In this document: piece by piece, positions 1-64,000 of the stretch
Layout of the letters: every line of letters starts with the position of its first letter
How positions within the stretch are numbered: position 1 is the first letter of the stretch
Source: Escherichia phage phAPEC8
Length of the DNA stretch: 64,000 bases
Sequence record: NC_020079.1
Reading direction: 5' to 3' (one strand)
Position numbers and translations under genes: made by a program
Notes under the pieces: generated by a model
What the model was told of the DNA's origin: nothing
The model's database searches: none
Seen by the model: the letters and a program-made list of their open reading frames with translations, nothing else

Positions 1-504
1 ATCGTGCAGCCAAAAAGATTCTACTCTACAAACACAAATACCGTTGATAATGAAATCTACACAGGCTTTATTATTTTCGCACACTTGTTGACTATAAACA
101 ACCCCTAAAGAGTCATAAAGTGATCTCACTGTTGCTACCATTTCATCTGTTTCGTCTTCCTGTGAAACAAAGAAAACGAATACAGACAAGTTATTAGCGA
201 AAGTATTGCTATTCTCTACTTCAACCGACTTACAAGGTAAAAAGGAGTAATATTTACCGTTAGGTATCAATTTCGCCTCAACCTGGTTAAGTATGCTTTG
301 AGATGGTTTTGTTACATAAAAAAGATTTTCTGTTGGGTTTTCAACATTACTCCTTACTATGCAACGAGTGGGGTTCGAAGGATCAAAAACATGATCGAAA
401 TCGACACACACAGGTAAGTTAACAACTTTAAACTTTTTGCTAAGAATGCTTACTGCTGTAAAAATCAAACCAGCATTTATTTTGCCAGTGAAAGTTGAAC
501 GCAT
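1..504 (-). CDS. hypothetical protein, 3' end truncated by window edge
   Basis: ATG at 504..502 preceded by GGAG RBS; hand translation shows no stop down to position 1 (MRSTFTGKINAGLIF...); not in the ORF track because it runs off the edge. Confidence 0.5.
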   Translation of the reverse strand, partial: MRSTFTGKINAGLIFTAVSILSKKFKVVNLPVCVDFDHVFDPSNPTRCIVRSNVENPTENLFYVTKPSQSILNQVEAKLIPNGKYYSFLPCKSVEVENSNTFANNLSVFVFFVSQEDETDEMVATVRSLYDSLGVVYSQQVCENNKACVDFIINGICVCRVESFWLHD

Positions 505-518
505 AACTACTCCTCGGA

Positions 519-713
519 TCATTCTACCAAAGAGAATTCCGCCTCTTCCAGGTAGATTACAGACCTTGTTGCATGATATTTAACGCTCCAGAAATTACCT
601 TCGCGCCGTAAAAGTATCTCATTCACATCAAGATTGCTTAGAAAAACCATATAACTTAAAGCTTGTTGACGCGTTGAGAATTGTTTCTCTAAAAGTTCTT
701 CTCCGCTCTGCAT
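519..713 (-). CDS. hypothetical protein (64 aa)
   Basis: ORF track; co-oriented with the leftward gene block. Confidence 0.4.
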   Translation of the reverse strand: MQSGEELLEKQFSTRQQALSYMVFLSNLDVNEILLRREGNFWSVKYHATRSVIYLEEAEFSLVE

Positions 714-758
714 AATCCCTCCTTAAAATACTCCCTCCGAAAAGGGAGTATAAGTATA

Positions 759-962
759 TCACGTAGTTGTTATGTTGTCTTCTTGGATTCTAGAATCCAC
801 TTCTGCAAACATATCTTCTGCACTGTAATTATTTCCAGTCCAGCGTGATAAAAGGATAGCACCAATCTCTTTTGCATGAGATTCGGACTCCGCATAAACG
901 TTAGTCCCAGTGTCACCTTTTTTCTTTTCATGTGCATAAATGCAGTAATAATTGTAAGCCAT
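759..962 (-). CDS. hypothetical protein (67 aa)
   Basis: ORF track; stop/start abuts next gene. Confidence 0.4.
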   Translation of the reverse strand: MAYNYYCIYAHEKKKGDTGTNVYAESESHAKEIGAILLSRWTGNNYSAEDMFAEVDSRIQEDNITTT

Positions 963-1198
963 TAATCTTCCCAGTCATTGCCCTCGGTAGAGTGAACTAA
1001 AGCTCGCACGATACCACCGTAATCTACTGCCTGATTTGCAGCATGTTCGGCATAAACTTCAATGGCTTTTTTGAAGAAAAGAGCAGTAGCTGCTTCAATA
1101 TTATCCATTTCGCCATCTACGTCAGTAGAAAGTGAAAGGTTGAGGCTTTCATCTACTTCATCAAAATCAATAGCCACTGTCATAATTAGTTTACCCAT
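962..1198 (-). CDS. hypothetical acidic protein (78 aa)
   Basis: ORF track; tight packing with neighbours. Confidence 0.4.
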   Translation of the reverse strand: MGKLIMTVAIDFDEVDESLNLSLSTDVDGEMDNIEAATALFFKKAIEVYAEHAANQAVDYGGIVRALVHSTEGNDWED

Positions 1199-1210
1199 AG
1201 TTCACACTCC

Positions 1211-1720
1211 TTAAACAAAATAAAATGGTTGAGAGAGGCCCAAACGATTCTTTGGGTCGTATACATACCAAGCGTATGCTGTCTTATCTGTTCCACCTGC
1301 AACAAACGAAGGCCGTTCTGAAAGGACTATAAGGTTTGTTGGTGGATTCTTTTGATGGAACTCTCGTCGTTTCTTTGACTCCAAGAAGCCCAACCGAAGA
1401 AGATAAATACAAACATCCGCCTCTTTTAAGCTCTTTTCCAAGAACTCCATTGCTAACTTAAATGGAGGATTTGTGATTATAATATCGGGACGATTTTCCC
1501 ATTTATGACTAAAATAATCTTTACCTTCTTCAAGTTCGCAATATTCTGAACCTTCAGGAAAATGGCGATAAATCGCTTCAGCTTCACCTCTACAAGGTTC
1601 TGCAAAAACCCAACCTTCTTCCTTTAGATTTTTGAAATCTATAACACTAAACAAACTATTGATTGCTTTTTGCGGTGTCGGATAATAATCGCTCGTTGGG
1701 CGATCATAATCTAATGCCAT
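1211..1720 (-). CDS. small phage Dam-like DNA N6-adenine methyltransferase
   Basis: DYYPTP near N-terminus and catalytic-type motif DIIITNPPF; about 169 aa as in small phage Dam-family enzymes. Confidence 0.55.
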   Translation of the reverse strand: MALDYDRPTSDYYPTPQKAINSLFSVIDFKNLKEEGWVFAEPCRGEAEAIYRHFPEGSEYCELEEGKDYFSHKWENRPDIIITNPPFKLAMEFLEKSLKEADVCIYLLRLGFLESKKRREFHQKNPPTNLIVLSERPSFVAGGTDKTAYAWYVYDPKNRLGLSQPFYFV

Positions 1721-2138
1721 CTAAAATCTCCTCTTTTGTAATATTATCCAACTCTTTAAAGGATGAAATCTCGTTTAATAATCCTATTTGATCAGCTTCT
1801 AGAGGATAAGTGTTTTTATCTGTTTTTCTAGACAGGATATCTTCAACAAACTTATCAATAGCCAAAGAAGAATCATAAAATTTTAAAAGTTGGTAATCCA
1901 TAGGAGATATTTTGTCATCTCTTAGAAATATTTCTAACATGTTTTCAGGAGTATCGTGGTTTAGTTTATGTTCACCAAAAATATTAACTTCGTAAACATC
2001 TTTGCCAAACCAACGTTTCTTCTTTTCAACAGTATAGGTTTTTGCCACCAGACCATCTAAACAGTTTCTTGCCCTCTTACATGTTTGACGGTAAGAGTGG
2101 ATAGCGCCTTCAACAAACTTAGCAGGAACTTGTAACAT
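1704..2138 (-). CDS. hypothetical protein (144 aa)
   Basis: ORF track. Confidence 0.4.
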   Translation of the reverse strand: MLQVPAKFVEGAIHSYRQTCKRARNCLDGLVAKTYTVEKKKRWFGKDVYEVNIFGEHKLNHDTPENMLEIFLRDDKISPMDYQLLKFYDSSLAIDKFVEDILSRKTDKNTYPLEADQIGLLNEISSFKELDNITKEEILDGIRL

Positions 2139-2183
2139 TATTAATCTCCTATGTTTAAGAAATGCCCCCGAAGGGGCAGTTTG

Positions 2184-2876
2184 TTAAATAGCGGTTCCTT
2201 CGAAATCCGCCACATTTACGAGATTAATATTTTCAGATTTAGAAGTCAAGTTGTTTTCTGCAACAGATTTTTCTTCAGTATCCGCCTCGTTACCTGCCAC
2301 GTTACGAGGTTCTTCTTCACCGTAGGGATTACCGAATTTCAAAAGATTGATCAATTCTTCTTTGGAGAAGTTTTCTAAATCATCGTCTGTTAATTCAATA
2401 ATCTCGTCTTGTTCTTCAATAAATGTTTCACCACCAGAAAAAGCATCTCGCTTTTTAGCTACTTCCATAGCCTGTTCTGGTGTTGCCCCTGCATCAAGAG
2501 CAGCTAAAGCAAAGTCTGACCCACTTCCTACCGCATAATATTCTTCATCAATCGGATATGCACGTGTTGGGTTGTTACCTTCGTGCAGGAAAATACGTCC
2601 GTCTGGATGAACAACAAGTGCAATAAACTCTTCATCTTCTTTATCTGGATCAGAGTGAATCATCAAACCAGGGACAGCATCACGTGCTGCTTCGCACTGT
2701 AGATTTTGTTCAAACCATTGAAAGAAAGAAAGCACGGAGGTCAGACGACCAGCACCACCTACAAGGTAATCTCCAATTTTTCGGACCTTTTTGAAATTAA
2801 TAGAATCTACACGTCCACCAAAAGTTACCTTACCGTCACTCAAAATCTTATTTTTGGTTGCAATAATTGTCGTCAC
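2184..2876 (-). CDS. HslV-like N-terminal-threonine peptidase (proteasome family) with acidic C-terminal tail
   Basis: N-terminus MTTIIA (Thr right after Met), KVRKI, GGAGRLTS, AVGSGS motifs align with E. coli HslV (TTIVSV, KVRRL, AGGTADAF, AIGSGG). Confidence 0.55.
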   Translation of the reverse strand: MTTIIATKNKILSDGKVTFGGRVDSINFKKVRKIGDYLVGGAGRLTSVLSFFQWFEQNLQCEAARDAVPGLMIHSDPDKEDEEFIALVVHPDGRIFLHEGNNPTRAYPIDEEYYAVGSGSDFALAALDAGATPEQAMEVAKKRDAFSGGETFIEEQDEIIELTDDDLENFSKEELINLLKFGNPYGEEEPRNVAGNEADTEEKSVAENNLTSKSENINLVNVADFEGTAI

Positions 2877-3379
2877 TATTCTTCCTCCTCTGTTAATGTT
2901 TTAAGAACCGCTTTCCCGCCATTCACATATTTGCAGATGTATTCTATCGCACGTAGTGTCTCTTTGTCAACAAAAATTTGATCAGACGTTGCGAGCGGGT
3001 TATTAAGAAGATCACTGCAATCACGAACAAGCAGTGCTTTCTTATTAAACAAATTACTTAAGAACAGTAACTTCGCCTCTTCTTCTGTTATGTGCAGAAG
3101 GCTAGGATCGGAGCCAGCTATTCCTATTATACAATCAAACAAGCTTTCTTTACTATCAGAAAGTTCTTGAAAATGGTTTAAAAGCCAATCTTCTCCTAGA
3201 CACCAACATTTAAACATTTCCAGTTTATCTCGGAGGGTCATATTCTCTAAAGTAAGAGCAATCTCTTTTTCAATATGGTTTACACAAATTTGACGAAATT
3301 CGTTAGGTTTTACGAGTCCCGTTTGATAGCACTCATCTATACCGCTTCTTCCGATAGCTATTGTTGCTACACCCATCAA
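2876..3379 (-). CDS. hypothetical protein (167 aa)
   Basis: ORF track. Confidence 0.4.
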   Translation of the reverse strand: MMGVATIAIGRSGIDECYQTGLVKPNEFRQICVNHIEKEIALTLENMTLRDKLEMFKCWCLGEDWLLNHFQELSDSKESLFDCIIGIAGSDPSLLHITEEEAKLLFLSNLFNKKALLVRDCSDLLNNPLATSDQIFVDKETLRAIEYICKYVNGGKAVLKTLTEEEE

Positions 3380-3411
3380 TCCTCCTTATAAATGGCTTCC
3401 CTGCCATGTTA

Positions 3412-4221
3412 TTAAATAAACACTTCAGTAATCAGTTTAGACAAACGTCCACGTTTATTATCGTCCGTTGTCAGTTCAACGTATCCAATAAAATCTACAA
3501 TTGGCTCACGAACACCTTCTTCATTTTCTGGATATAAAAGTTCCAAAATTTGATGCAGACCATTGCTACGTTTTTTAATTGCATATGTCTGGCGAACATC
3601 GCCTAATACAATAACATGCGTATTAATACCTGCACGTTCAATAAGAAGTTTAAGTGTTTCTGTTGACATAAGTTGTGCTTCGTCAATAATGACGATTGTA
3701 TTATCCAGGGTGGCCCCCAACAAATAGTTAGGAATATTCAATTCGATCTTACCTGATCCAATATCGTTTTCCAATTTGTTGGCTGTCATGAATTGCTGGA
3801 AAATACGTTTTGTAGATTCATAGTGTGCTGCTAGTTTATCTGTTTTATCCCCAGACAAGAAACCAATCTGGTCATCTCCTACTTCAGTAGGGTTCTTGAT
3901 AAAAAGTAGTTTACGGAAGTCTCCTGAACGAAGCATCTGCAAAGCTTTCCATAAAGCAACAGAGGTTTTACCAGTCCCTGCCGGAGCATTTACAACAGTC
4001 AGATCATTCCAGATCATGCTTTGAACAATCTTATTTTGGTCCCCTTCAGGCATAAATTCATCTAAACGGTAATCGTCATTACCTACCGCTTTTGCTGCAT
4101 AACGGCTTTCAATCTTTGCTGAATTAGCCAATTTCTGCCGTTGTGTTTTAGCTGCGGTTTTATTTCCCATAGTAGCACTCCTTTTAGAAGGGGCCGAAGC
4201 CCCTTTATTAGTTGTAAGCAT
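3412..4221 (-). CDS. phoH: PhoH-like ATPase
   Basis: Walker A NAPAGTGKTS and PhoH signature IGFLSGDKTDK. Confidence 0.8.
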   Translation of the reverse strand: MLTTNKGASAPSKRSATMGNKTAAKTQRQKLANSAKIESRYAAKAVGNDDYRLDEFMPEGDQNKIVQSMIWNDLTVVNAPAGTGKTSVALWKALQMLRSGDFRKLLFIKNPTEVGDDQIGFLSGDKTDKLAAHYESTKRIFQQFMTANKLENDIGSGKIELNIPNYLLGATLDNTIVIIDEAQLMSTETLKLLIERAGINTHVIVLGDVRQTYAIKKRSNGLHQILELLYPENEEGVREPIVDFIGYVELTTDDNKRGRLSKLITEVFI

Positions 4222-4708
4222 CTAAAGTTCCAGAAGTCAGAACTTTAATTACTCGTTCAGCACGGTTTGGCGTCTGGCTATACCATTGGCTTTTACGCAT
4301 GTTTTTACCTGCTTGAGTATAATATGCATTGCTGATTAAAGTCAAGCTATTTTGAAACCCTTCAGCACCTTTTAACCCCAACTGGAAAACCATGTTGATT
4401 ATTCCCAATTTACGAGTATCACTAACCTTATCATAGATTGGTGATAAGATAGCACTGTTTTTTATGTCTCTCTTCACTTTTGCAACATCGTCAGCAAAGA
4501 TTTGACGGGCTTCTTTTTCTGTGATAACTCCATTAGTCTTACGACCAAGAAGATTATCTAAGATTTGAATAGCCTTTGCTTTATCTTTTATTTTAGTCAG
4601 AAGGTGTCCTATGCCGACTGTCCAATAACCAAGATGGTCTTGATAAACAGTAAGCTTCAGTCCTTCATCGACTCGTAGCATATCAAACTCATCTACTACT
4701 TTAGCCAT
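4208..4708 (-). CDS. T4 e-type lysozyme (endolysin)
   Basis: Near-collinear with T4 lysozyme: MLRVDEGLKLTVYQD..GYWTVGIGHLL..INMVFQLG..WYSQTPNRAERVI. Confidence 0.85.
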   Translation of the reverse strand: MAKVVDEFDMLRVDEGLKLTVYQDHLGYWTVGIGHLLTKIKDKAKAIQILDNLLGRKTNGVITEKEARQIFADDVAKVKRDIKNSAILSPIYDKVSDTRKLGIINMVFQLGLKGAEGFQNSLTLISNAYYTQAGKNMRKSQWYSQTPNRAERVIKVLTSGTLDAYN

Positions 4709-4715
4709 TTACTTC

Positions 4716-4865
4716 CTATTCGTCGTCTCCTACTCCGTGATCCAACTCGTTAAACAACAGATGTTCTGGAGAAGTTTCACGTTTTGGTTTCGTTTTCTTT
4801 ATGTTGGACTTCAGCTCATTTGCCAAAGCACGAGAAAAGATCTTACGTTTCTGTTTACTTTTCAT
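4716..4865 (-). CDS. small basic hypothetical protein (49 aa)
   Basis: Hand-translated sub-threshold ORF with GGAG RBS; MKSKQKRKIFSRALANELK... Confidence 0.3.
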   Translation of the reverse strand: MKSKQKRKIFSRALANELKSNIKKTKPKRETSPEHLLFNELDHGVGDDE

Positions 4866-4870
4866 AATTG

Positions 4871-5131
4871 TTACTCCGCAATTTGAGCCATGAGATCACG
4901 CAGTTCGGTAAAACCGCCTACGTATGTTACCTCCCCGTTCACTTCAGACAGAATTTGTGGAAATGTGCGTGGAGGAACTCCGGTAAGATCAACAACTGTT
5001 TTAGTCATTGATTCTAAATCATAGTCTTGATCAAGACTTAAATATTCAAACTGTTTATTGCGCATGGTTAATAGTTGTTTTGACATTTCACAAAATTGAC
5101 AGTTAGGTTTACCAAAAATTACAAATTCCAT
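4871..5131 (-). CDS. glutaredoxin-like protein (NrdC/NrdH type)
   Basis: CQFC redox motif near N-terminus, TFPQI and GGF motifs; adjacent to the nrd genes. Confidence 0.65.
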   Translation of the reverse strand: MEFVIFGKPNCQFCEMSKQLLTMRNKQFEYLSLDQDYDLESMTKTVVDLTGVPPRTFPQILSEVNGEVTYVGGFTELRDLMAQIAE

Positions 5132-5973
5132 TACCTCTCCTTATTAAGTAATACTGCTAAAGACTGTTCAATACCTTTATTTAAATCTGATTTTGTAAGA
5201 TAGTGACTGGTTACTAGTTGTGACTTCATCGGACGTGCTGCTGGAGCATTATAGGTTGAAGCTGATACCGCCGATATCTTAACAGGTTCTGGCATCTGTG
5301 TCAAGATCTTTTCCGCAAACTCCGCCCAAGAAATAAGATGGCTTCCTGCAAAATGGTAAGTCTTAACAGACCTTGACCAACCTGTTCTTAATACTTCAAA
5401 AATAGCTTCTGCTAAATCTGGAGCATATGTTGGACAAGAGAACTGATCAGCAACAATAATAAAATCACGTTGTCCATCATTATAGCGAGACAACATGGTT
5501 TTTAGAAAGTTATTTCCAAATTCGCTATATACCGAGGCTGTTCGAATAATATATGCATTTGGGTTAACTCCTCGCACCATTTTTTCACCAAGTTCTTTCG
5601 TATACCCATAATTGTTTATTGGGTTAGGTGTAGTATCTTCAAAAATAGGATGAGAATAATTAAAAATATAGTCTGTAGAAATATGCACAAAATCAATTTT
5701 AAGTTTGCTGCACACTGCCGCAATATTTGCAGGTCCATACGCATTAACAGCCAAAGCAGTAGCAAAATCATGTTCTGCTTTATCTACAGCCGTATAAGCG
5801 GCGCAATTAATAACACCATCTACATAATCTTCAATAATAGCGTTTCGCACAGCTTCAAAATTTGTAATATCTACACGTTCTTTAGGATAAATTAAAGATA
5901 CATTTGAAGGAGCCACTTTACGTAAAGCTTGTCCCAGTTGTCCATTACCGCCCAATACCAGATATGTTAGCAT
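5131..5973 (-). CDS. rmlD: dTDP-4-dehydrorhamnose reductase
   Basis: GGNGQLG Rossmann motif, NCAAYTAVDKAE, STDYIF, YGYTK motifs matching RmlD. Confidence 0.85.
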   Translation of the reverse strand: MLTYLVLGGNGQLGQALRKVAPSNVSLIYPKERVDITNFEAVRNAIIEDYVDGVINCAAYTAVDKAEHDFATALAVNAYGPANIAAVCSKLKIDFVHISTDYIFNYSHPIFEDTTPNPINNYGYTKELGEKMVRGVNPNAYIIRTASVYSEFGNNFLKTMLSRYNDGQRDFIIVADQFSCPTYAPDLAEAIFEVLRTGWSRSVKTYHFAGSHLISWAEFAEKILTQMPEPVKISAVSASTYNAPAARPMKSQLVTSHYLTKSDLNKGIEQSLAVLLNKER

Positions 5974-6533
5974 ACACCCTCGCTACGTAACTGTTGAAAA
6001 GATTTAGCCATTGCATCTTTTGTTGATAGAATAGGTTTAAAACCTTCGTCAAAAATCATATCGAAGCCCCAATCGATCCCTATATCAGGATCATCCCAAC
6101 GTAAACTTTGTTCACTAGAAGGGTCGTATGGAGTTGTGCATTTGTATTCAAAGATAGCATCCATACTCAAAACTATAAAACCATGAGCCAAACCAGGCGG
6201 AAGCCAAAACTGCGTATGGTGTCGTGCACGAAGAACAACACCGTCCCAAGCACCGTAAGTTGGACTATCTTTACGTAAATCTACAGCGAAATCCAATACT
6301 TCCCCACTTACACAACGAACTAGCTTACCTTGCGGGTTATTTGTTTGAAAGTGCATTCCTCGCAAAACACCGAAGTTTGATTTAGACATGTTATCTTGAA
6401 CGAAAGTTTGTCTACCAATAATATCTTCGTATTTTTGTTCATTATATGTTTCTAGAAAGAAACCACGATCATCTTTATAAACGTCTGGTTTGATAATTAC
6501 CGCACCTTCAATTTTTGTTTTTTCTACTTTCAT
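5967..6533 (-). CDS. rmlC: dTDP-4-dehydrorhamnose 3,5-epimerase
   Basis: Start moved to the internal ATG at 6533 ([26 protein letters not shown]..), giving an ATGA overlap with rmlA; the track ORF extends 40 codons further into rmlA. Confidence 0.8.
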
Positions 6534-7408
6534 TTTCTCTCCGCTAATTTGAGTAGGTATTGCCCGTACTCTGTTTTCTTCAGTGAGTTTCCATGATACA
6601 CCAAAGTCTCTAAAGAAATCCACCCTTTTTTGAAAGCAATTTCTTCCAAGCACGCAATCTTCAATCCTTGACAGTTCTCAATAGTCTGCACGAATTGACC
6701 AGCTTCCATCAGACTGGCGTGTGTTCCTGTGTCAAGCCAAGTAAATCCTCGTCCGAGAACTTCCACTTGTAACTTCCTGTCTTCTAGGTAGCTGCGATTG
6801 ATATCAGTGATCTCCAGTTCTCCACGCGCGGAAGGGGTTACTTCTAATGCACGTTGAATAACAGAGTTATCATAGAAATACAAACCTGTGACAGCATAAT
6901 CTGATTTAGGATTTTCAGGTTTCTCTTCAATAGAAATAGCTTGACGATTACTCCCAAATTCAACCACACCGAATCGTTCAGGATCTTTCACCAAATACCC
7001 GAAAATACAAGCTCCGCCCCAAACATCTACCATCTCACTGGCGTTAATCAGTAGTTTACCAAAGCTTTGTCCGAAGAATAGGTTGTCACCTAAAATAAGA
7101 GCAACAGAGTCTTCTCCGATAAAATCTTTACCTATGATGAAAGCTTCCGCAAGACCTCGTGGCTCGGATTGGATTGCGTAAGTGAGTTTTATCCCAAACA
7201 TAGACCCATCTCCGAGAAGATACTCAAAGTCTTCCTGATCACCTGGTGTGGTGATGATTAAAATATCCTTAATGTCAGCCAACATCAATACCGATAAAGG
7301 GTAGTAGATCATGGGTTTGTCATACACAGGGAGCAATTGCTTGCTCACACTGCGTGTTACCGGATGAAGGCGGGTTCCACTTCCTCCCGCCAAAATAATA
7401 CCTTTCAT
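6530..7408 (-). CDS. rmlA: glucose-1-phosphate thymidylyltransferase
   Basis: [19 protein letters not shown]-terminal nucleotidyltransferase signature; 292 aa. Confidence 0.9.
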
Positions 7409-7416
7409 AACCCTCC

Positions 7417-8409
7417 TTAAATTTTCTCACTCCACCATTGAGGGTTGTTTAAGTACCATTCAATCGTTGAGTAGAGATCTTGTTCAAATGTAGAGTTTGC
7501 ACTCCAGCCCAGTTCAGACTCTATCTTAGAAGGATTGATTTCATAACGCAAGTCATGTCCTTTACGATCTTCAACAAAAGTTATCAAGTTGGAAGAAGGG
7601 TAGGTTACTGCTTCTGGATGTACAGTATCCATATAGTCACAAACCATATAGATGATCTCCATATTGGTTTTGGGATTACGTGTTCCAACATTATACGTTT
7701 GACCTGGTTCTCCACCTGTTGCCACTTGAAGAATAGCTCGCGCATGATCCTCAACAAAAAGCCAGTCTCGCACCTGGTCGCCTTTACCATACACCGGAAT
7801 CTCTTTATTCGTCAAGATACTTGTGATGATTTTTGGGATCAGCTTTTCTGGATGTTGATAAGGCCCAAAGTTATTGGAGCAGTTGGTTATCACAACAGGC
7901 AAATCGTAGGTGCGGTGCCAAGCTTTCACAAGATGGTCAGATGCTGCCTTAGACGCACTGTACGGGCTTGAAGGGGCATAAGCTGTCTCTTCGGTAAAGG
8001 GAACGCCAGAGTCTGCCATATCGCCGTACACTTCGTCTGTGGAGACGTGTACGAACATCTTCAGTTTATTTTTTGGGAGGAGCCTTGCAGCTTCCAATAA
8101 ATTGTATGTACCGATAATATTGGAGTCGATGAAAACTCGTGGATTCTTGATAGAATTATCCACATGACTTTCTGCCGCTAAGTGAATGATGAAGTCAGGA
8201 TTGCACTCTACTACTAAACTTTTGACCTGGGTTTCGTTTGCCAAATCTGTCATGCTTAGTTTAACGTGAGTGATATCGCCTACATTCTCAATATCTGCTG
8301 CATAGCCCATCTTATCAACGACAAAAACTTCGTTATTAGGATCTTGACAAAGAGAGCGCACCACGGCACTCCCAATAAAACCAAGACCACCTGTTACCAG
8401 ATAGCGCAT
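7417..8409 (-). CDS. rmlB: dTDP-glucose 4,6-dehydratase
   Basis: [24 protein letters not shown] and YSASK motifs of SDR dehydratases; 330 aa. Confidence 0.9.
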
Positions 8410-8418
8410 CAGTTCTCC

Positions 8419-8745
8419 TTACCAGACATGTTGAGAAATAATAGTTTCCGTTTTAATGTTATATTTTTCAAGTAGCTTTGCATAGGCTTCTTTTGCATTC
8501 TCATTCAATTGCTCAAGATCTACAGCTATGCTTCCCTCTCCGCCTTCTAAATCAAGGCCATATATGCAATAAGACTCATCCGCATCGTAGAAAGGAGAGA
8601 TGCGGCTTAAGTCCAGACCTTCTTGTAAGAACCAGTTAAAATCTCCATCAAATTCTTCTTCAATTCTAGGATCTTCTCCTACAGCCTCTTCCCATTTATT
8701 AAAAGGTGCACCCTGTAACATACGCCATTCAATATCAATACCCAT
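8419..8745 (-). CDS. hypothetical acidic protein (108 aa)
   Basis: ORF track. Confidence 0.4.
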   Translation of the reverse strand: MGIDIEWRMLQGAPFNKWEEAVGEDPRIEEEFDGDFNWFLQEGLDLSRISPFYDADESYCIYGLDLEGGEGSIAVDLEQLNENAKEAYAKLLEKYNIKTETIISQHVW

Positions 8746-8920
8746 TTTTCATCTCCTCCTCTTCTTGAGCAGCTTTAATAATTGCTTCATAAATATCGTA
8801 AGCAATGCCTCCACAACATCTAGCTTCGAAAGCTATTGCTTCTGCAATGTGATCTGTTAATTCTCGTGGAATACGGACATACTCTTTTTCATTCTCCATC
8901 TTCCACCTCTTCTTTTTCAA
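8735..8920 (-). CDS. hypothetical protein; true start probably the internal ATG (MENEKEY..)
   Basis: ORF track (TTG-started); internal ATG overlaps the stop of the upstream zinc-ribbon ORF. Confidence 0.35.
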   Translation of the reverse strand: MKKKRWKMENEKEYVRIPRELTDHIAEAIAFEARCCGGIAYDIYEAIIKAAQEEEEMKNGY

Positions 8921-9035
8921 AGACTACTACTCGTCCCTCACCATGACAATTCAGGCAAGGAAATGTTACCATAATTTCCACTTCCATCTGTCCAGTCCCA
9001 CCGCACACAGGACAAAAAATAAGTTTTTCAGCCAT
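8889..9035 (-). CDS. small zinc-ribbon protein (48 aa)
   Basis: Hand-translated: MAEKLIFCPVCGG...CLNCHGEG; two CxxC pairs; start overlaps the upstream stop (TAATG). Confidence 0.35.
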   Translation of the reverse strand: MAEKLIFCPVCGGTGQMEVEIMVTFPCLNCHGEGRVVVFEKEEVEDGE

Positions 9036-9244
9036 TATTCCTCCTTAATTATTTCAAACTTGGCAACACCATTTACAATAATATGACCACAAGACATAAC
9101 TCCTAGCCAAGGATCGCCGTTTTTCTTCAGGCGTTTACCGAATACATCACAAAAACCATTCTTCATTTCGGAGGCTTCATAAGAAGCCCCTTTATCAAAA
9201 ACGTCTTTGAATGTGTCGATTATACCAACACATCTCAAAATCAT
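9035..9244 (-). CDS. hypothetical protein (69 aa)
   Basis: ORF track. Confidence 0.4.
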   Translation of the reverse strand: MILRCVGIIDTFKDVFDKGASYEASEMKNGFCDVFGKRLKKNGDPWLGVMSCGHIIVNGVAKFEIIKEE

Positions 9245-10329
9245 TAGAAGTCAAGCTCCTCATCATCAGAGAGATCTTTGTTAGCTGAATTCAATTTGTA
9301 ATTAGTTAACTGAATCTCTTGGGCTGCTGACTGAATCAAATCAGGATTCAACCATTTTTCCATCCAAGCTAAAGGACTATGTTTAGGTGCTTTAAACTTG
9401 GCTTTCATTTTCAATCGACGATAAATAGGAGCAGCATTGAAATAAACCCACTGTTTAGACAATTCGGCGTTAAGACCTACAATAAAACGACCTTCACTAA
9501 ACAGGTAGTCACACCACTGTTCCTCTTGTTCAACAACAGTGTCGAGGATCAAAGTCAACTCTTCAATATTGTCTTCGTAAATTTTACGCCAAATTGGGTC
9601 ATGCATCAATGCATCAATTACAGCATAATCCATCTTAACATGCAAGATTTCATCTAGCATAATTTTCTGGATCAGTTTACAAGCCCCAACAAACAGTTGT
9701 TGTTCTGCCATAGCAAAAGTAGCAGAGAAGGAAGATATAAACTGAATACCTTCTAATCCAATCAGGGCTACCATCCCTTTAAGAATCAACAATCGAAGTT
9801 CATCGTTAGCTTCAATCAATCCTAGAGCATACTTATGACCAGCTTCTTCCAACTGACCCATGATATCAGCAATGATACCCATACGATTGAAAATTTTATC
9901 ATTAACCATAATCTGATTGATGACTTCAATTGGATCTGGAGTACATTGGCGGATTATTTCAGAATACGTTAACGCATGGAGAACTTCCATTTCACTCTGC
10001 TTCATCATCATAGCACAGGCTTCATTGTTACTCAAGAATGGAGAGAACAAAGTGATGATTGATTTTGCAAGAGAATCATTTTCCCATTGGAACGATAAGT
10101 TTTTAATCATAACGTCATAGTTGTTTTTAGAACAAGCTACGAAATCTTTACGTGTCTGATCCAGATTAACTTCGTTTTCATCCCAATCTTGTGCTTTTTG
10201 AAGTTTGTAGAGTTTGTGCATTTCTGGATAAGTTACGTTAACAGAATCAAAGATCCCTAATTGCTCCCCCAAAAATACTGGATATTTCCCTGTCTTGTAA
10301 ACTTCGTTGTGTAAATTAATTGCTGCCAT
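9244..10329 (-). CDS. nrdB: ribonucleotide reductase class Ia small subunit
   Basis: 361 aa, adjacent to nrdA; length and overall pattern fit the R2 ferritin-like subunit. Confidence 0.75.
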   Translation of the reverse strand: MAAINLHNEVYKTGKYPVFLGEQLGIFDSVNVTYPEMHKLYKLQKAQDWDENEVNLDQTRKDFVACSKNNYDVMIKNLSFQWENDSLAKSIITLFSPFLSNNEACAMMMKQSEMEVLHALTYSEIIRQCTPDPIEVINQIMVNDKIFNRMGIIADIMGQLEEAGHKYALGLIEANDELRLLILKGMVALIGLEGIQFISSFSATFAMAEQQLFVGACKLIQKIMLDEILHVKMDYAVIDALMHDPIWRKIYEDNIEELTLILDTVVEQEEQWCDYLFSEGRFIVGLNAELSKQWVYFNAAPIYRRLKMKAKFKAPKHSPLAWMEKWLNPDLIQSAAQEIQLTNYKLNSANKDLSDDEELDF

Positions 10330-10654
10330 TTAAATCCTCCACTATTTCACAAAAACCTCTTAAGCTTAAAATATCTTCTTCCTCAAAATCATTGCTCCGG
10401 TAGAAAGCTTCCAGTGCTTCCCATACGCTTCTACCAAGTATAACAGTCACTGTTTCTTCACTTCTTGCCCTTATTATTGCGTAAGCCGTGGCTTCTGGAT
10501 AAAAAGATTCCCAAATCTGCATGTTAGCTATTTCAAGACCGCCAAGATAATGGTGACACCAAGTAGGGGTAAAATCTTCAGGGCGAATCAACAGAGGCTT
10601 AAACCCAGGTCGGTAGATTGGGGTTACTCCAGGTAAAACTATAAGTGTGCTCAT
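10316..10654 (-). CDS. hypothetical protein between nrdB and nrdA
   Basis: Start moved to the ATG at 10654 with GAGGAGG RBS (track start 10723 would overlap the nrdA 3' end). Confidence 0.4.
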   Translation of the reverse strand: MSTLIVLPGVTPIYRPGFKPLLIRPEDFTPTWCHHYLGGLEIANMQIWESFYPEATAYAIIRARSEETVTVILGRSVWEALEAFYRSNDFEEEDILSLRGFCEIVEDLNGSN

Positions 10655-10694
10655 AATCCTCCTCAATAAAAAGGGGCTGAAGCCCCTAGTTTCA

Positions 10695-12935
10695 TCACAT
10701 TTTGCAAGCTTCACAACCACCATCAGAATCTTCTTGTGCTAAAGAGTCTGCTGATTTTGTTCTACTGTTAAGGTAATACAATGACTTGCCACCAAGTCTA
10801 GCAAAATTCAGAATAAACTGCATCTCAGCTTTCACTGATAAACGTCCACCTACCAATTTAGAATAATCTAGCCAAGAATCACAAGAAATTCCTTGGTCCG
10901 TAAACTTGGTAAAGATACCATACATTTCTGCAAGATCTTTAGCCGGAGTGTCCCAGGCAGACTGGTAGAACATTTTCAGTTTTTCATAGTCTGGAACAAT
11001 AAATAATACACTACCTTTCTGACTTTGTTTATACATAATAGTATCACGAACAGGATACAGAGAGTTAGTAGTATTGCTTACCAAACTGCTGGACTCATTA
11101 GGTGCAATAGCAGCCAAGACACTGTTACGGATACCACCTTGTTCAATGATTTCAGCACGTAAGCCTTCCCAGTCCATTTTAAGATCAAAATTACCGATAC
11201 TATCTACTGTTTTAGCATAAGTGTCAATTGGTAGCCAACCTTGAGGCCATTTGGTCTTATCGATCCATTCTGCATTACCTTTTTCCTTAGCCAGACGCAG
11301 AGAGGCTTTTGCCAACCAAAAGTAATGACGTTCTGCAAGTTCATGCATTAATTTTTTAGCATAAGCGTCTGAATAATTTACAAAATTACTTGCCAAATAA
11401 TGCGCTAAGTTTGTAATGCCTACACCAATAGATCTACGTGCTTTAGCAGTTATTTCGTTATGTTTAAATGGATAATCCATTGTTTCAATAACGTTGTCAA
11501 TTGTCAATACAGTGTAGTATGCAACATCCTCATATTCTTCAGGTAAGACACGACCAGCAACAATAGAAGATAAGAAGCATAAAGCCAATTCTTGATTTTC
11601 TGTATTCTCACCAGTAAAGAGATCCGGCATACTGTGGAAAGCTTTAGTTGGTAAGAAGATCTCTTGACACAGGTTTGATTGATACACCGTATCCAGGAAA
11701 GGTGTATGGTTGTTAACGTTGTCAGCAAAGAACATGTAAATACGTCCTGTTTCTGCACGTTGAACAATAATCTCTGTCAGAAGATCACGAGCCTTAACAA
11801 ATTTTTTCTTAATGCGACGACGGCTTACTTTGTCATAAACTGCATCAAACTCTTCTTCACTTTTATACAAAGCTTCATAAAGTTCAGGAGCATCATCACA
11901 ACTAACTAACATCCAATCTTCGTTTTTTGCTGCTCGACGCAAGAACGAACGGTTAACAACAATAGAATAATCCAGTTTGTCTACTCGTTTATCTATAGGT
12001 GTTGTTGGATTCTTCAGTCGAATCAGATCGTCGAAGTCTGGTTCAAGTATGGTAAAGGTAACTGTAGCACTACCTCCACGGCTTGCTTGCTTCGAAGCTC
12101 CAACACTATCTTCCATCCATTTCAGATACGGAAGAAGACCACCATGAATAATACGATTATTCTTAACACCTTGACCTGTGGCACGAGTTTGAAGATTAAC
12201 ACCAATACCTGCGTTATTCAACGTATACTCATGAGCTAAGTAATTAGCAATGGCTAAAGACTCTGCCGTATCGTCTGCACGGAACAAACAACAAGACGCA
12301 CTTCCTTTGATTGGAGTTCGTAGAGTTGTCAGATACGGCGATGGCAGATTAATCTTAAGATCGCTAACATAAGTATAAAGTTTTTTAATATCTTCTATAC
12401 GGCGTTCTTTTGGTTGGATCTCCATAACCTTCATTGCGATACCAATGAAAAGAAACTGTGGAGACTCATGCACCACATCGTTTACTGCATCTCGAATAAG
12501 ATATTTATCTACCATCTGACGTAAAACAGAATAACCATAAGTTAGATTTTTATTATGCTTTACAATCTTACCGATTTCTTTGATCTCTTCATCAGTATAA
12601 TCCATTTTAGCCCAATGTCCACGTTCTACCATATCATGATAAAAGGTATTCAGTGAAGGGATACTGTGGTATCCCCCATGAGCCTGTTTGTAAATCATAC
12701 CCAGAAGAAGTCTTCCTGCCATATCACTGTAAGCTTGTGTTTTCTTGTCAATACACGCTGCAATCATTGCTTTATGCAGATCACGTGTAGACACACCGTC
12801 ATAACACCGCTTCACAGCTTCTAATTCAATTTCAGACCAGTTTAGTTTACCTGCTGCAAATTCAGACCACTTGCGAAGTTTTTCTGGATTAAACTCCTCT
12901 GTCTTACCGTTAGATTTAGTTACAAAACGAATCAA
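10695..12935 (-). CDS. nrdA: ribonucleotide reductase class Ia large subunit
   Basis: 746 aa; N-terminal ATP-cone-like region, NLCQEIFLPT active-site motif, C-terminal redox pair ..GGCEACKM; TTG start with GGAGG RBS. Confidence 0.9.
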   Translation of the reverse strand: MIRFVTKSNGKTEEFNPEKLRKWSEFAAGKLNWSEIELEAVKRCYDGVSTRDLHKAMIAACIDKKTQAYSDMAGRLLLGMIYKQAHGGYHSIPSLNTFYHDMVERGHWAKMDYTDEEIKEIGKIVKHNKNLTYGYSVLRQMVDKYLIRDAVNDVVHESPQFLFIGIAMKVMEIQPKERRIEDIKKLYTYVSDLKINLPSPYLTTLRTPIKGSASCCLFRADDTAESLAIANYLAHEYTLNNAGIGVNLQTRATGQGVKNNRIIHGGLLPYLKWMEDSVGASKQASRGGSATVTFTILEPDFDDLIRLKNPTTPIDKRVDKLDYSIVVNRSFLRRAAKNEDWMLVSCDDAPELYEALYKSEEEFDAVYDKVSRRRIKKKFVKARDLLTEIIVQRAETGRIYMFFADNVNNHTPFLDTVYQSNLCQEIFLPTKAFHSMPDLFTGENTENQELALCFLSSIVAGRVLPEEYEDVAYYTVLTIDNVIETMDYPFKHNEITAKARRSIGVGITNLAHYLASNFVNYSDAYAKKLMHELAERHYFWLAKASLRLAKEKGNAEWIDKTKWPQGWLPIDTYAKTVDSIGNFDLKMDWEGLRAEIIEQGGIRNSVLAAIAPNESSSLVSNTTNSLYPVRDTIMYKQSQKGSVLFIVPDYEKLKMFYQSAWDTPAKDLAEMYGIFTKFTDQGISCDSWLDYSKLVGGRLSVKAEMQFILNFARLGGKSLYYLNSRTKSADSLAQEDSDGGCEACKM

Positions 12936-12951
12936 CTTCTCCTCCCTATTA

Positions 12952-13206
12952 TTAATGCATATTCAAAACATCTACATCATAACCGAACTTCATTTCATTA
13001 AAAAGTCCATTAGCATATAGAAAACCTTCAAAATGAGTTATGTCATCAAACCCTTTTGCTTTTGCTCGACGGTCTGCTTCTTGTCTTTTAGGAGATAAAC
13101 GTTTTGAAGTGTCTAGAATTACAGTTACATTACAACCAACAGTTTCATCAAAATAGACTTCGATTTCACAGCCTTCATATTTATTATCAGTCATTGTCCC
13201 TCTCAT
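12952..13206 (-). CDS. hypothetical protein (84 aa)
   Basis: ORF track. Confidence 0.4.
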   Translation of the reverse strand: MRGTMTDNKYEGCEIEVYFDETVGCNVTVILDTSKRLSPKRQEADRRAKAKGFDDITHFEGFLYANGLFNEMKFGYDVDVLNMH

Positions 13207-13613
13207 TGATTAGTATCATCTGCTTTCGCAGGATCATAAGAGTTACCGAAATCATCCATCTTAATATGTGACGCACCCCAACCTGTAAATTCTTCATCAC
13301 CAAAATGAAAAATATCATTTTCTTGATAGATTCGTTTAAAACCACAATTAGGTGAAACAGGGAAAGTGAAAAGCGTTGTATTTGAAAACACTACTCGCTT
13401 ATCGTTATTGCTTCGGATATTCACATTACGCTCAACAGAATAGTGTGAATCTTCAGCCATACCCAGCATTACAAGCGACGCTCTAATAACAGCATTTTGT
13501 TTCTCGTGTGGGATATTGCCATTGTGTTTATTTGATTCTAGTTTCCAGATAGGGGTAGACATTACAGTAGACATGCTTACGGTAGCCCAAGTTGTAGTAT
13601 TTACTAATGACAT
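13203..13613 (-). CDS. hypothetical protein
   Basis: ORF track; start moved to the ATG at 13613 with AAGGAG RBS. Confidence 0.4.
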   Translation of the reverse strand: MSLVNTTTWATVSMSTVMSTPIWKLESNKHNGNIPHEKQNAVIRASLVMLGMAEDSHYSVERNVNIRSNNDKRVVFSNTTLFTFPVSPNCGFKRIYQENDIFHFGDEEFTGWGASHIKMDDFGNSYDPAKADDTNQ

Positions 13614-13711
13614 ATTTTCTCCTTCATTTTGAATGGGAGGACTCACCTCCTCCCAGTATTGTGCTATATTATACTAAAACTAATACTAAAGTCAATAACT
13701 ATTTAAACAGA

Positions 13712-14710
13712 TCACCATTTAGTATGATTTGTTAAAAGTTGACGATGTTGAATCCAGCCTTTGAAATTGCCAGACCAAAACTTACCATTACGATCTACAT
13801 GGGTAATACCTGGTTCCCAAGAGTTAAAATCCCAAGGAGCATTGATAAACAAATCTTCAAAACAGTTCTCTCCATATTGTTCGCATGTTTCTTGAATTGG
13901 AGTGGCTTGATGTTCAAACGGAGAAGCATGAACCTTGCGCCCAGTCAGCAAACGACCATAGATATCTAAAGCTTTATCTTTAGTTGCATTTAAACGACGA
14001 TAGCTAACCTGTGCACAACATGAAGCTGAAATAGCTTTGGCTTCTTCCAAAGTAAGCACAACAACTTCTCCAGATTCATCTTGAACGTAGTATCCACCAA
14101 AAACAAAATGATCGTCACCTTCTGTGCCAATATTATCGTAGAAATGGTCTACATAAGGTGTGTGCCATTGCCCTGGTTTCAGCACTTCTGGTGTAGATCC
14201 TTCATACTCTTTGTGCATCTCTTTAGCCAAAGCTTCGATAGTAGGATCGGCTTCTTTGTCATCACGTAGCCACCAGAAATTTTCATATTCTGTTGCTGTC
14301 AGAACTGTTTTAATTCGTTGGAAAGGTTCCAGAAGACGGTTTGCAACTTGTTTGTGGTACCCTGCCAAAGAGAATTCTTCTGCAAAACGTGCTGCACTAA
14401 GCGCGGCAAGATCCCACCACTCTTGAGCAGTATAACCTGCATCAATAAGAGCGTCATGATCAACACCTTTATCCTGCATACCAGGTTGGTTAGCCCCAAA
14501 ACGATAAGGACGAGCAGGTTGATTTCGCACCATTTCAATCAGTGTTTTAACAGGTATAGCACGGCTAGAAGCAGCATTACGACTGAACAGGCGGTGAGTC
14601 ATCAATTCTGAATGAATAATACGTGGATATTCTAGTTCAAAAGTTACAATCTCTTTTCCGTCTTCAGTGATGGAATGCGCAATAATACTAGCCGAAATCT
14701 GTTTTGTCAT
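13712..14710 (-). CDS. ThyX-like (FAD-dependent thymidylate synthase family) protein with divergent motif
   Basis: THRLFSRNAASSR aligns with the ThyX RHRx7-8S motif (compare RHRIASYNELSGR), but the first Arg is replaced by Thr; 332 aa. Confidence 0.55.
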   Translation of the reverse strand: MTKQISASIIAHSITEDGKEIVTFELEYPRIIHSELMTHRLFSRNAASSRAIPVKTLIEMVRNQPARPYRFGANQPGMQDKGVDHDALIDAGYTAQEWWDLAALSAARFAEEFSLAGYHKQVANRLLEPFQRIKTVLTATEYENFWWLRDDKEADPTIEALAKEMHKEYEGSTPEVLKPGQWHTPYVDHFYDNIGTEGDDHFVFGGYYVQDESGEVVVLTLEEAKAISASCCAQVSYRRLNATKDKALDIYGRLLTGRKVHASPFEHQATPIQETCEQYGENCFEDLFINAPWDFNSWEPGITHVDRNGKFWSGNFKGWIQHRQLLTNHTKW

Positions 14711-14719
14711 TTTTTCTCC

Positions 14720-15328
14720 TTAGTTTTTAAAATTGTTCAAAGTGTTAAAAACATCCAAACATGTTAGCCACTGATCTTCTAAACCTGTGATCACAACATT
14801 TGGTTTTTTCTTTAGTTCTTCTAGATGGTTATCTTTATAAGGCGTATTAAAATATATTTTAACCACTTCATCTGGAAAATATAGTAGGTTATCAGACCTG
14901 TCATCTATTGCTATATCACAAGGCAATAAGTATTTTTCTTTCGTAGCAAAAAAGCCGTTACCAGATCCTTTGCTAAAATCAATCGTATCTAACGTTCTTA
15001 AAACATGCTTATGTTTAGAACTTAAGTGACCACCTTTTGTCACACTTGCGATCAAAAGATTGCTACCTTTCCTTGAAACATACTTTAAGAAATCTGGCAT
15101 ACCTGGAACAAAACCCATTGTATCATAGAGATGAGGATTATCCAGAAATCCGTAAGGATCTATATTGAACTCCTCCCTGAAACCAGGAAAGTAGTTGGTA
15201 AGATCATAGTCTGCATTTTTTGTGAATGTGTCTATCTTAACACCAAGTCCACTAATCTTATTCAACCATTCTAACCAAGCAACATCTAATGGAGCCACAA
15301 CTAAATCCCAATCACATACTATCTGCAT
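14720..15328 (-). CDS. putative HAD-family 5'(3')-deoxyribonucleotidase
   Basis: N-terminal DxDxV-type motif (CDWDLVV); position within the nucleotide-metabolism module. Confidence 0.4.
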   Translation of the reverse strand: MQIVCDWDLVVAPLDVAWLEWLNKISGLGVKIDTFTKNADYDLTNYFPGFREEFNIDPYGFLDNPHLYDTMGFVPGMPDFLKYVSRKGSNLLIASVTKGGHLSSKHKHVLRTLDTIDFSKGSGNGFFATKEKYLLPCDIAIDDRSDNLLYFPDEVVKIYFNTPYKDNHLEELKKKPNVVITGLEDQWLTCLDVFNTLNNFKN

Positions 15329-15364
15329 AAAACCTCCTCTCTCTTTTAGTATAGTTATCTTATA

Positions 15365-15940
15365 CTAACTTTCAATTTCCTGCAATAGGATTTTGACTAT
15401 TTGTTTGCGGCGTTTCGCTACTGTGCTTTCAGGTTCTATTTTACGCTTCTTCAACCAAGCTTTATCTTTCTTAGCTCTACACAAAGCTATTGCTTCTTTT
15501 TCAGCTTTCGCTTCTTCAAAAGATATACCTTGTTTATCTGCATAAGCAAGAATAGAGTTGCACAATTTACAAACCATTCGCAAATCTTCTTCTTTCACAT
15601 AGATCAAACGGAAAACAAAAAGGGGAATATCCTCAAAACATTGAAGTTGTTTTGCTGCGTGAATATGATCCACTTGGAAGTCTTTCATTCCTCCTCTGTG
15701 TCCACATATTTCGCACTCACAATTCCAAACTTGTTTTGGTTTTCCAGTTTTCTTGTCTATCATCACATTGCCGTCTTTATCTACACGATCAACTTTAAAA
15801 CGCCTTGCATTGATAACCTTAATTTTATTAGGGTGTCTCATCCATGCTTTTCTAAAACATCCCCTAAGATAAGTATAAAATTCAGCTTGTGTTTTCCAGG
15901 GTGTTCCTTCACCCCACATTATTTTTGGTTCACCTGCCAA
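15365..15940 (-). CDS. HNH endonuclease (free-standing, homing-type)
   Basis: CECEICGH...VDHIHA and downstream CKLCNS motifs typical of HNH zinc-finger nucleases. Confidence 0.5.
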   Translation of the reverse strand: MAGEPKIMWGEGTPWKTQAEFYTYLRGCFRKAWMRHPNKIKVINARRFKVDRVDKDGNVMIDKKTGKPKQVWNCECEICGHRGGMKDFQVDHIHAAKQLQCFEDIPLFVFRLIYVKEEDLRMVCKLCNSILAYADKQGISFEEAKAEKEAIALCRAKKDKAWLKKRKIEPESTVAKRRKQIVKILLQEIES

Positions 15941-16163
15941 TATTGCTCACCTTTTTAGCTGTATATTCCCCTGGTGGGATATTGTGTTTAAAAAACAAAA
16001 GGCGGTCTAACCCCGCCTTGCACATTGTTTCTGGAATAGTCAAAGTTAGTAAAAGTTTATCACCTTTTCGGTTGAATATTTTATAAACTTCTCCTGCTCC
16101 ATATTGTTTAGTATTGCTCGCCACTAATACGTTCCTTAAGTTGTTTAATAGCTTCGATTGCAT
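15930..16163 (-). CDS. hypothetical protein (77 aa)
   Basis: ORF track. Confidence 0.3.
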   Translation of the reverse strand: MQSKLLNNLRNVLVASNTKQYGAGEVYKIFNRKGDKLLLTLTIPETMCKAGLDRLLFFKHNIPPGEYTAKKVSNIGR

Positions 16164-16509
16164 CTACATAAGAAGAGTTATACATGTGTTTCAGTGCTAC
16201 TCGTACTAAAGGATCTTTTGTGAAGAAATCAATAAGAAGCATAGCTTGATCATGTTTAGCTGCATTTGTCATAGATGGATAATTTTCACGAACCATATAC
16301 GTGTTATTTTGCATAAGGGTTCTTTCTAGTTCAATACAATGAATAGCTTTATCTAGGTTAATCTGACGTTCACCTTTAATACGTGTTGCGTATTTTGCCA
16401 ATTTGCAAAAACAAGGTGTGCCACCAACCAAATAAGCTAGTTCAATAGGTTGCATTGCCATTTTTGTGTAGTGATCACCGTCAACCTGATTATCAAAAGC
16501 ATTAGACAT
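16108..16509 (-). CDS. hypothetical protein, DUF3310-like (GDHY motif)
   Basis: N-terminal QVDGDHY motif recalled from a common phage domain of unknown function. Confidence 0.35.
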   Translation of the reverse strand: MSNAFDNQVDGDHYTKMAMQPIELAYLVGGTPCFCKLAKYATRIKGERQINLDKAIHCIELERTLMQNNTYMVRENYPSMTNAAKHDQAMLLIDFFTKDPLVRVALKHMYNSSYVDAIEAIKQLKERISGEQY

Positions 16510-16765
16510 AATTTTCCTCCTGAATTCCTACTGCACCTTCTTCTGGGTAGTCTGCATAATAAGCTACCCTACCTTGATAGATAACATCACCATCATTATT
16601 GTAGATTGCTGTATCTTCTTGAATTGTTATTTCAACATCAAGTAAATCTGGGTCTTTCTCGATGGTATAGTTCAAACCTAACATTTCAAACAGTTCGAAA
16701 ATTTCGTTACCTGTTAATGTAATGCTCATATTTCCTCCTTTTATTGTGGTTAGCAGAGTATACAC
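16502..16765 (-). CDS. hypothetical acidic protein (87 aa)
   Basis: ORF track. Confidence 0.35.
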   Translation of the reverse strand: MYTLLTTIKGGNMSITLTGNEIFELFEMLGLNYTIEKDPDLLDVEITIQEDTAIYNNDGDVIYQGRVAYYADYPEEGAVGIQEENYV

Positions 16766-16815
16766 TAATATAAAATTTTTGTCAATAAAAAAGGGAGCAA
16801 TAAGCTCCCTGATTA

Positions 16816-17775
16816 TTAGATTCCAATAATAGTTGCTGCTCGTTTATCCTTGGATCTGGTGTTTGCTCTACTACGTGACAAACCGCCGCAAGATTCACAA
16901 CGAATGATATCGAAAGAACTTACCGCAGTGTGGTATTGTTTACCAGTAACAACGTGAACGTGATCACTGCCACAACGAGAACAACGGACCTTCTCATCTG
17001 GGTAATAAGCGGATAAGTTAGGATGCTGTGGAATCCACGGAAGGATTTTCATATACAAATCACGGAGTGAAACAACATCACCATCATTGTAAATCTGCAT
17101 ACGTTCAAAAGCATCACGATCACCTTCACAACATGCTTTCCATAAAGGGAATCCCTCGTTATCCAGTTTTTCACTTTCTGTTTCGAAATATGCTCCCATT
17201 TCTTTAAGGGAGTTGGAAGGAAGTGCAAATTGTTTCTTAGCTGCCTTCAATGTATCAACAACTACATAATTAGAAGGAGGAGCCATATCGTGATATGCAA
17301 ATCGTTGGTTAATGTATGCACGGTCAAACTTATACCCGTTGTGTGCCACAACTACATCTGCCTCATTCAGAAGGTTCCAAAGATCTTGGCAAAGCTCCCA
17401 ATCATCTGTATGATCAATATCAAAAAGAGGATAAGAAGACAAGTTCTTACCTTCCACTTCACCAGTATACAGGTCAGCAGAAGAGTAAGATAACAAATAA
17501 CCCCTACGAATTACTTGATCTGGAGAAATGAAGGCTTTGAATCGACGGAAAGTATATGCAATCTCTGGTGCAGTTTCAACATCAATAATTTTAATAACGG
17601 GTTGTTTCTTTTTAACTAGCTCTTGTTTACTTGCTCCAAATCGTGCAAGGAAATCGTTCACTGTGCTTTTTCTTGTTGGACTACCTAAAACAATTGCTGC
17701 AATATTACGAGAAGACATACCCTCTGCACTCATACTAAGGATATCTGCTTTCTGCTCTTCTGTTAATCTGCTCAC
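16816..17775 (-). CDS. DEDD-type 3'-5' exonuclease with N-terminal HTH and C-terminal zinc ribbon
   Basis: Exo motifs IDVETAP (DxE), VAHNGYKFD, YNDGD; N-terminal HTH-like region; C-terminal CSRCGS...CESCGG. Confidence 0.5.
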   Translation of the reverse strand: MSRLTEEQKADILSMSAEGMSSRNIAAIVLGSPTRKSTVNDFLARFGASKQELVKKKQPVIKIIDVETAPEIAYTFRRFKAFISPDQVIRRGYLLSYSSADLYTGEVEGKNLSSYPLFDIDHTDDWELCQDLWNLLNEADVVVAHNGYKFDRAYINQRFAYHDMAPPSNYVVVDTLKAAKKQFALPSNSLKEMGAYFETESEKLDNEGFPLWKACCEGDRDAFERMQIYNDGDVVSLRDLYMKILPWIPQHPNLSAYYPDEKVRCSRCGSDHVHVVTGKQYHTAVSSFDIIRCESCGGLSRSRANTRSKDKRAATIIGI

Positions 17776-18890
17776 TCTGCCTCCTGTTGTGAGATGTATG
17801 ACTGAAGCATACTCTCAAATGTTGTATCGTCATTATCCCAGCGTTTCATGTATACCAACTGGAAAATTGTTTCTATCCATTCATCTGTTGTCATATGGAC
17901 TTCTTCTCCATCCCAAGAAGTAAAATTAACACCATCTGGGAACCATGAGTAGTAAGTATCTTTAACTGTTTGGAAAAGTTCTGCTTGAGTTTTACAAGCT
18001 GAAAGAAGATTAAAACAAGTAATATCTCCGAACTTAATATCAAAATCTTGATAAGGTCGGATACTATCTGTTTTATCTCCCATTAGCATCTGATATGCTA
18101 ACCAGTAACTGCCCCAACCTTTAACTTCTTTCTTTTTACCTTTATCTACGATCCATATATCGCCAATAGACTCGTCAATAAGAATTATATCTGGATTTTT
18201 AAATACTCCATCCTCTTTGTAGAAATTAAAAAGGATACTAGGAGTATGTAAACTATCTTTATCTATAGATACTACGATATAAGAAAATTTACCCGTCCTT
18301 TTATAATCTTTATAACCTTGGAAACCATACTTCTCTAACTCATCATCAGCTTCTATTACAGTAACAACATCACCATTGTGGAACTCCACAAGATAATCTT
18401 TGGTTTCTGAAAGCTGAAGTGGTTTGATATCTAATCGTTCAGATTTATATTCTACAGGCATTTTGAAGGCGTGTCTGAAAGTTTTTCCTACGCCAATAAC
18501 TCCGCAATATTTTTCTAAACGTAGATGTTTTAGAATACCTAAGACTTTTGTTTTAGCTGCTTGGAAGGTGTGTCCGATATCTTCTGGCGGGTATTGCTTA
18601 TCAATGATTTCGAACTCTTCCTTTGTGAAGGGACGTTTGTTTTTGGAGGCTCTTTCTGCATTTGTATCTCCTAGCCAACCTCCAATTTTAGTCTTGCTTT
18701 TACCCCAAAACTCTGTCTTATTTTTAAATTCCTTTTGAGCACCTGAAGGGATGTGCTTCGCAATGATTGTTCTTTTCTCTAATGCAGACGCTGCTTGGAA
18801 AGCGATCTGATCATAATCAATTGCAGCTATTGTTTCTTCATTGACATATAAATGAAGATCTTCAGGTTTAATTAAAATATAACCGCTAAT
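17772..18890 (-). CDS. RNase H / flap endonuclease (T4 rnh-like 5'-3' exonuclease); start codon non-canonical or unresolved
   Basis: Motifs AAIDYDQIAFQAAS, IEADDE, VSIDKDSLH, LMGDKTDSIRP match T4 RNase H in order; frame is open 146 codons upstream of the first ATG (18461) with no in-frame ATG/GTG/TTG; candidate ATT at 18890..18888 after a GGGGGA run. Confidence 0.55.
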   Translation of the reverse strand: MSGYILIKPEDLHLYVNEETIAAIDYDQIAFQAASALEKRTIIAKHIPSGAQKEFKNKTEFWGKSKTKIGGWLGDTNAERASKNKRPFTKEEFEIIDKQYPPEDIGHTFQAAKTKVLGILKHLRLEKYCGVIGVGKTFRHAFKMPVEYKSERLDIKPLQLSETKDYLVEFHNGDVVTVIEADDELEKYGFQGYKDYKRTGKFSYIVVSIDKDSLHTPSILFNFYKEDGVFKNPDIILIDESIGDIWIVDKGKKKEVKGWGSYWLAYQMLMGDKTDSIRPYQDFDIKFGDITCFNLLSACKTQAELFQTVKDTYYSWFPDGVNFTSWDGEEVHMTTDEWIETIFQLVYMKRWDNDDTTFESMLQSYISQQEAE

Positions 18891-18902
18891 ATTTCCCCCT
18901 AG

Positions 18903-19112
18903 TTATTCATCGTCATCCTCTGTTGAGAATGTTTTAGTATACGGACATTGACGACTTTTCGGGATTGCTATAACTTCATCTTGGTTAGCGTTAGAATAGT
19001 AGCAATATTTTGTATTGCCATTAACTTCAGAATCAGACAAGATTAAAGTAATTTGACCTGCTGCTACTGTGAAACTAAAAGCTAAAAGAACGACTGTCAG
19101 AATCTTTTTCAT
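18903..19112 (-). CDS. small secreted or lipoprotein-like protein (69 aa)
   Basis: AGGAGG RBS; hydrophobic signal-like N-terminus MKKILTVVLLAFSFTVAAG; two Cys. Confidence 0.45.
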   Translation of the reverse strand: MKKILTVVLLAFSFTVAAGQITLILSDSEVNGNTKYCYYSNANQDEVIAIPKSRQCPYTKTFSTEDDDE

Positions 19113-19184
19113 AACGCCTCCTAAAAAGCCTACCTCATTAAGTAGGTAGGCATAATATCATAACTAATCCCGCAAGTCAAGAAC

Positions 19185-20063
19185 TTATTTAAGGATTGTT
19201 GCTTTGGTTAAATCTTCCATCAGACCTCGAATCTCATTGAAGCACAGAAGGACTGAAGCTTCAATACTGCCTTCTTCGTCTGCAAAATATTTCGGAAAAC
19301 GTAGTTTAGAAAGTTTAAACTCTTTATCCACTACGAAATCTACAACACCGTCATATTCAAGACCGATTGCAACAACATCTTTACCATCTTCTTTTAGTTC
19401 GACAGCTTTAGACTCGTATAGGGATTCTTTACTCCAAACAACAACGCCCTCGCTATCCTCCATTTTGATATAATTTCCGAGAGTAATACGATCTGCTTCG
19501 TGATTCTCCAGCAATTCACCAAAACCTTTTACAATAGCTTCTTCATGCACACTAAAACCTACCGAAGGGAAAGTCCCCAGAACGGAACGGAGGAAAGAAG
19601 TAATCTCTTCTGCAACCTTTTTACTTCCATTAAGAACATAAAGAAGATTCGTAGTTTTATCCAAGACAACATAGTTAAAGAAATCTTCAGGTTCTGTTTC
19701 AGGCAATAGTGCAAATTCAATATCTTCCTTCATTGCTTTTACTACTTCTTTATCGACATAAAACTCTTTACCTTCGCTCTCCATGTCCTGACGCATTTCT
19801 TCTAGACGTTCATTCAGAATACGTTTAACTTTCTTTTTATCTACCTTCTTCACAGATTGACCTACATTAAGCAGTTCAAGATCTGAAAACTCTTTTACAA
19901 ATTTAGAGTCATCTTCGAAACGAACAAGACCGATAGTGTGTGACTGGGAGCCTTCTGCTGTTACAAATTCCAGAGGAATATCTGTAATGTTGTTAAGGGA
20001 TGCTACAGAAGCATTGTCACCAACAACCATAGGCAGAGCGGATTTAAAAGATTTTACAAACAT
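19185..20063 (-). CDS. RdgC-like recombination-associated protein
   Basis: 292 aa; C-terminal region (KLSKLRF...EASVLLCFNEIRGLMEDL) resembles E. coli RdgC (SLKRLKF...DADFILMTGELAALIQNL). Confidence 0.45.
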   Translation of the reverse strand: MFVKSFKSALPMVVGDNASVASLNNITDIPLEFVTAEGSQSHTIGLVRFEDDSKFVKEFSDLELLNVGQSVKKVDKKKVKRILNERLEEMRQDMESEGKEFYVDKEVVKAMKEDIEFALLPETEPEDFFNYVVLDKTTNLLYVLNGSKKVAEEITSFLRSVLGTFPSVGFSVHEEAIVKGFGELLENHEADRITLGNYIKMEDSEGVVVWSKESLYESKAVELKEDGKDVVAIGLEYDGVVDFVVDKEFKLSKLRFPKYFADEEGSIEASVLLCFNEIRGLMEDLTKATILK

Positions 20064-20119
20064 GTTTCCTCCTATTTAATACATCTCACATTACCGCCCG
20101 TAAAGGGCGGCTTACAACA

Positions 20120-20845
20120 TTACTTGTTAATAATACCTGCAATATTAGGTTTGACAAAGGTCGATGGTTTCATGATCTTACCTTTATCATCAAAGAACAC
20201 ATACACTTTCTGTTTTTCATTATAAACAGCATGAACACCAGTGTATGCCCCTTCTGGACGATTGGCATTTCGTTCTTCAATTGCAGCGCATTCTTGTGCA
20301 ATGGCTGAATCGATATCCGAAGTTTTCCAAGTTTTCAGCAACTGTTGTTTAGTTGGATACTTGGAATCATTACTTTTCAATACCTCTTTAATAACTTTCT
20401 TTTCTGGATATTTTGAACGGATTAGAGTGTCACGAGACATACGCATAATACCAGCAGCCATTAGTGCCATTTGAACTGGCTCTGTAAATGTTTGTTCCAA
20501 AGCATCAAAATCAGTATACACAGTTGGAGTAAAAACATCGCCTACAGCATAGTCCAAGAAATTCATCGTATGTTCTTCACCAAAGAACATGTAAGTCAGA
20601 TAACTGGATACTACAAAAATATCCGCTGCTGCATCCAAGAGTTCTACATGATCGTTTACTTTCGCGGCTGTTTCATACTCTTTAAGCTCTTCACGAACGA
20701 ACCCGATTTGGGACATAAATAACTCTTGAGTGAATTCAGGTTGTTCACCACCTCGTGCTTTGGCATTCCAATCAATTACGTGCTTTGCTGCATTTTTGAA
20801 AAATTCAGTATCGAATTTAATATCTTTAAAAAAATTCTCGATCAT
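20120..20845 (-). CDS. putative MazG-like nucleotide pyrophosphohydrolase
   Basis: FVREELKEYETA...ELLDAAADIFVV resembles the MazG EExxE...D helix pattern; weak. Confidence 0.3.
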   Translation of the reverse strand: MIENFFKDIKFDTEFFKNAAKHVIDWNAKARGGEQPEFTQELFMSQIGFVREELKEYETAAKVNDHVELLDAAADIFVVSSYLTYMFFGEEHTMNFLDYAVGDVFTPTVYTDFDALEQTFTEPVQMALMAAGIMRMSRDTLIRSKYPEKKVIKEVLKSNDSKYPTKQQLLKTWKTSDIDSAIAQECAAIEERNANRPEGAYTGVHAVYNEKQKVYVFFDDKGKIMKPSTFVKPNIAGIINK

Positions 20846-20854
20846 TATAACTCC

Positions 20855-21037
20855 TTATTTAAAATAGCTTTCTAGAAAGTTGCTAATATTTACTACAGAC
20901 TCACCCATGTAAATCCCTGCGAAACCGAAAACAAGCATACGTGGAATATTGAAATACCATTTATCTGCCGGAAAAGATGCCAGAATTACAATAGCAATTG
21001 CTATCAACATCATAAGAATTGTTGCTAAAATTATCAT
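20855..21037 (-). CDS. small membrane protein (60 aa)
   Basis: Strongly hydrophobic N-terminal half. Confidence 0.35.
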   Translation of the reverse strand: MIILATILMMLIAIAIVILASFPADKWYFNIPRMLVFGFAGIYMGESVVNISNFLESYFK

Positions 21038-21090
21038 AAAAATGCCTCCAGGTATTTTTCACAATGATAAGCTAAGAACATTTTTCCTCC

Positions 21091-22218
21091 TTATTCTGCT
21101 GGTTCCCAAGTGCCTGGGATCATTTCTCGAATACGAACACCAACAGGTTTTGTTGGAATACCTTCATCTGAAAATTCTTCATACTCTATTTCAACGAACT
21201 GATTAATCAAGGTAGAAGCATTCTCTGCTTTACGATAATTGATAGTCTCATGAGCATCTTTACGCATTAAGAATTCGACTACTTTACCATTTTCCATCTC
21301 GCCTGTCAACACTCCATCACCATTTTTATCACTTTTTGAATTTATTACTTTAACTTCAAGCGTATGACGAGGCTTACGTTTAATAACATCATAAGAACGT
21401 TTATCAAATTCGTAAACTCCGTGAGCATTACGATATACTACACCTTCAGCTTTCTCAAGTAAAGCTTTTTCATAGAAAGCATCAAACTGTTCTTGGTTTT
21501 CAATATACTCTGTATGAACTACACAAATAAGCTCATCAAGACCATAATCCTCCACTACTGCCTTAAGAGCAGTAAGAACATCAACACGTTTTTCAAACGG
21601 TAGATCTGGAACTGGAATATCGTATACGTAATAGTTCAGCAAAGGTGTATTTGCATTATGCTTCTTCCAGGCACTGTTAATTTGTTGTAGACTAAGGACA
21701 CCTAACCCAGCAAACACTTCACCATCAAGAGGATGACCAACAACTTCACTAATAAAGTTTGGAATACCTTTCCAATGAGGTGGCAGGTTATACACTTCCC
21801 CAGCTTTTGATAAACACTCCCCTTTCATGTTAATCATAGAACGTAACCCGTTCAGTTTGTATTGTGCATAACCAGGGAACACAACCCTTTCAGGATAATC
21901 TTTATAATCCTGGCATTTCATTGGTGTGGAAGGAACATGGTTTTCAGCTTCTTCTTTTGTTTTATAATAGCCATTCTTTAACTGTTTTGTCCATTTGGCA
22001 AAAGCTTCAAGTTCAGCTTGTTCTTCCGGTGTTGTTTCATTGGAACGACCAATGTTTTTTGCTTCTGCTGTATAAGATTTTTCTGTGATTTTTCCACCTA
22101 CCCTTCCATGAGCTACAGTAACAACTGCACCATCTGTATACACTGTCCACTGTTTAAGTTTTCCTTTTGAATCTTTACCATACAGCGTTTGATTTGTTTG
22201 TTGCATTAGTCCTCCCAT
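21091..22218 (-). CDS. putative ATP-dependent DNA ligase (nucleotidyltransferase superfamily)
   Basis: KLNGLR at about residue 121 fits the ligase motif I Kx(D/N)GxR; 375 aa. Confidence 0.45.
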   Translation of the reverse strand: MGGLMQQTNQTLYGKDSKGKLKQWTVYTDGAVVTVAHGRVGGKITEKSYTAEAKNIGRSNETTPEEQAELEAFAKWTKQLKNGYYKTKEEAENHVPSTPMKCQDYKDYPERVVFPGYAQYKLNGLRSMINMKGECLSKAGEVYNLPPHWKGIPNFISEVVGHPLDGEVFAGLGVLSLQQINSAWKKHNANTPLLNYYVYDIPVPDLPFEKRVDVLTALKAVVEDYGLDELICVVHTEYIENQEQFDAFYEKALLEKAEGVVYRNAHGVYEFDKRSYDVIKRKPRHTLEVKVINSKSDKNGDGVLTGEMENGKVVEFLMRKDAHETINYRKAENASTLINQFVEIEYEEFSDEGIPTKPVGVRIREMIPGTWEPAE

Positions 22219-22538
22219 TTAAAAACTGAAATTTTCAATCTGTTACACACTTCATCCAAATCTGCGTCGAGTAACGTTGTAGATGTTGCCAACATATAAT
22301 CAATGCTTGTGAAACCTTGCCCTTTGGCATAGTCAAACATATCTTCATACATATCTTCTTCAGTCCCGAAACAGAAGTCACCCAAATGCCACATCTTGAC
22401 ACCTGGACTCGTAGCGCATTTATTCCATGCTTCGATCAGTGCTTCTGTCATGTGGTCCATATCTTCCCACGGTCGATATTCAGGAGCAAACTCTCGTATA
22501 CGTTTGTGCATAAAATGCAAATCACTTGTAATAAACAT
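22206..22538 (-). CDS. hypothetical protein with metallophosphoesterase-like N-terminal motifs
   Basis: SDLHFMH ... HLGDF motifs; only 110 aa. Confidence 0.3.
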   Translation of the reverse strand: MFITSDLHFMHKRIREFAPEYRPWEDMDHMTEALIEAWNKCATSPGVKMWHLGDFCFGTEEDMYEDMFDYAKGQGFTSIDYMLATSTTLLDADLDEVCNRLKISVFKWED

Positions 22539-22894
22539 TAGTATAATCCCTCGCTAAATAGGTCACGATCATGACCATTACGTTCGTAGTCAATCTGGTC
22601 TGCGTGTTTTGCAATAATGTATGCATCTTCACGACTCCACCAATTGTAGTATTGATCAATAAAACCTTGATTGTTTGGAAGACAATGCACTTTATCAAGC
22701 ACACCTGCTTCTTTCAATACATTCAACTGTGTAGATAATACAGGATTTGCATGTCGAACACAAGGAATAATTAACTCTTCACCATTATTCAAAATATACT
22801 TATTCGCAGCACAGACTATAACACGTTGCGCATAATGACCCTCACCAATCCAGGTAAGAGGCTGGTAACAAATGTTGTTTTCAATACCACTCAT
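22538..22894 (-). CDS. hypothetical protein (118 aa)
   Basis: ORF track; GAGGAGG RBS. Confidence 0.4.
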   Translation of the reverse strand: MSGIENNICYQPLTWIGEGHYAQRVIVCAANKYILNNGEELIIPCVRHANPVLSTQLNVLKEAGVLDKVHCLPNNQGFIDQYYNWWSREDAYIIAKHADQIDYERNGHDRDLFSEGLY

Positions 22895-22900
22895 TGTTTC

Positions 22901-23044
22901 CTAATCCTCCTCTCTTAAGTTATCCTCTAAAAAGCTAGTATCTGGAAGTAAAAGATCATTACTTGTGTCGGGCCAACCCTCTTCTTCTCGGTAGATAAAG
23001 TAACCTTCGTCCTCTTCTTGTTCTGACCAAACCGAATGATGCAT
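22901..23044 (-). CDS. small acidic hypothetical protein (47 aa)
   Basis: Hand-translated sub-threshold ORF with AAGGAGA RBS filling the gap between track ORFs. Confidence 0.3.
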   Translation of the reverse strand: MHHSVWSEQEEDEGYFIYREEEGWPDTSNDLLLPDTSFLEDNLREED

Positions 23045-23053
23045 GTTCTCTCC

Positions 23054-23398
23054 TTAATAGTGCACACGAATCATTTTAATACCATAACGCAGCATGGATT
23101 CTTTTGCAAGCATGAATTTATCCCCAGCGGCGGGATTAGAAGTATGCACGAAAATGGTAGGTGAACCAAAGCAAGGTTTACCAAACGCCAGAAGTTCTTC
23201 CAGGTACAGGAAAACATCATACCCATCTTGGTCTGACTCCATACCTAAATCATTGTCAAAAGACCACTCGGTTACTCTTCGATACAGTTTAGCAGGATCA
23301 TTAAGAAAAGCCATAGCTTCTTGTGACGTTTTAAACCAAATTGCATCTTCCTGTCCATAGTCGGCTGGGTTCCGCATATCATCTATCCAAACTTTCAT
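23054..23398 (-). CDS. hypothetical protein (114 aa)
   Basis: ORF track. Confidence 0.4.
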   Translation of the reverse strand: MKVWIDDMRNPADYGQEDAIWFKTSQEAMAFLNDPAKLYRRVTEWSFDNDLGMESDQDGYDVFLYLEELLAFGKPCFGSPTIFVHTSNPAAGDKFMLAKESMLRYGIKMIRVHY

Positions 23399-23408
23399 AT
23401 AACCTCCT

Positions 23409-23879
23409 CTAAGCTGGCATGATTAAAAAAGAACTCTCCACTTCAAAATGCCAATCCTCCACAAGCCCTGATTCCCAGTCCTTCTCTTCGTGGAAGGAAC
23501 AGATCCAACGGTACATTCCTGGCGGTGTATTCTCCACATCTTCCGGCAACCCATAATCCAAGGCTGTCTTGCCATTCTCTGTAAAACCAGGGTGGAGATT
23601 AGGAGCTTTCAGTACAGAAACCATACCTCCAACATCCACAGCTACGATCCACTCTGTCATGTATGGGCTGTCATATTGAGGCTCATCAGAACCTACCTCA
23701 ACAGCCTCTGTGCGTAAGATGATAATAGGCTGCTCTGTGATTGGGGCTTTGACAATATAACCGTGGTCCTCAAAAAGATCGATAACCTCGAACTCATCGC
23801 CGTTTTCGACACCATAGCTCTTATTCAAAGAGATAAACTTCGGGTTATCATCATAAGCTTTAGTTACTTTAATTCTCAT
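23409..23879 (-). CDS. hypothetical protein (156 aa)
   Basis: ORF track. Confidence 0.4.
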   Translation of the reverse strand: MRIKVTKAYDDNPKFISLNKSYGVENGDEFEVIDLFEDHGYIVKAPITEQPIIILRTEAVEVGSDEPQYDSPYMTEWIVAVDVGGMVSVLKAPNLHPGFTENGKTALDYGLPEDVENTPPGMYRWICSFHEEKDWESGLVEDWHFEVESSFLIMPA

Positions 23880-24100
23880 TTTCCCTCCTTCACTTTAACC
23901 TCAAATTCTACAGGCTTACCCTCAATGTAAAAACACTGATACTCTGCCTTATCATCCTCATCACGAGGCCAAGTTACCAAGGAGTTATAGCAATCTTCTG
24001 GTGCTTTGAAGATGGTTTTAGTCTCCATAGTAACATTCCCATTAAGTGTTGCCAATACCACCCACCCAGCTACAGGGATCATAGTGCCTCCACTTTCCAC
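23876..24100 (-). CDS. hypothetical protein (74 aa)
   Basis: ORF track; 4-nt overlap with neighbour. Confidence 0.35.
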   Translation of the reverse strand: MESGGTMIPVAGWVVLATLNGNVTMETKTIFKAPEDCYNSLVTWPRDEDDKAEYQCFYIEGKPVEFEVKVKEGK

Positions 24101-24261
24101 GTTTTACCCTTATCAACCAAGGTCTTTGCTACAGCATACTCCTTCCCATTAACAAGGAAATAATAAACTATAAAAGATTTCCCGATTGTTACTGTCTTAG
24201 TAACCTCTACACGTTTAACACCTTGCATGTATTTTGCCTTACCGGAATAGAGTAAAATCAT
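24079..24261 (-). CDS. hypothetical protein (60 aa)
   Basis: ORF track. Confidence 0.3.
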   Translation of the reverse strand: MILLYSGKAKYMQGVKRVEVTKTVTIGKSFIVYYFLVNGKEYAVAKTLVDKGKTWKVEAL

Positions 24262-24539
24262 TTTGCATTCCTCTTGTTGTTGATAACATCCATAGCAGTA
24301 TATGGTTTATTAGTGCCATGATACTCTAGAATCATTGGAGAGCCTTCTTGCACTACTTCAAAAATACCATAAACAGAACTTTCAGCAAATACCATTTGCT
24401 TCGTTCCTTCATCGTTTACAACGAGAGAAAACTTCTTACCTGTCCCGTTGAGGATCTCGTATTTCTTGCCAGCAGTGAATAATCCAGAGTACCACTCACT
24501 ATCTGTTGCTTTTACACACTTCAGGAAAGTCTTGATCAT
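24258..24539 (-). CDS. hypothetical protein (93 aa)
   Basis: ORF track. Confidence 0.35.
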   Translation of the reverse strand: MIKTFLKCVKATDSEWYSGLFTAGKKYEILNGTGKKFSLVVNDEGTKQMVFAESSVYGIFEVVQEGSPMILEYHGTNKPYTAMDVINNKRNAK

Positions 24540-24889
24540 TTCTTTTTGCTCCTCTTCTTAGATTTATCATACAAACCTAACACAGCAGCCTCTTTTGCAC
24601 AAGTAGGGACTGAAGTCATTCCTCTTCGCTTTGCATCGGGCAGGTTGAGCGTCCACCATCCGAACCAGTAGATTTGGTCTTCCGTGAGTGGTTCAGCCAT
24701 TGGATCTGCCTCCTGCTTCTCAAGACGTTGCAACGCTTCTTCAATCTTCTCAATTGGTGTGTCAAAGACGAATGCCTCCGTATCAAACTTATCTTTCTTA
24801 GGAACTGATTTGGCTACTTTGAGAACCTCGTTTTTCGGTTTCTTAGTAACGTTCTTTGGCTTTGATAACTTCTTCGGTGTTTTCGCCAC
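24536..24889 (-). CDS. hypothetical lysine-rich protein (117 aa)
   Basis: ORF track; very basic N- and C-termini. Confidence 0.35.
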   Translation of the reverse strand: MAKTPKKLSKPKNVTKKPKNEVLKVAKSVPKKDKFDTEAFVFDTPIEKIEEALQRLEKQEADPMAEPLTEDQIYWFGWWTLNLPDAKRRGMTSVPTCAKEAAVLGLYDKSKKRSKKK

Positions 24890-25082
24890 TTACTACCTCC
24901 ATACGATCTAAAAAGTCATTCACAAATCTCCAATAACGTTGACCTGTTCTAAGATCTTCATAGATAACAACAGGATCAAACACTTTAGATATTCCGGCAG
25001 GTTTTGGAAATTCCACGACCGTATATAAGCCACCTTTTGATACACAAGAATAGGTTACACCTGTAATTGGATATTTGCTCAT
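24843..25082 (-). CDS. hypothetical protein (79 aa)
   Basis: ORF track. Confidence 0.3.
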   Translation of the reverse strand: MSKYPITGVTYSCVSKGGLYTVVEFPKPAGISKVFDPVVIYEDLRTGQRYWRFVNDFLDRMEVVSGENTEEVIKAKERY

Positions 25083-25273
25083 TTCTTTACGTACTCCATG
25101 ATTGGGGTATGGTCGCCAGTGAGCGTCACACGGTTGTAGGAAACGTTTTGTGTCTTCAACGTCTCAACCCATTCCAGGAAATGTTCTTTCGCTTCTGTGT
25201 AGTTCTGGGTGCCTTTAACAACATGAATATCATCCAGGGTGACACGGAATACCATTTGAATAACGTCTTTCAT
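25079..25273 (-). CDS. hypothetical protein (64 aa)
   Basis: ORF track. Confidence 0.3.
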   Translation of the reverse strand: MKDVIQMVFRVTLDDIHVVKGTQNYTEAKEHFLEWVETLKTQNVSYNRVTLTGDHTPIMEYVKK

Positions 25274-25386
25274 TTCTTACCTCCTTTGTTGTCAAAATAG
25301 CTTACCAGAACATCGTGAACCACACAAATGGCAAAAATCAGAACAATTGTTGCCAGGATTGGGTTCTCACTAATTAGTGCTATCAT
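25270..25386 (-). CDS. very small membrane protein (38 aa)
   Basis: Internal ATG with GGAGGTGG RBS inside the track ORF 25270..25467; hydrophobic core. Confidence 0.3.
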   Translation of the reverse strand: MIALISENPILATIVLIFAICVVHDVLVSYFDNKGGKK

Positions 25387-25693
25387 CTTTAACCACCTCC
25401 AATTGCCTTTCGAGTTTGACTCTGTTTGAGAACTGATAATGACACAACTTACATTGCATGTCAACAATCTGATCGTGATTTAACCCTACAATTTTAACTT
25501 CCTTTGCACCATCCCACTCCAAATACTCAAAGCCATCCAAATGATTACTCTTGTCCAACAGGAATGCTATCTGCTGCCATTCAATCTGAATGTCATTTAA
25601 ATGATATGCTGCACAGAAGATATCCTCATAGTAAAAGACGATCATTGTCATTGCTTCGTCCAGCACAACTACTTCTTGTCTTGTAAATCTCAT
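25370..25693 (-). CDS. hypothetical protein, first gene of the leftward block (107 aa)
   Basis: ORF track; begins right after the divergent intergenic region. Confidence 0.4.
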   Translation of the reverse strand: MRFTRQEVVVLDEAMTMIVFYYEDIFCAAYHLNDIQIEWQQIAFLLDKSNHLDGFEYLEWDGAKEVKIVGLNHDQIVDMQCKLCHYQFSNRVKLERQLEVVKDDSTN

Positions 25694-26164
25694 TCTAGCC
25701 TCCTAAACGCGTCTCTGACGCACTTTTTATATATAAGATGATAAATCACCTTACCTAGTAAGTAAGCTTGCTCTACGAGCCTCTTATGAAGCTTAAGTTA
25801 TACTATTGCTACCTGTTTAAGCAAGGTTTTGCACACAGAAAATAATTTTTAATAAAACTCTTGACTTTTGTGTTCGAAGTATGCTACCCTAGAAATCTAT
25901 TAACGAGCGCAGCGAGTTAAGGTTTTAGGTTGTTGATGTAGTACTCTGTACTAAAGCACTGTACTCCGTACTAGATTAATAATTATTAAATATTAATAAA
26001 TAATTATTAGATCTAACAAACAGGTACAGTGTATCAGAACTGGTACGTACATATCAACTTCTATCAATTAAAAAATAAAATAATAAATTATTATAAATAA
26101 TACTTGATCTATAAATCAGTATGAAGTACAGTACGTAACATCTTAACAAGAATGGAGGTGTGCA
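25694..26164. promoter_or_regulatory. divergent AT-rich control region between the leftward and rightward gene blocks
   Basis: About 470 nt without a credible ORF; GTAC-containing repeats (GTACTCTGTACT, CTGTACTCCGTACT, GTACAGT, GTACGTAC) and AT-only near-palindromes. Confidence 0.45.
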
Positions 26165-26350
26165 ATGATTAGTGAGAATCCGTGCAAATGGCATCATGTG
26201 CCTATTAAAGATTGTATGTCTTGTAATCCACGTTCTATTTATAACATTGCATCTTATGATGATGACAATGTGTTAGACGATGATGAAGGCTGGGAGGATT
26301 TAGATTGGACTGGTTATGAAACCAAAAAGGATAAAATTATTCCTAGTTGA
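26165..26350 (+). CDS. small Cys-containing acidic protein (61 aa)
   Basis: ORF track; GGAGG RBS. Confidence 0.4.
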   Translation: MISENPCKWHHVPIKDCMSCNPRSIYNIASYDDDNVLDDDEGWEDLDWTGYETKKDKIIPS

Positions 26351-26387
26351 CTTAAGATATCCTTCGTGCTAAACTAGAAGTGAGGAG

Positions 26388-26639
26388 ATGCCGATCACTC
26401 CCCATTTGGGGTTCGAAGGATATATGCAAAATAGCTTTTATTTTAGGTGCCGTGCTTGTAATAGGCATTTGACAAACCACTCCAGACGTGATAAAAATGG
26501 AGTCATCAAGGAATCAGACCTCTGTTCTATTTGCACAGGTTTGGCTTTTGATGATAGTCCCGAAAGGGTTTATCAGCATCAATGTATAACAGACGTTCTC
26601 GTGTCAAACTTGGTAGAGGACGAACAACTAACAGATTAG
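26388..26639 (+). CDS. zinc-ribbon protein (83 aa)
   Basis: CRACN ... CSIC Cys pairs. Confidence 0.4.
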   Translation: MPITPHLGFEGYMQNSFYFRCRACNRHLTNHSRRDKNGVIKESDLCSICTGLAFDDSPERVYQHQCITDVLVSNLVEDEQLTD

Positions 26640-26647
26640 GAGGAACA

Positions 26648-26896
26648 ATGTCTCTATTAGAAAAACACGTGTTTGAAGATGGTAACGGCAATGCAGTTTT
26701 TCTTTTCCATCCAGAAAAATACACATCTGAAAACAATGGTACAACTTCTATTGTAATCACTAAAGATGTTAAAGTTATTGATTTCTTGGCTCTGATGCGA
26801 GAGATGGATCTTGAAATTAATACTTTTAACGCAGAAGCTTTGGTTGTTGCTCTTCTGGAAAAGAAAGATAGTGAAGAAGTAGCAGAATATGCTTAA
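26648..26896 (+). CDS. hypothetical protein
   Basis: Start moved to the ATG at 26648 (MSLLEKH..) with AGGAGG RBS; track ORF starts earlier in the overlap. Confidence 0.4.
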   Translation: MSLLEKHVFEDGNGNAVFLFHPEKYTSENNGTTSIVITKDVKVIDFLALMREMDLEINTFNAEALVVALLEKKDSEEVAEYA

Positions 26897-26903
26897 ATAA
26901 CTA

Positions 26904-26933
26904 TTGACAAACGTATCCTTCATATGTTAGGAT
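26904..26933 (+). promoter_or_regulatory. sigma70-like promoter upstream of the tRNA operon leader
   Basis: CTATTGACA -35 box, about 17-nt spacer, weak TAnnnT -10. Confidence 0.4.
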
Positions 26934-27142
26934 ACGTTCATCAAGTGTGGTAACAGGGTCGTTGACTTTTGTTAAGAGGGGCTTGCACTGCGGTAGTGTT
27001 AGAGACTACTTCTTCAGAGGTTAGCTACCAAAGAGGAAAAGGAATAGTCTCGGCTCAAGAACTTTTACGCTGAAAGTTGGGCTTGGTCTTAGAGAATGTA
27101 GCGGTTCTCTACAATCGTCAGCGTCTCTGTTACCACATTTAT

Positions 27143-27217
27143 GGCCCTGTAGCTCAATGGGAGAGCTGTCGGCTCATAACCGATAGGTAGCTGGATCGAA
27201 ACCAGCCAGGGCCACCA
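27143..27217 (+). tRNA. tRNA-Met (anticodon CAT)
   Basis: Hand-folded cloverleaf: acceptor GGCCCTG/CAGGGCC, anticodon loop CTCATAA, encoded CCA; T-loop ATCGAAA. Confidence 0.7.
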
Positions 27218-27219
27218 AC

Positions 27220-27294
27220 GTCTTTATGGTGTAATGGATAGCACAGGAGTCTTCTAAACTCTTAGTCAAGGTTCGATTCCTTGTAAAGACACCA
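27220..27294 (+). tRNA. tRNA-Arg (anticodon TCT)
   Basis: Acceptor GTCTTTA/TAAAGAC, anticodon loop CTTCTAA, T-arm CAAGG-TTCGATT-CCTTG, CCA. Confidence 0.7.
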
Positions 27295-27490
27295 GAACAT
27301 TTTAACATGAATTAGCTCAAGTGATTTGAACCCACTACTGATCATGGTGGCAGAGAATGAGGCAAGTATGTCAGACATTATAAACAAAGGCCACGGTTAC
27401 ATTAGAAGACATAAATGCTCGAAGAGCACCGTTCGTGGAGAACGGGGGTTGGTGGAGTCACCATTCATGGTAAAATGTTTTAAAAAACTA

Positions 27491-27520
27491 TTGACAACTA
27501 ACATTATTTTATGTTAGATT
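27491..27520 (+). promoter_or_regulatory. sigma70-like promoter inside the tRNA operon
   Basis: CTATTGACA, 17-nt spacer, TTAGAT/TAGATT -10; a few nt upstream of tRNA-Ser. Confidence 0.45.
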
Positions 27521-32827: not shown

Positions 32828-34393
32828 GTGTCAACAGGAAAAAGAACGTACACTAAAAAGTCAGAATACTGGGACAAAGGTGCTGCAAATAAAGCTGCTC
32901 TCTCTCCAACAAAAGAGGCAGAGAAAGAGAAAACGTTACTCCTGTCACCTGAAATAGGAACGATCGGATTAAACTCAATCAAAGCATTTACGAATTTCAT
33001 GCAACCTTATGAGACTCGTTTCCCAGAATGTATTCGCACTTTTAAAGAGATGGGTGAAGACCCTGATGTAGCTACTGCTCTTGACGCTACATATATCTTT
33101 GTAGATAGAGCATTCTTTGATTTCAAGATAAAATACAATGTAAACTCGGCAAAGTCAAGAAAAGCTGCCAAGTTTATTGATTACATGTTACGCAATATGC
33201 AAGCCCCTCTACGTCAATATGTTAGATCACTTTTGACATATAAGCAATATGGTTTTGCATTCGCAGAGAAAGTTTATGAGTTGGATGAAGATCCTAAAAG
33301 TCCTTACTTTGGGTATTGGCGATTGACCAAATTGGCTTTTAGACCACAAGACACTCTTCACATGGCTCAACCTTTTACATATTCGGCAGACGGACGTTCT
33401 ATTCTATCTGTTAACCAGAATATCACCAATACGATGTTAGCTCCAGGTAATACAACTTTAGAAACTGGTATCAAAGAAATTCCTTTCAGTAAAGTTTTAT
33501 TTGTTGGTAGCAACATTACAGAGAATAACCCACTAGGAGTTAGTCCGCTTTTAGCTGTATATCGTAGCTGGCGTGAAAAATCTCTTATTCAGGAATTTGA
33601 GGTTATTGGGGTATCTAAAGATTTAGGCGGTATGCCAGTTCTCAAGGTTCCAAGTGACATTCTAAACAGGGCATCTTTAGATCCTGCTGGGGATGAAGCA
33701 CAATCTCTTCGAGTTCTCCAAGCCAACATCGCTAACCTGCACTCTGGTGAGCAAGCCTACATGGTATTGCCTTCAGACGTTTATGAAGGTACAGTGATGC
33801 GTCAATACGATCTTGTATTCCAAGGTGTTGATGGCACGGGTAAACAGTTTGACACTCAAGCGCTAATCAAACAACGCAAACTGGATATTTATAACCGTTT
33901 TGGTGCGGGTGTGTTGATTATGGGTGATGGTGATGCAGGAAGTTTTGCGCTTTCTGACAACAAACAAACACTATTGTCTCATTTTATTGAGCGAGATGTA
34001 GATATTGTTGTAGAAGCTATAAACTCTCAACTGATCCCTCAAACACTACGATTAAACAATATCTTCCTCTCTGATGAAGATATGCCTAAGTTTGTCAGTG
34101 GTGAAATGGGTGATCCTGATATTGAAGTAAATGCTAAAGCTATTCAGCAGTTGGTAGCCTCTGGTGCAATACCTTTAACCCCAGAAGTTATTAACGAGTT
34201 CCTTGAAAAAATTGGTTTTGAATATCGCATCCCTGATGATATTGTTGCCAACAAAGAGAAATTCTTTGAATTCATGGATAACTATATGCCTGACAAAACT
34301 TCACGATCAGGAGATGGTTTAGCTACAGCAGGAACTGGAACATCTGATAGCATTTCTGCTTTAGATCCTTCAGCACAAAACCTGTCGAATTAA
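32828..34393 (+). CDS. portal protein
   Basis: 521 aa, directly downstream of the terminase large subunit; GTG start with GGAGGA RBS. Confidence 0.65.
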   Translation: MSTGKRTYTKKSEYWDKGAANKAALSPTKEAEKEKTLLLSPEIGTIGLNSIKAFTNFMQPYETRFPECIRTFKEMGEDPDVATALDATYIFVDRAFFDFKIKYNVNSAKSRKAAKFIDYMLRNMQAPLRQYVRSLLTYKQYGFAFAEKVYELDEDPKSPYFGYWRLTKLAFRPQDTLHMAQPFTYSADGRSILSVNQNITNTMLAPGNTTLETGIKEIPFSKVLFVGSNITENNPLGVSPLLAVYRSWREKSLIQEFEVIGVSKDLGGMPVLKVPSDILNRASLDPAGDEAQSLRVLQANIANLHSGEQAYMVLPSDVYEGTVMRQYDLVFQGVDGTGKQFDTQALIKQRKLDIYNRFGAGVLIMGDGDAGSFALSDNKQTLLSHFIERDVDIVVEAINSQLIPQTLRLNNIFLSDEDMPKFVSGEMGDPDIEVNAKAIQQLVASGAIPLTPEVINEFLEKIGFEYRIPDDIVANKEKFFEFMDNYMPDKTSRSGDGLATAGTGTSDSISALDPSAQNLSN

Positions 34394-34421
34394 AAATATT
34401 TAATATTTTTTAATTTTTCTA

Positions 34422-34450
34422 TTGACAAAACAACAAATATCCTGTAGACT
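34422..34450 (+). promoter_or_regulatory. sigma70-like promoter upstream of the head-assembly genes
   Basis: ATTGACA, 17-nt spacer, TAGACT. Confidence 0.4.
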
Positions 34451-34486
34451 AAGATTTATGGGATATCTGTTTTTAAGAGGTTTCAA

Positions 34487-34966
34487 ATGGAACTCAATAA
34501 AGATACACTGTGGGAACTCTTCAAAACCTTCGCTGGTTTTAAAGAGAATTCTGAATCCCAACAAGATTCTATACCATCTCAAAAACCTGAAACTCTAGTC
34601 AAACAAAATAAATTTGATGAAGAAAAGATGCAGGTTATTGAGGTCTTGTATTGTCCACCTGAAGAAGACGATCTCCACGGAGAGCGCATGTCTGATTTGG
34701 AAATCAGGAAGATGGTTGACAACTTCAATGAGAATATTACCAACATTAGTGGTAATCTTGGTCACATGAAGAACACCGATAAGTTTTCTCCAATTAAAGC
34801 TTGGGTAAATGAAGTCGATTGTTACATTGGTGACGAACTCGTTGTGGAAGGAACTCCCCTCGTTAAAATCCAATTCAACGACCCTGAATTATATCAAGCT
34901 CGTAAAGACGGCGTTCTTAAAGGTTTGAGTATAGGCGCAATGGGCGTTAAAGTCAAGAAGGACTAA
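34487..34966 (+). CDS. putative head morphogenesis protein (159 aa)
   Basis: Position between portal and scaffold-like genes; no motif recognised. Confidence 0.3.
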   Translation: MELNKDTLWELFKTFAGFKENSESQQDSIPSQKPETLVKQNKFDEEKMQVIEVLYCPPEEDDLHGERMSDLEIRKMVDNFNENITNISGNLGHMKNTDKFSPIKAWVNEVDCYIGDELVVEGTPLVKIQFNDPELYQARKDGVLKGLSIGAMGVKVKKD

Positions 34967-34968
34967 TC

Positions 34969-36084
34969 GTGGCAAATACATATTTAACTAACGTAGACTT
35001 TTCAGGAAAAGCTACGGAAGAGTCACTAGGTGCTCATATTGCTTACACTTTTGATTTTCAAGGTGGAGCGGCATCTGGTTATAATACCCCCCTTTTATTT
35101 AAGTCAGACGGATCTCCAGACATAACTTTTGAAAAGTTAGAAGCTCTCACTAAAATGGGAGAAGATGTTACAGAGTTACGTAAAAGCTATATTCAACAAG
35201 TGATGGATCGCATTTCTGAAAAAGTGCGTGAAAAATTTGAAGCTGGTTGGGATTGGGTTTACGTTATTGATGCTGACTTCGATGCGAACGTTGCAATTTT
35301 CTGTTCAGATAACGGTATGTTCTCTGTTGGCTTTAAAGTTGACGGACTGAATGTTGAAGTTGAAGAGGTTGCTAAACCTGTTGTTCGTGTTACTGATTAT
35401 CAAGTTGTTGATGGTGATGTAATGATCTCCATTGATTTCTTTGAGGACGTTTTAGACGATGCTTTGAGTAATCTCGTTAAGAGTTCCTTGAAACAAAGTC
35501 AAGTTAAAGATTATTTAGTGAAAGCTCACGCTAAAGCTAATACAAACTCTGTGGATGCAGAGGCTAACCCCGCAGGTGATAAATCTGCAAACACAACTGG
35601 AATCAATAAAGGAGAAACCCCTTTGGAAAATATCAACAAAGAAGAATTCCTGAAATCTGCTGAATTCCAAGAACTGATGAAAGCACAGATTGCTGAAGCT
35701 GTAGAAAAAGCAGCAGCAGATGCACGTGCAGCCGCAGAACTTGAAGCACAGGAAAAAATCGCTAAGGCAGAACAGGAAGCAGAAGAACTTCGTAAAGCTG
35801 AACAAGCTCGTATCGAAGAAGAATATACAACTGTTGTTAAATCCTATTCTTTCGTAGAAGAAGACAAAGTTGAAGCTCTCGTTAAATATCTGGTAGACAA
35901 TAAAGATATCGCTGAAACTATCGTCAAAGCATTCGAAAAAGCACGTGCAGAAGTGGACGCAGTTAAGAAAGAATTTGGAACAGAACGTGGTGTTGACGTG
36001 ATCAATACTCAACCTGTAGCTAAATCTTCTTCTGAACTGATTAGTCAGAAAGCTGCTGAACTTAAAAAAGCCCAGAAACAATAA
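34969..36084 (+). CDS. putative scaffolding protein
   Basis: 371 aa; C-terminal half Ala/Glu/Lys-rich and helical (AEAVEKAAADARAAAELEAQEKIAKAEQEAEELRKAEQ); immediately upstream of the decoration and capsid genes. Confidence 0.4.
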   Translation: MANTYLTNVDFSGKATEESLGAHIAYTFDFQGGAASGYNTPLLFKSDGSPDITFEKLEALTKMGEDVTELRKSYIQQVMDRISEKVREKFEAGWDWVYVIDADFDANVAIFCSDNGMFSVGFKVDGLNVEVEEVAKPVVRVTDYQVVDGDVMISIDFFEDVLDDALSNLVKSSLKQSQVKDYLVKAHAKANTNSVDAEANPAGDKSANTTGINKGETPLENINKEEFLKSAEFQELMKAQIAEAVEKAAADARAAAELEAQEKIAKAEQEAEELRKAEQARIEEEYTTVVKSYSFVEEDKVEALVKYLVDNKDIAETIVKAFEKARAEVDAVKKEFGTERGVDVINTQPVAKSSSELISQKAAELKKAQKQ

Positions 36085-36103
36085 TCTTAGGAGATTAAAT
36101 TAA

Positions 36104-36502
36104 ATGGCTAAAGGAATTACTTTATCTAACTCTCGCCAGGAATTCGGACACCTGGTTCTGGGTGGAGTGTTTAGCTCTGACCTTGGACACTGTGTACGTG
36201 AAGTTAACCTGGTTAAAACAGCAACCATGAAAATTGGTTCTATCCTGAAAGCTGACAACACTGAAGCTGCTAAAGCTGAAGCTGCCGATGCTGCTAAAGT
36301 TCTGATTTGGACTGATGCTCTGTTCGGTATTGACGATGTAGCAGTAGGTGACACTTTCACCGCAGTTGTTGGCGTACGTGATCTTACTCTGAACCGCTTT
36401 GCAGTATACTACAAAGATGGCTCCCTGGTAGATGACGCTGGCGTAGCAGCACTGGAAACACATGATCTGAAACTGACCGAAAAAGTCGTTTTCACTTCTT
36501 AA
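36104..36502 (+). CDS. head decoration protein (lambda gpD-like position)
   Basis: 132 aa; strong RBS TAGGAGATTAAATTAA; high-expression codon bias; sits immediately before the major capsid gene. Confidence 0.5.
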   Translation: MAKGITLSNSRQEFGHLVLGGVFSSDLGHCVREVNLVKTATMKIGSILKADNTEAAKAEAADAAKVLIWTDALFGIDDVAVGDTFTAVVGVRDLTLNRFAVYYKDGSLVDDAGVAALETHDLKLTEKVVFTS

Positions 36503-36523
36503 TTTTAATAGGAGATTAATATA

Positions 36524-37525
36524 ATGCCAGCAGTAATTTTAGATCAGGTTGTAGATTTCAGCCCTATGATCGAACTTCAGGATTCCCCTGATACACTGAT
36601 TGCCAGCCTGAATCTGTTCAGTGTTGACTATCATTCAACTACCGCTATTGAAATCGGTAAAGAAAAAGCTGAAGATGCTCTGATCTCCGCTCGTGAGCGT
36701 GGTGGTGAGCGTAACTTCCTGACCATGAAAAATCCAGAACTGAAAGCGTTCCGCATTCCGTTCTTCCCTCTGGATAAAAACATCAAAGCTCAAGATATTC
36801 AATCTTTCCGTAGCTTTGCAATGGCAGGAATCAATGACTCTCTGCGCACAGACGCTGAAGTTGTTAACCGCTATATGTCCCAGATTCTGCGTGACGTAGC
36901 AAAAACCAAAGAGAAAATCTTTGCAGAAGCAGTTATGGGTCGTGCCTATAACGGCGTAGGTGGTGCAGCTAACTCTGCATACAACTGGTATACCGAATGG
37001 GGTGCTACCCAGAAATCTGTTGCTGTAGACTTTGCTTCTACCACTGTTTCTCCAGCAGCCACTATCGAACAAGAAGCTCGTGCTTACATCATCGATACTA
37101 AACAAGATGGCTCTACCGCTACCCGTATCGTAGCTCTGTGTTCTCGTGAATTTTTCGCATCTCTGGTTAACTCTCCGTTTGTTCGCCAGGCGTATCAGTA
37201 TTTCCAGGGAACTCCTAACCTTCTGCGTGACCGCCTTAGCGGTAACATGGATGTTCAGGTGTTCGAATGGAATGGTGTAACTTACATTGAAGATATCCAC
37301 GGTAACATCCCTGCTGGTGAAGCATATGTTCTGCCTATGGGTATCGAAGGTATGTTCCAGGCGCACTACGCTCCTGCGGATACTCCAGAACTGGCTAACA
37401 CCCAGGCTCGTGAACTGTATACCTTCATGATCAGCCAGCACCGCACTATTCAGCTTCAGTCTGAATTCTCGCTGCTCGCAGTTAACACCCGTCCAGAACT
37501 GGTAGTTAAACTGACTACGGCTTAA
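36524..37525 (+). CDS. major capsid protein (lambda gpE-like)
   Basis: 333 aa; C-terminal ANTQARELYTF.. resembles lambda E (GNTQARGLRTYG..); strong RBS, codon bias, terminator downstream. Confidence 0.7.
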   Translation: MPAVILDQVVDFSPMIELQDSPDTLIASLNLFSVDYHSTTAIEIGKEKAEDALISARERGGERNFLTMKNPELKAFRIPFFPLDKNIKAQDIQSFRSFAMAGINDSLRTDAEVVNRYMSQILRDVAKTKEKIFAEAVMGRAYNGVGGAANSAYNWYTEWGATQKSVAVDFASTTVSPAATIEQEARAYIIDTKQDGSTATRIVALCSREFFASLVNSPFVRQAYQYFQGTPNLLRDRLSGNMDVQVFEWNGVTYIEDIHGNIPAGEAYVLPMGIEGMFQAHYAPADTPELANTQARELYTFMISQHRTIQLQSEFSLLAVNTRPELVVKLTTA

Positions 37526-37546
37526 TAGAACTCTGTTAATATTAGA

Positions 37547-37575
37547 GGCTCGTCCGTGATGGGCGAGCCTTTTCT
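37547..37575 (+). terminator. rho-independent terminator after the major capsid gene
   Basis: GGCTCG...CGAGCC hairpin followed by TTTTCTGTTT. Confidence 0.5.
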
Positions 37576-37609
37576 GTTTACAATAAGAGTTTACAATGAG
37601 GAGATTGAT

Positions 37610-37954
37610 ATGTCAAACCCAGAATTGAAACGTTACTTTAGTTATCACGAAATGATTCGTGATTTCGAATCGCTTTCACCACTGATTGATGCTGATAAAA
37701 CATTAGTATCTGCGCCACCAATGTCTTTCTATCTGAAAGATGGTCGTATTGCATTAGGTGGAAACTTCATTCACTTCCTCACGCGTTTGAGAGAAGAAAC
37801 AGGTATTCTTGTGCATCCTTTTGCAAGTGAAGAACACATGGGTTACTATCTTGTGAGTTACGAAGACTATGCACCTGTAAAAATCAAAGAAGAAGTTTTA
37901 AAAGTAGAAGCGGTAGACACTCCAGCTAAAAAACGTTCCCTTCGTAAAAAATAA
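37610..37954 (+). CDS. hypothetical head-tail joining region protein
   Basis: Start moved to the ATG at 37610 (MSNPELKRY..) with GAGGAG RBS; the track start lies inside the terminator hairpin. Confidence 0.35.
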   Translation: MSNPELKRYFSYHEMIRDFESLSPLIDADKTLVSAPPMSFYLKDGRIALGGNFIHFLTRLREETGILVHPFASEEHMGYYLVSYEDYAPVKIKEEVLKVEAVDTPAKKRSLRKK

Positions 37955-37963
37955 GGTGGGCTT

Positions 37964-38512
37964 ATGCTGAATGCGGTAGAGTTGGCACCACTGATCCGAA
38001 TTCTTGTTTATAACCCTTCTCAAGAAGTATTGCCAGATGCAATGCTGATTCAGATCATCCAAACTTGGATTGATATTATAGGGAATGAAGATAAGGATAA
38101 GTGTGCAGTATTGTGGAACAGCTTGATTTCTGTTTTAGAGTATTTATGGAACAACGATGTTCTTAACAACAGTACTCAAACAGGGGGAGCTATGTCCCGC
38201 AGAGAAAAGATGGGTGAAGTCGAAGTTGAAGTTAAATTTAACAACGGTCAAATCACTTATAAGTCTCCGTGGGAAGATATCTATCATAACTATTTAAATG
38301 GTCTTATGGTCATTCCTGGGTGCACGGCAGGACGAGGAGCAACCAGTAAAGTTCTTATTGGTGGTGTTGATGCTCGTGAGATTGATCGAGTAAACAGCGA
38401 TCCTAACTCTGTAAATGGTCTTGGTAATGTTGCAAGTGTTGATCGTAATACACGCAACGTTAATTATTTGCGAAATTACGGACCTGTTTCTTTTTATCGT
38501 AGGGACAAATAA
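37964..38512 (+). CDS. hypothetical structural protein (182 aa)
   Basis: ORF track; within the head-to-tail module. Confidence 0.35.
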   Translation: MLNAVELAPLIRILVYNPSQEVLPDAMLIQIIQTWIDIIGNEDKDKCAVLWNSLISVLEYLWNNDVLNNSTQTGGAMSRREKMGEVEVEVKFNNGQITYKSPWEDIYHNYLNGLMVIPGCTAGRGATSKVLIGGVDAREIDRVNSDPNSVNGLGNVASVDRNTRNVNYLRNYGPVSFYRRDK

Positions 38513-39000
38513 TGGAAAGTGAGATCTTACCAGGGGACGATACAGATTGGGAAACCATTATCAAAAAGATGATGGACCTTGAACAAGTTCAAATCGAAGC
38601 TGGTTTTTTAACAAACAGAAGGCATCCTGAATCAGATCTCACTATTCCTGCAATAGCAGCTATTCAACAATATGGTAATGAAACAAATAACATACCTGCT
38701 CGCCCTTTTATAACAGATGGTGCTGTTATCTCACAGAACAATATCGCTAAAAAGATGAAGCAGGTGTTTGCAAATTACTTAATGCATAATGTTGGGTTAG
38801 CTGTTTTTGAGCCTATAGCGAGAGCCTCTAGAGAAGGAATAGCTCAAGCGATTGCAATGCAACGTTATCGTCCTTTATCTCCTGTGACAATTAAGATACG
38901 ACAAGATAAAGGCAACTATTCTAATCATATCTTAATAGATACGGCACACATGATAAATGCAATCGAAACAAAAATCACAAAAAGCAAGTCTAAAAAATAA
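38512..39000 (+). CDS. hypothetical structural protein (162 aa)
   Basis: ORF track; start overlaps the previous stop. Confidence 0.35.
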   Translation: MESEILPGDDTDWETIIKKMMDLEQVQIEAGFLTNRRHPESDLTIPAIAAIQQYGNETNNIPARPFITDGAVISQNNIAKKMKQVFANYLMHNVGLAVFEPIARASREGIAQAIAMQRYRPLSPVTIKIRQDKGNYSNHILIDTAHMINAIETKITKSKSKK

Positions 39001-39045
39001 CTTGCATAAACTTTGTTTTTGATGTATACTAAAAAGGAGATACAA

Positions 39046-39462
39046 GTGTTACTAGATCAATTTACTCTCCTTGATCTAACTGAATACCAAGGTCGTAGAC
39101 GAGTCTACAAAGAGGCCGTTGGTTCAGTTATTGCTAACTTAGAAAGTAGTGTAGAATATGAACCATTTACTATTGAAGCTGCAAGCTTACAACCGATATC
39201 TGGTAAAACACTGAATGCACTACCTGAAGGTTACAGATCTAAGGCTCAATATAGTTTCTGGACTAAAACAGAAATGAAGGGGTTACAACAAGGAACAGAA
39301 CAGTTATCAGATCAGATATTGATAGATGGTAAATGGTATTCTGTTTATTCCCTTAAAGATTGGACCAGAACATCTTTCTTAGTCCATCATCACTGTGTTG
39401 CAATATTAGATGATCAAAACAACTCCTGGTCTTATGGAACAGAAGGAGGAAATTTTGGCTAA
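39046..39462 (+). CDS. hypothetical structural protein
   Basis: Start moved to the GTG at 39046 with AAGGAGA RBS. Confidence 0.35.
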   Translation: MLLDQFTLLDLTEYQGRRRVYKEAVGSVIANLESSVEYEPFTIEAASLQPISGKTLNALPEGYRSKAQYSFWTKTEMKGLQQGTEQLSDQILIDGKWYSVYSLKDWTRTSFLVHHHCVAILDDQNNSWSYGTEGGNFG

Positions 39463-40093
39463 TATTTACCAACAAATAGAAGCATACGAAAATGCCATCT
39501 ACTTAAATATAGGTGGCTTCCTTCAAGAATTAGTGGGGTTGCCAGTCTATGTTATGGATAAGCCATTCATTAAACCGGATACTCCTTACCTAGCACTACG
39601 TATTATCACTTCCAGCGATTCTGGAGGTTGGTCTTACCGAAGCTCTATTCAAAATGATATGTATTCCTACGAGATGGATAATACCTACGAGATTGAACTT
39701 GTAGCCTATCGTGGAAGACCTACCACTTTGATGAGCTATGTTCTGGCTGCTCTCCGTGGTGCAGAGGAATTAAAATACAAACATCTCTATTCTAAAGGTC
39801 TTGGTTTTTTAGGAGCCTCTAATATAGCTCAAGCCAATACAATTGTAGACGGAGATAAGACTGAATTAAGAGCGCGTATGGTTATGACGTTCAACACTCG
39901 TATGAGTATTGAAGATATTGCTACTACACCAATAGAAGCAATCAACATGCACATCCGTTCATTCAGAGATAGTTACAATGATCCTATCCCTTTAGATTTA
40001 ATTCTAAACAGGGTTTATGCAATTACTTTGGTTCCAGGCGAATACTCGTCAGTTAATCAAAATGGATCATTATTTAACAACCCTACCGAATAA
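39434..40093 (+). CDS. hypothetical neck or tail-completion protein
   Basis: Start uncertain (ATG 39434, or TTG 39455 after AAGGAGG); precedes the sheath gene. Confidence 0.35.
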   Translation: MEQKEEILANIYQQIEAYENAIYLNIGGFLQELVGLPVYVMDKPFIKPDTPYLALRIITSSDSGGWSYRSSIQNDMYSYEMDNTYEIELVAYRGRPTTLMSYVLAALRGAEELKYKHLYSKGLGFLGASNIAQANTIVDGDKTELRARMVMTFNTRMSIEDIATTPIEAINMHIRSFRDSYNDPIPLDLILNRVYAITLVPGEYSSVNQNGSLFNNPTE

Positions 40094-40127
40094 ACTCATT
40101 GGAATTAAGTTTCTAACAGGAGCATAA

Positions 40128-41501
40128 ATGGCAACTTTTCGTGAAAAGGTAGCAACCGTAACTTTACTGTATGGTGCTACATCAATTCGTGAAACCCAGT
40201 TCGATATTCCCCTGATCCTTACAGGTCAGAACGTAACTGGCGAAGCGATTCAATATTACTCTTCTTCCGATGCACTTTTGGAAGCAGGTTATGGATTAAA
40301 TGATCCAGCGTATATTATGGCAGTCAAACTGTTTAACGGTTTGTTCCCACCAGATCAAGTCATGGTTGGTAAGCGTGAAGTTACAAACTTTACTCTAACT
40401 CCAATCGTAGAAGATAGTGCAACTTACACAATTACCATCAAAAATGGTACCAAGAAAAAAGAATTTAAATTCATTGCTGATGACACTGCAACTGCACAAG
40501 AGATTGTAGTTGGTCTGACTGAAATGATCAATGCAGATCTTGTTTATGGCCCACTGTTTACAGTAGCTAACAACGGTGCTGCAATGACTTTCACTCCAGT
40601 AGAAGGTAAGTTTGGTTCTATTGACAGCACAGGTTTCACTCAAGAAACTGTCTATGCTAATGCTATTACGGAAGATATTGCTGCTCTGCATGATATTGAT
40701 AGTAGCTGGTTCTGGACCCTTTCAGATTCCCATGAAACAGAAGATGTTCTAGCTTTGGCTGCATGGGTAGAAGAGAATGATAAAGTTTACTTCTTCTCTA
40801 GCTCTGAACCTGGAATTAAAACGAAAGCAGAAGATAACGTTCTGGAACGACTGAATGACCTCGGTTATAATAACACTTGCTTTGCTTTGTGGATGACCGA
40901 TGCAGATTCTGTATTCCCAGAAGCAGCAGTTGTTGGTGCAATCTGTTCTCGTCAACCTGGTTTAACTACTCTTCACGGTAAAACACTGGTAGGCGTAGAG
41001 ATCGAGAAACTGGATCAGACTTCGGAAAACAATATTGTTCAACAGAACGGTAACATCTATCGTAAAGAGCATGGAACTCTGTTCTATCGTGACGGATTGA
41101 TGGTTAGCGGTTTCTTTGTTGACTATGTTGTTCATGCTTTGTGGTTTAAAGCTCGCACAGAAGAATCACTGTTTACACTGTTTAAACAACAGTCTATGCT
41201 GGGTGGTGGTGTTCGTGCTACTTCAAATGGTCTGGCTTTGATTCGACAAGCTGTTCTGGCTAACCCGATCCAAGTAGGTATCCTCAACGGTTCCATCGCT
41301 AATGAAGTTGTTACTTCTGAAGAGACTGGTTTGCGTGTCGATCTGAAACCTATCGTTTATATTCCTTCTCGTGCCGATATGACTGATGCGCAAATCAATG
41401 CTCGTCTGGTCGATGGGATGAAGATTGAATATGTTTACGCTGGCTTCTTCCATTACGTTAAAGTTCAGGTTAACGTCCTGACTAACCGTACTGCAAACTA
41501 A
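40128..41501 (+). CDS. tail sheath protein
   Basis: 457 aa; high-expression codon bias; followed by tube, chaperone and tape-measure genes in canonical contractile-tail order. Confidence 0.55.
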   Translation: MATFREKVATVTLLYGATSIRETQFDIPLILTGQNVTGEAIQYYSSSDALLEAGYGLNDPAYIMAVKLFNGLFPPDQVMVGKREVTNFTLTPIVEDSATYTITIKNGTKKKEFKFIADDTATAQEIVVGLTEMINADLVYGPLFTVANNGAAMTFTPVEGKFGSIDSTGFTQETVYANAITEDIAALHDIDSSWFWTLSDSHETEDVLALAAWVEENDKVYFFSSSEPGIKTKAEDNVLERLNDLGYNNTCFALWMTDADSVFPEAAVVGAICSRQPGLTTLHGKTLVGVEIEKLDQTSENNIVQQNGNIYRKEHGTLFYRDGLMVSGFFVDYVVHALWFKARTEESLFTLFKQQSMLGGGVRATSNGLALIRQAVLANPIQVGILNGSIANEVVTSEETGLRVDLKPIVYIPSRADMTDAQINARLVDGMKIEYVYAGFFHYVKVQVNVLTNRTAN

Positions 41502-41547
41502 TACGGCGGGGGTTAAGCCCCCGTTATCAAAATAAAGAGGATCTATA

Positions 41548-42027
41548 ATGGATAAAATGCTTACTGGCGTAATGGCCTACGACCCATCTCAAGTTATCCT
41601 TTCATTAGGTGGTTGGGAACCGTGGGGTTTTGCGGCTGATACTAAAATCGTTATTGCTAAATCTAACGATATTATCAACCCTTATTCAGGGACTGATGGC
41701 GACGTTTCACTAGCTTTGAGTCGTAACCGTTTAGGAACACTCACAATGTCTTTGCAACGCACATCTCCAGCTAACGAAGTACTTGCAACATATGCACAAA
41801 CAATGTATTCTACTCGTCAAGTAGCGTTCAGTGTTTACTTGGAAGACCCACGTGGCTATTACATTAGCACGATTGGATGGATTCAAAGTCAGCCTGAAGA
41901 TACTATTGGCGAAATGATTACAGAGAACCAATGGGTTATTGGTCTTAAAGATGCAAGCCTTCTGCGTAATGAAGTTGGTGTAGGTTTGAGCACCCTTAAC
42001 TCAATCTCTGCTCTGACAATTCAATAA
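41548..42027 (+). CDS. tail tube protein
   Basis: 159 aa gene immediately after the sheath gene; terminator hairpin downstream. Confidence 0.5.
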   Translation: MDKMLTGVMAYDPSQVILSLGGWEPWGFAADTKIVIAKSNDIINPYSGTDGDVSLALSRNRLGTLTMSLQRTSPANEVLATYAQTMYSTRQVAFSVYLEDPRGYYISTIGWIQSQPEDTIGEMITENQWVIGLKDASLLRNEVGVGLSTLNSISALTIQ

Positions 42028-42034
42028 TAAATAA

Positions 42035-42056
42035 AGGGCAGAAATGCCCTTTTTAT
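42035..42056 (+). terminator. rho-independent terminator after the tube gene
   Basis: AGGGCA-GAAA-TGCCCT hairpin followed by TTTTT. Confidence 0.55.
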
Positions 42057-42072
42057 CATTAGAGAGGAAAAT

Positions 42073-42555
42073 ATGTCACAAGAACAAGATAACACAATTC
42101 AAAAATATGCTCGACCAGAAGAAGTAGTTGAGATTCCGTTAGATGGAAACAGATCTGTTACTTTCCGTATTATGAAGTGGAGTCCATCTAAAGTGTTTGA
42201 CAGGATTCCAGAATTAGGTAGTGTTCTGGTTGTTCCTATGACTATGTATAGCACAGCAACAATGTCCGCAGACGAAGACCTTGAGTCACGTATTGCTATG
42301 GCACTGATCCAACTTTTTGCAGGTTTGGAAGAAAAGAATTTAACTGTCTTTTTGCGTAAAATTTTAGATGAGGTTTATACTCAAGACGGTTATAACGTTG
42401 CAGAAAATTTTGATGAATTATTTATGGCTCACCCAGAACTAGTGTTAGATCTTACGGCTAAAGTTCTGGAGGTAAACTACGGCCCTTTTTTCAAACGAGG
42501 TTTCGGAAAACTGTTCACACAGCTTCAGGCGATGACGAGTTTAGCAGCAAATTAA
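42073..42555 (+). CDS. tail assembly chaperone (lambda G-like, zero-frame product)
   Basis: 160 aa ORF directly upstream of the tape measure gene; contains a slippery heptamer near its 3' end. Confidence 0.5.
   Translation: MSQEQDNTIQKYARPEEVVEIPLDGNRSVTFRIMKWSPSKVFDRIPELGSVLVVPMTMYSTATMSADEDLESRIAMALIQLFAGLEEKNLTVFLRKILDEVYTQDGYNVAENFDELFMAHPELVLDLTAKVLEVNYGPFFKRGFGKLFTQLQAMTSLAAN
42486..42492 (+). other. -1 programmed ribosomal frameshift slippery heptamer T_TTT_TTC
   Basis: X_XXY_YYZ heptamer in the zero frame of the chaperone gene; the -1 frame is open from 42462 to 42821. Confidence 0.5.
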
Positions 42556-42821
42556 CACCTGCGATTGAACATGCTATCGACACAGCAACGAAAACCCTTA
42601 CTTTGAAGTGGTATGAGGTTATTCTTTGCAAAGTCGTTAAAGATACCTCGGAAACACTGAAAACATTGGATAACTACGGTGTAGATTATCTTTTAAAACT
42701 ATATGAGTATTTAACATACGAAGAGTATGTTGAAGCCATGTATGTTAAAGACACTTCAATAAAGAGAAAACATCAAAACCAGACAAATAAAATGTCAGAT
42801 TTGTTTAAGAAACTTGTTTAA
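42492..42821 (+). CDS. frameshift extension of the tail assembly chaperone (GT-like)
   Basis: -1 frame open across the overlap and continuous with the track ORF 42603..42821; fusion about 249 aa. Confidence 0.45.
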   Translation, partial: QTRFRKTVHTASGDDEFSSKLTPAIEHAIDTATKTLTLKWYEVILCKVVKDTSETLKTLDNYGVDYLLKLYEYLTYEEYVEAMYVKDTSIKRKHQNQTNKMSDLFKKLV

Positions 42822-42841
42822 TCCAACACGAGGAACATACT

Positions 42842-44830
42842 TTGTTAGAAATTAACGCCTCCAAAATTAGTAACGTGGTTACGTTTAAGGTGGACAAGAA
42901 CAGTCTCAAGGAAGCAAAAGATGCCGTGTTGAGTGTTCAGAAGTTTGCAAATAAAATGCAACCCACTATGAACATGACCAAGTTTAGACAGCAAATGAAA
43001 GAGATTGAGCGTGAACTTAAGAAAGCTCAAACTCAAAGTCAAAAACCTATGCGAGCACCTACTCCCGCTGGAGCGGGTGCTCCTGTAGGAGGATCTGGTA
43101 GACCTAGAACTCCTAAAACCCCGCAAGGAAGAGAAGAAGAAAAAGCTCGTAAAGCTGCTGAACGCGAAGCTAAAGCAGCAGCACGTAGGGAAGATTTAGG
43201 TAATCTTCGTTTGCAGAACTTTAACTATCGAGCAAGAGCATTTAGTAAAGCTAGTCCTGGCGCTATGCAAGAAGCTAGAGACGTTATGGGTAAAGCTGTA
43301 GAACAATACAAAAAGGGTGAAATAACTCTTCAACGTATGAACCAAGCTCTTGCTCACCAGTTAGATGCCTTACGCAGATCTCATCGTGAAAAGAATGCTG
43401 AAATAGAAGACGAGGTTCGCGGTCGTCGCCGTATTCGTAGAGAGCTAGAAGCAGAAGCTAAAATGCGTATACGTATGCGAAATCGTGAACTTAGAGATAT
43501 AGAACGCAACCGTAAGCGTGAATTAGCTCAACAAAAACGTGATCGTGATCGTCGATATGGACAATTAAAAGAAGGTGCAGCAGGTCTTAATCCACGCATG
43601 ATTGCATCCTCTTTAATAGGTGCTGGGCTGTTTGCAGGTGGTTCTGTAGTTGGTAACACGTTGATGAATACTAACGAAAGAATTAAACTTGTAAGTCGTG
43701 GTGCTGAAAACGTTCAGACAAACGCCAACGCTATTTTGGCAATGACAGCTTGGGGTGAACAGAACGGTGTAGACTCTGCAAATATTATTAAGTCAATAGA
43801 TAATATTAAAGACGTTCGTGAACGTCTTGGTAATACAGTTTTAGCCTCAAAATGGAATGAGAAAGAAGGGAAGTGGAAAGGCGGTGATAATGGCATAAAT
43901 GACATTATGAACTTGTTTGGATGGAATCCAGAACAGCTTAAACCTTTACAGAACGATCCTTTAGCTTTTATTCAGGCTACTGTTAATGAAGGTGAGCGTC
44001 GAGGTATGAACTCTGCTCAAATCGGGCGACTTCTTGAAAACCTTGGTGATGACCTTATGCACTACCAACGTATGTTTAGTAAAAACGGCGAAGGGTATAA
44101 TGAAGTATTGAAAATGCTTCAAAGAACAGGTGCAACATTAACTCAAGAACAAATAGATGCTTCTAAAGAGTTTACTCGTTTTGCTGCAACAGTTCAGCTT
44201 GTAGGTCAAGGTATGCAGAACCATTTCTTAGAGGGTTTTGTAAAAGCTTTACCTAAAGATGATTCTTGGTTGGATAACGTTAAAGTGCTAGATCAGTTCG
44301 CCAAAGATTTAGGTGAAGAACTTGGTAAAACAACAGTTCAACTTGGTGGTTTTGCTAAAGAATTAGGAGATGGTTTCGGATCTTTTACCAATTGGCTTAA
44401 AGAAACATTCCCAGATACCTTCGGAGACAACACAGATCCTAATAAATCTTTGGCACAAAAAGCATACGAGGCAACGCAAAGTGGAGACAGCAATCCTGTA
44501 GCAGATTGGTTGTACAATTTAACAGGTATTGATACACAAGATATTGGTCGTATGTGGAGAGGAGAAGAAACAAGGACACGTGCTTTTGGATTTGGTAATC
44601 CTCTTGAAGATTTACGTGAATCAGCCTATACACCTAACGTAAGTTTGGCTCGTAATCAACCTGTTGTTGAGAATACGGTAGCAATACCAAGTGATCTTAT
44701 CAAAGTTACGATCAGCCCTTCTTCAGAGTTTGGAAATATTCTTGATGCAAGAATTCAAAATAGCGGAAATAGCATTTTCCAACGTTTGTCTCTTTCAACT
44801 CTAAGTGGACAATCTAACACTGGTGGTTAA
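42842..44830 (+). CDS. tail tape measure protein
   Basis: 662 aa; Arg/Lys/Glu-rich N-terminal third; follows the chaperone pair; TTG start. Confidence 0.7.
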   Translation: MLEINASKISNVVTFKVDKNSLKEAKDAVLSVQKFANKMQPTMNMTKFRQQMKEIERELKKAQTQSQKPMRAPTPAGAGAPVGGSGRPRTPKTPQGREEEKARKAAEREAKAAARREDLGNLRLQNFNYRARAFSKASPGAMQEARDVMGKAVEQYKKGEITLQRMNQALAHQLDALRRSHREKNAEIEDEVRGRRRIRRELEAEAKMRIRMRNRELRDIERNRKRELAQQKRDRDRRYGQLKEGAAGLNPRMIASSLIGAGLFAGGSVVGNTLMNTNERIKLVSRGAENVQTNANAILAMTAWGEQNGVDSANIIKSIDNIKDVRERLGNTVLASKWNEKEGKWKGGDNGINDIMNLFGWNPEQLKPLQNDPLAFIQATVNEGERRGMNSAQIGRLLENLGDDLMHYQRMFSKNGEGYNEVLKMLQRTGATLTQEQIDASKEFTRFAATVQLVGQGMQNHFLEGFVKALPKDDSWLDNVKVLDQFAKDLGEELGKTTVQLGGFAKELGDGFGSFTNWLKETFPDTFGDNTDPNKSLAQKAYEATQSGDSNPVADWLYNLTGIDTQDIGRMWRGEETRTRAFGFGNPLEDLRESAYTPNVSLARNQPVVENTVAIPSDLIKVTISPSSEFGNILDARIQNSGNSIFQRLSLSTLSGQSNTGG

Positions 44831-44837
44831 TAAAATA

Positions 44838-44860
44838 CCTCGCTTCGGCGGGGTTTTTTC
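44838..44860 (+). terminator. rho-independent terminator after the tape measure gene
   Basis: CCTCGC-TTCG-GCGGGG hairpin followed by TTTTTT. Confidence 0.6.
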
Positions 44861-44867
44861 GTTTCCC

Positions 44868-44897
44868 TTGACACGAAGTTTCTATATGTGTTACAAT
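44868..44897 (+). promoter_or_regulatory. sigma70-like promoter for the baseplate genes
   Basis: TTGACA, 18-nt spacer, TACAAT. Confidence 0.5.
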
Positions 44898-44956
44898 AAT
44901 CAATATGGGAAGATCTTGCATCTTCCTTTTGGCATTATCATTACTACGAGGTTATC

Positions 44957-45658
44957 ATGGCAGCAATGACTCCACAACAGTCGGTGAGAGCCGTCTATAA
45001 GGCAGAACAGGAAATCAACTCTACCGAGAATAAAAATACCTCGGCATCTACTGTAAAGGGTGATAATGGTTTCTGCATTTTAGCAAGTGTTTATAATAGT
45101 TCAAGTGATCAATATATTCAAAACTTTAAAGCAATTACTTTCGATTCAGTCCCTGAAATAGGTGTAACTCGTGAGGCAGATGTTACAAGTTTTCCAGTAG
45201 AATCAGGATCAGATGTAAGTGACCACGTTCAAATAAAAAACAACAGATTTAAACTTTCAGGTATAATTACCGAAACACCAATTCGGCTTATGCGAGATCA
45301 ACTATACAGCGCAGGTGTAAATGGGGCAAGGATTTCTCAAGCAATAGAATATCTAGATCAAATATTTGAGTCAAGACAACCAATAGTTCTTTTGACAGAA
45401 CACAGGACTTTTGAAAATGTTATTCTGAAAGGCTACTCTTATGATTATAAATCTGAATTTGCTATGCAATTTGATTTAGAGTTCGAACAAATTCGTCTAG
45501 TCTCTAAGGCCACTACTAATGCTATTGCTGTAAAAACAGCACCAAATAAGTCAACTGGTGGTGATGTGAAAGGTCAAGTCGCTTCTAATGGTCCTAAGTC
45601 AGATATTACAGTAAGAACTGCTGAAGCTACTAACACCCCAACAAACAACGGAGGTTAA
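44957..45658 (+). CDS. hypothetical tail or baseplate protein (233 aa)
   Basis: ORF track; first gene after the tape measure gene. Confidence 0.35.
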   Translation: MAAMTPQQSVRAVYKAEQEINSTENKNTSASTVKGDNGFCILASVYNSSSDQYIQNFKAITFDSVPEIGVTREADVTSFPVESGSDVSDHVQIKNNRFKLSGIITETPIRLMRDQLYSAGVNGARISQAIEYLDQIFESRQPIVLLTEHRTFENVILKGYSYDYKSEFAMQFDLEFEQIRLVSKATTNAIAVKTAPNKSTGGDVKGQVASNGPKSDITVRTAEATNTPTNNGG

Positions 45659-45660
45659 TA

Positions 45661-46074
45661 GTGACAACTTATTCTAAAACAACAAGGTCTACAAGTAATA
45701 CAGGCTACAGTGCAGTTTATCTGGAGGACCATTCTACTTATTTTGCATGGTATCTGAAAACTGAAGAGTACCCTGATCAAACATATACAGTTACATTGGA
45801 TGGAGTTGATTATGACATTCGTTTAAGGTGGAACACTAGGGACGAGTCTTGGCAATGTCAGATCGGATTATCTGGAGATGATCCAAGTATAAGTTTCAAA
45901 GTTACAAATGGTTTAGATCTTCTTAAACCTTATAAATATCTTGAAAGTGTGCCAGATGGTCAATTGTATATAGTAGATACAGTTAAGATTAATGGTCGTC
46001 CTGGGTATACAACTACAGGTCGAGATAAACGTTTTGTATTGGTTTATATTGATAACAAACCTAATCAGGCGTAA
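45661..46074 (+). CDS. hypothetical tail or baseplate protein (137 aa)
   Basis: ORF track. Confidence 0.35.
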   Translation: MTTYSKTTRSTSNTGYSAVYLEDHSTYFAWYLKTEEYPDQTYTVTLDGVDYDIRLRWNTRDESWQCQIGLSGDDPSISFKVTNGLDLLKPYKYLESVPDGQLYIVDTVKINGRPGYTTTGRDKRFVLVYIDNKPNQA

Positions 46075-46083
46075 GGAGATAAT

Positions 46084-47094
46084 ATGGCAGAAAGAGAGTA
46101 TACAAAAGCTCCTGCCCCTAATTTAAACAGGGCATACAAATTATTAATTGGTTCTGCCACAAACACAATACAGAAGAGAACTAAGAACTCGGCATTTAAA
46201 TCTACAGTAGATTTGGATACCAAGTTAGGAACAACAGAAAAATCCTCTTCTAATTTGTATTTGTTGCAAGACCATCAAATAACCTTCAGTATTAAGAAAG
46301 ATAATAACAAAGATCCTAACCAAGCAGAGATTGTAGTTTATAACCTTTCGGATGATACTGTTAACTATATAAACCGTGGTATCCGAAATAACTTGGCTGT
46401 TGCTTTAGCGGTAGGATACGAAGGTGAAGAGTTGGTTATGGTCTTCAAAGGAACTATCCAGTGGGTTAGTGATACTTTTGACTCGGTAGACAGGAAAACC
46501 ACTTTACACTGTTTGGATGGCGGTATTAACATTGCAGAAGCAAGAACAAGCCGCAGTTATCCAAAAGGAACTAAAATCAAACGTGTTGTGACAGATTTGG
46601 TAAAGGATTTAGGAACTACAGAAGGTAATATACACGTAGATAATGATCAAACCTTATCCTCAGCAACAGCTATGTGTGGAAACACTTCACATTACCTAGA
46701 ACATATTTGTAAAAGTATTGATCACAATGTGTCAATACAAGATGGATCTGTTTATGTCACTCCTCGTTCACAAATGTCTAGTGCACGTAGCGCCTACATT
46801 AGCCCTGAAACTGGTCTGATAGGAAGTCCAGAACCATTCCACAACGATATAAAACCTACTAAAAAAGTTACCAAGTCATCTAAGAAGGCAAAGAAACCTA
46901 CAGATGGTGTTAAATTCAAATGCCAAATGAATGGTGCAATATTACCAGAAAAAACAATCTGGTTAAAAAGCCGAGATTATGATGGTCCATTTAAAGTTGT
47001 TTCTGTTTCTCACAATGGTGATAAAGAGGGTAAAGAGTGGGTTACTGAAGTGGAGTGTGTATCCGTGTCTGAAATAATGACTAAGGAGAAATAA
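46084..47094 (+). CDS. putative baseplate hub protein (336 aa)
   Basis: Position immediately upstream of the spike gene. Confidence 0.3.
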   Translation: MAEREYTKAPAPNLNRAYKLLIGSATNTIQKRTKNSAFKSTVDLDTKLGTTEKSSSNLYLLQDHQITFSIKKDNNKDPNQAEIVVYNLSDDTVNYINRGIRNNLAVALAVGYEGEELVMVFKGTIQWVSDTFDSVDRKTTLHCLDGGINIAEARTSRSYPKGTKIKRVVTDLVKDLGTTEGNIHVDNDQTLSSATAMCGNTSHYLEHICKSIDHNVSIQDGSVYVTPRSQMSSARSAYISPETGLIGSPEPFHNDIKPTKKVTKSSKKAKKPTDGVKFKCQMNGAILPEKTIWLKSRDYDGPFKVVSVSHNGDKEGKEWVTEVECVSVSEIMTKEK

Positions 47095-47828
47095 TGGATG
47101 CATTGAATTTTGTCACAGCAATGCGTGGCTTAATGACAGAACAATTAGCAGAAGTCCATACAGCCTTGCCAGTCCGTGTGACTGGCGTTAATTATGGTGC
47201 TAAAACTGTCACTTTAGAATCTATTGTTAAAAACACACGATCTAGTGAAGATGAAATAGATTACCCTACTTTTGAAGATGTTCCTTTTATGGTTAATGGC
47301 GGGGGGACAGGAAGAATCTCATTCCCTATTAAAGCTGGTGATTTAGGAACTGTTATATTTTCTGAAAGAGATCCTTCTAATGCACTGCAAACTAGTGGGG
47401 AAACCTCTTCATCATCCACTTTTATGCAGCCTTGTGGATTATACCCTATTTGTTTTATTCCCAAAATAGCTACAGGAACAGATTCAACAGAAGCTGTAGA
47501 TTCTGAAAAGGTAGTTATTTCTAATAACAAAAACACGTACGCTTCTTTCGACCCTACAGGTAATATTTCAATATGGAATAGTCAAGGGATGAAAATAGAT
47601 ATTACTACCTCTGGTATTACTATTACAGATGGCACAGGGACTTTGGATCTAAAAGGTGGTAATTTAACTTTCAAAGGCGGCGTAGCAGATATTAATGGTC
47701 TTAAAATAGATCAGAACGGTTTGATGACAGATGGTAATGGCATCGGATTCCATACTCACACGCACACGGTTCGTAACATTCAGAGCGGTAGCTCAAGTGC
47801 CGAGTCCTTAAAACCAACAGGAGCCTAA
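47094..47828 (+). CDS. baseplate central spike (Mu gp45 / P2 gpV-like)
   Basis: C-terminal GIGFHTHTHTV HxH repeat typical of iron-binding spike tips; 244 aa. Confidence 0.5.
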   Translation: MDALNFVTAMRGLMTEQLAEVHTALPVRVTGVNYGAKTVTLESIVKNTRSSEDEIDYPTFEDVPFMVNGGGTGRISFPIKAGDLGTVIFSERDPSNALQTSGETSSSSTFMQPCGLYPICFIPKIATGTDSTEAVDSEKVVISNNKNTYASFDPTGNISIWNSQGMKIDITTSGITITDGTGTLDLKGGNLTFKGGVADINGLKIDQNGLMTDGNGIGFHTHTHTVRNIQSGSSSAESLKPTGA

Positions 47829-47829
47829 C

Positions 47830-48456
47830 ATGGGAATCCCTTTTGACTTAAAACTTGGACCAAACAACGACCTCATCATGGATGATGGGGATTTGGTCCT
47901 CACTACAACCAGAACAGAAATTGCAGCACAAACTCTTGGGATAACTCTGAACACGTATCGTGGGGAGTGGTTTTTAAATACTAACTTCGGTGTTCCTTAC
48001 TTACAAGAGATTATTGGTGTTGCTAGAAAGAAAGATATTGTAGACAGAATATTTTTAGCAGAGATTGCCAAAAACGTTTACATAGATACAATAAACAGTT
48101 ATAAATCTGCTTATGATATGGATCAACGTTATTACTCAATGACAGTTATGGTCACAGTTGGAGCAGATACAGTAACATCTATATTCAATACTCAACCTTC
48201 TGAAGAGTTTATTTACCCTGAAGCTGGTGAAGACAATGCAGCGATCATTTGTGAAGCTTACAGTATTGTTGAGAATTCGAATAGACTTTATCGCTTTATC
48301 AACTTTGTTGGTTTGCCACGTGATACCTACTCTACTTGGTGGAATGAATGGTCTACAGAGTCAGCAGTGGAAAGAATCATGGTTAACGAAAAAGGTGATG
48401 CATTAGCTACAAACAATAATTTCGGTATAACAGCTATGACAGGAGTAGAAGAGTAA
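47830..48456 (+). CDS. putative baseplate protein (208 aa)
   Basis: ORF track; gene order. Confidence 0.3.
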   Translation: MGIPFDLKLGPNNDLIMDDGDLVLTTTRTEIAAQTLGITLNTYRGEWFLNTNFGVPYLQEIIGVARKKDIVDRIFLAEIAKNVYIDTINSYKSAYDMDQRYYSMTVMVTVGADTVTSIFNTQPSEEFIYPEAGEDNAAIICEAYSIVENSNRLYRFINFVGLPRDTYSTWWNEWSTESAVERIMVNEKGDALATNNNFGITAMTGVEE

Positions 48457-48929
48457 TGGCAGATTTAACTACGATCAAAATTTCTGATCTTACACAAACA
48501 ACCTCTGTGTCTGATACAGATTTCTTTGTAACAGATCAGGCTGGAATAACAAAGAAAACTTCTTTGAAAGTGCTGTTGAGTGGTGCAGGGGTAACTAGAA
48601 ACCGTTTAAATGCACGTGGAACAGTAACTAGCACCTTGGCATTAGATATTAGTTCAGCAGAATATTTTTCGGCAACTTTATCTTCTGCAACATGCACAAT
48701 TAGTTTTACTAATATTCCAGTAGCAACAAATGCAGTTTTAAACTTTACTTTAGCTTTGCGTCAAGGAAGTGGTGCAAATAAAGTTGTATGGCCTTCTTCT
48801 GTAAAATGGAGTTTTGGTCGTTCCCCAGTTTTGAGTTATCGTCAAGGTGCAACAGACACTTTTGAGTTTATCAGTTATGATAATGGTGCAACTTGGACAG
48901 GTAGCTTAGTTTTAGCAGGAGTTATTTAA
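48456..48929 (+). CDS. hypothetical baseplate or tail protein (157 aa)
   Basis: ORF track; start overlaps the previous stop. Confidence 0.3.
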   Translation: MADLTTIKISDLTQTTSVSDTDFFVTDQAGITKKTSLKVLLSGAGVTRNRLNARGTVTSTLALDISSAEYFSATLSSATCTISFTNIPVATNAVLNFTLALRQGSGANKVVWPSSVKWSFGRSPVLSYRQGATDTFEFISYDNGATWTGSLVLAGVI

Positions 48930-51805
48930 TGTCAAGAGTTAAGCACAATATTGACAACACGTTTCAGTTGATTGAAGGGTTGGTTCAGTTTTTGGAAAGA
49001 AATACTGGGCTTACCATAGATCCTACGGTTCAGCATTACATTATCAACCCACAAAACGTATTGGCGAACAACAGACACTTTATTAACTGGACAGCGCAGG
49101 AAGGGCAACCAAACGGTGACGCTACTACCGAAGGTCAATCTGTGCTTATCACTGGTTTTGCCTATGCATATTTGGCTACAGGGGATAAAAAATATCTTGA
49201 ATCTGCCGAGAAGTATTGGCAAGCCTATATAGATCACTTCTTCGGGGGCCAACCTATTCCTGATCCTCCGGCTAAATATCGTCCCAACTGGATCATCAAT
49301 GGTAAAGAACCACGTTTAGCACATTACCCTCTCACAGATGATGGGTATCCTACGCACGGTGGGTTCAAAGGTAGCATGATGACTTGGATTAACGGAAGGA
49401 CTGTTATTCCTAAAGGTGCACCGCATTGGGGGGAATACTTAGATAAAGCTTGGTTTGCTTTCAATGGCAATCTTGGTTGGAACTCCGTTAACGCAACAGT
49501 TTATGCAACTAACCCAGATGGTTCAACCAACTGGAAAGAATATGGAGATCAGTGGGACGTTGAATGGATTATAGACCGTCTAGGACGTAAAGTTGATTGG
49601 GATGGTAACATTTTATCTACTGGTCATAGCTTTGCAGAATATGGAACAGTACAACTTAAAAATGCTTCTGTGAACGGGGACTATAAATTCAACTACGCTA
49701 CATGCAATCCTGTAGAACACGGTGGATATCTGCTTAAGCGTAATGAGATGTGGCATAACCGTCCTGTAAACGTTCCGGTAGAGTTAGGCTATCAAGATAA
49801 TGCTTCCGATGCTGAAACGTGGTGGTGTGATGCAAACTACTTGATGTATCAGATCACAGGAGAGAGAAAATACTGGCTTTGCTGGCAATCTTCTTTATTG
49901 TTGTGTCAAGACTACTCAAACATCGATATGTTTGATAAATTCTTCCGTAGATCTACGACAGCAATAATTCCTTTTACAGATGGTATCTCGTATGATTACT
50001 CATACCCATCTACAGCAATACCTAAATATTCTCGTGACGAATTAGGATACACAGTAATTCGCCAAGATGTTTCAGCACAAACAACTCTAGAACAACAGGC
50101 AGTTTGGTTCAGAGTAGATCAGAATTCAAAACTGCGTATTGAGTTTCAAGGTGTAGATGATGCAGGGGAAGGTGTTCTTTTCCGTCCAGAGCTAGAATTA
50201 AGCAAAACTAAGAGTGAAACAGACACAGTGACATATCGTTGTGGCTTACCTCTTGGTGCAGCTAATATGACTAAGATGGATATACCTTTATCTAGTTTTA
50301 TGCGCACCGAACCTCCTGGAGGTGGTGTATATATTATTGCTGAACCTAGAATTATTGTTGACTGGGGAAGCAATACTGTGATACAATATAAATATGCAAC
50401 TGGTATTGCTGGGACAAATAGTGATCAGATAGTTTCTGCTAATATGGATTCAGATGGTGGTTTTACTGTTGGGTTTTGGTTAACACCAACTAAAACAGCC
50501 AATTTAAAATCTATTACGTATCGTTCATACGCAGATGATTTTAACATCACTATTACGGATTCCGCAGGTTGGAGATGGTGGGCCATGTTAGAAAAAACAA
50601 ATTCTGCATGGGTTACTAAAGCTTTAAGTCCTGCTGATTTCAAATTAAGCACTTGGCAACCCAATCATAACGACACAGAGACAAAACCTTCGTCAATAAA
50701 CCTGACTGCTGTTGATCAGATCAACATTGCATTGGATTCTGAACCTGCAAATGGCTTGACAGGGGCAATCGATTTTTATTGTGTTAACGATATCCCATCT
50801 TTGTATTCTTCAGCCGCTGGTGATGATTACACAATGTATTTCAGGGTTACAGTTTCATCTGAAAATCCTTATACAGCAAAACTTGGAGATTGTACAATAC
50901 TGGACTATAAACTTGACAGTTTGAATTATACTCCAGGAATCATTCCATTTTCCAATATTAGTGATCCTAACACAGCATTATATGACGGTTGGCGTGGTAT
51001 TCCTTACCCAGGTTATCAATACCCATCCTTATATTGTTTTAAAGGGAGAGATATTGACTGGGTTCGTATGAACAACAGTATAGACTTTTTATATGATTCA
51101 CAAATGTGGTTTTATAATAAGTTTGCCCCTGTGATGCCTGGGCCAATGGCACAAGCTTATGTTTGGGATCGTTGGGATGCTCATAAATACGGAAACAAGA
51201 ATGAGTTCACAATGTATCATTGGAACGATAAAGCTTGGGATGGTTATGAAGCACGAGCATTCTTCTGTGCGTGTCATACAGTATACGAACTGAAGCAACG
51301 AGGAGCAGAAGTTCCTGAAAAACTTTTAACAGTTTGTAAAAACTGGATCAATTATCTGAAGTGGTTCCAGGATAACAACGAAGGAAGAACACCAACAATA
51401 TTTTATCCCAACGGAGAAGTGGCTGCGCCTGTAGATGACTTTACAAGTCACATGTCTGCGCTCTTTATGGCGGGATGTGCTATAATGGGGATGGCTGGAT
51501 ATGATTCAGAAATTCCTAACATTAAAATAGTAGCAGATCGCTGTTTTGAACTTATTCAGGAAAATTATATTGTTCTTGGTCCTAATCACGTTATGAATGG
51601 TTGTTGGAGTGCTGCTCCTAGACCAGACAGTGATAACGGAGTCTTCTTTGGCTTCCACGCCGGAGAGTTGTTACGTGGTTTTGGGTTGTATGCCTTATAC
51701 AAAAAACTTAATCCCCAAAATGCATTACCTGTTTTGGATTCGAGCAATATTCCTGCACTTACTGTTTTGACAATGGCAAACATTAGTGTGGACGTTACCG
51801 AGTAA
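48929..51805 (+). CDS. large Trp-rich tail-associated protein, possible glycan-degrading enzyme (958 aa)
   Basis: ORF track; many Trp/Tyr/Asp residues reminiscent of glycoside hydrolases; no motif firmly recognised. Confidence 0.3.
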   Translation: MSRVKHNIDNTFQLIEGLVQFLERNTGLTIDPTVQHYIINPQNVLANNRHFINWTAQEGQPNGDATTEGQSVLITGFAYAYLATGDKKYLESAEKYWQAYIDHFFGGQPIPDPPAKYRPNWIINGKEPRLAHYPLTDDGYPTHGGFKGSMMTWINGRTVIPKGAPHWGEYLDKAWFAFNGNLGWNSVNATVYATNPDGSTNWKEYGDQWDVEWIIDRLGRKVDWDGNILSTGHSFAEYGTVQLKNASVNGDYKFNYATCNPVEHGGYLLKRNEMWHNRPVNVPVELGYQDNASDAETWWCDANYLMYQITGERKYWLCWQSSLLLCQDYSNIDMFDKFFRRSTTAIIPFTDGISYDYSYPSTAIPKYSRDELGYTVIRQDVSAQTTLEQQAVWFRVDQNSKLRIEFQGVDDAGEGVLFRPELELSKTKSETDTVTYRCGLPLGAANMTKMDIPLSSFMRTEPPGGGVYIIAEPRIIVDWGSNTVIQYKYATGIAGTNSDQIVSANMDSDGGFTVGFWLTPTKTANLKSITYRSYADDFNITITDSAGWRWWAMLEKTNSAWVTKALSPADFKLSTWQPNHNDTETKPSSINLTAVDQINIALDSEPANGLTGAIDFYCVNDIPSLYSSAAGDDYTMYFRVTVSSENPYTAKLGDCTILDYKLDSLNYTPGIIPFSNISDPNTALYDGWRGIPYPGYQYPSLYCFKGRDIDWVRMNNSIDFLYDSQMWFYNKFAPVMPGPMAQAYVWDRWDAHKYGNKNEFTMYHWNDKAWDGYEARAFFCACHTVYELKQRGAEVPEKLLTVCKNWINYLKWFQDNNEGRTPTIFYPNGEVAAPVDDFTSHMSALFMAGCAIMGMAGYDSEIPNIKIVADRCFELIQENYIVLGPNHVMNGCWSAAPRPDSDNGVFFGFHAGELLRGFGLYALYKKLNPQNALPVLDSSNIPALTVLTMANISVDVTE

Positions 51806-51813
51806 GGGGTAAA

Positions 51814-53967
51814 ATGAAACAAGCTATATTTACTGTCACGCGAGACAAGAGAGTAAATGCGAGTTCATTTAACTACACGACTGTTGATGGAACAGCAGTC
51901 GCTGGTAGAGATTATATTGCAAAATCGGGAACACTTGTGTTCCCTGATGATGCTGATTCTGCTACCATTGTGGTTGAAGTATTTGAACGACCAAAGAACT
52001 CAATAGATCTTAACTTCTCCCTCCAAGTTTCAGGGATTAGTCAAAATAATATGATGGTTGAAACAACCATCAATTGTATTATAACTACTATCCAAGAAAA
52101 TACTACTCCAATAACTTGGACTACAAAAGACGTTAAAATGTTCTCTCCTATGTATTGGACAATAGATTCTCAAGCAACGGAAAGTTGTTCTATTGTATCT
52201 CATGGAGACTCTTTTACTGCAAGATTTGTAAACAGAACAACAGCAGGTTTGGCAGGGGTTATCTGGAGCACAGTTGACAAATATGACCATAAAGGTGTTG
52301 GGTATTTACCCCACACAGATTTAAGTTCAGAGAAACTTTGGTTTAAAATGGAAATTAGTCAAAACATGCCAGGTTTTAAAGAAGAACCTTTGGTGCCGAC
52401 TTTGACTGTAACTCTCCTGGATAAAAGTGTTCATTATGTCAGTTTAGGATTCTACGCTTCAGATATTTCAGAAGATGGTAAAACAGCTACAATCAAGTTA
52501 GATTTTGGTAATATCTTTTCTGGCCCTAATAATGATATTCCTTTGGATATGAGTGCTGTAGATAATATTTTCTTCTCTTTGATTACAGCAAGGTATGAAG
52601 AAATAGAAGAGGTTGTACCTATTGACAGTCAAGAGGCTTGGTTTACTTTCACTCTTCTTGAACCTACTTCTGGTTACAGTATGATGAAAGTCAGCAACCT
52701 TGTCCAGCCTGAACATGATATTCGCATGTGCACATCTTATGATGATATGTATAACCTGACTCCAGAGAGAGTTATTTATAATACATATGCACTAGGTTAT
52801 CGTGGGATGATTAACCATTATAACGGAATGTCTCACTATTATGAGTTCTCATGGAATGGAACATCTTGGGCTTTAAATAAATCTGTTTTCCTGAATCCGG
52901 CTACAGAAGCTTGGCTTAACAGCTTTCATTCTATAGCAAACGAGAAGGGCTACACAATAATGAACTCTTTAAGTTTTGAATTGATGAGCACAGTTTGTCC
53001 TGTAGAATGGGTCCAGCATGATTGGAACGATGCTCTTGCAGCAACAGGGTATAAACCTCCTAGTTATGTGTTGTCTCCAACTATTGACGAAGGTATGGAA
53101 TATTTGCAAAATGTTATTAATAAAATAGCATCTATTTCTCAAGCTAACAATATTCCAGTCGTCATTCAAATTGGTGAACCTTGGTGGTGGTATAATACAG
53201 CAAGTAAAATGCCTTGCATATATGATTACACTACCAAACTGGCATTCAACACAGAAACAGGTTTATTTGCACAAGATGCAGGAACAATAGATAATTATAA
53301 AACAGGAACGCCGTTTGACGAATACTATGCATTTTTGTCTCGTAAACTAGGATTAAGAGTTACAAAGTTTGCAACAGATCCCAGAGCAACTTACCCAGGA
53401 GCCAAGGTAACATTGCTTCCGTTCTTGCCATCAATTATCGGCAACGGTTTGATGGAGAAAGTTAACTTTCCGTCTGATTACTACATTCCTGAAACTTTTG
53501 ATTTTTACTGTTCAGAGTGTTACGACTGGCTTCTGGAAGGTAAAATGATGAAAGCATTCGATGCAATTACCATACCACATGAAAAATTAGGTTTTGAATA
53601 TTCTGATATTCACTATCTTTCGGGTTTTGTTCCAGATGCTACTCTTGCACCTTTGTATGGCTTCGATCCTGAATCAAACTACCGAACGTATCTTTGGAAA
53701 ATGATTATAGGCAATATAGTATTGAACGCCAACAAGTTTGACGGACTTACACAATATATATGGGCCTATCCTCAAATAATGCACGATTCCATCACGGTAG
53801 TTAATTCTCAATCTCAAGTTTTCTATATGGGTAACGTGCCTTTGAACGTTTATTTACAGGATATCACTCTTAAACAGGTAAATGTTGAGATTGCCACCAT
53901 AAGTGGAATTACATTAGCCACTAAATCTGGAGAAGATTTGGTAACAACACAAAAATTTTATATATAG
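51814..53967 (+). CDS. tail-associated protein with N-terminal Calx-beta-like domain (717 aa)
   Basis: TVDGTAVAGRDYIAKSGTLVFPDDADSATIVVEV matches the Calx-beta consensus pattern. Confidence 0.4.
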   Translation: MKQAIFTVTRDKRVNASSFNYTTVDGTAVAGRDYIAKSGTLVFPDDADSATIVVEVFERPKNSIDLNFSLQVSGISQNNMMVETTINCIITTIQENTTPITWTTKDVKMFSPMYWTIDSQATESCSIVSHGDSFTARFVNRTTAGLAGVIWSTVDKYDHKGVGYLPHTDLSSEKLWFKMEISQNMPGFKEEPLVPTLTVTLLDKSVHYVSLGFYASDISEDGKTATIKLDFGNIFSGPNNDIPLDMSAVDNIFFSLITARYEEIEEVVPIDSQEAWFTFTLLEPTSGYSMMKVSNLVQPEHDIRMCTSYDDMYNLTPERVIYNTYALGYRGMINHYNGMSHYYEFSWNGTSWALNKSVFLNPATEAWLNSFHSIANEKGYTIMNSLSFELMSTVCPVEWVQHDWNDALAATGYKPPSYVLSPTIDEGMEYLQNVINKIASISQANNIPVVIQIGEPWWWYNTASKMPCIYDYTTKLAFNTETGLFAQDAGTIDNYKTGTPFDEYYAFLSRKLGLRVTKFATDPRATYPGAKVTLLPFLPSIIGNGLMEKVNFPSDYYIPETFDFYCSECYDWLLEGKMMKAFDAITIPHEKLGFEYSDIHYLSGFVPDATLAPLYGFDPESNYRTYLWKMIIGNIVLNANKFDGLTQYIWAYPQIMHDSITVVNSQSQVFYMGNVPLNVYLQDITLKQVNVEIATISGITLATKSGEDLVTTQKFYI

Positions 53968-53975
53968 GAGTAAAA

Positions 53976-56741
53976 ATGTCAACTACAATTACTAATTTAC
54001 CCGAAACATCAAAAGTTAATGGTTCTGATTACCTGGTTTTAGATCAACCTGATAAGACTGTTAAAAGCACAGTTTCCAACTTTCTTACTGACACTGGGGT
54101 GGTTTTAGCCACCCAGCTAAAAGATACTTCTGGAGCTACCAAGTATCCAGAACTTCAAATGTCACGTTGGAGAGATGAAGGTGATCCTAGAGGATGGGGA
54201 GCAGTAGGTGACGGAGCAACAGACGATACTAATGCCATAACACAGCTTCTTGCTGCTATGCCTGATGGATGGATTGTTGATGGGCGTAATCTCACTTTCA
54301 AGGTTACAACACTACCAGATATAAGCAAGTTTAAAAACGCTGCTTTTGTTTACGAGCGTATTGTTGGACAACCCCTTACTTACGTATCTGAGGGTTTCTT
54401 TGATGGAAATCTGACAAAAATTACGGATACACCATTTTACAATGCTTGGACGCAAGATAAGACGTTTGTTTATGACAATGTTATATATGCACCATTTATG
54501 GCTGGCGAACGTCATGGTGTACAAAACCTCCATGTAGCGTGGGTTAAATCAGGAGATGATGGACAAACTTGGTCTATGCCAGAATGGTTAACTCCAATTC
54601 ATCCTGATTATAATGCCTCTTCAGCAAACAAAGTTAACTATCATTGTATGAGTATGGGTGTATGTGGTAATCGCTTATATGCGGTGATCGAAACCCGTTA
54701 CTTATCTAACATGCGATTGAAGAAAGCAGAACTTTGGTCACGTCCAATGCCTTATTATAGAAGGCCAACTGGAGGCATAACAATTAGTTCTGGGTCTACT
54801 ACAGCGACAATTGTTTTAGAAAAGCATGGTCTTAAAGTTGGAGATGCTGTTAACTTTTCCAATTCAGGTGCAACTGGCGTATCTGGAAATATGACTGTTG
54901 CATCTGTAATTAACAAGGATACATTTACTGTTACATTAGCGAGTGCTGCCACATCTAATATAGATAATACAGGAACTACTTGGCATTTTGGAACACGTTT
55001 CTGGGATAGCCCTTGGGAAATTACAGAATTACCAGATGTTGCCTATTCTACTAATGCAGATTTATGTGTTACAGAAACCCATAGTTTTACAGTTATAGAT
55101 GATGATAATTACACTTTTGCTGTTGGTTATCACAATGGTGATGTTTCCCCAAGAAGATTAGGTATTTTGTATTTCAATAATGCTTACTCTGACCCAAGTT
55201 CTTTTACTCGTAGAACAATTAGTCAAGAATATGCTGACAATGCAGCAGAACCCTGCATTAAATATTATGATGGAATTTTATATTTAACTACCAGGGGTAC
55301 TTCAACTTCTGCTGCTGGTTCTACATTAGCAATGAGTACCGACCTTGGAGAAAACTGGAACTACTTAAGATTCCCTAACAACGTTCATCATACAAACTTA
55401 CCATTTGCAAAAGTTGGTAACTACCTTTATATCTTTGGTACAGAACGTTCATTCGGAGAATGGGAAGGAGAAGAACTAGATAATAGATATAAAGGCACGT
55501 ATCCTCGAACGTTTATGTGCAAGATTAATGTATCTTCATGGCCTACATCTTTATCCGATGTTCAATGGTTTAATATCACTGATCAGATGTATCAAGGGCA
55601 TATTGTTAATTCTGCATGTGGTGTTGGTTCGGTATGTGTTAAAGATGGTTGGTTATATTATATCTTTGGAGGCGAAGATTTCTTATCTCCTTGGTCTATT
55701 GGGGATAATAGTAAAAAATTATGGTACAAGCATGATGGTCATCCAGCCGATTTATATAGTTATAGACTAAAGATTACCGAACATGATTTTGTATCACGTG
55801 ATTTCAAATATGGAGCTACGCCAAACCGTACATTGCCTGTATCTATGGGTACAGATGGGGTAAGGCATGTCTCAGCCCCTGTAACTTTTGATAATGATGT
55901 ACAAGTATACTCTTTAACAGTTACTGGCCTTGAGCATGATGGGACACAACAATCTGCCGTTAGAATAAAATTAGATGGTGATTATGGGGTTGTTGCAAAA
56001 AATGTCCCAATAAAAAATCCTTCTAAACAGCGACTAATCCTATGTGGAGGAGAAACTCCTTACGTTACTGATGGATCGCTATTACAACTATATGGTTCAA
56101 ACCATACGTATCCAAACAGAGCAGTTTTATATGCCCCAGGAGGAGCATATACCCAAAATAATTTCATGCCGTATTTAGATGGACAAGTTGCATTAGGCGG
56201 TGCGTCTAACAGATGGTCAGAAGTGTACGCATCTACAGGAACCATTAATACTTCAGATGGAACATTAAAAACTAAACCTACAGAGATTGAAGATATTTTA
56301 CTGAAAGCATGGGAAGATATTCATGTAATCTCTTACCAATGGCTTAGTGCTGTCGCGGAGAAAGGAGATTCTGCGCGTATTCATTTTGGTGTTATAGCTC
56401 AAGATGTAAGAGATATTCTGATTAATTATGGCTTAATGGATGAAAATAGCACTGATTGTAAGTATGCTTTTCTGTGTTATGATGAATACCCTGCTATGTA
56501 CGATAGTGTTGTTACGGGACAAAAAGAAATCCCTTTATTTGATGATGAAGGGAATGTTGTAATTGATGAAGAAGGTAATCCAGTAACAATCGTAGAAGAT
56601 GTTGTAGAAACTATCGAAATAATTCCAGCAGGATCGCGATGGGGTATCCGCGCTGACCAAATGTTTTTTATTGAGATGGCTTATCAACGTAAAAAGTTAA
56701 AAGCTCTTGAAGAAAGACTTGCAACCCTGGAAAGTAAATAA
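53976..56741 (+). CDS. sialidase-like (Asp-box) tailspike or fibre with C-terminal intramolecular chaperone domain
   Basis: Asp-box repeats SGDDGQTW and STDLGENW; last about 163 aa (from 56250: TSDGTLKTK...GVIAQDV...AYQRKKLKALEERLATLE) match the endosialidase / T5 pb1 chaperone domain. Confidence 0.6.
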   Translation: MSTTITNLPETSKVNGSDYLVLDQPDKTVKSTVSNFLTDTGVVLATQLKDTSGATKYPELQMSRWRDEGDPRGWGAVGDGATDDTNAITQLLAAMPDGWIVDGRNLTFKVTTLPDISKFKNAAFVYERIVGQPLTYVSEGFFDGNLTKITDTPFYNAWTQDKTFVYDNVIYAPFMAGERHGVQNLHVAWVKSGDDGQTWSMPEWLTPIHPDYNASSANKVNYHCMSMGVCGNRLYAVIETRYLSNMRLKKAELWSRPMPYYRRPTGGITISSGSTTATIVLEKHGLKVGDAVNFSNSGATGVSGNMTVASVINKDTFTVTLASAATSNIDNTGTTWHFGTRFWDSPWEITELPDVAYSTNADLCVTETHSFTVIDDDNYTFAVGYHNGDVSPRRLGILYFNNAYSDPSSFTRRTISQEYADNAAEPCIKYYDGILYLTTRGTSTSAAGSTLAMSTDLGENWNYLRFPNNVHHTNLPFAKVGNYLYIFGTERSFGEWEGEELDNRYKGTYPRTFMCKINVSSWPTSLSDVQWFNITDQMYQGHIVNSACGVGSVCVKDGWLYYIFGGEDFLSPWSIGDNSKKLWYKHDGHPADLYSYRLKITEHDFVSRDFKYGATPNRTLPVSMGTDGVRHVSAPVTFDNDVQVYSLTVTGLEHDGTQQSAVRIKLDGDYGVVAKNVPIKNPSKQRLILCGGETPYVTDGSLLQLYGSNHTYPNRAVLYAPGGAYTQNNFMPYLDGQVALGGASNRWSEVYASTGTINTSDGTLKTKPTEIEDILLKAWEDIHVISYQWLSAVAEKGDSARIHFGVIAQDVRDILINYGLMDENSTDCKYAFLCYDEYPAMYDSVVTGQKEIPLFDDEGNVVIDEEGNPVTIVEDVVETIEIIPAGSRWGIRADQMFFIEMAYQRKKLKALEERLATLESK

Positions 56742-56789
56742 TACAGCTTAGGTGGTATTTCAATCTTTATATCCCACTTAGAGGTACTC

Positions 56790-57053
56790 ATGGCTAAAGA
56801 GAAAAATGGTTTTAAAAAATTTATTCGCGGAATGTTCTGCACTTACCCCGGCAACGGGGTAAGCTCTACGAAAGTCTGGAACGCTGTAGGCATGTCTGTT
56901 ATGACAGGCATGTTTATCTTTTTAGGAATAGAAAAAGAAATTCCTGAATGGATGGGCTGGGCTTTTGTTTTCATGATAACCCCTTCTCGCCTCATGAAAA
57001 ATCTTATTGATTTACGTTGGGGCAGATCACAATCTACCAAAGAGGATGACTAA
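56790..57053 (+). CDS. small two-segment membrane protein (87 aa), holin-like topology
   Basis: Two hydrophobic stretches and a charged C-terminus. Confidence 0.3.
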   Translation: MAKEKNGFKKFIRGMFCTYPGNGVSSTKVWNAVGMSVMTGMFIFLGIEKEIPEWMGWAFVFMITPSRLMKNLIDLRWGRSQSTKEDD

Positions 57054-58540
57054 TGGACGAATATGGTTTGACAGATGCGGGATTTGTAATCCCGACTTTT
57101 GACGATGTTTTAAACAACTACATGACAGCAGTAAAAAACACATTTGGTGCAGATGCAGCCACTTCGGAAGACACTGTGATCGGGCAACTGTTTAGAATAA
57201 TTGCATACACAGATTACACATTGTGGGAAGGTATGCAAGGTGTTTATAATACTCAAACACTGGATGGTGCAGAAGGTATTTATCTTGACGAAATCTTTTC
57301 TAAACGCGGTTTCTATCGAGCAGGGGCAGCAGCAAGTACAGGTTATGCATATGTTAAGAGCAATAACAAAGCAGCTTGGACTTATGAGCTAGGCACGGAT
57401 ATTTACTTCAACTCTGATAGTGATATGAACTACTATGTTAGCACACCAACTATGTTGAATGCTAAGATTGCAGCTTATCAAATCTCTTGTGCTAATGCAA
57501 CTGCTACAGGTGTTCCAAATATTACTTTTTATGCACAAAGTGCGGTAGATGGAGGACTAAACAGTAAAACACTTGCACCTGGTTCTTCTACATTTATAAC
57601 CGATCTTGAAACTTTTATCAAGGCAAATTTAACAGAAGCTGATCGTAGTCTTGTATTTTCTGATTCAGGTAACTTATCAATTGGTTTTACTTCTTTAACT
57701 AGTGATACTCCAGTGGGACTGGTAACTCCTATTAAATTTTATGCTAGTGTTCCGGTTGGAACCAAGTGGAGTGAGATTCCGGTAGTTGCAGCAGAGAAAG
57801 GATACAACCCTGTTGGCGTGGAGTCTATTACAGGGATATCTTCTACCTTTACAGGTTATCTTGACAGTGGTAACTTTTATTCATTTTCTCCTGGTCGGGA
57901 TGTTGAGACAGACGCAGAATTCCGCTCTCGTTTCAATGACAACGTTGATGAAGCTAACGCAGGGACACGAGCAGCTATTGTGAAAGCTCTGCTACTTACA
58001 GATGGTGTTACTAAGGTGAAGATTTATGATAACCCTACATTACATGATCAAGAACATGCTCCGGCTATGACTTTCCAGACTATAGTTTATGGAGGAAGTG
58101 CTGAAGAAGTTGCTGAAGTTATTTACAAAACTAAACCAATCAACAGTTTGACACATGGAACAACCAACATAACTGTTACAACGGAAGACGGAGGACAAGA
58201 AATTATTCGTTTTTCTCCTGGTGCTTCTGCTACGTATTCCGTAAAACTTGTTTATCAAACTGTCAACGGAACAACTTTAAGTGGAACAGAAAAACAAAAC
58301 ATTGTAGAAGCTTTACAAAACCTGCAAGCTTACTTTGAATTAGGTTCTTCAGTAACGAACGATCAAATCAAAGGTGTTATTTATGCAGCACTTGCTTTTG
58401 GACGCTTGACTTCTCTTCGTGTTTATGTTAAACTTAATACTGAGGATGACAGTAAATATACAGAGAATAATATAGTTCCTGCTTATAATGTTGTCCCTTC
58501 TTTTGACCTTGATAACATTTCTTACGAGTATGGAGTGTAA
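57053..58540 (+). CDS. putative baseplate wedge protein (J-like)
   Basis: 495 aa; position in the baseplate and fibre module. Confidence 0.3.
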   Translation: MDEYGLTDAGFVIPTFDDVLNNYMTAVKNTFGADAATSEDTVIGQLFRIIAYTDYTLWEGMQGVYNTQTLDGAEGIYLDEIFSKRGFYRAGAAASTGYAYVKSNNKAAWTYELGTDIYFNSDSDMNYYVSTPTMLNAKIAAYQISCANATATGVPNITFYAQSAVDGGLNSKTLAPGSSTFITDLETFIKANLTEADRSLVFSDSGNLSIGFTSLTSDTPVGLVTPIKFYASVPVGTKWSEIPVVAAEKGYNPVGVESITGISSTFTGYLDSGNFYSFSPGRDVETDAEFRSRFNDNVDEANAGTRAAIVKALLLTDGVTKVKIYDNPTLHDQEHAPAMTFQTIVYGGSAEEVAEVIYKTKPINSLTHGTTNITVTTEDGGQEIIRFSPGASATYSVKLVYQTVNGTTLSGTEKQNIVEALQNLQAYFELGSSVTNDQIKGVIYAALAFGRLTSLRVYVKLNTEDDSKYTENNIVPAYNVVPSFDLDNISYEYGV

Positions 58541-58542
58541 AA

Positions 58543-59172
58543 ATGGCAGTGAGTGTTGACCATGTAACAACTTGGGCCAGTATCAATGAAGACGTTAAAA
58601 ACCTTCTGATTGAAGATTTTAAATCTTCTCCTAACATTGTCAAGCTCCTCTACATCGTATCCAGTGAAAAGCAAAAGATAGATCAGGCAATGATCTATCT
58701 TGCTAAACACCGCTTGATCTCCACAGCCACAGGCAAATACCTAGATATCTTAGGAGAAGAAATGGGGATCGAACGTAATGGCTCTGATGATGAAGAGTAT
58801 AGAACAATATTAAAAATCAGGGCTTACCGCGTAGCCTCATCGGGGACTCGTGGTGACATAATTGATATCTTCGCCCGTTTCACAGGAACAGAGCGTGAAA
58901 CGCTTAATACTTACGTAGGTTTGAATAAAACCTTTGATGTGTTTTTCTACAACCTGTGTCTTCAATCTGATCAAGCTTTAGAGCAGTTGCTAAGTGTTTT
59001 CCCTATTATTAGTAGCTACCGTCTTGGAGCAAAAGCAGGATCAGCTTTTGGTTTTAGTTCTTATTATGCTACCAAACCGCCTCATGGTATTGGTGGTTTA
59101 GGTTCCCTGTACATGGAATCTACTGGGGATGAAACAGGACGCATGTGTACGCTTCTCAAGCAAATAGATTAA
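58543..59172 (+). CDS. putative baseplate protein (209 aa)
   Basis: ORF track; gene order. Confidence 0.3.
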   Translation: MAVSVDHVTTWASINEDVKNLLIEDFKSSPNIVKLLYIVSSEKQKIDQAMIYLAKHRLISTATGKYLDILGEEMGIERNGSDDEEYRTILKIRAYRVASSGTRGDIIDIFARFTGTERETLNTYVGLNKTFDVFFYNLCLQSDQALEQLLSVFPIISSYRLGAKAGSAFGFSSYYATKPPHGIGGLGSLYMESTGDETGRMCTLLKQID

Positions 59173-59181
59173 GGAGTTTAA

Positions 59182-60243
59182 ATGGCGAAGCCAATATATT
59201 ATCCTGACTGGGCTACACAAACTGTAACGCTCCCAGGAACTTTAAACACAAACAAAATTAGACCTAAAGAAACCATCCGCACAATTGGTATGGATTATGG
59301 TCAAATCATGACTTGCGAAGAGATGAACTGGATTCTTAATAATATCGGTTTATGGATTCGCTATTTGGTGGATGATTTTCTTCCAACTTTACCTAATACC
59401 TACTTGCCTTTAGTGGGAACTAAGATTACAATGGCAGGTGATGCTACTGGTGAGGCCACTTGGAACGGTAACAAAGAAGTTACTTTATCTATCCAAGTTC
59501 AAGATAACAGTCATAATCACTTGTCAGCAAACATTACAGATGCTACTAGTTCAACAGTAACACCAAACGTGTTGGTAAAACGTGATGCGGGTGGTGCTAT
59601 TTATGGTGGCGATGTTTATGTTAACGGTACTTCCACAACAGATCCTGCAACACTGTTCTTCAAAAACTTTGCAGGACAAACAAATGGTGAGATTTCTGCC
59701 GAGTATCAAAGCGGAGGTCAGCTTTACATCTATCGTAGAAATCCTAGCACAGGTAGTGTATCGGCAGGTGTTCGTTTATATGATGCAGGTTATGTTCTAA
59801 TAGATAATCCAAGATCGAACAGTGGACAAGATACTTCTAACGGAAATGCTTTAGTTCGTTTAGATTATCTGAACTCTCGTTTGACTTCCCTTCAGAACAC
59901 ATTGCAGACGAATATTAACACTGTTCAAAACAACTTGAATAATGTTAACAACAACCTCTCTTCTCGTATAAACAATGTAGAAAGTAATCATCAAAGTCAG
60001 ATTACAAATAACTACAACTATGCTAACGGAACCTTTGTAAGAGATATTCGTTATACTAGCCAAGGTGTGTATTATCCACCAGGGAACGAGGTTTCTTGGA
60101 CTTATATCTGTTCTTCTGGTTATGTTCTTTCTGGTATTATCGTACAGGAAACAGGACGTAGCTCTGCGGATAACATCGGTGGGGTTTACTTCAAACGCCT
60201 CCAGCGCAACGTTAACGGAAACTGGTACGATATTGGAGGCTAA
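59182..60243 (+). CDS. putative tail fibre protein
   Basis: 353 aa; Asn/Gln-rich heptad-like segment NTLQTNINTVQNNLNNVNNNLSSRINNVESN. Confidence 0.4.
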   Translation: MAKPIYYPDWATQTVTLPGTLNTNKIRPKETIRTIGMDYGQIMTCEEMNWILNNIGLWIRYLVDDFLPTLPNTYLPLVGTKITMAGDATGEATWNGNKEVTLSIQVQDNSHNHLSANITDATSSTVTPNVLVKRDAGGAIYGGDVYVNGTSTTDPATLFFKNFAGQTNGEISAEYQSGGQLYIYRRNPSTGSVSAGVRLYDAGYVLIDNPRSNSGQDTSNGNALVRLDYLNSRLTSLQNTLQTNINTVQNNLNNVNNNLSSRINNVESNHQSQITNNYNYANGTFVRDIRYTSQGVYYPPGNEVSWTYICSSGYVLSGIIVQETGRSSADNIGGVYFKRLQRNVNGNWYDIGG

Positions 60244-60789
60244 ATGATATTTACAAACTTTAAAAAATATATTCCTGAAGACCCTGAACTAAAAGAATTG
60301 GTAGAAGCAGAGAACATTCTTTTTCTTCGTTGCGATCAAGGTTACGACTGGTATGATTTACGTAGCACAGAATTCAATAACGATAAAATGAAAGTCGTTT
60401 TTGATGATCAAAATCGTATTGTGTTTTGGAATACTGATCCTACACTACTTTGCCCTGAAGATCTTTCTATAGCACAAGTAGATTTTAATATAGATACTTT
60501 TGAGGATATTAGGAACAAGGTTCTGGATTTAGAAACCTTAACTCTTAAGGATAAAGAGTATTCCCGTGAAGAGTTGATGACACAAGCTAGTGCAAAAATT
60601 CGCTCTTTACAAGAAACAGCGGTAGCACTTATAACACCTTTACAGTATGCTAAAGATTTAGAAATGGCTACTGAAGACGAATTAGCTTATCTTAAAAATC
60701 TTCAAGTTTATGTAGTTAAACTAAATCGTGTTCCGCTTCAAAAAGACTATCCTTACGCTATAGATTGGCCTACATTACCGACAGAATAA
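60244..60789 (+). CDS. putative tail fibre assembly protein
   Basis: 181 aa gene directly after the fibre gene (ATGA overlap). Confidence 0.3.
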   Translation: MIFTNFKKYIPEDPELKELVEAENILFLRCDQGYDWYDLRSTEFNNDKMKVVFDDQNRIVFWNTDPTLLCPEDLSIAQVDFNIDTFEDIRNKVLDLETLTLKDKEYSREELMTQASAKIRSLQETAVALITPLQYAKDLEMATEDELAYLKNLQVYVVKLNRVPLQKDYPYAIDWPTLPTE

Positions 60790-60798
60790 GGGATCACT

Positions 60799-61134
60799 AT
60801 GGAATTTCAAGAAGCATGGGGACTTGCAAAGGATGCAATAATCCCTTTAATCGGAGTCATCTGGTTCTTTTTCAAACAAAAAATGGATAAATTCGGCTCT
60901 GATCTTGAGGAAATGGAGGAGAAAAGTCGAGAGCTAGAGAAGAAGTTGGTCTTTGTTGAATCAACTTACGCAACTAAAGCCGAACTTACCCAGATGCTAA
61001 ATCAAATTAACTCTACATTAATGGCAAATAACAACACCCTTGAGCAAAAAATTGAAAAGATTATGGACCTCAAGAATGCGACTATCCAAATGATGCTAGA
61101 TGACATAGTTAAACGTACACAGAATAAGGGGTAA
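60799..61134 (+). CDS. small membrane-anchored coiled-coil protein (111 aa)
   Basis: N-terminal hydrophobic segment IIPLIGVIWFFF followed by a charged helical region. Confidence 0.3.
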   Translation: MEFQEAWGLAKDAIIPLIGVIWFFFKQKMDKFGSDLEEMEEKSRELEKKLVFVESTYATKAELTQMLNQINSTLMANNNTLEQKIEKIMDLKNATIQMMLDDIVKRTQNKG

Positions 61135-61137
61135 TTA

Positions 61138-64000
61138 ATGGCAACATTCCCAACATATCCAGCAACGTCTCTCGAACAGGGCGTAGACCTGGTTATTTTC
61201 TCATCTAACCAACTCCATGATGTTATTAATGGAAGTGCTACAGAGAGTATTGAAACAGAATCAGGGTTGATACCAACCCTGAGAAAAGCCCTTGTTGACA
61301 ACTTTTTCTTTAAAAGTCCATTAGATTGGGCGCAAGGCACAAACGAAACAGTTTTTAACCAACTTCGTTATTTCCAGAACGGGGTGTTGAGTGGTTATTA
61401 CTATGCGCCTAACGCTACACTGGTAAACCCAATTCCTATGCAAGGGACTCCAGTAGGAGATAACAACTGGGTATTGTGGGGACTGAAGACAGAACAACTA
61501 GCAACAGAAGTCACCCCTTGGGTATATTCTGGTGCAACTGGTTATGAAACAGTAATCAGTCCTCCCTACATCTTTGATAGTGCTATTGTTACGATCAATG
61601 GTGTTATTCAGGTTCTGGGAGAAGCTTTCCGCATAGAAGATAGTAAAATCATCTTATCTGAACCTTTGGGACACGATCCTGCAACAGGACTGCCAAACAA
61701 ACTTTTTGCCTATATTGGTAAAATCGTAGCTTCCGCAGATACAGATCCTAACTTAGAAAACCGTCTTGTCAGTTTAGAAACAAAAACTGAAGAACTGACA
61801 GAAAGCATGGATAAAGTACCTTTACAAACTATTGCTCGTAAATACGGTTTGTTGGATGATGAAGTAGCTTACGCAACAGCGGGTCAATCGTTAACAGGGA
61901 TTAAAGCTCTGTATGATCCAGTAGCACAATCTTCCTACACATTGCCTCCTAACATCACAGGGACTTTAACATCCTTGTCTGTTTCTGGAGTAATGACTTA
62001 TTCTGGCGGATCTGTAGATCTTTCTGCATTGGCTGTTGAACGTGGACAGTTTGTTCATTTGCCTACAAGCTTTGGTAATAACGTAACTCTGACAGCTAAA
62101 AATCAGACGATTGGACGTGGTGCTGGTCGTTATCGTTGGGCTGGGAGTTTACCAAAAAGTATTTTGGCCTCAGATACATTGGAGACAAGCGGTGGATTAG
62201 GTCCAAATGCATGGGTTCTGACCAATACAGAAGGACTGTTAACCCCTCGTGGTGGAACATACAACGATTTATTCGATGTTGTCTACTTATCAGAATTTGC
62301 TAACAACACAACAACATATACCACACCAGAAGCAGCTTTCCAAGCGGCACTGTTAGCAGCAAAAGCTTCGAAAAGCAAGATTCTCGATGCTTACGGTTGC
62401 GATATGACTTTCACGACAAGCTCTTTTGATATTCAAGGTATCACTTTGCGTGGGGGTGTGTTCCGTGGTCAACGCGACTATCGTGTGCAAAATGCTACAG
62501 TAGAAGGCACAACTTTCCGTAACTCTCGTGTTATGTATTGGGGTGGTGCTGTGCGCATGTTCGATTGTTTGTGGGACGGTGCTCCTCGCGCAGGTCAAGT
62601 TGGTAGCTTGGTATTCCAAGGCAACCCAATATCAGGTACTTTTGAAATTGATAACTGTACTTTTAAAAACGGGTTGTATGGCATCCTTCAACAAGGAACA
62701 GGGGAACCAGTAACACGTGGTGTCTTCCGTAACCTTACCTTCATGGACATGCAAGGTGATGCAATAGAACTGAACGTCATCAATAAACATTATGACGATG
62801 GTTGTGTGATTGAGAATATTTACCTGTCTAATATCGATGGGACTAACGCTCCTATTCCTCTGTCCAACTGGGGTATCGGTATCGGTGTAGCTGGTAAAGG
62901 ACCATATGGTTACGGAATCCCTGATGATCAATATTGCAAGAATATTACAATTCGTAACGTTTTTGCAAAACGTTGTCGTCAGATTGTCCACGTAGAAGTT
63001 GGTCGTAATATCTCTATCGAAAACATTCATGGCGATCCAGACCAGACCGTATCTGTTGGGACAGGTTTGGCAACTGGCGCAGTTGTAATGTATGGAAGTA
63101 AAGATTTTACGATTGACGGTGTTTACGGAGAGCCTAAAACAGACGGTAGCACACTTGCAAGTAATATCCGTATGATTTATTTGGAGTGGGGAACTAACGC
63201 AGTTCTGGACGAAGAGGGTAATCCGGTAGTTCCGGCACAGGGTAGACCTTCAAACCCATGCTTTAACTATTCTGTTCGTAATATTCACACCAAAACTGGG
63301 CGTGTTTTTGCAGGAGTTTCCGCTGGGCCAGGTTATGAAAACAGAGTTAGCTTTGAAAATATTCGTTGCGCTGCATTGCAGTTATTCGGTATAGCTTCTT
63401 GGCTTTCAATGTCTAACATCACCTGTAATATCTTCGATTGTGTTGGTCAACCTGAATCTGGTCCAGGGACATTTTATGATGGATTCTTCCGTAGAGAAAA
63501 ATCTGTTCTTGAAATGGTTAACGTGAACTGTTACCCAGATGGCAAGACGATGGTTACTGGTCGTCCACAGTGGAGCCGTTGCCGTTACTCGGATATTCAT
63601 CGTGTCAATTGTAATGTTGAAGCTAATATGTATACCAATATCGCAGGTGGTATTGGAGCTATTGTAGGGACAACGGGCAAAGTTTATTACTTAGAGCCTA
63701 ATCCTAGTCGAAACATTGATGGAATGCATTTCCCAACAGGGAAAGAGTTTGACAAAGGTGATATGATAGTCAAGGCGGATAATACGTTCTTCCTTGTAAC
63801 AACAAGTGGGGCATATATTCCAGATATCCCAGCTTTCGGTATTCGAGCTACACAGGCAGGAGATACCTTCCTGACACAGAACTTGACTCCTAACGGGACA
63901 GCAACAAATGCTTCTTGGTTGTATCATTACCCTCTGTCAGCAGGGACACGTATCCGTATTCCTGGCGCTGGTGTAGGTGGAGCAGATTTGGACACAGTTA
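61138..64000 (+). CDS. tailspike with parallel beta-helix (pectate-lyase-like depolymerase fold), 3' end beyond the window
   Basis: Hand-translated from the ATG at 61138 with no stop to 64000; repeated beta-helix-type segments (NITIRNVF, NISIENIHG, VRNIHT); absent from the ORF track because it lacks a stop. Confidence 0.5.
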   Translation, partial: MATFPTYPATSLEQGVDLVIFSSNQLHDVINGSATESIETESGLIPTLRKALVDNFFFKSPLDWAQGTNETVFNQLRYFQNGVLSGYYYAPNATLVNPIPMQGTPVGDNNWVLWGLKTEQLATEVTPWVYSGATGYETVISPPYIFDSAIVTINGVIQVLGEAFRIEDSKIILSEPLGHDPATGLPNKLFAYIGKIVASADTDPNLENRLVSLETKTEELTESMDKVPLQTIARKYGLLDDEVAYATAGQSLTGIKALYDPVAQSSYTLPPNITGTLTSLSVSGVMTYSGGSVDLSALAVERGQFVHLPTSFGNNVTLTAKNQTIGRGAGRYRWAGSLPKSILASDTLETSGGLGPNAWVLTNTEGLLTPRGGTYNDLFDVVYLSEFANNTTTYTTPEAAFQAALLAAKASKSKILDAYGCDMTFTTSSFDIQGITLRGGVFRGQRDYRVQNATVEGTTFRNSRVMYWGGAVRMFDCLWDGAPRAGQVGSLVFQGNPISGTFEIDNCTFKNGLYGILQQGTGEPVTRGVFRNLTFMDMQGDAIELNVINKHYDDGCVIENIYLSNIDGTNAPIPLSNWGIGIGVAGKGPYGYGIPDDQYCKNITIRNVFAKRCRQIVHVEVGRNISIENIHGDPDQTVSVGTGLATGAVVMYGSKDFTIDGVYGEPKTDGSTLASNIRMIYLEWGTNAVLDEEGNPVVPAQGRPSNPCFNYSVRNIHTKTGRVFAGVSAGPGYENRVSFENIRCAALQLFGIASWLSMSNITCNIFDCVGQPESGPGTFYDGFFRREKSVLEMVNVNCYPDGKTMVTGRPQWSRCRYSDIHRVNCNVEANMYTNIAGGIGAIVGTTGKVYYLEPNPSRNIDGMHFPTGKEFDKGDMIVKADNTFFLVTTSGAYIPDIPAFGIRATQAGDTFLTQNLTPNGTATNASWLYHYPLSAGTRIRIPGAGVGGADLDTV

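Follow-up and report, generated by a model that had tools for sequence, protein, structure and literature searches.

Host-preferred codon use in the head decoration, major capsid and tail sheath genes of a phAPEC8-like phage

Why do a few genes of an AT-rich phage genome use the preferred codons of the host? The question is raised by a 64,000-nucleotide stretch of Escherichia phage phAPEC8 (NC_020079.1; hereafter the window), whose source is a Phapecoctavirus, a phAPEC8-like E. coli myovirus. A first-pass annotation had described codon-usage islands at 36104-37525 and 40128-41501. These limits coincide with the exact ORF boundaries of three plus-strand genes, namely the head decoration gene (36104-36502; phrog_2680), the major capsid or major head protein gene (36524-37525; Pfam Phage_cap_E, phrog_29) and the tail sheath gene (40128-41501; phrog_205, DUF3383), the identities of which are confirmed by PHROG and Pfam. 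Codon adaptation index (CAI) weights were derived from 31 E. coli K-12 genes (ribosomal-protein genes, rpoA, tufA encoding EF-Tu and fusA encoding EF-G). Ranks refer to the 65 ORFs of the window, about 40% of the genome, and the other 62 ORFs are referred to as the rest. The null expectation for CAI comes from synonymous resampling with the protein sequence kept (2000 draws), and a second null fixes both the amino acid and the G/C-or-A/T class of the third base.

The per-gene CAI proposed as a check on the islands places the three genes at ranks 1 to 3 of 65. The major capsid gene leads with a CAI of 0.671 (z 14.1 over the resampling null), followed by the decoration gene with 0.652 (z 7.6) and the sheath gene with 0.525 (z 8.5), while the median of the 65 ORFs is 0.36; none of the 2000 null draws reaches the observed value in any of the three. 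Leucine codon choice differs between islands and rest (per-amino-acid chi-square p = 8e-29): CTG takes 11/14 leucine codons in the decoration gene, 18/24 in the capsid gene and 19/39 in the sheath gene, compared with 12% in the other 62 ORFs. In the three genes together AGA (0/36) and ATA (0/55) are absent and TTA is rare (5/77), versus 22, 20 and 27% elsewhere. The neighbouring genes favour these codons as described, with TTA at 6/8, 7/16 and 8/22 in the genes between the islands (38512-40093). The heavy use of CTG, CGT, GGT and ACC attributed to the islands holds overall but breaks down for GGT in the decoration gene (4/11) and for ACC in the sheath gene (6/42), where threonine is encoded by ACT in place of ACC. 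For proline, the islands show no shift toward CCG, the codon optimal in the host (3/27 codons), and for Tyr, Asp, His and Cys the shift between islands and rest is not significant. The bias of the sheath gene is even along its whole length. The effective number of codons does little to set these genes apart, since low values also occur in small AT-biased genes. Host-preferred codon use in the capsid, decoration and sheath genes is real and strong, and is a textbook pattern.

Conserved residues are encoded by optimal codons more often than other residues are (pooled Mantel-Haenszel odds ratio 1.61, z 3.1). Taken by itself, the sheath gene has this excess where the amino acid is conserved (odds ratio 1.86, z 2.9), and the same test on the capsid gene alone is null. 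The suggested comparison with host tRNA abundance, made with a cruder index built on E. coli tRNA gene copies, bears out the decoration and capsid genes at ranks 1-2 but leaves the sheath gene at rank 9. Stronger ribosome-binding sites were considered as an independent sign of high expression and rejected, as the anti-Shine-Dalgarno pairing energies of the three genes are merely median (ranks 32, 33 and 40 of 65).

The codon pattern is not a GC island. The islands had been called more GC-rich, which is correct for total GC (0.454, 0.467 and 0.414 in the decoration, capsid and sheath genes versus 0.389 in the window), although much of this rise lies in GC1 and GC2 and comes from Ala/Val/Gly-rich proteins. 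For GC3, the other proposed check, the excess is significant in the capsid gene only (z 5.6) and the decoration (1.9) and sheath (1.6) genes are no outliers. A test of GC3 alone would therefore miss two of the three island genes. GC3 was accordingly dropped as a discriminating statistic, all the more as several unrelated genes have higher GC3 and low CAI; the GC3-rich genes at 6530-8409, 23409-24889 and 62632-63030 are low or ordinary in CAI. With the G/C-or-A/T class of the third base fixed, the capsid (z 9.6), sheath (6.6) and decoration (5.2) genes are still the top three. The shift in codon share (islands minus rest) follows the difference between E. coli highly-expressed usage and the rest (r = 0.77), and the GC3 coefficient turns negative once E. 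coli highly-expressed usage is included in the regression. Codons that rise in the islands comprise GAA, AAA, GCT, TCT, ACT, GGT, CGT and GTT, whereas GTG, GGG, ACG, AGG and CGG fall. In a host-blind principal component analysis of relative synonymous codon usage (RSCU) the capsid, sheath and decoration genes are the extremes of PC1, the loadings of which correlate with ln w (rho = -0.65) and not with GC3 (rho = -0.01).

The bias reaches beyond the three genes in weaker form. The scaffold-like gene (34969-36084, plus strand; phrog_2970), annotated in relatives as a putative scaffold or head maturation protease, has an overall CAI of 0.52 (rank 4, z 3.8), and CAI jumps from 0.31 in codons 1-80 to 0.60 in codons 81-370. 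The island therefore starts near 35209 and is wider than first described. For an internal start behind the low-CAI first 80 codons, no convincing Shine-Dalgarno sequence was found before Met63 or Met79. On the other side, the probable tail tube gene 3' of the sheath gene (41548-42027, plus strand; phrog_280 virion structural protein) is mildly biased (CAI 0.41, z 3.0; CGT 5/6, AGA and ATA absent). The capsid unit and the sheath-tube unit are each closed by a terminator-like hairpin. Directly 3' of the capsid stop, a 13-pair stem with a U-run (37544-37572, plus strand; -27.3 kcal/mol, z -5.6) probably ends or stabilises the scaffold-decoration-capsid mRNA, and a bidirectional terminator-like hairpin lies 3' of the tube gene (42033-42052). 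In Klebsiella phage FBKp34, terminators are annotated at the same place 3' of the capsid gene and at the site equivalent to 42033-42052.

The bias is shared with relatives. In Eryne, KP13-26 and FBKp34, with island proteins about 48-91% identical to those of the window, the strongest bias falls on the same orthologues even where protein identity is as low as 48-50%, and the CAI rankings agree (Spearman 0.77, 0.79 and 0.68, respectively). The codon shifts are alike as well; CGT in FBKp34, for example, stands at 83% in the islands versus 10% in other late genes. The shift of proline to CCG is absent in all four lineages. Synonymous sites are otherwise near saturation between the orthologues compared, and the proportion of synonymous differences (pS) relative to Eryne is 0.37 for the decoration gene and 0.49 for the capsid gene, compared with about 0.67 for other late genes. 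CAI and pS are negatively correlated in the three relatives (Spearman -0.55, -0.32, which is not significant, and -0.50). Since the bias is kept at 48-50% protein identity and near-saturated synonymous sites, recent transfer cannot account for it, and the conservation across these sequences argues for maintained selection.

Translational selection on the highest-copy virion genes, together with cover of the rest by phage tRNAs, very probably accounts for these observations. The part of the earlier reading that invoked selection toward host-abundant tRNAs is supported by the codon-share correlation (r = 0.77), the null with GC3 class fixed, the principal component analysis, the orthologues and the tRNA-copy index. 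The biased genes would encode the highest-copy parts of the virion, that is, the capsid shell, decoration and sheath, and less so scaffold and tube; their high expression is suggested by gene identity. In virions of the relative rV5, mass spectrometry finds that capsid, decoration, sheath and tube proteins dominate (PMC3606486). Synonymous sites in such genes have probably been drawn to the codons of abundant E. coli tRNAs (CTG, CGT, GGT, ACC/ACT, ATC, TTC, AAC, CAG, GAA and AAA), and those of scarce tRNAs (AGA, AGG, ATA, TTA, CTA, GGA, GGG and ACA) shunned. The likely gain would be quicker and more accurate elongation, leaving ribosomes less occupied in a short late phase that demands hundreds of copies per particle. 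The many low-copy genes would rest at the AT-rich mutational equilibrium of a 39% GC genome, and their excess of host-rare A-ending codons would be partly met by the phage's own tRNAs.

These tRNAs are encoded in an array at 27143-29148 (plus strand) with 11 predicted genes (CAT, Arg-TCT, Ser-GCT, Tyr-GTA, Asn-GTT, Thr-TGT, Gly-TCC, Gln-TTG, Pro-TGG, Ile-GAT and CAT), and a probable Ser-TGA tRNA lies within the same region (27527-27618). The CAT tRNA at 27143 is probably a lysidine-bearing tRNA-Ile2, judged by the C4-G69/C5-G68 pairs of its acceptor stem and by its likeness to the tRNA-Ile2 annotated in FBKp34; decoding of ATA by the phage set would depend on this tRNA. For Phapecoctavirus genomes of 150-152 kb the published tRNA count is 11 (PMC10698182), the number predicted here, and the array is thus probably the complete phage set. 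A weak match to RyhB at 29235-29289 (29.4 bits versus a gathering score of 55) overlaps a terminator hairpin and was treated as chance.

The phage tRNAs had been proposed to serve the AT-rich remainder of the genome, and the direction of the data agrees. Among the relevant codons, the A-ending ones with cognate phage tRNAs (AGA, ACA, GGA, CAA, CCA, ATA and TCA) account for 16% in the islands versus 32% in the rest (Fisher p = 6e-11) and 11% in average E. coli genes. Their share is 34% in low-copy late genes (baseplate, fibres) versus 29% in early genes, and adding the phage tRNAs to the index lifts the rest by about 14% and the islands by 6-11%. When 59 codons are ranked by their excess in the rest over the E. 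coli average, CAA is at rank 1, ACA at 3, GGA at 7, AGA at 10, CCA at 14 and ATA at 17. If active, the phage tRNAs may partly cover host-rare A-ending codons. The proposal fails for TTA, the most over-used leucine codon, which like the strongly over-used CCT and TGT has no cognate phage tRNA, and the codons matching Tyr-GTA, Asn-GTT, Ile-GAT and Ser-GCT are not host-rare.

The lack of a tRNA for TTA and the four tRNAs for codons that are not host-rare would fit phage tRNAs that replace host tRNAs destroyed or depleted in infection, for example by anticodon nucleases or host shut-off, instead of compensating for codon usage. In line with this, the close relative EF1-1 has genes annotated as RNA ligase and phosphoesterase, located where the window carries its early genes. 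As in T4, such enzymes may serve in tRNA repair. Replacement has been put forward by van den Berg et al. (2023; PMC10264068) as a general role, and Ross and Doore (2025; PMC12482277) propose it in the case of a Shigella myovirus. However, U34 or lysidine isoacceptors account for 6-7 of the 11-12 tRNAs, and the A-ending codons they read are the very ones over-used compared with E. coli; a set spanning only about 10 amino acids could not sustain translation alone. Replacement in place of compensation is thus unlikely, if not to be dismissed, and the two are not mutually exclusive.

Selection could instead act on the mRNA or DNA and not through tRNA supply, for instance through effects on how the mRNA folds or how long it lasts, through loss of sites cut by nucleases or restriction enzymes, or through a mutation bias coupled to transcription in the most transcribed genes. 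The strong hairpins flanking the units make control at the mRNA level plausible, the pattern is limited to the genes that are probably most transcribed, and our tests do not separate tRNA supply from, for example, optimality-linked mRNA stability. This is nevertheless improbable given the codon-by-codon match to E. coli genes for ribosomal proteins, EF-Tu and EF-G and the match to the tRNA-gene-copy index. Moreover, an enrichment of optimal codons at conserved residues is specific to selection for translation accuracy, and transcription-coupled mutation bias predicts a strand-asymmetric skew and not CGT over CGA/CGG or CTG over CTC. Horizontal acquisition of the islands from a more GC-rich phage or host, without drift as yet to 39% GC, has in its favour the total GC (0.41-0.47 versus 0.39), the true GC3 outlier status of the capsid gene and the low synonymous divergence of decoration and capsid from Eryne relative to their neighbours, which recombination could also produce, but it is largely refuted and extremely improbable, as the favoured codons often end in A/T and many G/C-ending ones are avoided, the bias persists at fixed GC3 class on a PC1 uncorrelated with GC3, decoration and sheath are not GC3 outliers and truly GC3-rich genes of the window have low or ordinary CAI, the same distant orthologues are biased, and the island edges match the highest-copy genes in two separate blocks.

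Within the preferred reading of translational selection, we would only very tentatively suggest a conserved division of labour, in which the few virion genes of highest copy number suit the tRNA pool of the host and specifically avoid phage-tRNA codons, low-copy late genes use these codons most, and proline is the one conserved exception; it is doubtful as it stands. Proline stays CCA/CCT in four lineages, all of which carry tRNA-Pro(UGG). If the division were true, boosting the major structural proteins would not be what the phage tRNAs are for, at odds with what has recently been proposed for other myoviruses, and the phage tRNA-Pro(UGG) would be the main proline decoder even for the capsid. 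More practically, an Escherichia-like host is confirmed by the codon signature, which also points out the virion genes of highest copy number with no need of annotation, and GC3 by itself detects such islands poorly. When therapeutic Phapecoctavirus phages are recoded or engineered, the capsid, decoration and sheath genes may be expected to be sensitive to synonymous changes.

Codon bias of this kind has long been known in the structural genes of phages. Sharp and colleagues reportedly worked on the codon bias of T7 and T4 earlier. Lucks, Nelson, Kudla and Plotkin (2008; PLoS Comput Biol, PMC2266997) demonstrated host-preferred codon bias in structural genes with lambda, T7 and a set of 74 phages. 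There, as here, CAI is higher in head and tail genes than in non-structural genes, and high-copy proteins were taken to be under translational selection. Unlike in that pattern, the bias here is confined to about 5 of about 30 late genes, whose products are present in the most copies per virion, and baseplate, fibre, portal and terminase genes have a CAI at or below the genome average. A further difference is that this phage encodes a set of tRNAs.

Codon compensation by phage-encoded tRNAs is said to have been described by Bailly-Bechet, Vergassola and Rocha in Genome Research in 2007 (cited in PMC10698182), and the rV5 paper argues for compensation of AGA, ACA and CCA (PMC3606486). Similarly, the codons read by the Arg-TCT, Thr-TGT, Pro-TGG, Gly-TCC, Gln-TTG and probable Ile2-CAT tRNAs here are common in the phage but rare in E. 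coli. In contrast to the compensation model, the late genes that are presumably most highly expressed are the least dependent on the phage tRNAs (16 versus 32-34%). The tRNA sets of relatives are larger, with at least 17 in the part of FBKp34 examined and 24 in KP13-26, and remnants suggest that the array here is shrinking.

Sharp and Li are said to have linked codon bias to a reduced synonymous rate in highly expressed enterobacterial genes in 1987, and Akashi reportedly introduced the translation accuracy test in 1994. The island genes resemble those enterobacterial genes in their optimal codons, their lower synonymous divergence and their optimal codons at conserved residues. Adaptation is incomplete by comparison (CAI 0.53-0.67, proline not CCG), and in this 39% GC virus, unlike in enterobacterial genes, the mutational background opposes many host-optimal codons. 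The islands have little import beyond this genome but offer a clean worked example of translational selection against a virus's own mutational bias.

The first-pass annotation placed codon-usage islands at 36104-37525 and 40128-41501, coordinates that coincide exactly with gene boundaries. According to the EF1-1 annotation and to PHROG and Pfam scans run here, the first island comprises the genes for the head decoration protein (36104-36502, +) and the major head protein, or capsid (Phage_cap_E; 36524-37525, +), and the second the tail sheath gene (phrog_205, DUF3383; 40128-41501, +). An XkdF-type protease (34487-34966) and a scaffold-like protein (34969-36084, +) are encoded upstream of the first island and a probable tail tube (41548-42027, +) downstream of the second. 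The 5.6 kb spanning the islands share 99.7% identity with Escherichia phage vB_EcoM_UP17 and 99% or more with 60 phage records, nearly all phAPEC8-like (Phapecoctavirus) and E. coli-infecting. The phAPEC8-like phages matched are myoviruses of ~150 kb and 39% GC.

The bias in the three genes is real and very strong. With codon weights (w) derived from 31 E. coli K-12 genes (ribosomal proteins, rpoA, tufA, fusA), the codon adaptation index (CAI) of the capsid (0.671), decoration (0.652) and sheath (0.525) genes ranks first to third among the 65 ORFs (median 0.356). Relative to a null in which each protein sequence is preserved and synonymous codons are sampled from the remainder of the window, these genes lie 14.1, 7.6 and 8.5 SD higher, respectively. 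The scaffold gene (CAI 0.523, z 3.8) comes next, then the tube gene (z 3.0). The heavy CTG usage noted at first pass is borne out (79%, 75% and 49% of Leu in the three genes vs 12% in the other 62 ORFs), as is the preference elsewhere for AGA (22% vs 0/36 in the three genes), ATA (20% vs 0/55) and TTA (27% vs 6%). No significant shift is seen in the islands for Tyr, Asp, His or Cys; the lack of a shift agrees with the weak preference of the host among Asp, His and Cys codons, and few codons are available for His and Cys.

In a 40-codon profile, the bias begins and ends where the genes do. The sole exception lies inside the scaffold gene (34969-36084), where codons 1-80 are ordinary (CAI 0.31) and codons 81-370 reach a CAI of 0.60; a search within this gene for an internal ribosome-binding site gave no convincing candidate. 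Over their first ~40 codons, the decoration and capsid genes are less optimal too (CAI 0.47-0.48 vs 0.6-0.8), a pattern resembling a translational 'ramp'. Among the early genes, an RdgC-like (PF04381) recombination-associated gene (19185-20063, -) is the most host-adapted (CAI 0.47, z 2.9), with phage-tRNA codons making up 12% of its relevant codons. Its codon usage suggests that the product may be an abundant early DNA-binding protein.

Base composition is the first alternative to translational selection, since the islands had been described as visibly GC-richer. This holds for total GC (0.41-0.47 vs 0.39) but not for GC3, which is a significant outlier in the capsid gene only (z 5.6; decoration 1.9, sheath 1.6). 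Much of the raised total GC lies at codon positions 1 and 2, owing to the high Ala, Val and Gly content of the proteins. The shift in codon shares between the islands and the rest follows the difference between E. coli highly expressed usage and the rest (r = 0.77), and the GC3 coefficient turns negative once the highly expressed term is included in the model. A/T-ending optimal codons (GAA, AAA, GCT, TCT, ACT, GGT, CGT, GTT) rise in the islands, and G/C-ending poor codons (GTG, GGG, ACG, AGG, CGG) fall. When amino acid and third-base class (G/C or A/T) are both fixed, these genes still take the first three places (z 9.6 for capsid, 6.6 for sheath and 5.2 for decoration). Furthermore, a host-blind PCA of relative synonymous codon usage (RSCU) places the capsid, sheath and decoration genes at one extreme of PC1, the loadings of which correlate with ln w (rho = -0.65) and not with GC3 (rho = -0.01). 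Together with the conservation in relatives described below, these results support translational selection, as originally proposed.

The genuine compositional outliers, and the model of a compositional island here, are five genes or ORFs on the minus strand with significantly raised GC3 (6530-7408, 7417-8409, 23409-23879, 24536-24889 and 62632-63030; z between 4.3 and 6.0), whose CAI is ordinary or low. Judging from their positions, the first two seem to be the dTDP-sugar genes of the EF1-1 annotation (glucose-1-phosphate thymidylyltransferase and nucleotide-sugar epimerase). The GC3-raised genes may have been acquired from bacteria. The ORF at 62632-63030 has no Pfam match and an odd composition (GC1 0.34, GC3 0.51), and may not be a real gene.

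Second, we considered recent import of the island segment, using late-module orthologues in Eryne (Justusliebigvirus) and the Klebsiella phages KP13-26 and FBKp34. CAI peaks in the same genes in each of the three relatives (Spearman correlation with the window 0.77, 0.79 and 0.68), and the same codon families are shifted. In FBKp34, whose capsid, decoration and sheath proteins share only 48-50% identity with those of the window, CGT amounts to 83% in island genes vs 10% in other late genes, where AGA reaches 72%. The proportion of synonymous differences (pS) is near saturation in most late genes (about 0.65-0.75), is lower against Eryne for decoration (0.37) and capsid (0.49), and correlates negatively with CAI. 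Recent import cannot account for a pattern that recurs at this level of divergence, but maintained selection can. In an Akashi-type test, residues conserved in all four phages are enriched in optimal codons (pooled Mantel-Haenszel odds ratio 1.61, z 3.1; sheath alone 1.86, z 2.9; no enrichment for capsid alone), suggesting that accuracy adds to selection beside speed.

Proline alone combines a strong preference in the host with island genes that do not follow it. CCG makes up 67% of Pro in highly expressed E. coli genes; across the islands of the four lineages it stays at 11-15%, with CCA plus CCT at 85-89%. A tRNA-Pro(TGG) is present in all three lineages whose tRNA region was included (the window phage, KP13-26 and FBKp34).

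Six antisense ORFs of up to 268 aa lie on the minus strand inside the scaffold (35515-36081), decoration (36122-36463), capsid (36635-37441) and sheath (40395-40691, 40749-40955, 41223-41453) genes, all in the antisense frame codon-aligned with the sense gene. We reject them as genes, since TTA, CTA and TCA, which read as stops on the opposite strand, are avoided in the islands (1.3% of codons vs 4.0% elsewhere) and long antisense ORFs arise as a by-product.

The proposal that phage tRNAs serve the AT-rich remainder holds in direction. The cognate A-ending codons AGA, ACA, GGA, CAA, CCA and ATA plus TCA form 32% of relevant codons in the rest vs 16% in the islands (Fisher p = 6e-11), with 29% in early and 34% in late non-island genes; the corresponding E. 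coli figures are 11% (average) and 4% (highly expressed genes). By excess of the rest over average E. coli, CAA ranks 1, ACA 3, GGA 7, AGA 10, CCA 14 and ATA 17 of 59 codons. On a tAI-style index built from E. coli tRNA gene copy numbers, decoration and capsid take ranks 1-2, followed by scaffold at 3 and sheath at 9; including the phage tRNAs raises the index by ~14% in the rest and by 6-11% in the islands. An exception is TTA, which is the most frequent Leu codon in the rest: relatives carry a tRNA for it, and the array here does not. The phage tRNAs for Tyr, Asn, Ile-GAT and Ser-GCT do not target host-rare codons, and phage tRNAs may also have a role in counter-defence or under host shut-off (PMC10264068, PMC12482277). 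That phage tRNAs cover phage-frequent, host-rare codons has already been argued for the relative rV5 (PMC3606486).

ARAGORN finds 11 tRNAs at 27143-29148, equal to the number reported for whole Phapecoctavirus genomes (PMC10698182). A candidate that it missed (27527-27618, +) reaches 37 bits with the Rfam tRNA-Sec model, short of the gathering score, and aligns with the KP13-26 tRNA-Ser(TGA) in the anticodon arm (GGTCTTGAAAACC), T arm and acceptor 3' end. It is probably a twelfth tRNA, or else a copy in decay whose D arm is aberrant. Between intact tRNA genes, cloverleaf-like folds at 28018-28100 (+, z -2.9) and 28984-29068 (+, z -3.6) have good acceptor and T arms and aberrant anticodon arms, and look like tRNA remnants. 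Given these folds and the larger sets in the regions covered in KP13-26 (24) and FBKp34 (at least 17), the array may be shrinking. The CAT tRNA at 27143-27217 (+), called Met by ARAGORN, has the acceptor stem GGCCCTG/CAGGGCC with C4-G69 and C5-G68, which are determinants of lysidine tRNA-Ile2. Because it also resembles the annotated tRNA-Ile2 (CAT) of FBKp34, it is probably such a tRNA and reads ATA. A second CAT tRNA (29070-29148) shows a mismatched A1/C72 pair, an enlarged D region and what appears to be U73.

In all three island genes, Shine-Dalgarno pairing is only of median strength. The decoration (36080-36103, +; TAGGAGATTAAATTAAATG) and capsid (36500-36523, +; TAGGAGATTAATATAATG) initiation contexts are nearly identical, each with a moderate Shine-Dalgarno in an A/T-rich leader. 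Directly after the capsid stop codon, a very stable terminator-like hairpin with a U-run (37544-37572, +; -27.3 kcal/mol, z -5.6) holds in its loop the first possible starts of the next ORF (GTG 37556, ATG 37559), whose PHROG match begins only at residue 19. A bidirectional terminator-like hairpin (42033-42052) follows the tube gene, and the FBKp34 annotation has terminators at both positions. The hairpins would fit the two islands being 3' ends of abundant transcription units. We infer high expression of the island genes in this phage; the nearest experimental support is mass spectrometry of the rV5 virion, in which capsid, decoration, sheath and tube proteins are dominant (PMC3606486).

Late in infection, high-copy capsid, decoration, sheath and tube subunits would be needed for many particles. 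By estimate from such virions in general, each particle would contain hundreds of capsid and decoration subunits, and sheath and tube subunits numbering roughly a hundred or more. On these messages, codons for abundant host tRNAs would shorten ribosome occupancy and reduce missense errors, so that synonymous mutations toward them would be favoured in proportion to expression. Elsewhere in the genome, selection might be too weak to withstand mutation toward AT, and the phage tRNAs could relieve the need for host-rare tRNAs that this creates. A literature search on codons in Phapecoctavirus turned up no gene-level analysis of the genus. Studies of T7 and T4 had earlier pointed to host-preferred codons in structural genes. 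Lucks et al. (2008; PMC2266997) showed this across 74 phages. The signal is real, very strong and correctly interpreted, and it is an already known phenomenon to which this instance adds nothing of kind.

Follow-up and report, generated by a model that had tools for sequence, protein, structure and literature searches.

The tail assembly chaperone gene of Escherichia phage phAPEC8, studied in a window of 64,000 nucleotides (NC_020079.1), very probably uses a ribosomal -1 shift at the slippery heptamer T_TTT_TTC, as its sequence and those of its relatives suggest, producing a 160-aa short chaperone and a minor 249-aa fusion. On comparative grounds, the frameshift site is genuine and strongly conserved, and its mechanism is already well known.

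The window belongs to the genome, about 150 kb long, of a phAPEC8-like E. coli myovirus (Phapecoctavirus), and its tail genes, all on the plus strand, follow the order sheath, tube, chaperone, -1-frame open reading frame (ORF) and tape measure. The tail sheath gene (40128-41501) matches phrog_205, tail sheath, at 2.9e-100 and Pfam DUF3383 at 7e-20, and the tail tube gene (41548-42027) matches phrog_280 and weakly Pfam KPP10_Orf10, being a tail tube in the SKA64 and Paula annotations. Between the tube and chaperone genes, a consensus scan found a terminator-like hairpin (42033-42052), with a terminator at the same position in the annotations of ASO2A and Paula. The zero-frame short form of the chaperone (TAC-N, 160 aa, 42073-42555) is matched over residues 29-143 by Pfam Phage_TAC_15 (PF21822; E=4.2e-23, 82.7 bits against a gathering cutoff of 22), a family that also matches all 20 members of alignment A3, and by phrog_3840, tail assembly chaperone, at 2.8e-55; its start is preceded by a Shine-Dalgarno (SD) sequence with a dG of -6.4 kcal/mol. 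The tape measure protein gene (42842-44830; phrog_16051, tail length tape measure protein, E=0) begins 20 nt 3' of the stop of the -1 frame, at a TTG with its own SD (dG -5.9). Those matches confirm the initial annotation, made from the letters of this DNA, as to both the identity of the chaperone and its place upstream of the tape measure gene. The chaperone-tape measure unit ends at a second terminator-like hairpin (44837-44854), seen by the consensus scan and as a terminator in the ASO2A annotation. Thus, two overlapping ORFs sit between the tail tube and tape measure genes, as in the G/GT-type arrangement defined by Xu, Hendrix and Duda 2004.

Regarding the slip site, the zero-frame codons CCT TTT TTC at 42484-42492 place TTTTTTC (42486-42492) in the X_XXY_YYZ register, exactly where the initial annotation had put it, inside the 94 nt (42462-42555) over which both frames are open. 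This overlap is limited by a -1 stop, TAA, at 42459-42461 and by the zero-frame stop, TAA, at 42553-42555, and the -1 frame is open from 42462 up to its next stop at 42819-42821, including the 72-aa ORF previously noticed in it. The slippery run CCCTTTTTTC (42483-42492) also holds a second canonical heptamer, C_CCT_TTT (42483-42489), which overlaps the first one, and a shift on either heptamer gives the same protein. The initial annotation did not mention this C_CCT_TTT heptamer. Both U_UU.U_UU.C and C_CC.U_UU.U belong to the H_HH.U_UU.Y class, which had the highest efficiency among those measured in E. coli, and IS elements make use of U_UU.U_UU.C (PMC4066793). By translation, the fusion has 140 + 109 = 249 aa, in agreement with the length first estimated, with the junction ...NYGPFF|QTRF...; the corresponding tryptic peptides would be VLEVNYGPFFQTR for the fusion junction, VLEVNYGPFFK for the short form and, for example, TVHTASGDDEFSSK for the -1 frame of 42492-42602. 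Among other candidate slip sites, AAATTTT (42405-42411) was rejected because it lies 5' of the -1 stop at 42459 and a shift there would terminate immediately, and the tetramers T_TTC (42501-42504) and A_AAA (42507-42510) were also rejected, as they lie within the overlap but are barely shifty without a stimulator (PMC4066793).

The heptamer motif alone was rejected as evidence, because 72 in-frame X_XXY_YYZ heptamers occur in the 63 ORFs of the window. Meanwhile, the chaperone site is the only one of these 72 followed by a long -1 frame, having 109 open codons against 26 for the next best. With -1 frame stops occurring at 0.109 per codon in the genes of the window, the geometric probability of 109 open codons is about 4e-6, an estimate used alone because the empirical count of long -1 runs is confounded by neighbours that overlap in the -1 frame.

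The interpretation as a programmed -1 frameshift, proposed from the start, is borne out by the relatives, where the heptamer and the two-frame layout are kept. T_TTT_TTC is found in register within the -1 overlap in 14 of the 14 GenBank relatives analysed (Phapecoctavirus, Justusliebigvirus, FBKp34 and at least six Vequintavirinae genera, with 23-76% identity over the fusion) and in 39 of 39 IMG/VR loci, the latter found with a peptide pattern requiring ...[CP]FF, so that the Phe-Phe pair is ascertained and the codon choice is not. These counts, as well as the others on conservation given here, come from phylogenetically related sequences and are not independent events. After reduction to 34 unique contexts from Stephanstirmvirinae, Vequintavirinae and metagenomic relatives, the TTTTTTC heptamer is invariant down to 23-25% protein identity. 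The first Phe codon is always TTT and the second always TTC in these contexts, while the adjacent Tyr and Gly codons vary, and TTT-TTC makes up 3 of the 20 Phe-Phe pairs in the genes of the window. The codon 5' of the run is TGT (20), CCT (13) or AGT (1): the amino acid varies between Cys, Pro and Ser, but the last base is T in every case, at a position that is not coded by the -1 frame. As judged from this codon pattern, selection on the slip run acts on nucleotides rather than on the peptide.

Both frames are also conserved around the run. The -1 frame opens 9-69 nt 5' of the heptamer in every relative, its extension has 101-128 aa, and its end always lies just 5' of the tape measure gene or of an inserted gene. 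In 13 of the 14 GenBank relatives, 11-57 nt separate this end from the start of the tape measure gene. Fusion sequences can be aligned across the junction (NYGxFF-[QHR]..RFR), and their total length is kept at 241-252 aa. In addition, the zero-frame tail after the run is conserved (FF-x-K/R-x-G-F-G/A..L), with its stop 20-34 codons further on in every lineage.

A downstream stimulatory structure, for which the initial annotation had proposed a search, is absent according to shuffle z-scores, RNAalifold and Rfam. The minimum free energies of 42486-42580 and 42493-42560 are no better than those of shuffled sequences (z of -0.08 and +0.95, respectively), RNAalifold gives no conserved 3' base pairs on 15 relatives, and no Rfam family matches 42300-42900 at E <= 1. 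Visual inspection of some Vequintavirinae suggested a small CGAAA/TTTCG hairpin starting 2 nt 3' of the heptamer, which was discarded, as it is not kept in other lineages. The conserved GGTTTCG, which is absent from the Citrobacter phage Moogle, is explained by dual coding, since it reads G-F in the zero frame but R-F-R in the other one. Because there is no 3' stimulatory structure, the efficiency of the shift may be low; the lambda G/GT site likewise operates at a low level (PMC5009743).

On the 5' side, a candidate stimulator is the SD-like GGAGGT at 42468-42473 (GGAGG at 42468-42472), located 13 nt 5' of the heptamer. The GGAGG duplex with the anti-SD has -10.6 kcal/mol, and values of -6 or lower are found in 28 of 33 unique relatives; the same GGAGG, with the same spacing, is present in Moogle. 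It is made of the rare codons CTG and GAG, the latter accounting for 24% of the Glu codons in the structural genes of the window against 24 of 28 at this column. GGAGG also overlaps the conserved peptide K-V-L-E-V, and its conservation may be only partly due to selection at the RNA level. By analogy with dnaX, the upstream GGAGG may raise the shift rate. A broader proposal can be made, tentatively and with more doubt than confidence, in which the chaperone shift of Stephanstirmvirinae, Vequintavirinae and Felix O1-like phages would be structure-free, relying on a tRNA-Phe heptamer and on a conserved SD-like element about 13 nt upstream, a dnaX-style 5' stimulator kept across subfamilies via the rare CTG GAG, while the tandem C_CCU_UUU_UUC of Stephanstirmvirinae would offer two consecutive chances to shift.

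The same 249-aa fusion could also arise by transcriptional slippage, if RNA polymerase stutters on T6 and adds one U in some transcripts. The slip site is indeed a homopolymer run, one added U gives an identical ...GPFFQTRF..., and the long product is needed only in a small fraction; the two routes look alike to sequence analysis, and mass spectrometry of the junction peptide cannot separate a T_TTT_TTC shift, a C_CCT_TTT shift and a polymerase U insertion, because all of them give ...GPFFQTRF... Still, this explanation is improbable, as documented bacterial slippage sites are runs of about nine A or T (PMC5009743), whereas the run is exactly T6 in 34 of 34 unique contexts and in Moogle, never longer, even though a longer run favours slippage. 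Moreover, the register of the run is X_XXY_YYZ throughout, and the T before it is kept despite the amino acid change, which fits tRNA re-pairing, while the upstream SD-like element is a feature of the ribosome and not of the polymerase. The shift most likely takes place on the ribosome.

The -1 frame extension (42492-42821) consists of 109 codons and a stop, encoding an RFRK motif followed by a linker and then by a helical C-terminal domain, as indicated by translation, conservation and an AF2 model of the fusion, in which residues 142-158 are disordered and 163-248 helical. Its last 72 aa match phrog_16039 at 9.5e-45 and correspond to the ORF at 42603-42821, which lies within the -1 frame and is a separate hypothetical protein in some GenBank records, such as Mt1B1_P17. 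It could be argued that this ORF is a gene of its own, translated alone from the TTG at 42603, with the slippery run being incidental, as many GenBank records annotate a distinct hypothetical protein at this locus, TTG is a used start in the phage (e.g., the tape measure gene at 42842) and PHROG 16039 models the 72-aa piece as a family, itself a reflection of those annotations. The initiation signals for such a gene are missing, however: the TTG has an SD value of +0.1 kcal/mol, compared to a gene median of -7.1, and is weaker than 93% of the gene starts of the window. No conserved start exists either, as ATG, GTG and TTG are all missing before the domain core in 8 of 35 unique relatives, and the annotated starts of relatives fall at differing alignment positions; candidate starts are spread from -16 to +15 around an invariant Trp, with a best SD no better than -5.6. 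Additionally, conservation of the C-terminal domain begins about 18 residues before the annotated TTG, and the -1 frame is conserved 5' of it back to the heptamer, including the R-F motif directly after the junction, which is invariant in the relatives, and opens just 9-69 nt before the heptamer in all of them. Two separate genes are thus a very improbable arrangement, slightly less probable than polymerase slippage, and the 72-aa ORF is read, from these sequence comparisons, as the C-terminal part of the fusion. Finally, homopolymers are classic sites of indel errors, but the idea of a single true 249-aa ORF interrupted at T6 by a sequencing error or a recent frameshift mutation is effectively refuted, because Moogle and 53 relatives that were sequenced independently, from isolates and from metagenomes, have the same T6 and two-frame layout, and because the zero-frame tail 3' of the run is conserved, with its stop 20-34 codons later in every lineage.

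Considering ribosomal frameshifting as the preferred explanation, most ribosomes on 42073-42555 would keep the frame and produce the 160-aa short chaperone. Two tRNA-Phe would be placed on UUU (P site, 42487-42489) and UUC (A site, 42490-42492), no tRNA-Phe being present among the 11 tRNAs of the window, and on U_UUU_UUC a small fraction of ribosomes would move back by one base, with the same outcome for a slip on the adjacent C_CCU_UUU. The slipped ribosomes would then resume at CAA (42492) in the -1 frame and terminate at 42819-42821, at an expected rate of a few percent or less, resulting in a fusion composed of the chaperone domain (1-140), the RFRK motif with a flexible linker and the helical C-terminal domain. 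If the analogy with lambda gpG/gpGT holds, the two forms would coat the tape measure protein, and the extra domain of the minor one would bring in the tube protein, allowing the tail to polymerise around the tape measure; as in that system, neither form of the chaperone would be retained in the virion.

The main value of the site is for annotation, as two "genes" become a single locus with the correct two products. The chaperone locus is present in two frames in about 500 public phage genomes, and the long form is missing from every Stephanstirmvirinae and Vequintavirinae record examined, where the C-terminal domain is either unannotated or given as a hypothetical protein of its own, with arbitrary start codons. 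The literature search found no published report of the fusion protein in Phapecoctavirus, Stephanstirmvirinae or Vequintavirinae, nor any frameshift report for Phapecoctavirus, rV5, phi92 or PVP-SE1-like phages. Recognition of the site gives a function to the PHROG families 16039 and 10409, currently of "unknown function", and the slip site can be recognised by the pattern N-[YF]-G-x-F-F on T_TTT_TTC in several subfamilies, many of whose members are used as therapeutic phages. It also adds a well-conserved, structure-free example of frameshifting with tRNA-Phe and a possible 5' SD stimulator, while the understanding of tail assembly is unchanged.

Comparing with known systems, the nearest annotated homologue, with both domains and the slip site, is on sequence similarity the frameshifted chaperone of Moogle, a Felix O1-like Citrobacter phage of the Ounavirinae (KM236239; PMC4319497), whose "tape measure chaperone" is a joined CDS with an annotated translational frameshift, this being an annotation and not an experimental result. 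Both are phages with contractile tails, sharing the position just before the tape measure gene, an identical T_TTT_TTC and a similar peptide context (LEANFGSFF in Moogle and LEVNYGPFF in phAPEC8). The Moogle chaperone matches Phage_TAC_15 at 5e-19, its hhalign alignment with the phAPEC8-like fusion (96.4% probability, E=1e-9, columns 80-226) spans the junction and the C-terminal domain, and Foldseek gives E=2e-4. They differ in that identity is only 24%, the Moogle fusion has 212 instead of 249 aa, and its 88-kb genome belongs to a different subfamily.

A -1 frameshift at the chaperone locus has also been argued computationally for Vandenendeviridae (Pakpunavirus, phage Adele) and Andersonviridae, which are placed close to Vequintavirinae (PMC12846349). 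There, a short chaperone is followed by a "hypothetical protein" corresponding to the C-terminal domain, the -1 frame is open in all cases, and a GTTTTT-type motif is invariant close to the 3' end (PMC12846349). The likeness is one of layout and motif; the run is preceded by C in Stephanstirmvirinae (CCCTTTTTTC) and by G in those families.

The initial annotation had described the locus as reproducing the lambda G/GT arrangement, which stands for the layout but not for the lambda sequence families. In both phages, two overlapping ORFs lie between the tail shaft or tube gene and the tape measure gene, and the first ORF has, close to its end, a heptamer at which a -1 shift yields the long form. 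The lambda heptamer is G_GGA_AAG, with tRNA-Lys, and the phAPEC8-like one is U_UUU_UUC, with tRNA-Phe. The lambda G/GT site is not known to have a 3' structural stimulator either, and the phAPEC8-like site differs from it by its possible 5' SD-like element, as well as by the contractile tail of the phage, that of lambda being non-contractile. The lambda chaperone is presumed to coat the tape measure, its extra domain recruiting the tube protein (Levin, Hendrix, Casjens 1993; Xu, Hendrix, Duda 2004, 2013, 2014, summarised in PMC5009743). When the 249-aa fusion was compared with all of Pfam-A by hmmscan (E <= 1), Phage_TAC_15 was the only hit, with no lambda gpG/gpT family. The fold is not tied to a solved chaperone, because there was no PDB sequence match and no significant Foldseek match, the HK97 chaperone 2OB9 being at E=2.2. 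As far as these profile searches indicate, the phAPEC8-like site is an analogue of lambda G/GT and not a member of the gpG/gpT sequence families.

Phage P2 E/E+E' is a chaperone frameshift of an enterobacterial contractile-tail phage with a T-rich heptamer. The efficiency of P2-type frameshifts is reportedly 2- to 3-fold above that of lambda (PMC5009743). P2 differs in being a 33-kb temperate phage, against a 150-kb virulent one here, and no sequence-family match was detected between them. As for E. coli dnaX, the spacing window of its SD-like element is 10-14 nt, against 13 nt for the candidate element of the phage. The dnaX site resembles the phAPEC8-like one in having such a sequence 5' of a homopolymeric heptamer (PMC5009743). 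Their difference lies on the 3' side since, while the phage site has no 3' structure, dnaX depends on a strong 3' stem-loop as well, with about 50% of the ribosomes shifting on A_AAA_AAG.

In the window, profile searches place the genes for the tail sheath (40128-41501) and tail tube (41548-42027) 5' of the tail assembly chaperone (42073-42555; Pfam Phage_TAC_15, E = 4.2e-23; phrog_3840), which is followed by a 662-aa tape measure protein (42842-44830; phrog_16051) and, 3' of 44830, by baseplate genes, all on the + strand. Thus, the identity of the chaperone and its place 5' of the tape measure gene stand as initially annotated. The region 41500-45000 shares 99% identity with many phAPEC8-like E. 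coli phages, a group (Phapecoctavirus, Stephanstirmvirinae) of about 150 kb with contractile tails. Terminator-like hairpins located directly 3' of the tube gene (42033-42052) and of the tape measure gene (44837-44854) bracket the chaperone and tape measure genes, which are therefore considered one unit, probably dependent on read-through out of the sheath and tube genes, both highly expressed. Also in the tail module, 5' of the sheath gene, a 53-nt overlap joins ORF 39013-39462, which has a TTG start, to ORF 39410-40093, and at the end of the former the -1 frame runs into the latter. Another overlap, of 110 nt, is found between the + strand ORFs 30014-30406 and 30297-30641, just 5' of a 691-aa ORF (30651-32726), with an in-frame TTTCCCC at 30388-30394, a possible further recoding site unless a start has been mis-called.

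The initial annotation proposed a -1 programmed frameshift in the chaperone gene, and its reading of the frames is confirmed: the heptamer TTTTTTC (42486-42492) is in the X_XXY_YYZ register, with the zero-frame codons CCT TTT TTC at 42484-42492, and the -1 frame is open from the stop at 42459-42461 until that at 42819-42821, containing the 72-aa ORF listed by ORF finders from TTG 42603. The resulting fusion would have the expected 249 aa (140 + 109), joined at NYGPFF-QTRF. Overlapping this heptamer is a second one, C_CCT_TTT (42483-42489), and a shift on either would yield the same protein, because the run is homopolymeric. The motif by itself is not significant, as 72 in-frame heptamers occur in 63 ORFs of the window; only that at 42486-42492 leads into a long -1 frame, with 109 codons vs at most 26 elsewhere. 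With -1 frame stops occurring at 0.109 per codon across the window's genes, the geometric P for 109 open codons is ~4e-6, an opening improbable by chance; therefore, the -1 frame is coding, leaving the choice between frameshifting and a start of its own.

When the 249-aa fusion was used as a tblastn query, 357 phage records were matched, 134 of them over at least 80% of the fusion in two pieces and two frames, while a Vequintavirinae fusion matched 499 records, 388 nearly in full. Fourteen diverse GenBank relatives, near-identical copies not counted, with 23-76% identity to the window's fusion (Phapecoctavirus, Justusliebigvirus, FBKp34, Vequintavirus, Seunavirus, Henunavirus, Mydovirus, Avunavirus, Certrevirus and unclassified Vequintavirinae), were compared together with 39 metagenomic IMG/VR loci. 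T_TTT_TTC is present in the zero-frame register in 14/14 and 39/39, respectively, counts drawn from related sequences, and the IMG/VR retrieval pattern required ...[CP]FF, so that the Phe-Phe dipeptide was ascertained there and its codons were not. In all loci of both samples, the -1 frame opens 9-69 nt 5' of the heptamer and continues for 101-128 codons. For 13 of the 14 GenBank relatives, its stop lies 11-57 nt 5' of the tape measure start, the only one lacking this tight spacing being Pectobacterium phage DU_PP_IV (Certrevirus; L013 2019-2977), where two additional small ORFs intervene and the -1 ORF ends 957 nt 5' of the annotated start. Conservation in the fusion alignment is unbroken through the junction, with an invariant Arg-Phe directly after the shift, usually RFR[KR], then a variable Gly/Ser-rich linker and a helical domain, conserved from about 18 residues 5' of TTG 42603; despite the varying linker, the fusion length is kept at 241-252 aa. 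Among the records matched, the labels "Campylobacter phage" (MG0656xx), "Acinetobacter phage vB_AbaM_ABPW7" (OP562383.1) and "Klebsiella phage ZCKP1" (MH252123.1) belong to loci nearly identical to E. coli rV5-like/phAPEC8-like phages, so these host labels look doubtful.

The most informative evidence lies in the nucleotides of the run: the codon 5' of it varies among 34 unique contexts between TGT (Cys, 20), CCT (Pro, 13) and AGT (Ser, 1), although its third base, the X of the heptamer, which is outside -1 frame coding, is T in 34/34. The two Phe codons are TTT then TTC in all 34 contexts, with the adjoining Tyr and Gly codons variable, while only 3 of the 20 Phe-Phe pairs in the window's genes are TTT-TTC and TTT is the minority Phe codon in the Vequintavirinae sample (45 vs 84). 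A further element, GGTTTCG(G), 6-9 nt 3' of the heptamer (window 42493-42515; GenBank relatives L004-L017), is nucleotide-conserved across two subfamilies, is read as G-F in the zero frame but as R-F-R in the -1 frame, and holds an in-register T_TTC tetramer; as it was not found in Citrobacter phage Moogle, dual coding is the likely cause of its conservation. The window also carries 11 clustered tRNA genes (27143-29148, + strand; two Met, Arg, Ser, Tyr, Asn, Thr, Gly, Gln(UUG), Pro(UGG) and Ile), tRNA-Phe being absent from them, and among these are tRNAs that could read the Pro codon 5' of the slip site and CAA, the first -1 frame codon.

Transcriptional slippage at the run would produce a protein identical to that of a ribosomal shift; however, it is disfavoured because the run has just 6 T and is longer in none of the contexts compared. 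An independent downstream gene starting at TTG 42603 is unlikely, as this codon lacks Shine-Dalgarno (SD) pairing (+0.1 kcal/mol, whereas 60 gene starts of the window have a median of -7.1 and the adjacent tail genes range from -5.9 to -6.6) and the -1 frame is already conserved 5' of it. Moreover, the 35 unique relatives share no conserved start, 8 of them having no ATG, GTG or TTG from the slip site to 15 residues beyond the helical domain's invariant Trp, and in the others candidate starts are scattered from -16 to +15 around this Trp, with SD pairing no better than -5.6; accordingly, GenBank start choices differ between phages or the region is left empty. A sequencing error in the T6 run or a decayed single ORF is excluded by the zero-frame tail 3' of the run, which is likewise conserved. 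The programmed -1 frameshift is thus supported by the conservation of the heptamer and both frames and by the lack of independent start signals.

Both U_UU.U_UU.C and C_CC.U_UU.U belong to the H_HH.U_UU.Y class, among the most efficient in systematic E. coli measurements, and the former, used by IS elements, shifts above background without stimulators (PMC4066793). The search for a 3' stimulatory structure suggested by the initial annotation gave folding energies equal to those of shuffles, no conserved pairs and no Rfam match, a result compatible with a low shift level such as that of lambda G/GT (PMC5009743). On the 5' side, GGAGG (42468-42472) is located 13 nt from the heptamer, with an anti-SD pairing of -10.6 kcal/mol, and pairing of -6 kcal/mol or lower is found at this element in 28/33 unique relatives. 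It is made of CTG GAG GTA; in the window's structural genes, CTG represents 16% of Leu and GAG 24% of Glu codons, whereas GAG is used by 24 of the 28 Glu at this column. For dnaX and numerous IS elements, stimulation of the -1 shift by a 5' SD element is well established (PMC5009743), and GGAGG is hypothesized to act likewise, a rating due to the confounding of its signal by the conserved K-V-L-E-V peptide and shared ancestry.

In the AlphaFold2 model of the fusion (mean pLDDT 73), a folded N-domain, its final helix reaching residue 139, is followed by the slip (140/141), a disordered segment (142-158) and a helical C-domain (163-248). No significant match was obtained among solved structures, and among predicted viral structures chaperones gave the best matches, one of them the 212-aa "tape measure chaperone" of Moogle (E = 2e-4). 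In lambda, the presumed role of the two chaperone forms is to bind the tape measure, with the tube protein recruited by the additional domain of the long one (PMC5009743); presumably, the short and long forms would act similarly here in tube and sheath assembly around the 662-aa tape measure.

The literature search retrieved no paper on a chaperone frameshift in Phapecoctavirus, Stephanstirmvirinae or Vequintavirinae, and none of the examined records of these groups annotates it; annotation of phAPEC8-like and rV5-like genomes has overlooked it systematically. Meanwhile, a December 2025 paper argued, with computational evidence of the same kind, that Vandenendeviridae and Andersonviridae, related there to Vequintavirinae, have a conserved -1 frameshift with the motif GTTTTT (PMC12846349). 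In the Felix O1-like Moogle, the chaperone gene is annotated as a joined CDS, and the genome announcement mentions a translational frameshift (PMC4319497). Its T_TTT_TTC lies within ...LEANFGSFF..., with GGAGG 5' at the window's spacing, its short form belongs to Phage_TAC_15 (5e-19), and the hhalign alignment of its fusion with the window's family profile (probability 96.4%, E = 1e-9) spans both junction and C-domain. The shared heptamer, family and alignment identify the two sites as homologous. Mild novelty is then confined to the tandem heptamer and the conserved SD-like element 5' of it, the window's chaperone frameshift being, by this comparison, a homologue of the one annotated in Felix O1-like phages.

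Follow-up and report, generated by a model that had tools for sequence, protein, structure and literature searches.

A probable phi92-type multivalent adsorption locus in Escherichia phage phAPEC8

Gene content and organization of the locus

The window analysed here is a stretch of 64,000 nt from Escherichia phage phAPEC8 (NC_020079.1), a myophage of E. coli that belongs to the genus Phapecoctavirus in the subfamily Stephanstirmvirinae. Its last 15 kb had been predicted to encode four large tail proteins together with a separate fibre and an assembly protein. Four plus-strand ORFs of 958, 717, 921 and more than 954 aa are indeed found there, as are the genes for a 353-aa fibre and a 181-aa Caudo_TAP assembly protein. 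The features are as follows:

48456..48929, +, 157-aa small tail-fibre-like protein, phi92 gp140 homologue (PHROG 9017)
48929..51805, +, 958-aa Trp-rich protein, phi92 gp141 homologue (predicted glycosidase-like fold)
51814..53967, +, 717-aa protein, phi92 gp142 homologue, candidate NGR glycan binder/hydrolase
51823-52059, +, Calx-beta domain of the 717-aa protein (aa 4-82)
52132-52689, +, NCTSP_N domain of the 717-aa protein (aa 107-292)
52708-53787, +, TIM barrel of the 717-aa protein (aa 299-658)
53976..56741, +, 921-aa endosialidase tailspike precursor, phi92 gp143 (EndoN92) homologue (Pfam, 4HIZ match)
53976-54137, +, conserved N-terminal anchor of the endosialidase (aa 1-54)
54201-56252, +, catalytic beta-propeller, beta-barrel and stalk of the endosialidase (aa 76-759)
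56253-56738, +, predicted self-cleaving Peptidase_S74 chaperone of the endosialidase (aa 760-921)
54137..56815, +, exchangeable cassette, slot 3 (blastn break-points)
56790..57053, +, 87-aa small conserved protein, phi92 gp144 homologue (83% identity)
57053..59172, +, two baseplate wedge proteins of 495 aa and 209 aa (Pfam, PHROG)
59182-60243, +, 353-aa short tail fibre, phi92 gp147 homologue (PHROG 4465, 3.8e-108)
60244-60789, +, 181-aa Caudo_TAP assembly chaperone, phi92 gp148 counterpart (PHROG 136, 6.6e-42)
60799..61134, +, 111-aa small protein, phi92 gp149 homologue (PHROG 15210, 4.3e-70)
61138..64000 (window end), +, beta-helix tailspike, phi92 gp150 colanidase counterpart (6E0V match)
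61138-61782, +, anchor of the beta-helix spike (aa 1-215)
61813-62253, +, Ackermannviridae/G7C-type TSP N-terminal domains of the beta-helix spike (aa 226-372)
62413-63999, +, catalytic beta-helix (aa about 426-954)

The genes are closely packed, with intergenic distances ranging from -1 to 48 nt, and a Shine-Dalgarno sequence precedes each of them. A scan of the region from 46 to 64 kb returned 53 promoter-like and 16 terminator-like matches against 52.6 and 12.1 in shuffled sequence, and hence no evidence for internal regulation. Chance ORFs or pseudogenes were ruled out as an origin of the large reading frames by protein identities of 97-100% to many deposited phages. Over its full length, the 15 kb region shows 97-98% DNA identity to the Phapecoctavirus genomes ASO2A, ESCO5 and REC; the same endosialidase allele, again with 97-98% DNA identity across the 15 kb, is present in phAPEC8, ESCO5, ASO2A, REC and nepoznato, and none of these deposited genomes differs materially from the locus described here.

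A multivalent adsorption apparatus comprising gp140-gp151 was reportedly described for phage phi92 (Justusliebigvirus) by Schwarzer et al. in 2012. When all 11 proteins of the locus were compared by tblastn with the loci of phi92 and phage Paula, they were found to be collinear with gp140-gp150 at 75-97% identity, with the exception of the diverged chaperone. Relative to phi92, gene order from gp140 to gp150 is identical, the conserved genes share 75-87% and the endosialidase about 97% amino-acid identity, whereas the fibre chaperone is far more diverged. The two phages belong to different genera, Justusliebigvirus and Phapecoctavirus, and identity falls to 32% in the catalytic part of the gp150-type spike. 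Relatives carry two more fibre genes just downstream of the window. After the gp150-type spike, they encode a fibre of 674 aa with collagen repeats and an RCC1/Big_2 protein of 890 aa; in this part, the proteins of the relatives differ from those of phi92. The region very probably represents the distal half of the late tail/baseplate operon, encoding a phi92-type multivalent adsorption apparatus.

The locus also holds the genes for a likely attachment platform and several smaller components. The 495-aa protein, a phi92 gp145 homologue, is a Baseplate_J or T4 gp6-like protein, and the 209-aa protein is a homologue of phi92 gp146 (Pfam Baseplate_J, 4.3e-09, and DUF2612, 1.5e-06; PHROG 6 and PHROG 4056); the annotation of phage Paula agrees, and this pair of wedge proteins likely constitutes the platform to which the fibres attach. 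The gene of the 181-aa protein (Caudo_TAP PF02413, E = 3.2e-13) starts directly after the stop codon of the short fibre, an arrangement of the lambda gpK/Mu GpU type. A relationship to Mu GpS/GpU has been described both for the short fibre found in phi92-like phages and in Phapecoctavirus and for the fibre-chaperone locus of phi92-like phages (PMC8594841). The 353-aa fibre is presumed to bind the terminal LPS-core receptor, which it would serve together with its chaperone. The 157-aa protein falls into PHROG 9017 ‘tail fiber protein’ (E = 2.7e-68) and shares 83% identity with phi92 gp140, which the phi92 GenBank record calls ‘similar to tail fiber protein’; the N-terminus of the 157-aa protein resembles the endosialidase anchor sequence. 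A Pfam scan of the 87-aa protein gave no match, and the 111-aa protein shares 76% identity with phi92 gp149, with a hydrophobic N-terminus followed by a coiled-coil-like remainder.

The slot-3 endosialidase and the beta-helix spike

The 921-aa protein had been described as an Asp-box sialidase-like spike, and this assignment can now be made more specific, as S-x-D-x-G-x-x-W boxes are located at aa 192 and 454 and five endosialidase Pfam domains were detected. PF12218, PF12217, PF12195 and PF12219 all exceed their cut-offs by a wide margin, with E = 3.6e-213 for the catalytic propeller (End_beta_propel PF12217), so that the N-terminal extension, the catalytic beta-propeller, the inserted beta-barrel and the stalk characteristic of GH58 are all present. 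The protein matches the crystallised phi92 endosialidase 4HIZ at about 97% identity (1573 bits), and K1F endoNF with E about 1e-237. In a HMMER alignment to 3GVL, E425, R440 and R491 are conserved; they align with the catalytic E581, R596 and R647 of K1F. The Peptidase_S74 domain was identified at aa 760-819 (E = 1.5e-12; 3GW6 match, E = 1.6e-70) and begins with INT-SDG. Five-domain architecture, Glu/Arg/Arg triad and S74 intramolecular chaperone are thus shared with the GH58 enzymes K1F endoNF (1V0E, 3GVL) and phi92 EndoN92 (4HIZ). Maturation of EndoN92 and its activity on alpha-2,8 and alpha-2,8/2,9 polysialic acid are stated in the phi92 GenBank record. Given its identity of about 97% to EndoN92, the 921-aa protein is expected to depolymerise alpha-2,8 polysialic acid, and it would mature through self-cleavage of its C-terminal chaperone.

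The enzyme described here would be mounted on a myovirus baseplate via its 54-aa anchor, not via a T7-like adaptor. This anchor is also common to other slot-3 spikes of the Stephanstirmvirinae. The endosialidase slot is the only variable one within the genus, and most other members carry a different slot-3 spike. In phage Ro121c4YLVW, for example, which is otherwise 96-100% identical, an unrelated 762-aa tailspike takes the place of the cassette, and only aa 1-54 are shared between the two spikes. The cassette is absent from the Justusliebigvirus phage Paula. DNA of the cassette is 95-98% identical to phi92 compared with 67-83% in the flanks (blastn), which points to recent transfer of the cassette. 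Here, the exchangeable slot would hold an enzyme directed at the K1 and probably also the K92 polysialic acid capsule.

The second spike extends beyond the window, in which 954 codons are read without a stop; in relatives, its full length is 1017 aa. Its designation as a beta-helix spike was confirmed in substance by a match of aa 426-953 to the crystal structure of the phi92 gp150 tailspike (6E0V, E = 1.7e-69), although the Pfam Beta_helix match itself stays below threshold (16.1 bits versus a cut-off of 25.9). Residues 226-399 resemble CBA120 TSP3/TSP4 and the tail fibre/tailspike structures 4QNL/4OJ5 (about 1e-26 to 1e-30). The protein falls into PHROG 6117 ‘colanic acid degradation’ (4.8e-265) and shares 43-47% identity with proteins labelled ‘tailspike colanidase’ in the podophages smaasur and Sortsne. 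Being related to the phi92 colanidase, it would clear colanic acid.

The catalytic part is only about 32% identical to that of the phi92 colanidase and its substrate could therefore differ. Indeed, identity to phi92 gp150 is 75% over aa 1-215 and 32% over aa 455-953, a pattern typical of module swapping with a change in specificity, and together with the sub-threshold beta-helix match this lends some weight to the alternative that the spike targets another capsule or O-antigen and that its colanic acid label was carried over from phi92. We nevertheless regard this alternative as rather improbable, since the 6E0V match spans the whole catalytic part and conservation of the spike reaches at least 99% across 59 Phapecoctavirus records with hosts of many serotypes, as would suit an invariant target, e.g., colanic acid. 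Moreover, a second selection, directed at phage-resistant variants of ST410 that included a colanic-acid-overproducing mutant, yielded Phapecoctaviruses, one of which reportedly encodes a protein that degrades colanic acid (PMC12753057). The P-3BB... phage names suggest that this mutant was the isolation host.

The conserved 958-aa and 717-aa proteins

The two remaining large proteins are encoded by adjacent genes. The 958-aa protein, aptly termed Trp-rich (34 Trp, 3.55%), is predicted to fold into a split (alpha/alpha)6 glycosidase-like barrel into which CBM-like beta-sandwich domains are inserted. Its (alpha/alpha)6 barrel was evident in the model, and the invariant acidic residues E68, D294 and E296 occupy active-site-like positions. 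Pfam returned no match for the full-length protein and, for a 435-aa core from which the inserts had been deleted, only sub-threshold matches to other (alpha/alpha)6 families; searches of PDB sequences yielded nothing at E up to 1 with the full protein and no match with the core deprived of its beta-inserts. The motifs ‘TTEGQS’ and ‘ASDAE’ may resemble those of GH8. Membership in GH8 was not supported at sequence level, as no GH8 profile matched in Pfam, either full-length or insert-deleted; the modelled (alpha/alpha)6 barrel agrees with the fold of this family. This gp141-like protein would bind or cut a conserved surface glycan.

The Calx-beta label of the 717-aa protein was upheld by a PF03160 match (E = 7.7e-11, 42.5 bits versus a cut-off of 27), and structure prediction added a TIM barrel of the glycoside-hydrolase type, akin to that of N4 gp64/gp65; both the NCTSP_N and the TIM-barrel_NCTSP domain are present. 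E455 is invariant and E568 nearly invariant, at positions typical of active sites. In N4, gp64 and gp65 form a receptor-binding heterodimer (PDB 9LC0, 9YF4), whereas phAPEC8, a contractile-tailed phage, encodes a single chain with an additional N-terminal Calx-beta domain and without the long C-terminal domains of gp65. A literature search for the enzymology of the gp64/gp65 TIM barrel found no structural paper testing activity.

The NGR-binding protein of phi92 has been named as gp142, and a GMSHY motif, located at aa 338-342 of the 717-aa protein, has been associated with NGR specificity (bioRxiv 10.64898/2026.04.02.716166). The same receptor-prediction preprint predicts NGR for Vequintavirus, Justusliebigvirus and Enquatrovirus only, not for Phapecoctavirus (bioRxiv 10.64898/2026.04.02.716166). 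Dependence on wecB/nfrB, i.e., on the NGR glycan, was reported for Vequintavirinae and phi92-like phages (PMC8669472); the literature consulted contains no such report for Phapecoctavirus. The 717-aa protein would thus bind or cut a conserved glycan, for which the WecB/NfrB-dependent NGR polysaccharide is a candidate.

Within the genus, conservation of either protein is at least 99%, and homologues with 35-55% conservation occur in many unrelated phages of very different hosts. Judged by this pattern, they are not classical variable trimeric spikes. Since they are near-invariant and widespread, they are probably directed at conserved glycans such as NGR rather than at serotype-specific ones, and hence offer no explanation for host-range differences between close relatives. 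The same pattern is unlike that of typical variable receptor-binding proteins and could indicate conserved baseplate or lectin-type parts with a sugar-binding or structural role, leaving only two true depolymerase spikes in the window. The tail of N4 is surrounded by a structural ‘non-contractile sheath’ made up of the homologues gp64/gp65 (PMC12633501), and the 958-aa protein lacks a sequence-level match to any GH family. Against this, the folds closest to both models are enzymes, not lectins, and the invariant or nearly invariant acidic residues of both proteins are active-site-like; proteins that only bind would, furthermore, still be receptor-binding proteins, which the original prediction allowed for. 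We therefore consider a purely structural or lectin-type role unlikely, and favor a pair of glycosidase-fold proteins, a gp141-like (alpha/alpha)6 barrel and a gp142-like Calx-beta/TIM-barrel protein, that would be mounted on the same baseplate.

Homologues of the pair occur in over 500 genomes of myo-, podo- and jumbo-phages, and in a SU10-like podophage their counterparts are fused in one 1557-aa chain (P0105), a natural fusion that implies a complex of the two proteins. Tentatively, the adjacent proteins may constitute one mobile two-enzyme glycan-processing appendage that has spread via these phages, combining an (alpha/alpha)6 barrel with a TIM barrel modelled as similar to the C-terminal one of PgaB. 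The widely used ‘glycan deacetylase’ label of the gp142/N4 gp64 domain may have been taken from what the PgaB modelling template is called; in that case, the gp142-type domain would be a glycoside hydrolase or a hydrolase-derived lectin for the NGR polymer, and its 958-aa partner would represent a second, uncharacterised glycosidase family.

Probable multivalent display and host range

No plain structural baseplate component seems to be among the four large proteins, each of which has either a homologue with demonstrated glycan-degrading activity or a confidently modelled glycosidase-type fold. Experiments have established enzymatic activity for two of the four only, and this in their phi92 homologues. 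For the 958-aa, 717-aa and beta-helix proteins, we infer the substrates as well as catalysis as opposed to mere binding, and virion association and activity would follow by analogy with phi92, rV5 and N4. The proposed adsorption to several capsule or O-antigen types is essentially borne out, with a qualification: polysialic acid capsule, colanic acid and NGR are implicated, while no O-antigen specificity was shown.

By the same analogy, several different glycan-directed proteins would be mounted together on one baseplate and displayed simultaneously on the virion. Conversely, each virion might carry only a subset of them, e.g., if they competed for one baseplate docking site, as the similar N-termini of the slot-3 spike and the 157-aa protein could do. 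This scenario appears very unlikely: cryo-EM of phi92 was reported to show three different co-expressed sets of lateral fibres on one particle, with orthologous loci in all relatives (PMC8594841); the genes form one tightly packed operon in which promoter- and terminator-like matches are no commoner than in shuffled sequence; and each of the 958-aa, 717-aa, 921-aa and beta-helix proteins has an N-terminal anchor that differs from those of the other three. Simultaneous display is thus the preferred reading. The Ackermannviridae (CBA120, Kuttervirus) likewise carry several different enzymatic spikes on one myovirus, and their TSP N-terminal domains (PF18668) are shared with the beta-helix spike. 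Their baseplate genes, however, are unrelated, and unlike theirs, the phAPEC8 arsenal extends beyond beta-helices to putative enzymes built on a beta-propeller, a TIM barrel and an (alpha/alpha)6 barrel.

In view of the broad host range, the several tail proteins of the phAPEC8/phi92 group that cut or bind sugars have been likened to a “Swiss army knife”. The multi-spike phi92-type tail locus is already known and, with the concept published in 2012 and near-identical genomes deposited, the locus adds nothing new for discovery. Co-display of several fibres and spikes accounts for the broad host range of phi92 and its relatives (PMC8594841, PMC10844046); phages of this group have among the broadest host ranges of coliphages, for which multi-enzyme tails are the accepted explanation. 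Knowing the exchangeable slot, i.e., the endosialidase cassette at nt 54137-56815, helps when therapeutic phages are to be selected or engineered for use against K1 E. coli.

Gene layout and correspondence with phi92

The genes for the sheath, tube, tape measure, Dit-like protein, hub and central spike are located upstream of 48929-64000, which places this region in the distal part of the late tail operon of a myovirus. From 48929 to the window end, the open reading frames (ORFs) are closely packed on one strand (+) with an intergenic spacing of -1 to 48 nt, and each ORF has a Shine-Dalgarno sequence ahead of its start codon. In relatives, two further fibre genes follow directly beyond the window end position. 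Elsewhere in the window, 11 tRNA genes are clustered at 27143-29148 (+), just beyond a change in the sign of the GC skew at ~26 kb, an arrangement typical of this phage group.

The proteins map one-to-one onto the annotated genomes of phi92 (gp140-gp150), an Escherichia phage of the genus Justusliebigvirus, and of phage Paula.

ORFs of the tail region, with phi92 counterparts and amino acid identities
48456-48929, +, 157 aa: gp140, 83%
48929-51805, +, 958 aa: gp141, 83%
51814-53967, +, 717 aa: gp142, 77%
53976-56741, +, 921 aa: gp143 (EndoN92), 96.9%
between the 921- and 353-aa ORFs, +, 87 aa: gp144, 83%
same interval, +, 495 aa: gp145 (T4 gp6-like), 80%
same interval, +, 209 aa: gp146, 87%
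59182-60243, +, 353 aa, fibre: gp147, 75% over aa 1-267
60244-60789, +, 181 aa, assembly protein: gp148 (chaperone), 25% to the gp148 orthologue of Paula; no significant match in phi92 by tblastn
between the 181-aa ORF and 61138, +, 111 aa: gp149, 76%
61138 to window end, +, beta-helix protein, no stop within 954 codons: gp150 (colanidase tailspike), 75% over aa 1-215 and 32% over aa 455-953
past the window end in relatives: 674-aa protein, TSP N-terminal domain and collagen repeats
past the window end in relatives: 890-aa protein, RCC1-like and Big_2 domains

Fifty phage records match at least 80% of the 15-kb region (megablast). The best matches, Escherichia phages ASO2A, ECO340P2, PNJ1809-36, ESCO5 and REC (97-98% identity), all belong to Phapecoctavirus, subfamily Stephanstirmvirinae, and dozens of near-identical genomes of this genus have been deposited. 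The locus is the already known phi92-type apparatus, the “nanosized Swiss army knife” of Schwarzer et al. (2012), as cited in PMC8594841 and PMC10844046; both papers support the co-display of appendages in phi92 and equate Phapecoctavirus with phi92. The original prediction of a multi-spike arsenal was correct, and the separate fibre gene with its assembly-protein gene that it had listed corresponds to the 353- and 181-aa pair.

The gp141- and gp142-type proteins

The 958-aa protein, Trp-rich as predicted (34 Trp, 3.55%), showed neither a Pfam match nor a PDB sequence match. In its structural model (pLDDT 87.3, pTM 0.83), N- and C-terminal helices build an (alpha/alpha)6 barrel into which beta-sandwich domains are inserted, and Foldseek detected a CBM11-like domain. 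E68, Q70, D294 and E296 are invariant even across the homologues of rV5, a Vibrio Ackermannviridae phage, jumbo phage Goslar and podophage 7-11. Membership in GH8 was not recovered at the sequence level, and we describe the modelled protein only as having a glycosidase-like fold. Homologues occur in 532 phage records (Vequintavirus, Justusliebigvirus, Rosemountvirus, Kolesnikvirus, podophage 7-11, Vibrio Ackermannviridae and jumbo phages including Goslar and Asteriusvirus-sized genomes) as well as in numerous chromosomal contigs from Enterobacter, E. coli and Pseudomonas; none of these homologues has a solved structure or known substrate.

The 717-aa protein carries the Pfam domains Calx-beta, NCTSP_N and TIM-barrel_NCTSP, the predicted Calx-beta domain lying at its start and exceeding the Pfam cut-off. 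A PDB sequence search matched it to N4 Gp64 (E = 4.7e-30) and to the N4 gp65 “non-contractile tail sheath,” and its AlphaFold model is confident (pLDDT 90.6). All 32 homologues compared retain E455 (in QIGEPWWW), and nearly all retain E568. A GMSHY motif at aa 338 corresponds to the signature of phages that bind NGR, a WecB/NfrB-dependent surface polysaccharide of E. coli, for which phi92 gp142 serves as an example (bioRxiv 10.64898/2026.04.02.716166, a 2026 preprint). Dependence on wecB/nfrB and this domain are common to Vequintavirinae, phi92-like phages and N4 (PMC8594841; PMC8669472). Without Calx-beta, the NCTSP_N and TIM-barrel module is also very common in the chromosomes of Acinetobacter, where it forms a 623-aa protein mis-named “phage capsid protein”; alphaproteobacterial contigs carry it as a fusion with DUF2460, a domain of GTA-type distal tail proteins.

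On a metagenomic contig of an SU10-like podophage, both proteins are joined in a single 1557-aa chain (P0105, L006:6691-11364), which shares 44% identity with the 958-aa protein over aa 13-960 and 52% with the 717-aa protein across its NCTSP_N and TIM-barrel portion, and which lacks Calx-beta. This natural “Rosetta-stone” fusion suggests that the adjacent 958- and 717-aa proteins (48929-53967) act as one unit.

The endosialidase and its exchangeable position

For the 921-aa protein, predicted as an Asp-box sialidase-like spike, two Asp-boxes were counted, along with all four Pfam domains that cover the catalytic and stalk parts of endosialidases and a Peptidase_S74 chaperone. It matches the crystallized EndoN92 (4HIZ) with 1573 bits and scattered substitutions only, and K1F endoNF with an E-value of about 1e-237; E425, R440 and R491 align to the catalytic residues E581, R596 and R647 of K1F. 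By sequence, it is a bona fide endosialidase. According to the phi92 record, gp143 is a precursor that undergoes proteolytic maturation and cleaves alpha-2,8 and alternating alpha-2,8/2,9 polysialic acid.

Within Phapecoctavirus, the region is 96-100% identical throughout, except for the spike position occupied by this gene. In Ro121c4YLVW, the protein at this position matches the endosialidase over aa 1-54 only and is for the rest a different 762-aa spike, and in the Justusliebigvirus phage Paula the position is empty. The full-length gene is present in only 12 records, its first ~225 nt in many more. Since DNA identity to phi92 in a sliding window is 95-98% at ~53.8-56.8 kb (53800-56815) versus 67-83% on either side, these data point to a recent horizontal transfer of the endosialidase cassette between the genera Justusliebigvirus and Phapecoctavirus, with recombination probably bordered by the conserved 54-aa N-terminal anchor on one side and by the beginning of the gp144-like gene on the other. 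The N-terminus of the gp140-like protein (48456-48929) MADLTTIKISDLTQTTSVSDTDFFVTDQAGITKKTSLKVLL resembles the endosialidase anchor (53976-54137) MSTTITNLPETSKVNGSDYLVLDQPDKTVKSTVSNFL, and the two proteins may have a docking motif in common.

The beta-helix spike and the proposed working of the apparatus

The final ORF matches a crystallized beta-helix tailspike, in line with its predicted fold, while its Pfam Beta_helix match is by itself sub-threshold. The protein is modular: aa 1-114 are common to rV5-type lateral fibres and aa 128-372 to Kuttervirus, CBA120 and G7C spikes, whereas aa 372-953 show 43-47% identity to the “tailspike colanidase” of small podophages and also match phi92 gp150 (6E0V; E = 1.7e-69, ~32% identity). 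At these levels of identity, we infer rather than assign a specificity for colanic acid. Across 59 records the spike shows conservation of at least 99%, and Phapecoctaviruses have been obtained by selection on phage-resistant hosts, one of them a colanic-acid overproducer (PMC12753057); both observations fit a conserved target.

In the most likely working model, drawn partly from homology and partly from inference, the gp145- and gp146-like baseplate wedge proteins would hold several different appendages. The endosialidase would strip the K1 capsule, and the beta-helix spike would clear a second exopolymer, either colanic acid or a related exopolysaccharide. Engagement of the conserved NGR glycan would fall to the gp142-like protein, probably with the gp141-like protein as its partner, allowing the phage to bypass the O-antigen, and the short fibre would then bind the LPS core and trigger contraction.

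Follow-up and report, generated by a model that had tools for sequence, protein, structure and literature searches.

The closest described relatives of the protein considered here are receptor-binding proteins of phages that target the surface glycan NGR. Infection by Vequintavirinae and phi92-like phages has been shown to depend on nfrA, nfrB and wecB, and the fibre of the phi92 gp142 / rV5 gp034 type has been published as an NGR-targeting 'glycan deacetylase' fibre. A GMSHY motif, which maps to the TIM barrel of these proteins, has been reported as a signature of NGR specificity (bioRxiv 10.64898/2026.04.02.716166), and maps of Vequintavirinae fibres are at 7-9 A only. Phage N4 also uses NGR as its receptor, and its gp65 (1382 aa in 10 domains) forms a heterodimer with gp64 and builds, anchored through its C-terminus, a six-fold sheath around the podovirus tail (PDB 9lc0, 9yf4/5).

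Several receptor-binding proteins can be chained on a single virion: The branched tailspike adaptors of CBA120 and G7C, and the adaptors of SP6 and K1-5, pair conserved N-terminal modules with exchangeable variable bodies, and each partner in these systems bears a complete adaptor domain. Our Pfam searches also matched a Tail_spike_N domain. A very stable non-covalent joint is found in chaperone-usher pili and TasA fibres, where another polypeptide contributes the strand that an Ig-like sandwich lacks; pilins lack the C-terminal G strand, the N-terminal extension of the next subunit serves as donor, and assembly passes through a chaperone intermediate.

The stretch of DNA that we analysed (the window) comprises 64,000 nucleotides of Escherichia phage phAPEC8 (NC_020079.1), a Phapecoctavirus, i.e., a phi92/rV5-like myophage, and all features described below lie on its + strand. 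An open reading frame with an ATG start at 51814..53967 encodes a 717-aa protein that is the ortholog of phi92 gp142 (76% identity, in syntenic genes) and, as in phi92, is encoded between the genes for gp141 and for gp143, the endosialidase. It has the three-domain architecture and the GMSHY motif of phi92 gp142 and of the rV5 gp034-type lateral tail fibre proteins, and we found no substantive difference between phi92 gp142 and the phAPEC8 protein, which by orthology would likewise bind NGR. An N-terminal Calx-beta domain without strand A (51814..52089; identified by Pfam, a full-length AlphaFold2 model and Foldseek) precedes an NCTSP_N domain (aa 107-292; 52132..52689; PF23844, 59.7 bits, with a phmmer match to N4 gp65) and a TIM-barrel_NCTSP domain (aa 299-658; 52708..53787; PF23845, 263.7 bits, E = 3e-78), the last two scoring well above the cutoff of 27. 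The GMSHY signature (aa 338-342; 52825..52839) is unvarying at all five residues (G338-M339-S340-H341-Y342) in both homolog alignments.

The NCTSP_N domain and the barrel are shared with N4. In Foldseek searches the barrel matched N4 gp64 (E = 2e-18) and N4 gp65 (E = 2e-15) and, more distantly, the C-terminal domain of PgaB (4p7q; TM 0.59, E = 4e-6), and it is presumably a glycan-binding or glycan-processing module. The annotation 'poly-GlcNAc deacetylase' derives from this likeness to PgaB and is probably a misnomer, because what matches is the C-terminal, glycoside-hydrolase-like (GH153-type) barrel of PgaB, whereas its CE4 deacetylase domain is N-terminal and has no part in the match. Unlike N4, the myovirus protein unites gp65-like N-terminal and gp64-like barrel similarity in a single chain; no separate gp64-like gene was seen adjoining its gene, and no Calx-beta domain was detected in N4 gp65. 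phAPEC8 has the ~150-kb genome of a myovirus, with sheath initiator and Baseplate_J genes. As such, the NCTSP family name fits N4 and not the role of the 717-aa protein, which is not a sheath around a non-contractile tail.

The original prediction placed a Calx-beta-like domain at the N-terminus of the 717-aa protein, and both profile searches and the predicted fold bear this out. The peptide on which it was based, TVDGTAVAGRDYIAKSGTLVFPDDADSATIVVEV, spans residues 23-56 and falls inside the Pfam Calx-beta match at residues 4-82 (PF03160, 42.5 bits against a gathering cutoff of 27, E = 7.7e-11); the isolated N-terminus scores 47.0 bits (E = 3e-12), and the domains of four other lineages score 31.8-47.5 bits. 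Searched with phmmer against the PDB, the domain matched the Ca-binding domains of NCX/CALX at E values of about 1e-4 to 1e-7. Its AlphaFold2 model (pLDDT about 90-94) has Calx-beta domains as all of its best 32 Foldseek matches in the PDB (E down to 1.3e-9, rmsd 2.4-3.1 A). The fold (target-normalised TM 0.74-0.81) and a TA-x-AG-x-DY motif are common to the phage domain, to CBD1 and CBD2 of NCX1/CALX and to the Calx-beta domain of integrin beta4, so that its identity is far beyond chance. The accompanying remark that phage tail proteins seldom have such a domain annotated holds only in part: At least one GenBank record names this gene itself 'Calx-beta domain protein', tail proteins of Klebsiella, Serratia and Erwinia phages are annotated 'CalX-like domain protein', and a viral structure library yielded 18 matches to the domain at E <= 1e-3. 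The bare presence of the domain, already in precomputed Pfam annotations and some GenBank records, is in itself ordinary.

What distinguishes the phage domain from its counterparts in NCX1/CALX and integrin beta4 is that strand A/A' is missing. The PF03160 match opens at position 24 of 119 in the profile, at residue 4 of the protein, and a start near profile position 24 is common to all nine Calx-bearing homologs. The first strand (or strands) of a canonical Calx-beta domain is therefore absent from the 717-aa polypeptide; the full-length AlphaFold2 model contains six strands in this domain (aa 3-9, 17-25, 38-43, 49-56, 66-73 and 85-90) instead of a complete seven-strand sandwich, and these have the form of an acceptor that lacks one edge strand. 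A profile search with this domain for other N-terminal acceptor modules returned only giant multi-repeat bacterial adhesins among the best 150 of 65,863 matches.

The N-terminal module is exchanged among homologs: Calx-beta occurs only in those of large myophages, Acinetobacter prophage homologs have no N-terminal module, and another clade has DUF2460 in its place. Because the module is swapped in this way, an anchoring role is suggested for the Calx-beta domain. Of the functions originally proposed for it, i.e., Ca-dependent adhesion or attachment to the baseplate, it is attachment to the virion that fits the evidence best; the most likely partner is the fibre protein encoded by the preceding gene, as opposed to the baseplate directly.

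That preceding gene (48929..51805) encodes a 958-aa tail protein that is gp141-like by synteny with phi92 and belongs to PHROG 2871 ('tail protein'), with no match in Pfam, PDB sequences or NCBIfam. Its last 32 codons (aa 927-958, LNPQNALPVLDSSNIPALTVLTMANISVDVTE; 51707..51802) form a tail consisting of a flexible linker followed by putative donor strands A/A' (aa 945-957, TVLTM..ISVD.T; 51761..51799), which were assigned from AlphaFold2 and profile alignment. Relative to phi92, the tail has accumulated 15 synonymous and 6 non-synonymous codon changes and is, by this measure, under purifying selection.

The tail is distributed according to the neighbour of its gene. Across 16 loci in four clades, the gene immediately before the Calx gene encodes a protein that ends in ...ISVDVTE, ...ISIDVTAEG, ...ISVDATE or ...VSVLDTTVNFS, and the carriers of these endings are unrelated, being either gp141-like or, in rV5-like phages, a DUF2612 wedge protein. 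Each type of carrier is without the tail where it does not adjoin a Calx gene. The gp141 homolog of rV5-like phages aligns only to aa 3-926 of the phAPEC8 protein, i.e., to everything except the tail; conversely, the DUF2612 baseplate-wedge protein of phAPEC8 (gp146-like, 209 aa; 58543..59172; identified by BLASTP and Pfam) has no donor tail, whereas its rV5-like homologs, the upstream proteins of 225-229 aa (BLASTP E = 1e-22 to 4e-28), do. PVP-SE1-like phages and Pseudomonas phages likewise have gp141 homologs without the tail, and among 470 records that contain the C-terminal body of gp141 the tail occurs only in the two genera with an adjoining Calx gene. An apparent partial tail in PVP-SE1-like gp141 (a tblastn alignment extending to query position 78) was discarded, as tblastn had read past the stop codon and on into the gene that follows.

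The tails resemble strand A in sequence. Against a profile built from 104 complete bacterial Calx repeats, true tails aligned without gaps to strand A and added 1.2-6.5 bits, and when each was compared with 200 shuffled versions of itself, the numbers of shuffles scoring at or above the true tail were 0, 1, 1, 4, 7, 7, 11 and 44. The score of the phAPEC8 tail was reached by none of its 200 shuffles and by none of the other 54 natural C-termini in the window, among which it thus ranked best of 55. Fisher's combined test over four clades gave p = 4e-4, one clade (L003, with 44 of 200 shuffles) being non-significant on its own. Adding the tail also lengthened the match to the generic Pfam Calx-beta model, by 0.9-4.0 bits in five lineages, but we do not use this gain as evidence for a split domain, as one of nine decoy tails outscored the true one. 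Erwinia, Klebsiella and Serratia phages that possess the same strand-A-less module gave no consistent donor signal in their upstream proteins (117-176 of 300 shuffles), the only exceptions being Hena1 (7 of 300) and Pavtok (25 of 300).

Structure prediction is consistent with this resemblance. When the tail was joined to the N-terminal domain by a GS linker, AlphaFold2 modelled strands in the tail, at residues 23-27 and 30-33 of the fusion, with a pLDDT of ~93 (linker <50). TM-scores to CBD1 targets, from which (together with Foldseek alignment spans, and not from coordinates) strand pairing was read, were 0.69-0.72 (93-97 columns) when the tail was absent and rose to 0.78-0.81 (129-137 columns) when it was present. 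The predicted position of the linker-fused tail is that of strand A, a placement that may be less than specific since a tethered hairpin might dock on any open edge. The literature that we searched draws no link among Calx-beta, donor strands and phi92/rV5-like fibres, and that on phi92 gp142 and rV5 fibres makes no mention of Calx-beta, of its truncation or of an upstream tail.

The explanation that we favour, and to which we give somewhat better than even chances, is that of a split Calx-beta anchor, in which the gp141-like tail completes the gp142-like domain in trans and so holds the NGR receptor-binding protein on the virion. It builds on the observed fold, orthology, truncation, co-occurrence, sequence resemblance, selection and cassette breakpoint (described below), and the donation of the strand in trans is what we infer from them and from the models. 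The 717-aa protein would be a monomeric receptor-binding protein whose NCTSP_N domain and TIM barrel recognise the NGR surface glycan, and its N-terminal Calx-beta domain would serve as a virion-anchoring module and not as a calcium sensor or adhesin. This incomplete, six-stranded sandwich would receive strand A/A' from the last ~14 residues of the gp141-like protein, tethered by a flexible linker of ~18 residues. Such donor-strand complementation would bridge two genes, whose boundary (stop codon, then ribosome-binding site, then start codon) falls precisely within the A'-B loop. The principle would be the same as in chaperone-usher pili and TasA fibres; in contrast to pilins, it is the N-terminal A/A' that the acceptor lacks, and the donor would be an extra segment at the C-terminus of another kind of protein, making the joint heterotypic and encoded across adjoining genes, with no chaperone known.

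The most serious competing explanation is that the six-stranded domain is a self-sufficient anchor or spacer that makes ordinary surface contacts, the tail being a hitch-hiking leftover from the splitting of an ancestral gene or having some other role in its carrier. The domain is modelled with confidence (pLDDT ~90 in the full-length model) when the upstream tail is absent, the Erwinia, Klebsiella and Serratia phages carry the same truncated module with no detectable donor upstream, and the decoy control with the generic Pfam model did not discriminate. Yet the tail is under purifying selection, resembles strand A in the correct register and is located at strand A by AlphaFold2, and its retention on two carriers that are not related to each other strictly follows gene adjacency; we regard this explanation as rather unlikely. 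Alternatively, the domain could be completed in cis, if the gp141-like and gp142-like proteins were fused by programmed readthrough or frameshifting. The junction coincides with the A'-B loop and costs the domain no residues, and in three clades both reading frames coincide. Against this, the two genes of phAPEC8 are in different frames and are separated by a TAA stop and by 8 nt in which a Shine-Dalgarno-like AAGGGG precedes the ATG (51803..51813, read directly from the sequence); a Shine-Dalgarno-like sequence precedes the ATG in every lineage, and no slippery heptamer is present in the open stretch 51787-51802. Because frame offsets (0, +1 and +2) and stop codons vary by lineage, one of which has the tandem stops TGA TAG, readthrough or frameshifting is not conserved, and fusion in cis seems extremely improbable.

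Two further explanations assign the domain a function in binding. As an accessory, CBM-like sandwich, it might raise the avidity with which NGR or some other glycan is bound: glycoside-hydrolase-like TIM barrels are often flanked by modules of the beta-sandwich type, and distant Foldseek matches (ranks 39-45) include sandwich domains of glycosidases. These matches are weak (E > 1e-3) relative to those with Calx-beta domains, homologs of the receptor-binding module from Acinetobacter, among others, lack the domain entirely, and the adjacency-linked tail would go unexplained, making this role improbable. Ca-dependent adhesion to the host, which the original prediction had raised, is unsupported and less probable still. 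Its appeal is that the fold is that of the Ca-binding domains CBD1 and CBD2 and that many phages need divalent cations to adsorb. CBD1-type binding involves an acidic cluster in NCX1, whose positions we take to be E385, D421, D446, D447, E451, E454 and D498-500, and this cluster is absent from the phage domain: The NCX1/CALX ligand segment DDD-x-F-EEDE aligns to E-R-P-K-N-S-I-D-L, such that D447 corresponds to R59 (basic, i.e., R, H or K, in nine of nine homologs), E451 to S63 (S or T in homologs), E454 to L66 (hydrophobic in homologs) and D446 to E58 (unconserved). The sole ligand position retained, D421, corresponds to D33, a generic residue of the Calx motif. In addition, the phage domain matches integrin beta4-type Calx-beta domains equally well in structure, and these are not known to bind Ca2+; it is N-terminal, where phage receptor-binding proteins usually join the virion; and the receptor-binding determinant, GMSHY, is in the TIM barrel. 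A Ca2+ site in this domain is, on these alignments, very unlikely.

The split Calx-beta anchor may have a counterpart one gene further on. The 717-aa protein ends in a 34-aa extension (aa 684-717; 53863..53964), a candidate second docking tail, and is followed by an endosialidase tailspike (phi92 gp143-like; 53976..56741; Pfam End_beta_propel and related families, E = 4e-213) with an N-terminal adaptor, MSTTITNLPETSKVN..., that is conserved atop variable bodies. The extension is present in all five loci with a downstream tailspike and in none of the 11 loci without one, AlphaFold2 models aa 694-717 at a pLDDT of 24-40, and nucleotide identity to phi92 changes abruptly near position 53867, being 67-83% before it and 93-99% beyond it. 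The extension travels with the downstream tailspike cassette, to which the C-terminus of the 717-aa protein would thus belong, and a role in docking can be inferred for it; the resulting chain would run from gp141 to gp142 to the endosialidase.

From these two junctions we tentatively propose, at somewhat less than even chances, that receptor-binding-protein cassettes of rV5/phi92-like myophages bring their own docking peptide, with the 5' edge of each cassette inside the preceding gene, and assemble as a daisy chain of gp141, gp142 and tailspike. An incoming cassette would graft a short C-terminal tail on the structural protein encoded before it, whichever that may be; in the case with the best support, the tail would supply a split Calx-beta domain with its strand A and would complete, in trans, the N-terminal domain of the incoming protein. 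This arrangement differs from that of CBA120/G7C and SP6/K1-5 in that a short peptide, instead of a complete adaptor domain, appears to have been grafted in frame at the 3' end of the preceding gene.

Phi92-like phages and Phapecoctavirus are used in therapy cocktails for their broad host range. Our analysis corrects two labels attached to their NGR-binding protein: A Ca2+ site is very unlikely, and the 'deacetylase' annotation of the barrel goes back to that half of PgaB which is glycoside-hydrolase-like. If the proposed joint is real, a split domain whose donor strand tracks the acceptor gene through rearrangements would supply a testable rule for the attachment and exchange of receptor-binding proteins, and would account for recombination breakpoints that lie within fibre genes, close to the 3' end. 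It would also offer a minimal transferable tag for engineering, with about 14-32 residues on the carrier and a socket of ~95 residues on the cargo. As a portable plug-and-socket system, it would explain how fibres are shuffled between attachment points in these 'Swiss-army-knife' phages.

The 717-aa product of the plus-strand ORF at 51814..53967, whose coordinates are exact, begins, as the original prediction held, with a Calx-beta domain. Pfam places Calx-beta (PF03160) at residues 4-82 (score 42.5 bits, gathering cutoff 27; E 7.7e-11), followed by NCTSP_N (PF23844, residues 107-292) and TIM-barrel_NCTSP (PF23845, residues 299-658, E 3e-78). When a model of this N-domain was compared with the PDB by Foldseek, the best 32 matches were all Calx-beta domains (CBD1 and CBD2 of CALX/NCX1, and integrin beta4), with E-values down to 1.3e-9, TM-scores of 0.74-0.81 and rmsd of 2.4-3.1 A; we found neither a sub-threshold HMM score nor an unrelated fold. 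The phage, a myophage of ~150 kb in the phi92/rV5 group, belongs to the genus Phapecoctavirus; its tail-fibre region is 97-98.5% identical to those of PNJ1809-36 and ESCO5 and 82% to that of phi92. Phi92 gp142 is orthologous to the Calx gene, which lies between a gp141-like gene on its 5' side (48929-51805) and a phi92 gp143-like endosialidase tailspike gene on its 3' side (53976-56741). These identities are correct but were already known: in some GenBank records the gene is entered as 'non-contractile tail sheath' or as 'Calx-beta domain protein'.

A homologous 'glycan deacetylase' fibre is common to Vequintavirinae, phi92-like phages and N4, all of which are wecB/nfrB-dependent, i.e., depend on the surface glycan receptor NGR (PMC8594841; PMC8669472). 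Phi92 Gp142 is the NGR receptor-binding protein and has an invariant GMSHY motif (2026 preprint, bioRxiv 10.64898/2026.04.02.716166), which occupies residues 338-342 of the Calx protein. A full-length AlphaFold2 model (pLDDT 85, pTM 0.85) retrieves, in order, N4 gp64 (E 2e-18), N4 gp65 (E 2e-15) and PgaB, the barrel resembling the C-terminal glycoside-hydrolase-like domain of PgaB (4p7q, TM 0.59) and not its CE4 deacetylase half. The label 'poly-GlcNAc deacetylase' that GenBank and papers give to the barrel (52708-53787) traces to PgaB.

A role of the domain in Ca-dependent adhesion, also raised originally, finds no support. In alignments to CALX and NCX1, the CBD1 ligand segment I-D-D-D-x-F-E-E-D-E-x-F stands opposite F-E-R-P-K-N-S-I-D-L-N-F. 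At the D447 position 9 of 9 homologs have a basic residue (R, H or K), and in the homolog alignment E451 is replaced by S or T and E454 by a hydrophobic residue; the D446 equivalent, E58, is variable, and the sole ligand residue kept, D33, belongs to the generic AG-x-DY motif. Because the ligand positions are replaced, canonical Ca2+ binding by the N-domain appears unlikely from its sequence.

The N-domain shows a conserved truncation. The Pfam match, which begins at protein residue 4, starts at profile position 24 of 119; the Calx domain of the full-length model has six strands, not seven; and the same start, M-x-x-A-x-F-T-V-x-R, occurs in 9/9 Calx-bearing homologs, down to 48% identity. Only 8 nt, with a change of frame, separate the end of the gp141-like gene from the Calx ATG, so that an earlier start does not fit.

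Taking the C-termini of the directly upstream proteins from 16 loci, we found a similar short sequence at the end of every one. In phi92-like phages and Phapecoctavirus its carrier is the gp141-like protein (~958 aa; ...PALTVLTMANISVDVTE), and in rV5-like phages and Avunavirus it is an unrelated protein of ~228 aa (...TTIYCDSISIDVTAEG, ...ILIYVDNISVDATE, ...LVKVSVLDTTVNFS). This second carrier is a homolog of the DUF2612 wedge protein of the window (58543-59172), which is not beside the Calx gene and has no tail; the rV5-like gp141 homolog, likewise not beside the Calx gene, aligns to residues 3-926 only of the window's gp141-like protein, without the last 32. Among 470 phage records with the gp141 C-terminal body, only those from the two genera with a Calx gene directly behind it have the tail; in PVP-SE1-like and Pseudomonas phages the gp141 homolog has none. 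What goes with the tail is therefore a neighbouring Calx gene, and not which protein carries it. A conserved translational fusion of the two genes is unlikely, since their frame offset is 0, +1 or +2 by lineage, one lineage has tandem stop codons at the junction, and a Shine-Dalgarno-like sequence precedes the Calx ATG in every lineage. The gp141-like protein itself has no match in Pfam, PDB sequences or NCBIfam; its C-terminal body is spread over many genera, and the names given to the protein (window 48929-51706) range over tail protein, hydrolase and glycosidase.

By sequence comparison, this tail resembles the missing strand A. The generic Pfam model was discarded as evidence for a split domain: gains were consistent but small (0.9-4.0 bits), and one of nine unrelated tails outscored the true one. 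Against a dedicated profile of the N-domain's 104 nearest complete Calx-beta repeats from bacteria, their own strand A included, true tails add 1.2-6.5 bits and shift the match start from 24-26 to 4-19. Of 200 composition-preserving shuffles per lineage, 0, 4, 7, 1, 44, 11, 7 and 1 score as high as the true tail in the eight lineages (Fisher's combined test over four clades, p = 4e-4), and the true tail scores best among the window's 55 natural C-termini. The junction LTMANISVDVTE|MKQAIFTVTR aligns to the consensus lslsisnasvte|ggtltftVtr with no gap, which puts the gene boundary precisely in the A'-B loop. The codons also show purifying selection on the tail: 21 of 31 differ between the window and phi92, 15 synonymously and 6 non-synonymously, the corresponding ratios being 24:27 in the N-domain and 36:16 in the gp141 body.

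For structure prediction, the tail (36 aa), a 20-residue GS linker and the N-domain were fused in a single chain and modeled by AlphaFold2 from a shallow paired alignment of 10 sequences. The tail forms strands at fusion residues 23-27 and 30-33 (block mean pLDDT 93), with the linker below 50 and the N-domain at 91-97. Foldseek alignments of the construct begin in the tail and span the linker, and TM (target-normalised) to the same CBD1 targets, 0.69-0.72 (93-97 columns) for the model lacking the tail, rises to 0.78-0.81 (129-137 columns) when it is included; the predicted docking is read from these alignments.

A second junction lies at the other end of the gene. The last 34 residues (684-717; window 53863-53964) are poorly ordered in the full-length model and missing from homologs of 687-691 aa. 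This extension is present in 5/5 loci with a downstream tailspike bearing the conserved N-terminus MSTTITNLPETSKVN... (window 53976-54110), with bodies of 558-921 aa, and in 0/11 loci lacking such a tailspike. Nucleotide identity to phi92, 67-83% over 48929-53866, jumps right where the extension begins and stays at 93-99% from 53867 until the endosialidase gene ends. The final ~34 codons of the upstream gene are therefore physically part of the tailspike cassette that was exchanged. A contrary case is a PVP-SE1-like tailspike with a similar N-terminal motif, which directly follows a gp141 lacking the tail.

The surrounding gene order at 57053-60789 is P2/Mu-like: Baseplate_J-like (495 aa), DUF2612 (209 aa), fibre (353 aa) and Caudo_TAP chaperone (181 aa). 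Here the sheath initiator and the wedge module are separated by an inserted gp140-gp144 fibre block, whereas in rV5-like phages the Calx gene is placed after the DUF2612 gene. GC skew is negative over 1-26000 and positive over 26000-64000, consistent with a divergent coding-strand switch near 26000.

The strand-A-less Calx module also starts tail proteins in Erwinia (Schitoviridae, Henunavirus, Pavtokvirus), Klebsiella (Lastavirus) and Serratia (Parlo) phages, many of them annotated 'CalX-like domain protein'; it is a recurrent N-terminal adaptor. At loci L067 and L072-L076 from these hosts, tail proteins of 770-970 aa start M-x-R-x-A-x-F-T-V-T-L-S, and the bodies behind the module differ (glycoside hydrolase, sialidase, others). 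The proteins encoded upstream of them lack a consistent donor signal, with 117-176 of 300 shuffles reaching the true score and Pavtok (25/300) and Hena1 (7/300) as exceptions; either the donors are elsewhere in the genome or the six-stranded form can stand alone. Upstream of three such genes lie homologous proteins of 86-91 aa (L072 3170-3433, L073 3182-3442, L074 3150-3425; Klebsiella, Serratia and Erwinia), with a conserved C-terminal ...VGYTVP motif and a gap of 52-69 nt to the Calx gene. Henunavirus also has a strand-A-less Calx-only protein of 117 aa (L066 4986-5339, Erwinia phage pEp_SNUABM_01 gp073; L075 5963-6316, Hena1); an intrinsic-terminator-like hairpin precedes its gene, and its end ...VISISDAVLTTV is weakly like a donor strand (14/300 shuffles). 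A circular permutation or a linking adaptor are possible readings of this protein.

Other relatives carry the receptor-binding part without Calx-beta. Acinetobacter prophage homologs of 623 aa (records P0010-P0072) consist of NCTSP_N and the TIM barrel; the name 'phage capsid protein' that NCBI records widely give them is probably wrong, a tail receptor-binding protein being the likelier identity. In another clade (P0077-P0094; L016-L065), DUF2460 (TIGR02217), a tail-tip family of GTA-like elements, is N-terminal to NCTSP_N and the TIM barrel; the receptor-binding part therefore combines with different anchoring modules.

The original suggestion that the Calx-beta domain serves attachment is supported, and it can be sharpened to a specific, testable mechanism. 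The gp141-like tail would insert in trans into the N-domain, the inserted tail would keep the NGR-binding protein attached to the gp141-like fibre, and the C-terminal extension of the Calx protein would recruit the endosialidase; for the phAPEC8 lineage, we lean slightly toward this mechanism in full.
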